20,000 bases of DNA from Chiloscyllium plagiosum (Eukaryota): NCBI RefSeq assembly GCF_004010195.1, contig NC_057757.1, positions 4,830,071-4,850,070 on the forward strand, written 5' to 3'. Shown here piece by piece: positions 1 to 20,000 of this stretch (within the stretch, counting starts at the first letter, position 1; each line of letters opens with the position of its first letter). The notes under the pieces were generated by a model that saw only the letters and a program-made list of their open reading frames with translations, did not search any database and was not told the DNA's origin. Position numbers and translations under genes: made by a program.

Positions 1-236
1 GCTCTTCTCAAAAATCATGGTCATGGGATCTTCAACAGCCCCTGACAGGGCAGGTGCAACCTGAGTTTAATATTTCATCTAAAAGATTGTACTGGTATGT
101 CGGACATTCCAGCACTCCCTCAGTTCTGGGAACTGGGAGAGTCTGCCTAGAATTTTATATCCAAACCTCTGGAGTGAGATTTAACCCATCACTGTCTGAT
201 TCAGGTGCTCGTGCTACCCACTGAGCCATGGCTGAC
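1..236 (-). mobile_element. tRNA-derived Deu-domain SINE (SacSINE1/AmnSINE1-like), 5' part; runs off the window start
   Basis: The reverse complement begins GTCAGCCATGGCTCAGTGGGTAGCAC (A box), has a degenerate B box (GGTTAAATCTC), then Deu-like core TAGATGAAATATTAAAC...AAGATCCCATGACC...GAGAAGAGC. Confidence 0.7.
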
Positions 237-417
237 TCACCATCACAGGTTTCTGCCCCTTTATTTCTCAGCTTTGTAATCAGGTTAAGTTACCCTGTGA
301 CGAAGCAGATGATAAGCGATTGGGTTACGCGTGAGTGCCTTGTACCATTTCTGTTTGCCTTCGTGGCTACAGTGTGTGATATAGGTACAAGGTTGTTTCA
401 TGCTAAATCGTTTTTTT

Positions 418-718
418 TAGATTACTTACAGTGTGGAAACAGGCCCTTCGGCCCACAAGTCCACACCGACGCGCAACCCACCCAGACCCATTCCCCCACA
501 CCTAACGCTATGGGCAATTTAGCATGGCCAATTCACCTAACCTGCACATTTTTGGATTGTGAGAGGAAACCGGAGCACCCACAGGAAACCCACACAGACA
601 CTGGGAGAATGTGCAAACTCTACACAGAGAGTCGCCTGAGGTGGGAATTGAACCCAGGTCTCTGGCGCTGTGAAGCAGCAATGCTAACCACTGTGCCACT
701 GTGCCACCGTGCCTGCCC
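418..718 (-). mobile_element. HE1-like V-SINE, near full length
   Basis: The reverse complement has A box TGGCACAGTGG (locally duplicated), B box GGTTCAATTCC, V-domain GTTTGCACATTCTCCC...GGGTTTCC and CR1-type tail CCTGTTTCCACACTGTAAGTAATCTA. Confidence 0.9.
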
Positions 719-864
719 CATCTCTTTCACTATATCTTCTGCATTTATCTTCTCATGCTATTGTCTTCATTCTTGCAATTTCCCAGGAAAATGATCCAAA
801 CAATCCTTCATCACTCCTGGTGCTGCCAATAAATGGGATTTAATCTGTCTCTTGTTTTCTAAAG

Positions 865-1034
865 ATGTTTGGTGTCAAAGAAGACTATTTCATTTGCTGT
901 GTTCAAAATCCTTCCAAAGGCTGACCTACCGGTCGCTGTGTCTGCCAGAAAACCTGAAGGACTGTGGAGTCACAGAACTGAAGGGGTACTATTTACAAGA
1001 ATGATGGCCTGCTCTGAGAGAGAGTGATTCACAA
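865..1034 (+). pseudogene. Disrupted lipoxygenase catalytic-domain exon (170 bp) of an upstream ALOX paralogue
   Basis: Acceptor TTGTTTTCTAAAG at 864 and donor GTAAGT at 1035. Encodes KSFQRLTYRSLCLPENLKDCGVTELKGYY/YKNDGLL*ERVIHK, matching the LOX motif LTYxSLCLPxDLxxRGVxxxxxYYYRDDGL. Needs a -1 and a +1 frameshift and has an in-frame TGA at 1015-1017. Confidence 0.85.
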
Positions 1035-1240
1035 GTAAGTAATAACTTAGGTTCTTCCAGTGTGGGAAATACTCTCGTCAATACTCTGGCACACTCAAAT
1101 CCCCTCAATGATCACTAATTCTGCTGAACGCAACAAAGTCAGTTCTCTTATGCTCAACTCCCATGTGGAATGTCAGGCGACCTGACCGTGTGGTACATTT
1201 TCTTTTCAATTCTAACTCCTGACCTGAAGCTATTGCAGCC

Positions 1241-1590
1241 AGGGGAGGCGATGGCCTAAGTGGGATTATCACCGGACTGGTAATCCGGAGACCCAGATAA
1301 TGTCCAGGTGGACCTGGGTTCGAATCCTGCCATGGCAGGCAGTGGAATTTGAATTCAGTAAAAAATCTGGAATTAAGAGTCTAATGATGACCATGAATCC
1401 ATTAACAATTGTAGGAAAAACCCATCTGGATCACTAATGCCCTTCAGGGAAGAAAGCTGCCATCCTTACCTGGTCTGGCCTACGTGTGACTCCAGACCCA
1501 AAGCTGTGTAGTTAACTCTTAACTGCCCCCTGGGCAATAAATGCTGGCCTAGTCAGTGACGTCCTCACCCCGTGAATGAATTTTTAAAAA
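1241..1590 (+). mobile_element. tRNA-derived SINE with LINE-derived tail
   Basis: A box TGGCCTAAGTGG, B box GGTTCGAATCC, and tail GGGCAATAAATGCTGGCC...CCCGTGAATGAAT shared with LINE fragments at about 7375-7620, 12400-12500 and 17010-17110. Confidence 0.8.
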
Positions 1591-1952
1591 ATCTTGACTA
1601 ATTTCCCTCAACTTTAGAGGGAGCTAGATTCCTGGACATGGAATGTGGACCTACAGAGTCCAAAAAGACCATCACCTAAAGGAAGAAGGCCAGACATGGA
1701 TATTCTTCTAGATAGTGTAAAATACAACTGGCTTTTTAAACTAGGTTATAATTTTCCTGGATATTGTTAAGAGTCCAGCTGAAACTCCTAAGACATATTG
1801 CCCCCAAAGGGAATAATTTGCTGTTTGATATAGAAGATAAGATGAGACAGCCTAAATTTTGAGTAAATATATAAATTGAATAATATAAGAAAACATAGAA
1901 TTTTGGTGGTTATACAAAGAAAAACACTAGCAGAGCTAAGTAAATTAGTACA

Positions 1953-2126
1953 CAGAGGAACTTCGATTATCCTGCATTCAATTATCCAAATATCAGATTA
2001 TTTGGCAAGATCGCAAGGTCCCGTTGCTCGGCTAAACTATGTTATCTGGCATTCGATTATCCGGAATTCAATCAACCAAATGAAATATTGCCCGCCCGTG
2101 TCCTTCGGATAATCGAGGTTCCTCTG
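1953..2126. mobile_element. Tc1/mariner (pogo/Tigger-type) MITE, 174 bp
   Basis: TIRs CAGAGGAACTTCGATTATCC and GGATAATCGAGGTTCCTCTG; TA on the right flank (CA on the left); internal ATTCGATTATCC-like repeats. Confidence 0.85.
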
Positions 2127-2138
2127 TAGTTGTAAAAA

Positions 2139-2335
2139 TTGAAAGGAATATGAAAATAAGGAGGTCTTGCGAAAGCGATACAAGGCAGACAAAATTTTGA
2201 ATACTGAGAATAGTTTTGGTCCCCTTATCTAAGGAAATATGGGAGGCAGTCCAAAGAAAGTTCACCAAATTAATCATGAATGTGGAGGGGTTTTCCTAAT
2301 TGAAGAGATTGAGCAGGTTGGGCTTGTACTCATTG
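2139..2335 (+). mobile_element. Degenerate CR1 LINE ORF2 fragment
   Basis: TTTTGGTCCCCTTATCTAAGGAA...GAGGCAGTCCAAAGAAAGTTCACCAAATTAATC (FWSPYLR...EAVQRKFTKLI), homologous to the CR1 at 8757. Confidence 0.7.
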
Positions 2336-2377
2336 CACAGTGAATGTAATCTTCCTCAGCAATTTCACATGAGTTGT

Positions 2378-2614
2378 TGAAACAACACCGTGGAGGTCGT
2401 TATCCTGTCACAAAGTCACCCTTCACTTTCACATGTACAGTACATGGACTTTGACCAGTTATCTTAGAGCCCATCCCCAGGGTGAGGAGAATCCCTGACA
2501 CTCCTGTTTTTGATCTGTCAGCAAGGGCTCCCTTTTTGGTCAGGGATAACAGCCCCAATCAGGGAACTCACGCTCAATGCGATCCACCTGGCCAACCTTG
2601 TTCCGATCACTACA
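2378..2614 (-). mobile_element. Solo LTR with 5-bp TSD
   Basis: TG...CA termini flanked by GTTGT (2373-2377 and 2615-2619); homologous along its length to 6923-7255. Confidence 0.8.
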
Positions 2615-3298
2615 GTTGTGAAGGCAATTGACCGTGACTTGGCTGCTTATCTCTGTCACTCAAAGAATACAGTTGACTTGCAGGCTTTACTAAGAACAAC
2701 CAGTATTCACTATGGACAGACCTCAGAAGCTATGGGGAGATGAAAAACGGAAAACATCTAGAAACCTAGTACAGCATTATTTATCCATTCTTGACAGTGA
2801 AAATATTCATAAAACCTGCTCAGAGCCTCTAAATCTTAAATGGTTAATCTCTTATATAAACCAATTCCTGTTAATGTGTCATATTAAATCCTTTAAGATT
2901 CTCTTTAAACCATTAGTCAACTGTGAACCTAGAATCCCTGCTGAAAAACATTGCGATTTGATGTCTATAATGCTGCAATAATATTTGTAGGGAAGTATCA
3001 ATAAGGATCTTTTACTGCAACGTCATGGAATAGATGCAGAGTTTTTAAAATATAACCTACACCTTCCAAACAAAGCTGGCTAGCAGAGGGTTTTTGTTAA
3101 AAAAAAATCCAGCAGGTATCTTTTCAGCTTTTAATGGGACAAAATTATAAACGCTTCAGATTTTGACGCTTAAATGGATCTTTTGTACCCTTCAATAGCA
3201 TTTATGTCTATCCAGTCAATTTGTGACTCTCAAATTATGGATTAAATGTCTTGATACCACCTAAAGGGAGTCTGTTTGAACTCATACAATGATGATCA

Positions 3299-3642
3299 TA
3301 GAATCTCTACATTGTAGAAGCAGGCCATTCAACCCTCCAAGTCCACACTGATCTTTCTGAACTGCATCCCATCCAGAGATACCCCCTGACCTTATGCCTG
3401 TAACTCTGCATTTTCCCATGGCTAACCAACCCAGCTTGCGTGTCCCTGGACGCCACAGGCCAGTCTAGCATGGCCAATCGAATTAACTCACACATCTTTG
3501 GACTGTGGGAGGAAACCAGAGCACCCAGAAGAAACCCACACAGACATAGGGAGAATGTGCAAACTCCATACAGACAGTGGCTCAAGGATGGAATTGAACC
3601 GGGATCCCTGGCGCTGTGAGGCACTGAGCCACCATGCCACCC
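3299..3642 (-). mobile_element. HE1-like V-SINE
   Basis: Homologous to 418-718 (GGAGAATGTGCAAACTCC, GGAATTGAACC B box, CR1-type tail). Confidence 0.88.
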
Positions 3643-4646
3643 TAACTCATTGCTAAGTTTAAATAGCTGGTTTGAGTGAGAGGGTGGGCTCCCTGCCTTG
3701 TGAATCACAGCTATCAGAATCAGAATCAACTCTCTGTAGCCTGTGCCCGATTGGCAAAATTGGGTCAGTTGGGAAATAGATTTGGATTTCTGCATCCTGC
3801 CTGCCCAGGGTGTGGAGAGTTGAGACAGCTTTGTGAAAAGTCAGTCCTTTCTATCCAGGTGGATCACTTTCTGTTATGAAATAGAGAACACTACAATAGC
3901 AAACAATTGCCACAACTATAACATCGAAAATTGAACCACATCTTAACTTGTGTTGATGTAACAGAGCAGGGAAACACCACCAACATCCAACTCCCAGCCA
4001 TTCTTAAATAACAAACACTCTTTAAAGAGTTCTCTGTCAGTGACTATCATCGGAAACTAAGCTTCCCCTATGTCTCTAAGGGTATTATTCTCTTTGCTTG
4101 ATTAAAAATATAAACCAGTGATCACAAACTTTCTATAGCCTTCAAAGCCCTGATCTTTTTTATTCGTAAATACATTTGAAGCTATTGGTTCATCATAAAC
4201 TCCTCTTACTTGTATGGCATTTTCTGAAGACACACTATGCACCCTCACAAAGGACACATTGTTACTTTCTGAACAATCCACCTTCACATGTCACCTGTTA
4301 AGAAAAAGATATCGTTTGACTTAACCTCCACTCTCTCATTTTCAATATTCTGACGAGTACACAACCTCATTGTGATCCTTACCCTGTTCACTATCAGATT
4401 TATCTTTTTAATTTCTGTATGGATTTGCAAACAAGGGTCTACTGTAACTCATGTGTTTGTGAGACAAGTTGTATTCATCGTCCACTACAGCACCTGCTCT
4501 TTGAAACTTTATGTGCTTCTCGGTAGGACCTAGGTAGAGGGCCATTTTTGTACACATCCTCAGTATGAATTTTAAAAACCTGACAGGTCAAGTCTTTGAA
4601 CACTTTTTCATTCCTGATCCTTAACACATTCAAATATAAATTTCAG

Positions 4647-4768
4647 GCTAGTCACCGAAATTGCCATGTACCACTATAAGACAGAAAGTGAAATTCAAGA
4701 TGTCCCTGAACTTCAGGCCTGGATTAAAGACCTCACTGAAGTTGGACTTGGAGATAATAAAAATACCG
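4647..4768 (+). pseudogene. Next lipoxygenase exon (122 bp) of the upstream ALOX paralogue; frame open
   Basis: Acceptor TTTCAG at 4646 and donor GTAAGT at 4769. Phase 2 start fits the phase 2 end of exon 865-1034. Encodes (K)LVTEIAMYHYKTESEIQDVPELQAWIKDLTEVGLGDNKNT(G), with the LOX motif DxELQAW. Confidence 0.88.
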
Positions 4769-5334
4769 GTAAGTGAATTTAGACTCACACCTGAACAAAT
4801 TTTAAGTTTGAACTTTCCTTAAGTGTCACAAAATACATTTTGACTACAGTGAGGACAAGGACCACAGGTGAGTCTCAACATTATCACATCCGAGTTCCCC
4901 TTCAGCTCACACACCAACCCAACTTGGGACACATTTCCTCCCAGTAAAATTATAGAATCTAACAGCATAGAAAGGAGGCCATTCAGCCCATCATATACGA
5001 GCCAGGTCTTTGAAAGAGCTGTCCAATTAGTTCTGCATCTCAGCCTTTTACATACTGTACACAATATTCAAAAGGTAGTCTCACCAATAGTATAAAATGT
5101 AGCTAAAAACCCCCACTGTTCCCATATTTTGATATCTACCATCTATCATCTCAATCACCAGCTGAACCTCACCTTATGGGATTCATGGACCAGGCCTCTC
5201 TCTGCAAACCTGAGTACTGCAATATCTCTCCTCTCTAAATAATCTGCTGCTTTGATATTCTTCCTATTAAAGTGGACACATTATTTTCCTATATTGTAAA
5301 CCATCAGGATTCCTAATGAAAAGTTTATGTTCAA

Positions 5335-5521
5335 AATGGAGTCCCGGGGGAAGGTCAGAGGGGGGAATGGAGTCCTGGGGGGAATGGGCGGGCGGGGAAT
5401 AAGTCCCAGGAGGAAGACCGGGGGCAGGGAATGCAATCCTCGGAGGAAGGCCGGGGCAGGGAATGGAGTCTGGAGTCCCTGGGGGGGGGAGGCTGGGGCG
5501 GGGAATGGAGTCACGGAGGCC
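5335..5521. repeat. G-rich degenerate minisatellite (about 30-33 bp unit, core GGGGCAGGGAATGGAGTC)
   Basis: Recurrent GGGAATGGAGTC / GGAGGAAGGCCGGGGCAGGGAAT motifs. Confidence 0.7.
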
Positions 5522-5833
5522 AGTGTGAGAAAGCGTACCCCAGAGCGGAGGCTGGTGCAGGGACTGCTGGAGCATTGAACTAGGGGCAAAGATTCAGGGT
5601 AAAGATCAGGCCAGGTATGGCTGGAATGAGAATTCCTTCACTTCAGAATGTGGTGTGACTTTGGAATTCACTTCCCTAGACAACCATCAGTCAGTGAGTG
5701 TGCTCTTGACGTAAATGGATAATTGGTTGTTTCTGGAGACTAGTATCATCACAAAGTACGAAAGTAACATGAGAAAGTGGAATTGAGATAGATGATAGGC
5801 TGTGATATCATGAAGGCTGTCTCCACTTGTATT

Positions 5834-5983
5834 AAGTTAAAAATCACACAACACCAGGTTATAGTCCAACAGGTTTAATTGGAAGCACACTAGCTTCCAA
5901 TTAAACCTGTTGGACTATAACCTGGTGTTGTGTGATTTTTAACTTTGTACACCCCAGTCCAACACCGGCATCTCCGAATCATG
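5834..5983. mobile_element. Short insertion with a perfect 53-bp inverted repeat and 12-bp TSD; probable PLE inverted terminal fragment
   Basis: Arms 5834-5886 and 5893-5945 are exact reverse complements around loop ACACTA; TCCACTTGTATT occurs at 5822-5833 and 5984-5995. Confidence 0.75.
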
Positions 5984-6442
5984 TCCACTTGTATTGAGAA
6001 GAATAGGTGCAGATTTAACAAAACCTGCAAAAGAGGATATGTGGAGGGATAAAAGTACTTTGTCATGCGTTGAGCAGTTGTGTTCTGGAAGACTGCCTGG
6101 AGGTGTGGTGGGGGAGAATTCAATTGTTGCTGTGGTGGAAATTGCACGTTTTCTGATGAGCAGCAGAGGGCGCCTGTGGCCCAGTCTGGGGCTGTTAGCT
6201 TCTCATTGATCTCCAGCCTCCAGTTCTGGCTTGTGGCTGCAATAGGGTTTGCAGCCTCCCACCCTCCTCCTTGTATTTCTTACTGGGATTTCAGGTGGAA
6301 ATTTCAGATAGGTGGTCACAGAGTGCAGAGAGAGAGTATAAGTCAGGCAGACAGAGGGATGGATAATAGCTAAGGAAGGAGAAAACAGGGATCATAAGTG
6401 GATGAAAATGGGCTGGCTGCGCTGAAAGCAGACCGCATCATG

Positions 6443-6803
6443 GGGAGAAAATGAACTGCAGATGCTGGAGATCAGAGTCAAGAGTGTGGTGCTGGAAAAG
6501 CACAGCCGGTCAGGCAGCATCCGAGGAGCAGGAGGATCGATGTTTCGGTCATAAGCCCATCATCATGAATGAGCCTTGTGGGCCAAGAGTGCTGAGAGAT
6601 AAATGGGAGGGAGTGGGGCTGGTTGGAAGGTAACTGAGAATGCGATAGGTAGACGGAGGTGGGGGTAAAGGTAATAGGTCATAGAGGAGGATGGAGCGGA
6701 TAGGTGGGAAGGAAGGTGGACATGTAGGACAGGTCAAGATGGCGGTGCCGAGTTGGATGGTTGGATCTGTGATGTGGTGGGGAGGAGGGGAAATGAGAAA
6801 AAT
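6443..6803 (-). mobile_element. PLE family B terminal fragment with degenerate hammerhead motif
   Basis: Homologous to 9951-10045, 11202-11350, 14433-14562 and 16047-16236; flanked by GACCGCATCATG (6431-6442) and GACCACATCGTG (6804-6815). Confidence 0.8.
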
Positions 6804-6922
6804 GACCACATCGTGACAGGGCCAGGGGTGTCAGGGTCGGTAAAAGACGTGGAAGGAGATGTTTTGGTTCTAAAATTATTGAACTCGATATTGAGCCCCC
6901 AGGCGAAAAATGAGATCCTGTT

Positions 6923-7255
6923 TGAAATAACTCCATTAAGGCCGGTATCCCATCACCAAGTCACTCTTTATTATGACACTGACGCAGCTAGTTCAGAGCT
7001 GGCTCCTAGAGTGAGCAGAACCCCTGACACAAAAAAGAACAAAGAACAATACAGCACGGAAGCAGGCCCTTCAGTCTTCTAAGCCTGCGCCGCCATATTT
7101 TGCCCTTCTATATTAAAACTGTCTTCACTTACAGGATGCATATCCCTCTATTCCCTTCCTGTACCTGTCAGCCAGGGCTCCCTGATTGGACCAGATTAAC
7201 AGTCCCAATCAGGGAACTCATATTCTACAAGATCAACCTCACTGCAATCACTACA
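6923..7255 (-). mobile_element. Solo LTR with 5-bp TSD, carrying an internal CR1-type 3'-tail insertion (about 7031-7161)
   Basis: TG...CA termini, TSD CTGTT (6918-6922 and 7256-7260), AATAAA on the minus strand near 6966-6971; collinear with 2378-2614 once the insert is removed. Confidence 0.82.
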
Positions 7256-7374
7256 CTGTTCTTCCAGCTTGTAACTGCTTCAGCATAACCAGGAAACTGC
7301 GCAGAGAGAGAGAGAGAGAGGATGTCTGAGGGTGAATACAAGGTAATTGAGGGATAGCATTGTGTTCTTTTGTT

Positions 7375-7620
7375 GTTTACCTGAATGTGGGCACCGCAGG
7401 CAAGGCCAACATTTATTAACCATCCCTCAGTGTCCTTAAAGTGTCTGTGGAGAAGCCAATTACAGCTGCCACAATGCATGTAGGTTAGGGACCCAGTGAC
7501 ACTGAAGGATATATTTCCAAGTCACGATGGTGAGGGGCTTGGAGGAGAACTTGCATGGGAGTGCTGTTCGTCTGCACCTGCTGACCTTGTCCTTCTCGGT
7601 GTAGAGTTCGGGACAGGCTA
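7375..7620 (-). mobile_element. LINE (CR1/L2 group) 3' fragment sharing its tail with the SINE at 1241-1590
   Basis: GGCAAGGCCAACATTTATT is the near reverse complement of the SINE tail AATAAATGCTGGCC. Confidence 0.6.
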
Positions 7621-7774
7621 TTTCGACAGCACAATGGAAAGCTCAAAGGGTGGGGTGCTGTAAAGGTCCATGTGTTCTTGGAGAGGGGGGGGGGGTGCGA
7701 TGAGACTGAGAAAATGACCTTCATCTAAATAACTCCTCCCACAATGACAGGATACTTTGCGTCCAATTAAGTAA

Positions 7775-8240
7775 TTTTTGAAGTTTAGTCCCTCCTGTAA
7801 AGTCAGAAGCAGTGTAACTGATAGCAAGATCCTCTAAACCTCGATTAAATTCATCACAAAATCATTCGTTATGGGCATCCGTTGATTGAGAAATGCTGGC
7901 TTGGGACTCAGGAGATTAGTCCATCCTCTTCTTCCGATATTTGCTGCCGCGGTATCTTTTACTTCTTCCTGGGTGGAGCCTTGCTGCTCCGGTTTCCTCC
8001 CACAGTCCAAGGATGTGCAGGTTAGGTGAATTGGTCGTGCTAAATTGCCCGTAGTGTCAGGTGCATTAGTCAGGAGTCAATGTAGGTGAATGGGTCTGGG
8101 TGGGTTGCTCTTCGGAGGGTTGGTGTGGACTTGTTGGGCCGAAGGACCTGTTTCCACACTGTAGAGAATTTAATCTAATCAAAGGATGGCACCTCTGACT
8201 ACGCAGCGCTCCTGCGGCACTGTACTGAGGTTATCAGCCT
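7775..8240 (-). mobile_element. Degenerate Deu-domain SINE split by an HE1 SINE
   Basis: CTCTTCTTCCGATAT...GGTATCTTTTAC before, and AAAGGATGGCACCTCTGAC...CAGCGCTCC after, the HE1 insert; collinear with 1-236. Confidence 0.55.
7985..8180 (+). mobile_element. 5'-truncated HE1-like V-SINE
   Basis: TGCTCCGGTTTCCTCCCACAGTCCAA...CCTGTTTCCACACTGTA...ATCTAATC. Confidence 0.88.
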
Positions 8241-8534
8241 TAAGCAATCGATTCTCTAACATGGAGGCTGCTGGAGAAAGGTGCAAAACTGAGGAAAGCC
8301 CGACATCCAAAAGCAAAACACAGTGCAAAGCAACAGGAGGAGGGACAGGCTCAGTCACGCAAGAAAAGGTATGAAATCATAAACCTTGCACCAATTGTGG
8401 AGCATTCTACACCTGAGGCGGTTCATGTGAAAAAAGTCTGGGTTGAAGTCAGCCTGTGTTAATTCCTGTAAAGTGAGGGACTCACCCACTTCCCTTTCTA
8501 TAAACTAACAAAGTCGTCCATATGGCCAACATAG

Positions 8535-9260
8535 GAAAGATGTTGTTAAATGCTACAGGGAAAGTGTGTTAAACTTAAGAGGGCGCAGAAAAGACTTACA
8601 AGGACATTGCTGCTGTTAGAGGGTTTGAGCTATATGGAGAGGTTGACTAGGTTGGGGCTGTTTTCCCTAGCTGAGGGGTGATATTGCAGTTATACAAGAC
8701 ATTAATTAGGCTACTTTTAGAATACTTATTGGTTGCCTTGCTATGGGTAGGATGTTGTGAAACTTGAAAGGGTGCAGAAAAGATTTACAAGGATGTTGCC
8801 AGGGTCGGAGGATTTGAGATGCAGGGAGAGGCTGAATAGGCTAGGGCTGTTTTCCCTCGAGCAATGGAAGCTGAGGGGTGACGTTATAGAGGCTTATAAA
8901 ATCATGAGGGACATGGATAGGGGAAATAGACAAGGTCTTTTCCCCCAGCATAAGGAAGTCCAGAACTAGAGGGTATAGCTTTGAGGTGAGAGGGGAAAGA
9001 CTTAAAAGGGACCTAAGGGGCATCTTTTTCACACAGAGCATGATGTGTGGATGGAATGAGCTGCCAGAGGAAGCGGTGGAGGTTGGTACAATGACTACAT
9101 TTAAAAGGCATCTGGATGGGTATATAAATGGAAGGGTTTGGAGGGATATGGGCCAGGTGCTGGCAAGTGGGACTAGATTACGTTGGGATAACTGGTTGGC
9201 ATGGTCGGGTCAGAGCGAAGGATCCGTTTCCATGCTGAACAACTCCATGACTGTATGACT
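8535..9260 (+). mobile_element. CR1 (HER1-like) LINE ORF2 3' end; two abutting fragments plus 3' UTR
   Basis: KLERVQKRFTRMLPG...LGLFSLEQWKLRGDVIEAYKIM and RDLRGIFFTQ...WNELPEE are typical of the CR1 ORF2 C-terminus; ends in ATGACT repeats. Confidence 0.92.
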
Positions 9261-9574
9261 GTAACATGGACAAGCACACCAAACCCTGTAACTGCTCTGG
9301 ATGGTTGACCTGAAGGGTTTGGAAAGAGATCTTCTTCCTTCTGGCAGTGAGACTGCTTGACCCAGGATATTCCACCATGAACATGGAAGGGCATGCTTTA
9401 CTTCTGTAGGATGAGTGCTTGGAGTGAGCAGGGGGTCCTTCAGCTTGGAAGACATCAGCTGGTCCACCGGGAGAGAGCCACAGATTGCATGATCGCTGCT
9501 CACAGCCCTGTCATCAGTGTAGAGCCACAGGGAGCTGGGGTATTGCCTGGAGTTTTGAAGAAGTGGCGCTCAAC

Positions 9575-9655
9575 CAGAAATGTTAATTCTGCTTTCTCTC
9601 CACAGATGCTCGCAGACCTGCTGAGTTTTTCCAGCATTTTCTGTTTTGGTTTCTG
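9575..9655 (+). mobile_element. PLE-type terminal fragment
   Basis: GAAATGTTAATTCTG...CAGATGCT...GACCTGCTGAGTTTTTCCAGCA resembles the sequence downstream of the hammerhead in the PLE copies. Confidence 0.5.
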
Positions 9656-9689
9656 ATAGTCTGGAGTGACTGTGTTATGTGGGATTTGA

Positions 9690-10087
9690 GCATTTCGCGC
9701 TATTTATTGCCCTTCCACATTTGCCCAGAGGGTAGTTCAGACTCAGTCTCATATAGGCAAGACCAGGTAAGGATGGCTGATTTCCTGTTCAAGAGGACAA
9801 TGGTGAACCAGATGGGTTGTTTTTTTTTAATGACAGTAACAACAGATATGCAATCACAATTTCTCCCCTTCAGATTTTAGTGAACTCAAATTTCACCATC
9901 TGCCATGGTGAGATTCTAACTCATATCCATTTAATAGTAGCCTGAGGTTCCTGAGGAAGAGCTTATGCTCGAAACGTCGATTCTCCTGCTCCTCGGATGC
10001 TGCCTGACTGGCTGTGCTTTTCCAGCACCACACTCTGTGACTCTAAGCTCCTGGATTACTCACCCAATGTCAGCTGCTACCATCGCT
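9690..10087 (-). mobile_element. Degenerate copy of the 1241-1590 SINE family, interrupted by PLE-B
   Basis: AGACCAGGTAAGGATGGC, CCAGATGGGTT, CTGCCATGG and CTGGATTAC are reverse complements of segments of 1241-1590. Confidence 0.7.
9951..9978 (+). ncRNA. Minimal type-I hammerhead ribozyme motif in a PLE-B fragment (9951-10045)
   Basis: CTGAGGA-A-GAGC-TTAT-GCTC-GAAAC-GTC: intact CUGANGA and GAAA core, perfect 4-bp stem II, GUC cleavage triplet; stem I is very short. Confidence 0.65.
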
Positions 10088-10099
10088 TTAAGGTTGAAG

Positions 10100-10545
10100 T
10101 GTTGTTGGATTACAAGGGAGATCCTGGGTTTGGAGAGACTGTCTTATGAGGAGAGGTTTAGTAGACTTTGCCTGTATGTGTTGAGGTTTAGAAGAATGAG
10201 AGGTGACCTCGTTGGAATATGCAAGATTTTTAGGGGACTTAATCCTTATGGGAGAGTCTTGGACCAGACAATATAGTCTCAGAAAATTGGTATGTTCATT
10301 TAAAACAGAAATGATGAAGAATTTCTCCTCTTAGAAGGTTGTGAAATTATTTACAGCTGAGGGCTGTCAAAGCTGGGTTGCTATGTATATTCAAGGCTGA
10401 GATAGACAGATTTTTAATTGATAAGCCAATTAAGGGTTATGGGGAAAAGGAAGGAAAGTGGAATTGAGGATTATCAGGCCAGCTATGATCTCACTGAATG
10501 ATAATGCAGACTTGATGGGCTGAATGGCCTTCTTCTGCTCCTGTG
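10100..10545 (+). mobile_element. CR1 LINE 3' end
   Basis: GLERLSYEERFSRLCLYVLRFRRMRGDLVGICKIFRGL plus 3' UTR GATGGGCTGAATGGCCT. Confidence 0.85.
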
Positions 10546-11201
10546 TCCTCATGAAAATATTCTATCCAATGTTGAATTCTGACCTCCTCATCTTTAACAA
10601 CACAAACTCCATCCTGAGAGGGAAGCAGTTTTTGTCCATTTGACCATCATCTACAGGGAGCCCCGGTGGATTACAAAAAGTATTGTTGTCATGACGATTG
10701 GTTGATCTCTCGAGTTTTCGGTTTCTGCTACATGTCCTTTATCTTCCAAAATTGTCACTGGGCTTTTGATTTTGTGGCCTTTAACAGGACAGGCCTCTCT
10801 GAGTGATTAAGTGAGTCACATTGATATATCCACCTTAGTGAGGAGCTCCACTGGGAATTGTGAGAGCTGGATGGATCACAAGAGGTTGGATTAACGATGT
10901 TCCAAGAACTGTATTGTCTGAATCTAAGGTGGCTGTGACAGTGACCATCATTTCTCAGAGAACTCTGAATTCAGGTGCAGTTCTCAAATATTTTCTTTGA
11001 TTCTGACAAAAATATCAAGCACAAGAAACTGAGGACATTTGATCCCCAAAATCTGTCACACCGAGTTCTATGAATTTATTTATGATTTCATCCCTCCCCT
11101 TACTTGCTAACTGCATCCAATCCCACAATTTTCCAAGTTCTTTGCAATGTGGTTAACTCTGAAGTAACCCTTTCAAATTATCCAGCTATAGAGTAGTCCA
11201 A

Positions 11202-11363
11202 GGAGAAAGTGAGGACGGCAGATGCTGGAGATCAGAGCTCAAAATATGTTGCTGGAAAAGCGCAGCAGGTCAGGCAGCATCCAAGGAACAGGAGAATCAA
11301 CGTTTTGGGCATAAGCCCTTCTTCAGGAATGAGGAAAGTGTGTCCAGCAGGCACACATAAAAG
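11202..11363 (-). mobile_element. PLE family B terminal fragment with hammerhead motif (11295-11330) and 11-bp TSD
   Basis: Minus strand CTGAAGA-A-GGGC-TTAT-GCCC-AAAAC-GTT; GAGTAGTCCAA at 11191-11201 and 11364-11374. Confidence 0.8.
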
Positions 11364-11374
11364 GAGTAGTCCAA

Positions 11375-12030
11375 CTCAATCACGCCTACCAGGTTTCCCA
11401 AACGGAACCAATCCCTTTTGCCTGCATTTGGCCCATATCCCTCTAAGCATTTCCAATTCATGTATCTGACCAATGTCTTTTAAAATGTTGTATCTGGATC
11501 TGCCACTTTCGCTGACGGTTCATTCCACAGCCTCAGGCAACTGTCTGTGTGGAGTTTGCACATTCTCCCCGTGTCTGTGTGGGTTTCCTCCGGGTACTCC
11601 AGTTTCCTCCCAAAGTCCAAAAAAATGTGCAGGTTAGGTGAATTGGCTATGCTAAATTGTCCGTAGTGTTAGGTGTAGGGGAATGGGTCTGGGTGGGTTG
11701 CTCTTCGGAGGGTGTGTATGAACTTATTGGGCTGAAGGGCCTGTTTCCACACTGTAAGTAATCTAATCTAGACCCTCTGTGTGAAAAAAAATTGCCCCTT
11801 TTAAAACTTTCCCTTTTACCTTAAAGTTATACCCTCTAGTTTTGAAACCTTATCTTAGCCCATGCATGATTTTATACAATTCAATGAGGTCACCCCTTAA
11901 CCTCCTACACTCCACTGAAAAAAGTCCCAGCCAGTGCAACCTCTCCTTTTAACTCAAATTCTCCAGTCTTGGTAATATCCTTGTAAATCTTTTCTGCACC
12001 TTCTCCAATTTAATAATATCCTTCCTGAAG
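11375..12030 (-). mobile_element. CR1 LINE 3' end, interrupted by an HE1 SINE
   Basis: Reverse-complement homology to 8757-9200 (CCTTGTAAATCTTTTCTGCACC; CCCTCTAGTTTTG; CATTCCACA). Confidence 0.85.
11531..11771 (+). mobile_element. 5'-truncated HE1-like V-SINE nested in CR1
   Basis: GTGTGGAGTTTGCACATTCTCCCCG...CCTGTTTCCACACTGTAAGTAATCTAATCTAG. Confidence 0.9.
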
Positions 12031-12632
12031 GGAATTGGGGATGCAAAACAAATGCTAGCCTCGACACACACACACACATATATATATATAAAAGCTACGT
12101 ACTCTCACTGCAATTCTGAATTTATTACAGCAACAGGTCACCGTCACTCTTAATGTGGTTTATTGCAACTTGCATTTCCGCCAGGGCTGTTTCCAATTTT
12201 CCAATCAAGTCCACCCCCCCCTTTAACTTAATTACAAGAAAGAAATACAATGGTCAAACCAAGTGTCACTTTCCCAAATGTGCGACTTGCATAACCATTC
12301 ATTTGCAATGTTGGAGTGAGGCAATCAACAAGTATGCATTTCCGTTAAGGCAGAACCGACTCTTAACCCAGAGGAACCTCACAAACCATTCCATTCAGAT
12401 ACACTGCAGACTTTCCAGGGGGGTGTTGCTGACTGCCACTTTCTCAAAGCTGTTAAGGACAGGCAACAAATGAATGCCTTGCCAGTGACAGCCACATCTT
12501 AAAAATGACATGCAATAGATACGCATCCTGTAAATTTGAAGCATTGACATTAACAGAGGGGAAAACATGAGGATGTTGGTCCACACACAGAGAAATGTCA
12601 CTATATATCCAAAGGGGCCCTCTGCTGTCTGG

Positions 12633-12737
12633 CAGCTGGTAGCCTTTTAAATCGCAAGGGTTAATCCCGCGCTCAGGCAATTTGGGAGAGCGTCTCATGT
12701 TACTGAACTAAGCACACGCCTATAACAACAGGTATGC
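12633..12737 (+). promoter_or_regulatory. Putative core promoter and non-coding first exon of the ALOX gene
   Basis: CAGCTG at 12633, TTTTAAA at 12645-12651, donor-like CAG|GTATGC at 12731/12732; a pyrimidine tract plus AG directly precedes the ATG at 12928. Confidence 0.35.
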
Positions 12738-12927
12738 AGTTTGAAACACACCTAGTATTTGTTCAGTGTTTAATAGCCTTGCTAAAGGAAACCTAGCTCT
12801 GTGACATTATCCAGCGCTGACGACCCGTGAACTAGCCCTGCCCTCTGGCTGATTCACTCCAAAGCTGCGTCTCCCACAACCAGCAATACTCTTTCTTTCC
12901 TGTTCCCCTCCAAACCTTTGTGAAAAG

Positions 12928-13077
12928 ATGATCACCTACAGGGTCACAGTGGCTACAGGCACAACTTATTACTCAGGAACAAACAATTACATCTATGTCA
13001 CTCTGATAGGAGAGAAAGGGAAAAGCCAGAGGACCAGCCTGGACAAGTGGCTTCAGAATAATCTGGAGCGTGGAAGT
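12928..13077 (+). CDS. ALOX5-like: Lipoxygenase (ALOX5-like) first coding exon, PLAT/C2-like domain
   Basis: MITYRVTVATGTTYYSGTNNYIYVTLIGEKGKSQRTSLDKWLQNNLERGS aligns without gaps to the recalled human ALOX5 N-terminus ([28 protein letters not shown]...LLDKPFYNDFERGA); phase 0 donor GTAAGT at 13078. Confidence 0.93.
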
Positions 13078-13099
13078 GTAAGTGCCTGTGAGAGTTTTT

Positions 13100-13327
13100 T
13101 TTTGTGTGTGTGCATGAGAGAGAGAGTGTATGTGTCTGCATGAGTGTGCATGTGTATGAGAGAGAGAGAGGAAATGTGTGGGTTGAATTTGTGTAGTCAG
13201 TGAAACTTTTTAGATAATATGCAAGAGAGAAAGTGTGTGTGTACTGCACATCGTGCATGAATTTTGCATGAGTGAGTGTGACAGAAGTCTTGTTTATGTC
13301 TTTGCGAGTGGGTATGTGTATATACGT

Positions 13328-13366
<39 letters not shown>

Positions 13367-13620
13367 TGGCTGTGTGTAGGTGAAAAAGAGAATGGCTGTG
13401 TTTCTGTATGTGTGCAAGAGTGATTGTGTGAGAGAGTGGCCATGTGTTTGCGATGGATGTGTATCTGTGTGCAGGCTTTGTGTGCGTGTATGTGTGCCTA
13501 TTTGTGTGTTTGAAAGTGAGAGAGAGACATTTGCATGCGTGTCTGTTTGTGAGAGTGGGTGTGTGAGTGACGAGTGTAACGTGTGTTAAGTGTGCTGTGT
13601 GACTACTGAGTGTGTAAGTA
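13100..13620. repeat. (TG)n/(AG)n low-complexity microsatellite tract at the start of the intron
   Basis: Pure (TG)n then (AG)n at about 13327-13365 within degenerate TG/AG sequence. Confidence 0.9.
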
Positions 13621-14432
13621 TTCGCTGTATGGTGGCCATAAAAGCTGGTGAGTATAATGATATCACTTTTTAGTATTGAACATTTAATCTGCATTCTAAC
13701 CGTACGAGAACTCAATTTGAGAGAGGGGTGTCTCCTGTAGAAAATTAAGAACTGAAAGTTTTTTTTATAAAATAAGACCTGTGGAGGCAGGAGCTATTTT
13801 CCCAATTAATGAATTATATATAATACTCCCTTAACAGCCTGCAGCAAGACCTATAATCGCAAATTGCTCATTGATTCTTGCTTATGCAGAAAGTCTACAA
13901 TCTCCATTTCGTAGGGAAGGGTGAGCTCTATCCCCAGATTTTGCTTACTGAGATTGTTGTAAAACATATCAGCATTTAGTTTGTTTCCACTGTTGTACTG
14001 ATGCCAATTTGGCACAGAACACCGGCAGGTTCTTGAGATTAAGCAGAAGCATACCCAAAGGCAGCTAACATTTGGTGTTGCTCAACTATTGTAGACTCAC
14101 ACCAGCCACGTTCACGCCCCATGCCCAACACACCTTTTATCTAAACTGGGATTTGATGTGTGGGGAAAGGCATCTTAACTTACAGAAAGGAGAAAATGAT
14201 GGTTCCTTGGTCAGACTCTATCACAGTGGTCAGTTCCAGTTGCTGGAAGGGACCTCAGGAAGGGTCAATACCGAACGTCTGATTCATCATAGTGCAATTA
14301 GTATTGATCACCGTTATGTACGAACAATGCTAGGTGTGGCCTTAAATGACATTCGTTCTTGTTTCACAGTGTTTCTATTCCAAGCCTATACTTGCAGTTA
14401 CAACACATCCAGTTAGGCCTGAGACCAATCTC

Positions 14433-14562
14433 ATTCTGGATAAAGGGCTTATGCCTGAAATGTCGATTCTCCCGCTCCTCGGATGTTGCCTGACATGCTG
14501 TGCTTTTCCAGCACCACACTCACGACTCTGATCTCCAGCCTCTGTCGTCTTCACTTTCTCCT
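14433..14562 (+). mobile_element. PLE family B terminal fragment, hammerhead core broken
   Basis: TGGATAA-A-GGGC-TTAT-GCCT-GAAAT-GTC followed by the family B tail; possible TSD ACCAATCTC / ACCATTCTC. Confidence 0.78.
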
Positions 14563-14579
14563 ACCATTCTCCTAAAGTA

Positions 14580-15007
14580 ACACACCACAGAAACAGAGCC
14601 TTTGGTTAAAGCAGTCCATGCCGAACGTAATCCCAACTAAACTAGTCCCAGCTGCCTGCTGCAGGGTTACAAGGACTGGGTCGGGAGTCTGGGTGGGATT
14701 CTCTTCAGGGGGTCAATGTGGGCTTGATGGGCTGAATGGCCTGCTTGTTCACTGCAGGGATTCTATGATTCAGTCCATGCCAAATGTAATCCCAACTAAA
14801 CTAGTCCCTGCTGTGTGCTCCTGGTGCATCTCCATCCAAACCTTTCTTTTGCATGTTACTTATCTAAGTGTCTTTTAAATGTTATAACTGTGGTTGCATC
14901 CACCACTTCCCCAGGAAGTTCATTCCACGTGCGAACCGCCCCCAAATTTGCCCCTTATGTCTTTTTTAAGTCTCTCTCCTCTCATCTTAAAAATATGCCC
15001 CCCAGTC
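14580..15007 (-). mobile_element. CR1 LINE 3' end with an inserted plus-strand SINE/CR1 tail (14661-14770)
   Basis: Minus-strand GHIFKMRGERLKKDIRGKF, homologous to 8986-9030. Confidence 0.8.
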
Positions 15008-15053
15008 TTGTCACCAGTTCTGAAACCGTGTATGGTTTCAGAACTGGTGACAA
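15008..15053. repeat. 46-bp palindrome (perfect 20-bp arms, 6-nt spacer)
   Basis: TTGTCACCAGTTCTGAAACC-GTGTAT-GGTTTCAGAACTGGTGACAA. Confidence 0.9.
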
Positions 15054-15504
15054 ATTTCACATGTAACGGACACGATCCTTGTTTCAAATGTCCAAGAAAG
15101 AATAACAGTAAGGATTGCTTACAGATGGCAATGTGCAATTTCAAACTCAACTCGTGAGCATGGCGGTGGCATTACTCACAATTTTAAGAGAGACATGCAT
15201 CAGGAGAAAGATTGGCTCTGATTTAAAATAAATGTCAATTTTAGCTGAATGAATTCTGAGAATGAAATTTGAACTTTACCTGGGACTGCATGTTTCCAAT
15301 AATAGTTTCTCTGAATGTAGTCTTTTTCAGGAATGTAAATATCGCGTTGTTTGTTTGATGATGCAAATACCTCCCGCCTCAGGCTTACTGCTCAAGGGTA
15401 TATGTTTTCAAATTGAAAATTGCAATAATAGAATTCAGCTTCTCTATCTGATCCTGATTTTATTTACTCCACCATTATCAGGTCATGTTGGTGAGCTGCC
15501 AAGC

Positions 15505-15790
15505 CCTGTGATTTGCTTCCCCAGGGTGGGGGAGTCCGAGCAAGATGGCATGGATTTAAGGGGAGAGGGCAAAGGTATAAAAGGGACCTGATAGAACACA
15601 AGAGGGGGGTGTGTGTATGGAATGAGCTGCCAGAGGAAATAGTGGAGGCTGGTACAATGACAGCATTTAAAAGATAGGTATAAAGATAAGAAAGGTTTAG
15701 AGAGATGTGCGCTAAACACAGGCCAATGGGACTAGTTCAGTTTCGGAAACCTGGTTGGCATGGATAGGTTGAGCATAATGCCTGTTCTCT
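15505..15790 (+). mobile_element. CR1 LINE 3' end
   Basis: TGGAATGAGCTGCCAGAGGAA...GGTACAATGAC...CATTTAAAAG is shared with 9051-9110. Confidence 0.85.
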
Positions 15791-15800
15791 CTGACATTTC

Positions 15801-15840
15801 CAGTTAAGGTTTCAAATCGAGTGACCGTTCGTCAGAACTG
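15801..15840 (-). ncRNA. Type-I hammerhead ribozyme motif of PLE family A
   Basis: Minus strand CAGTT-CTGACGA-ACGGTCACTCGATTT-GAAAC-CTT-AACTG: perfect 5-bp stem I and intact core; stems II and III partly decayed. Confidence 0.65.
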
Positions 15841-16046
15841 AAAGCAGCAGCTTGGAAAGGGCAGGGTTTATGCTGATTACAGGGGAGTGGGGAAAGGAGT
15901 GAGTGGACAGGTGGAGAGGGAGCCCAGAGAGAAATATAAAGGATAGGCAGACAAAAGGAATAAGCCAGGAAAGATGAGAAGCTAGATTGGTGCTAATGGG
16001 AACTGTGAGTGGGCGAAAATAGTTGGCCTCACACCATGTTGTAACA

Positions 16047-16234
16047 CAGTAGGTTAGGCAGCAACCGAGAGGCAGGAGAATCGACGTTTCAGGCAGAAGT
16101 CCTTCATCAGGAATGATGACCGGCTTATGCCCGAAACACCGATTCTCCACTCCTCAGGTGCTGTCTGACCTGCTGTGCTTTTCCAATACCCCACTCTCCA
16201 CTCTGATCTCCATCATCTGCAGTCCTCACTTTCT
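16047..16234. mobile_element. PLE family B inverted pair of terminal fragments, each with a hammerhead motif
   Basis: Minus arm 16047-16116 (CTGATGA...GAAACGTC at 16110-16083) and plus arm from 16112; flanked by CCATGTTGTAACA and CCATGTCATAACA. Confidence 0.82.
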
Positions 16235-17389
16235 CCATGTCATAACATGGCCTGGTGTGTGGACTGGGTAATAGATATGTTCAGGACCTAAAATTATTAA
16301 ACTCAATATTGAATCCTGAAGGTTGTAAGGTCCTCGAGTGAAAGATGAAGTGTTGTTCTTCCAGCCTGCATTGTGTCTTACTGGAGCACTGCGGGAGGCC
16401 TGAGACAGAAATGTTAAGACAAGAACATGGCAGTGTGTCAAAGTGGCAGGCAGCTGGAAGCTCGGGGTCATTTTTGTGAACAGAACTCATTATTTCATTA
16501 CTGTTTGGTCATGTAGCTGCCTACCAACCACTCAGAGACATCTTGAGATCGTGAAGGCTGCCACAGAAATGTGGAATACTGGGGGTGAGCAGTGCGATTG
16601 CCCCATTTGCACTTGCATGACTGTCAGGCTCTTGAATGAGCATGGCAACTTTATCAATGGAATGTGGAAAAGCATCTGACCCTTATGCACAGTGTAAAGC
16701 CGCACCTTATTGTCACACAGAGACCGGCTTGTCAGAGGATGTTTGGCTTGGCATATGAAACAAACATTCAGCAGGCTGAACAGGCAGATACTGTGCTGAG
16801 AGGGAAAATAAAACAACCTCATCCGACTTCTAGAATATTCCGTGCTCTGTGGGAACCAACTGTGCATGCTATCGCCAAGAGCAAAGTAATGGAACCTACC
16901 ATCCTGTGACCAACACACAGCCTCTTGGTTTAGTGCTTGGTTAAATCACAGGACATGGTTTAATCCAATCTCAACACAGCCTGATGCATTTTCCTCACAG
17001 ATTTCCTCACTCTCCCAAGGAGTGTGAATGTCAGCATTTATGGCCCAACCCTGACTGGCCTGGAGAATTGGTGCTGAGCTCCCTGTTTTAACCATTGCAG
17101 TCCAACTTCTGTAGGTATATACATGTATGACTCTAATCTGCATTGCTCCAACAATCACCTACCCAGTAGAATATCCAGGCCATTGTTGCTAAGACTATTG
17201 AGAGACCTATAAATGTAGGTCTTCAACCTACAAGAGCACCAGACGATCTGCCTCTCTCCAGCAAAGCTGTTGAGACACAATCAGATTTTGTGGCGTTTAA
17301 TGCCGCTCCAACATTAACCATTTGCAACACTTCTAAGACAACCACATTTCGCAAGTAAGGAGGCCAAAATTAAATACAGTGTGCCAGAA

Positions 17390-17690
17390 CGTCATCTCAC
17401 CAGGGGACATGTCAGATATTTCCCCTGATTGTAGGGTAGAGACCAAGGGGACGTAGCCTAGGAATAAAAGGCAAGCCAATTTATACTATAACAAGGAGGA
17501 ACATCTTCACTGGGAGGTTGGTGAATGTTTGAAATCCTTTACCGCAGCTGGTCAATCATTGCATTCTGGAATCGACAGATTTTGGGAGACCGAGGACATC
17601 GAGGGTCTTGGAGATAGTGAGATGAAATGGCCTATGAGGTGGATGAACAGCCATGAACAGTTTAGTTTGACAGACTAAATTGCTTGTTAC
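17390..17690 (+). mobile_element. Degenerate CR1 3' end
   Basis: TTCCCCTG...AGACCAAGGGGAC...GGAGGAACATCTTCACT...GGTGAATGTTTGAAAT pattern shared with other CR1 copies. Confidence 0.6.
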
Positions 17691-17764
17691 GACTTCATCT
17701 TTCAAAGTTCCCTCTGTTCCAAGGTCCACTAACATCCCCACTGAGTGGTAGCACCATCCATATA

Positions 17765-18421
17765 CTGAGGAACCTCGATTATCTGAATGAGGTGGGCGGG
17801 CTGTATTTCCTTCAGATAATTGATAATTCAGATAATCAATTTTCCCTTAAACAAGGGAAACCATGCTGATCGAACACTGTGCTCTACCAGAGAGTTTGTT
17901 TAAATCTATAATATTAATGTATTGTGTGTGAGGACACAGGTTTCACATGATGAACAAAATAAAGCAATGATAACACGAGAAAACTTTTTAAAAAATGCAG
18001 CAGTGGTTAGCATTTGGCAAGGAATGGTGAAGACAGCCTGAAGGTCCTGAACAGCTTCTACGTTTGCAAGAGCATTTGTCGGTTTCCAGGAACACAGTCT
18101 TGCATTAGAAAGATAGAAGCACCGCCTCGCACATGCATTTACGTTCTCGGACGTTTTTTTCATGAACGGTAAAGTGATGGGAATACTCTAAAACACTTAC
18201 TTTTTCAAAGGGCTGTGTAACAACCATGACCTAAAAAATATCCAGTTGCTGATGCTTGAACTGCTTGTGTTTCTATGTTCTTGCCAGTGTTTTCACATGT
18301 CCTTCAGTACAGGTAGATCGAATACACTTACCTCTTTGATGTAACATTTTTGCGGGACCTTGAAATCTTCAGATAATCCAAAATTCGCTTAATTAATATT
18401 CGGATAATCGAGGTTCCTCTG
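17765..18421. mobile_element. Tc1/mariner-type non-autonomous DNA transposon, 657 bp, same TIR family as 1953-2126
   Basis: 24-bp TIRs CTGAGGAACCTCGATTATCTGAAT and ATTCGGATAATCGAGGTTCCTCTG (22/24 match); TA on both flanks. Confidence 0.88.
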
Positions 18422-18477
18422 TAAATCTACATTTTTTTTTTCTTTTGCACTGTCCTGACTCCTCTATATTCTTTTAG

Positions 18478-18805
18478 TGTCCCCTAGTCAGGGAGTCGAG
18501 AATCAGGGGGTCATTGTTTCAGGAAATGGGGTCGGCCGATTAAGACAGAGACGGGGAAACTTTTCTTCACTCAGACAGAGGTCAACTTGTGGAATTTGCT
18601 ACTACGGAAGGTTGCGGGGGTGGGGGGGGGGGCGGTGGGGGAGCTGGGATGTTGAGGATATTCGAGAAAGAGATCGGTCATTTTGTCTTAGATATTAAAT
18701 GCATCAAAGGACATGGCTGTGAATATGGCTTTGAGACAGAGGATCAGCCATGATCATATTGAATAGCAGAGCAGGTTCGAAGGGCTGAATGGCCTCCTCC
18801 TACGT
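18478..18805 (+). mobile_element. CR1 3' end immediately upstream of the exon 2 acceptor
   Basis: TTCTTCACTCAGA...TTGTGGAATT...GATCAGCCATGATC...GAAGGGCTGAATGGCCT. Confidence 0.75.
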
Positions 18806-18839
18806 TCATTGTAACATATCTTCTCATTGGTTTGGCCAG

Positions 18840-19038
18840 GTGGATGAATACGAGGTGAAAAGTGAGCGGGATCTGGGCTCCATCTGGTGGGTGCAGTTGG
18901 AGAAAGTGAAGTTCCTGGTGGAAGATGACTGGTTTTGCCGTTATTTGACGGTATGCACCCCCTCAGGAGATATCCTACAGTTCCCCTGCTACCGGTGGAT
19001 GAGCGAAGAGGACATCATCCACGTCCGGGAAGGAAAAG
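18840..19038 (+). CDS. ALOX5-like: Lipoxygenase (ALOX5-like) second coding exon (199 bp), PLAT/C2-like domain
   Basis: Acceptor CCAG at 18839 and donor GTTCGT at 19039. VDEYEVKSERDLGSIWWVQLEKVKFLVEDDWFCRYLTVCTPSGDILQFPCYRWMSEEDIIHVREGK has the LOX hallmarks DDW and FPCYRW; phase 0 joins exon 12928-13077 in frame. Confidence 0.95.
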
Positions 19039-19099
19039 GTTCGTGTGTGACCCCGCATAGTGGAGGGTTTGAAGCTTGACGTGATGTCCCAATAACTTT

Positions 19100-19575
19100 T
19101 GATTTGATTTATTATTGTCACATGCACTGAGATGTGAAAAGTATGGTTTTACGTGCTAACCAGACAGATCCTACCTTACATAATTACGTCAGGGTAATGG
19201 AACAGAATGCAGAATATAGTGTTGAAGCTACAGAGAAGGTGTGGAGGAGGACTGACTCTAATATGTGAGAGCTCCCTTCATAAGTCTGATGACACCAAGG
19301 AAGAAGCTGTTCTTGAATCTATGTTTTCAAAGTTTTGCCCAATGGAAGAGGGGGAAGAGAGTATAACTGGGGTGGGAGGGGTCTTTAATGATATTGGCTG
19401 CTTTCCCGATGCAGAGGAAAGTGTAGATGGAGCCAATGGATGGAAGGCTGGTTTGTGTAAAGGACTGGGCTGTGTTCACAACTCTAAGTTCTTGCAGTGT
19501 TGGACAGAGCAGTTGCCTTACCAAACTGTGATGCATCCAGATAGGATGCTTTCGATGATGTATCTGTAAAAATTC
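19100..19575 (-). mobile_element. Rex1/Babar-type LINE 3' end
   Basis: RVVNTAQSFTQTSLPSIGSIYT...GKAANIIKDPSHPSYTLF resembles the Rex1/Babar ORF C-terminus; AATAAATCAAATCAAA tail. Confidence 0.8.
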
Positions 19576-19584
19576 CAATTCAAA

Positions 19585-20000
19585 ACATTCTCACGTGCCT
19601 TCACAGGAGTGTTATCAAGGTATTGAGAGACCCCCTGGGATTGAGGATCAAAACCTTGGTCATAGGGCTTTAACCAAGAGGGAGTGAGATGTAGATGGGT
19701 TTATGGAGGTAATTGCAGAGCTTAGGGCCCCAGGCAGTTGATGACATAGCCACCAATGGTAGATTGATAGAGATCAGTGAATGCTCATGACGGCAAAATT
19801 GGAGGAGCCCAGAGATCTTGGAAGGTAGCAGAAGGTGATAGAAATGGTTTGGCACCTCACGAGGACATGAAGGGGTTTGAAAACAAGGGTAAGCACTTCA
19901 AAATCAAAGGTGTGAGTTGACACATGAGCTTTGGAGGGCTCAAGACCTGGGAGGGAAGGAACATAGCCAGATCACTGGGTGGGAGGTGGTGGGGGGAAAT
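19585..20000 (-). mobile_element. Degenerate L2-like LINE 3' region
   Basis: CTTCACAGGAGTGTTATCAA and CAGAGCTTAGGGCCCCAGGCAG resemble recalled elasmobranch L2-type ends; no intact ORF. Confidence 0.5.

Follow-up and report, generated by a model that had tools for sequence, protein, structure and literature searches.

The six hammerhead-like motifs found in this 20,000-nt stretch of the Chiloscyllium plagiosum genome (the window) are very probably minimal type-I hammerhead sequences situated on short 3′ end-pieces of endonuclease-bearing Penelope-like elements (PLEs), 5′ truncated and most likely dead. All six belong to one very abundant repeat family, here called family A, of a kind published for many animals (PMC4209133). 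A sequence-only reading of the window had listed these six sites as members of an abundant family of PLE-type minimal type-I hammerheads, and to this extent it was borne out: one repeat family was present at 6/6 sites, in excess over shuffles; the motifs fit the published consensus and are tied to PLE ends; and ∼60,000 contig pieces (pieces are not copies) were placed per DNA run in two species.

Occurrence of the motif in the window

With a descriptor of the minimal hammerhead and zero mismatches allowed, two matches were found in the window (9951 and 16083) versus none in any of 30 dinucleotide shuffles. With one mismatch, six matches were found (shuffle mean of 0.43, maximum 2; 30 dinucleotide shuffles), and a separate pattern search of the window gave 5 matches where 0.53 were expected (≥5 in 0/200 shuffles). 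One-mismatch matches at 12567 and 13735, which are without the family tail, were treated as chance, and a look-alike at 14250-14290 was dropped after its alignment as a family member failed. The sequence-only reading had proposed a genome-wide scan with an Rfam model or a motif descriptor; run on the window, the descriptor gave the excess above, whereas Rfam returned 9 matches up to an E value of 5, none of them a hammerhead (0/9). Loopless hammerheads may be beyond the scope of Rfam models. A search of viral contigs with the motif pattern gave 0 matches. Features of the window are listed in Table 1.

Table 1. Coordinates of family-A copies, their motifs, and neighboring features (lesions scored against the majority of the six copies; TSD, target-site duplication)
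Feature	Coordinates	Strand	Basis or remarks
Lipoxygenase exon	4618-4773	+	E 1.6e-4
Family-A PLE 3′ fragment, ∼360 nt	6443..6803	-	Probable last ORF codons, 3′ UTR, damaged motif, 96-nt tail
Family-A motif, C3 to H17 (6539 copy)	6539-6566	-	Lesions: C3, 9.1, 11.3, 16.2
Host PLE, frameshifted GIY-YIG ORF end (GLNIEFNNFR) and 3′ UTR start	6804..6901	-	Weak tblastn, E 0.04
Probable decayed B-type motif with tail	9553..9640	+	Weak alignment
Family-A stub, shorter tail	9948..10045	+	Only intact motif
Family-A motif, C3 to H17 (9951 copy)	9951-9978	+	GAGC/GCTC helix II
Family-A insert, 162 nt	11202..11363	-	Perfect 11-nt TSD
Family-A motif, C3 to H17 (11299 copy)	11299-11326	-	Lesion: G12>A; H17 C>U also present, tolerated
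PLAT-domain exon at the start of the lipoxygenase-like host gene	12928..13077	+	PF01477, E 8e-7
Family-A stub, damaged core	14430..14562	+	Sense strand, between two PLAT exons
Family-A motif, C3 to H17 (14436 copy)	14437-14464	+	Lesions: 5′ core damaged, C11.1, 15.2
Family-B minimal hammerhead motif	15806..15835	-	End of host PLE 3′ UTR (15836-16033); absent from the sequence-only reading
Fold-back family-A unit	16047..16234	both arms	Inserted in another PLE's 3′ UTR
Family-A motif, C3 to H17 (16083 copy)	16083-16110	-	Lesions: 10.3, C11.1
Family-A motif, C3 to H17 (16113 copy)	16113-16140	+	Lesions: C3 absent (junction), G10.1, 16.2, U16.1
Host PLE, open 75-aa C-terminal end, GIY-YIG-type PLE endonuclease	16284..16508	-	Homologues
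Host gene exon, remainder of PLAT domain	18840..19037	+	PF01477, E 1e-9

Motif anatomy, damage, and conservation

The catalytic core (CUGANGA, GAAA, NUH) is complete in the family majority and in the 9951 and 16083 copies, and the other 4/6 carry lesions. Helix II is damaged in the 16083 copy, leaving 9951 as the only site where core and helix II are both intact and where the motif survives as the sequence-only reading had written it; each of the five damaged copies has a CpG-type change. The bulge between A9 and 10.1 is A in the majority, and the G10.1-C11.1 pair is intact in the 9951, 11299, and 6539 copies. The loopless ACGT palindrome proposed as stem III (15.2-16.2, without a helix III loop) is kept in the majority and in 3/6 copies (9951, 11299, 16083) but not in the other three. 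Likewise, the GAGC/GCTC helix II at 9951, which had been read as a compensatory pair, is a genuine double change with pairing kept, but it occurs in 1/6 copies, and its 3′ partner stayed at <3% in each of the three species whose contig runs gave data. Contigs of three species showed variation in the 3′ core of 5 to 18% at the CpG letters C11.1, 15.2, and 16.2 and of <3% at A13, A14, A15.1, and U16.1, figures that span the 3′ half of the motif only (to 11313 at the furthest) and so leave aside N7, a position that differs between copies in the window. Among the six copies, the core was no better kept than the tail (5/55 versus 16/200). With 5/6 copies damaged, core and tail equal in upkeep, and the compensatory pair a single rare variant, the window did not bear out the further proposal of a self-cleaving family with covariation.

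Predicted monomer folds were no stabler than those of shuffled sequences (z of −0.05 to −1.07). In the dimer model, four intermolecular pairs form through the ACGU palindrome, and the double hammerhead modelled for the 9951 and 11299 copies was less stable than the best fold by 7.7 and 8.8 kcal/mol (comparator median of 12.1; n = 87), values from a rough check in which catalysis is not scored. Helix I of family A consists of 2 bp, a U·U mismatch, and then one pair, in the register of 5/6 copies. Helix I was ≤2 in 30/104 distinct comparator motifs, placing family A at the weak end; in published minimal hammerheads of PLEs, it is typically 3 to 5 bp and 2 bp in some (D. virilis, Culex).

This helix I, together with a pair-restoring change at 1.3 that reached only 0.3 to 6% in three runs, would fit a motif that no longer cuts and instead serves as a folding or protein-binding signal, stalling reverse transcription and setting the 5′ edge in most copies. 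We regard this as doubtful yet a serious possibility, and it is compatible with the reading of the motifs as PLE end-pieces. The cut site is spanned by all copies, and insertion of an anole PLE in vitro is unimpaired by catalytic mutants (PMC11167929), both as expected of a non-cutting signal. Nevertheless, the majority core is wholly canonical with its ACGU palindrome kept, the published examples show that a 2-bp helix I is no peculiarity of family A, and the modelled 9951/11299 double hammerhead is nearer to its best fold than the comparator median.

Family-A inserts and target-site duplications

The inserts show 5′ truncation, an inverted arm, two tail lengths, and TSDs. The fragment at 6443..6803 sits within another PLE's 3′ UTR, flanked by a 12-nt TSD with 2 mismatches (6431-6442/6804-6815). 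Its first codons, IFLISPPP, resemble the C terminus IFKISPPP of a homologue (P0019), and from this 8-residue match, made by eye, family A is probably joined to an ORF. The stub at 9948..10045 was inserted in an older dispersed repeat, which supplies the bases extending the 9951 helix I; no TSD of this stub passed the script test, and a degenerate duplication is visible by eye. For the insert at 11202..11363, the TSD (11191-11201/11364-11374) scored 11 versus a best of 8 among 300 random pairs, and for the stub at 14430..14562, the score of a candidate 9-nt TSD with 1 mismatch was matched by 12/300 random pairs. The fold-back unit comprises a minus arm (16047-16116), which carries the 16083 motif, head to head with a plus arm (16114-16236), whose motif is cut within the core; the score of its TSD (16034-16046/16235-16247; 13 nt, 2 mismatches) was matched by 5/300 random pairs. 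Two independent insertions into the 3′ UTR of another PLE family fall within 2 to 3 nt of a single position.

Judged by their sequence, the inserts appear to behave like 5′-truncated PLE copies. In such a pathway, the RT/GIY-YIG protein of the element would nick target DNA, and reverse transcription would begin in the tail, 65 to 100 nt downstream of the motif, and mostly halt a few bases beyond it; an occasional flip of reverse transcription would give the inverted arm. By analogy with other species, the motif of the source element may cleave weakly after GUC, as an ACGU-paired dimer or helped by protein, and inserted copies would then drift neutrally. The templates were likely uncut RNA, because every family-A copy (6/6) spans the cut site. 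That 0/6 tails start at the cut site agrees with findings for the anole PLE, whose main template is unprocessed RNA (PMC11167929).

The 5′ ends bear on whether the 95- to 135-nt units could instead form a separate non-autonomous family, transcribed from short master copies that begin where the hammerhead begins and moved in trans by PLE proteins. Such a family would account for the 4/6 copies that start ≤8 nt from C3 and for a contig depth that drops steeply upstream of the motif, although depth is not copy number and the upstream subfamilies differ. We consider it improbable: the other 2/6 copies extend 37 and 237 nt upstream into UTR-like sequence, and loose ends at 11352 run on into shared sequence in two runs. 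The motif was present in 0/3 tandem-repeat rows of the window and, being without a tandem array, marks no retrozyme as defined in bioRxiv 10.64898/2026.07.22.740005.

The intact copy at 9951 and the host gene

The 9951 copy is the sole intact one, has the compensatory pair and a helix I that extends to 6/7 pairs, and lies on the sense strand between the lipoxygenase exon at 4618-4773 and the PLAT exon, which might suggest a host-kept ribozyme cutting transcripts of the lipoxygenase-like locus. This is very improbable, given that the extra helix I bases derive from the flanking older repeat, that none of the nearby same-strand partner copies is intact, and that neutral decay itself predicts one intact copy of six. 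A search of 100 plus-strand frames, each ≥36 aa, in 1-12900 turned up no downstream lipoxygenase exon, so an intron covering 9951 is without support.

A second PLE family and its GIY-YIG-type endonuclease

Both clear ORF ends in the window are those of the host PLE (family B), not of family A, of which no full-length element was seen. The 3′ UTR of the host element at 6804..6901 resumes below 6431, interrupted by the family-A fragment. The fragment at 16284..16508 had 43 homologues at E ≤ 0.001 in a full HMMER search; a word-indexed search among longer proteins returned none at E ≤ 0.001, and Pfam gave no match on the fragment itself. Two of the six homologues scanned had weak GIY-YIG matches, one with RVT_1 as well. 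The fragment is 38% identical to an ORF with RT and GIY domains (L007; E 6e-7), and a Cys-rich linker precedes the GIY-YIG motif in homologues (the L007 ORF and P0016). No RT sequence was found within the window.

Family B also carries a hammerhead motif, with its ORF end at 16284 and its motif at 15835 on the same strand; helix I forms 8/8 pairs, and G10.1 and helix III are damaged. The tail of the probable decayed motif at 9553..9640 is 77 to 84% like family-A tails over 32 to 39 nt. Among metagenome loci, 12/122 matched the window's GIY fragment, and in 12/12 a motif lay 91 to 180 nt downstream on the same strand. Helix I covaried across the 104 comparator motifs (run of 3.30 versus 1.47; maximum 1.76 in 1,000 partner shuffles), a shuffle result that is no probability because the comparator loci were picked by core pattern and are partly related; H17 was other than G in 96/104. 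That a single amplified repeat should resemble a hammerhead purely by chance is hardly credible, even if six copies amount to one evolutionary event, Rfam gave no match, and the copies show no surplus core conservation: the second family shares the core with a different, fully paired helix I; unrelated loci share motif, position, and covarying helix I; and the published consensus, NNN CUGANGAH G..C GAAAN palindrome NUH (PMC4209133), is matched.

A possible target preference

The consensus of the sequence flanking one tail end shows, in three species, the G/C letters of the end of one abundant repeat. Family A might conceivably be a PLE whose endonuclease is aimed at a fixed register in other repeats, parasitising them, with the hammerhead, its helix I nearly lost, marking where the copied unit ends on its 5′ side and not acting as a cutter; we think this rather unlikely, but if true, such a preference would open a new approach to the PLE endonuclease. 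Family A adds one host lineage to a described class. The role of PLE hammerheads is an open question (PMC8557442), and an abundant family whose core is canonical but whose helix I is so weak offers good material for studying selection on cleavage.

Comparison with known systems

Family A shares with the minimal hammerheads of metazoan PLE pseudo-LTRs (Cervera and de la Peña 2014, PMC4209133) the core CUGANGA/GAAA/NUH, the extra base between 9 and 10.1, the G10.1-C11.1 pair, and the loopless 15.2-16.2 palindrome. As in that work, copies are largely solo, from truncated elements, with close opposite-strand pairs. Family A differs in having 4 bp in helix II and 2 bp followed by U·U in helix I, shorter than in most of those examples, and its numbers look far above the 2,000 to 9,000 reported there, although contig pieces are not copies. 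The lists in Table S1 and Fig. S3 of that paper include no cartilaginous fish. Insertion units of endonuclease-bearing PLEs of the Neptune/Nematis type, with a Zn-finger-like linker (Craig et al. 2021, PMC8557442), show the 5′ truncation, adjacent inverted truncated copy, and optional 30- to 40-nt tail that match family-A inserts; here, the Cys-rich linker was seen only in homologues of the host-family ORF end.

Poseidon_Ac (PAc) of the green anole (Frangieh et al. 2024, PMC11167929) is another family, one with protein-assisted cleavage demonstrated. Like family A, PAc has a hammerhead close to its tail, tails of two lengths, and copies extending 5′ of the cut site. Non-LTR retrozymes (bioRxiv 10.64898/2026.07.22.740005), reported in the single chondrichthyan genome sampled, are, like family A, PLE derived with a type-I hammerhead; their defining feature is a tandem array whose head-to-tail units all contain a complete hammerhead, whereas family A occurs as scattered copies or as a head-to-head pair.

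Six minimal hammerhead motifs belong to one decayed repeat

The minimal hammerhead (min-HHR) descriptor gave two zero-mismatch matches in the window, 9951-9978(+) and 16083-16110(-); 30 dinucleotide shuffles gave no such match. Allowing at most one mismatch gave six matches (shuffle mean, 0.43), and a simpler pattern gave five (0.53 expected). Copies of one repeat, family A, are present at all six places named in the sequence-only reading [6539(-), 9951(+), 11299(-), 14436(+), 16083(-), and 16113(+)]; since the motifs belong to a single repeat, they count as one event, not six. In the window, none of nine Rfam matches up to E 5 was a hammerhead. The six motifs are real.

Relative to the majority of the six, 9951 alone has an intact core, a fully paired helix II (four pairs), and the ACGU palindrome. 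Copy 16083 retains the core, with two changes in helix II, and 11299 carries G12>A, at the proposed general base of the hammerhead (PMC6155905). Copies 6539, 14436, and 16113 have several lesions apiece, the last being broken where an inversion junction falls within its core. At least one CpG-type change is present in every damaged copy, five in all. No excess of core conservation was found: across five genomic copies (16113, whose tail has a gap, was omitted), 5/55 invariant-core cells were changed, compared to 16/200 in the tail and 11/80 at other motif positions. This is the pattern expected of dead copies, and the copies in the window are mostly dead.

The putative compensatory stem II pair at 9951 (GAGC/GCTC) is a true double, non-CpG change that preserves pair 10.2-11.2, and one of the six copies carries it. 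Public runs were compared using the 11299 copy as the reference at 80% likeness, yielding 60,764, 63,443, and 9,498 matching contig pieces in organisms A, B, and C, respectively (pieces are not copies, and the choice of reference biases the sample). In the 3' half of the motif, the part visible in the variation table, A13, A14, A15.1, U16.1, and 11.2 to 11.4 varied by <3% in all three organisms, and C11.1, 15.2, and 16.2 varied by 5 to 18% through CpG-type changes. Given the low variation at 11.2, the variant is rare and at most a minor subfamily.

Architecture of the inserts

Three family-A inserts are flanked by TSDs (see table). The candidate at 14436 was weak, and none passed the test at 9951; among 300 random pairs, 12 scored at least 6 and 5 at least 7. 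The motif is present on all six tails. Four of these extend 96 to 98 nt beyond the cut site; the 9951 tail extends for about 70 nt and the 16083 tail for 36 to 38 nt. No copy starts at the cut site, and four of six start at most 8 nt from C3. Described PLE (Penelope-like element) traits include 5' truncation, an adjoining inverted copy, and an optional 30- to 40-nt tail (PMC8557442). Separately, a near-perfect inverted repeat at 5828-5951 (59-nt arms, 97%, 6-nt loop), whose miRNA-model scores fall under gathering cutoffs, is possibly another fold-back element end.

Features of the window
Feature	Position	Strand	Remarks
Family-A insert	6443-6803	-	12-nt TSD, 2 mismatches
Family-A insert	11202-11363	-	Perfect 11-nt TSD
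Fold-back family-A unit	16047-16234	Both arms	13-nt TSD, 2 mismatches
Second-family motif	15806-15835	-	Helix I 8/8 pairs; helices II and III damaged; overlooked by the sequence-only reading
PLE ORF end	16284-16508	-	75 residues; 43 homologues
PLAT-domain (lipoxygenase-like) gene start	12928-13077, 18840-19037	+	PLAT exons
Lipoxygenase exon	4618-4773	+	PF00305, E 1.6e-4; precedes PLAT gene start
Exon-like piece	About 870-1035	+	By eye; frameshift and stop; no Pfam hit
Short repeats of an internally repeated unit	1962-2128, 17763-17856, 18367-18425		Mutually inverted; look like a MITE-type family
G-rich minisatellite	5335-5520		Period about 32
Putative LINE-like 3' end	8567-9210, 10120-10540, 11372-12025, 14857-14927, 15538-15770		Several fragments of one

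The lipoxygenase exon and exon-like piece are possibly a tandem pseudogene. Both sense-strand copies between the PLAT exons are damaged, so no effect on the PLAT gene is expected.

Helix I

The family-A majority helix I has just two pairs, C-G and U-A, followed by a U·U mismatch and then A-U. At 9951 it reaches 6/7 pairs; the upstream bases continue the older repeat that received the stub, so the added pairing is likely fortuitous. Metagenome contigs were scanned with a pattern that left helix I unspecified, giving 122 loci from eight of the collection's 64 parts (full flanks for 80). Helix I runs averaged 3.30 pairs in the 104 distinct motifs, compared to 1.47 with shuffled partners (maximum 1.76 in 1,000), an excess that counts as support rather than a P value since the motifs are partly related. 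The first pair was missing in 14 and H17 was not G in 96. The second hammerhead family has a long helix I; its damaged copy in the window is associated with the 16284 ORF end, and a probable decayed copy lies at about 9553-9640(+).

Link to Penelope-like elements

Among six scanned homologues of the ORF end, two gave weak GIY-YIG hits, one also with RVT_1; others were mis-joined predictions. The fragment matches the C terminus of a 456-residue RT plus GIY-YIG frame at metagenome locus L007 (38%, E 6e-7). Twelve metagenome loci match it, and in 12/12 the motif lies 91 to 180 nt downstream on the same strand. Both clear ORF ends in the window belong to a host element, a second PLE family, into whose 3' UTR family A inserted twice; host flanks align on either side of both inserts. 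Family A's own ORF link is thinner than the host's: the 6803 insert edge translates as IFLISPPP, resembling by eye the end of homologue P0019.

Loci L006 and L007 share a single contig, with two opposite-strand motifs flanking the PLE frame, and the opposite-strand motif pairs at L044, L051, and L113 resemble the window's fold-back unit. The PLE C terminus also occurs in predicted proteins P0007 and P0002, fused to sequence of other kinds (a 7TM receptor; LINE-like fragments). Such fusions are likely artifacts of annotation to which the repeats gave rise.

Insertion sites and a possible route of copying

The independent inserts at 6431-6815 and 16034-16247 lie within 2 to 3 nt of the same host position, ~40 to 55 nt past the ORF stop. 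Targeting by family A could possibly explain this, from two events only; PLEs tend to insert inside or beside PLE copies (PMC6765202). At 11202, the loose-end consensus had 5, 6, and 6 G/C letters in three runs, all matching by eye the repeat end at 11725-11754. Target preference or a composite subfamily may underlie these shared letters, and flank agreement of only 0.34 to 0.36 means that most flanks are diverse. Chance is a possible source of both the shared positions and the letters. The repeat ending at 11725-11754 is abundant and dispersed, with further copies at 417-455 and 8135-8173.

Target-primed reverse transcription would start in the tail and stop near the motif. Copies that span the cut site could not arise from RNA cleaved after GUC, so uncut RNA likely served as the template. 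By analogy with PMC4209133, source elements may cleave weakly as dimers; 9951 modelled as a double hammerhead reaches -19.7 kcal/mol, or 7.7 more than its best fold, which means no more than that such a structure may form.

Comparison with known systems

For an anole element, uncut RNA is reported to be copied in vitro; its hammerhead depended on protein, and insertion did not require it (PMC11167929). Our literature search, which mostly covered papers outside subscription, showed no apparent shark report of the motif and nothing apparently related on PLE target preference; cartilaginous fish are absent from the available text and supplement lists of PMC4209133. The preprint bioRxiv 10.64898/2026.07.22.740005 applies canonical and minimal models to one chondrichthyan and reports tandem retrozymes, whereas a tandem-repeat search placed the window motifs in no tandem array. 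The window motifs are of a known kind: the min-HHR motif is defined in PMC4209133, which describes thousands of solo copies per genome.
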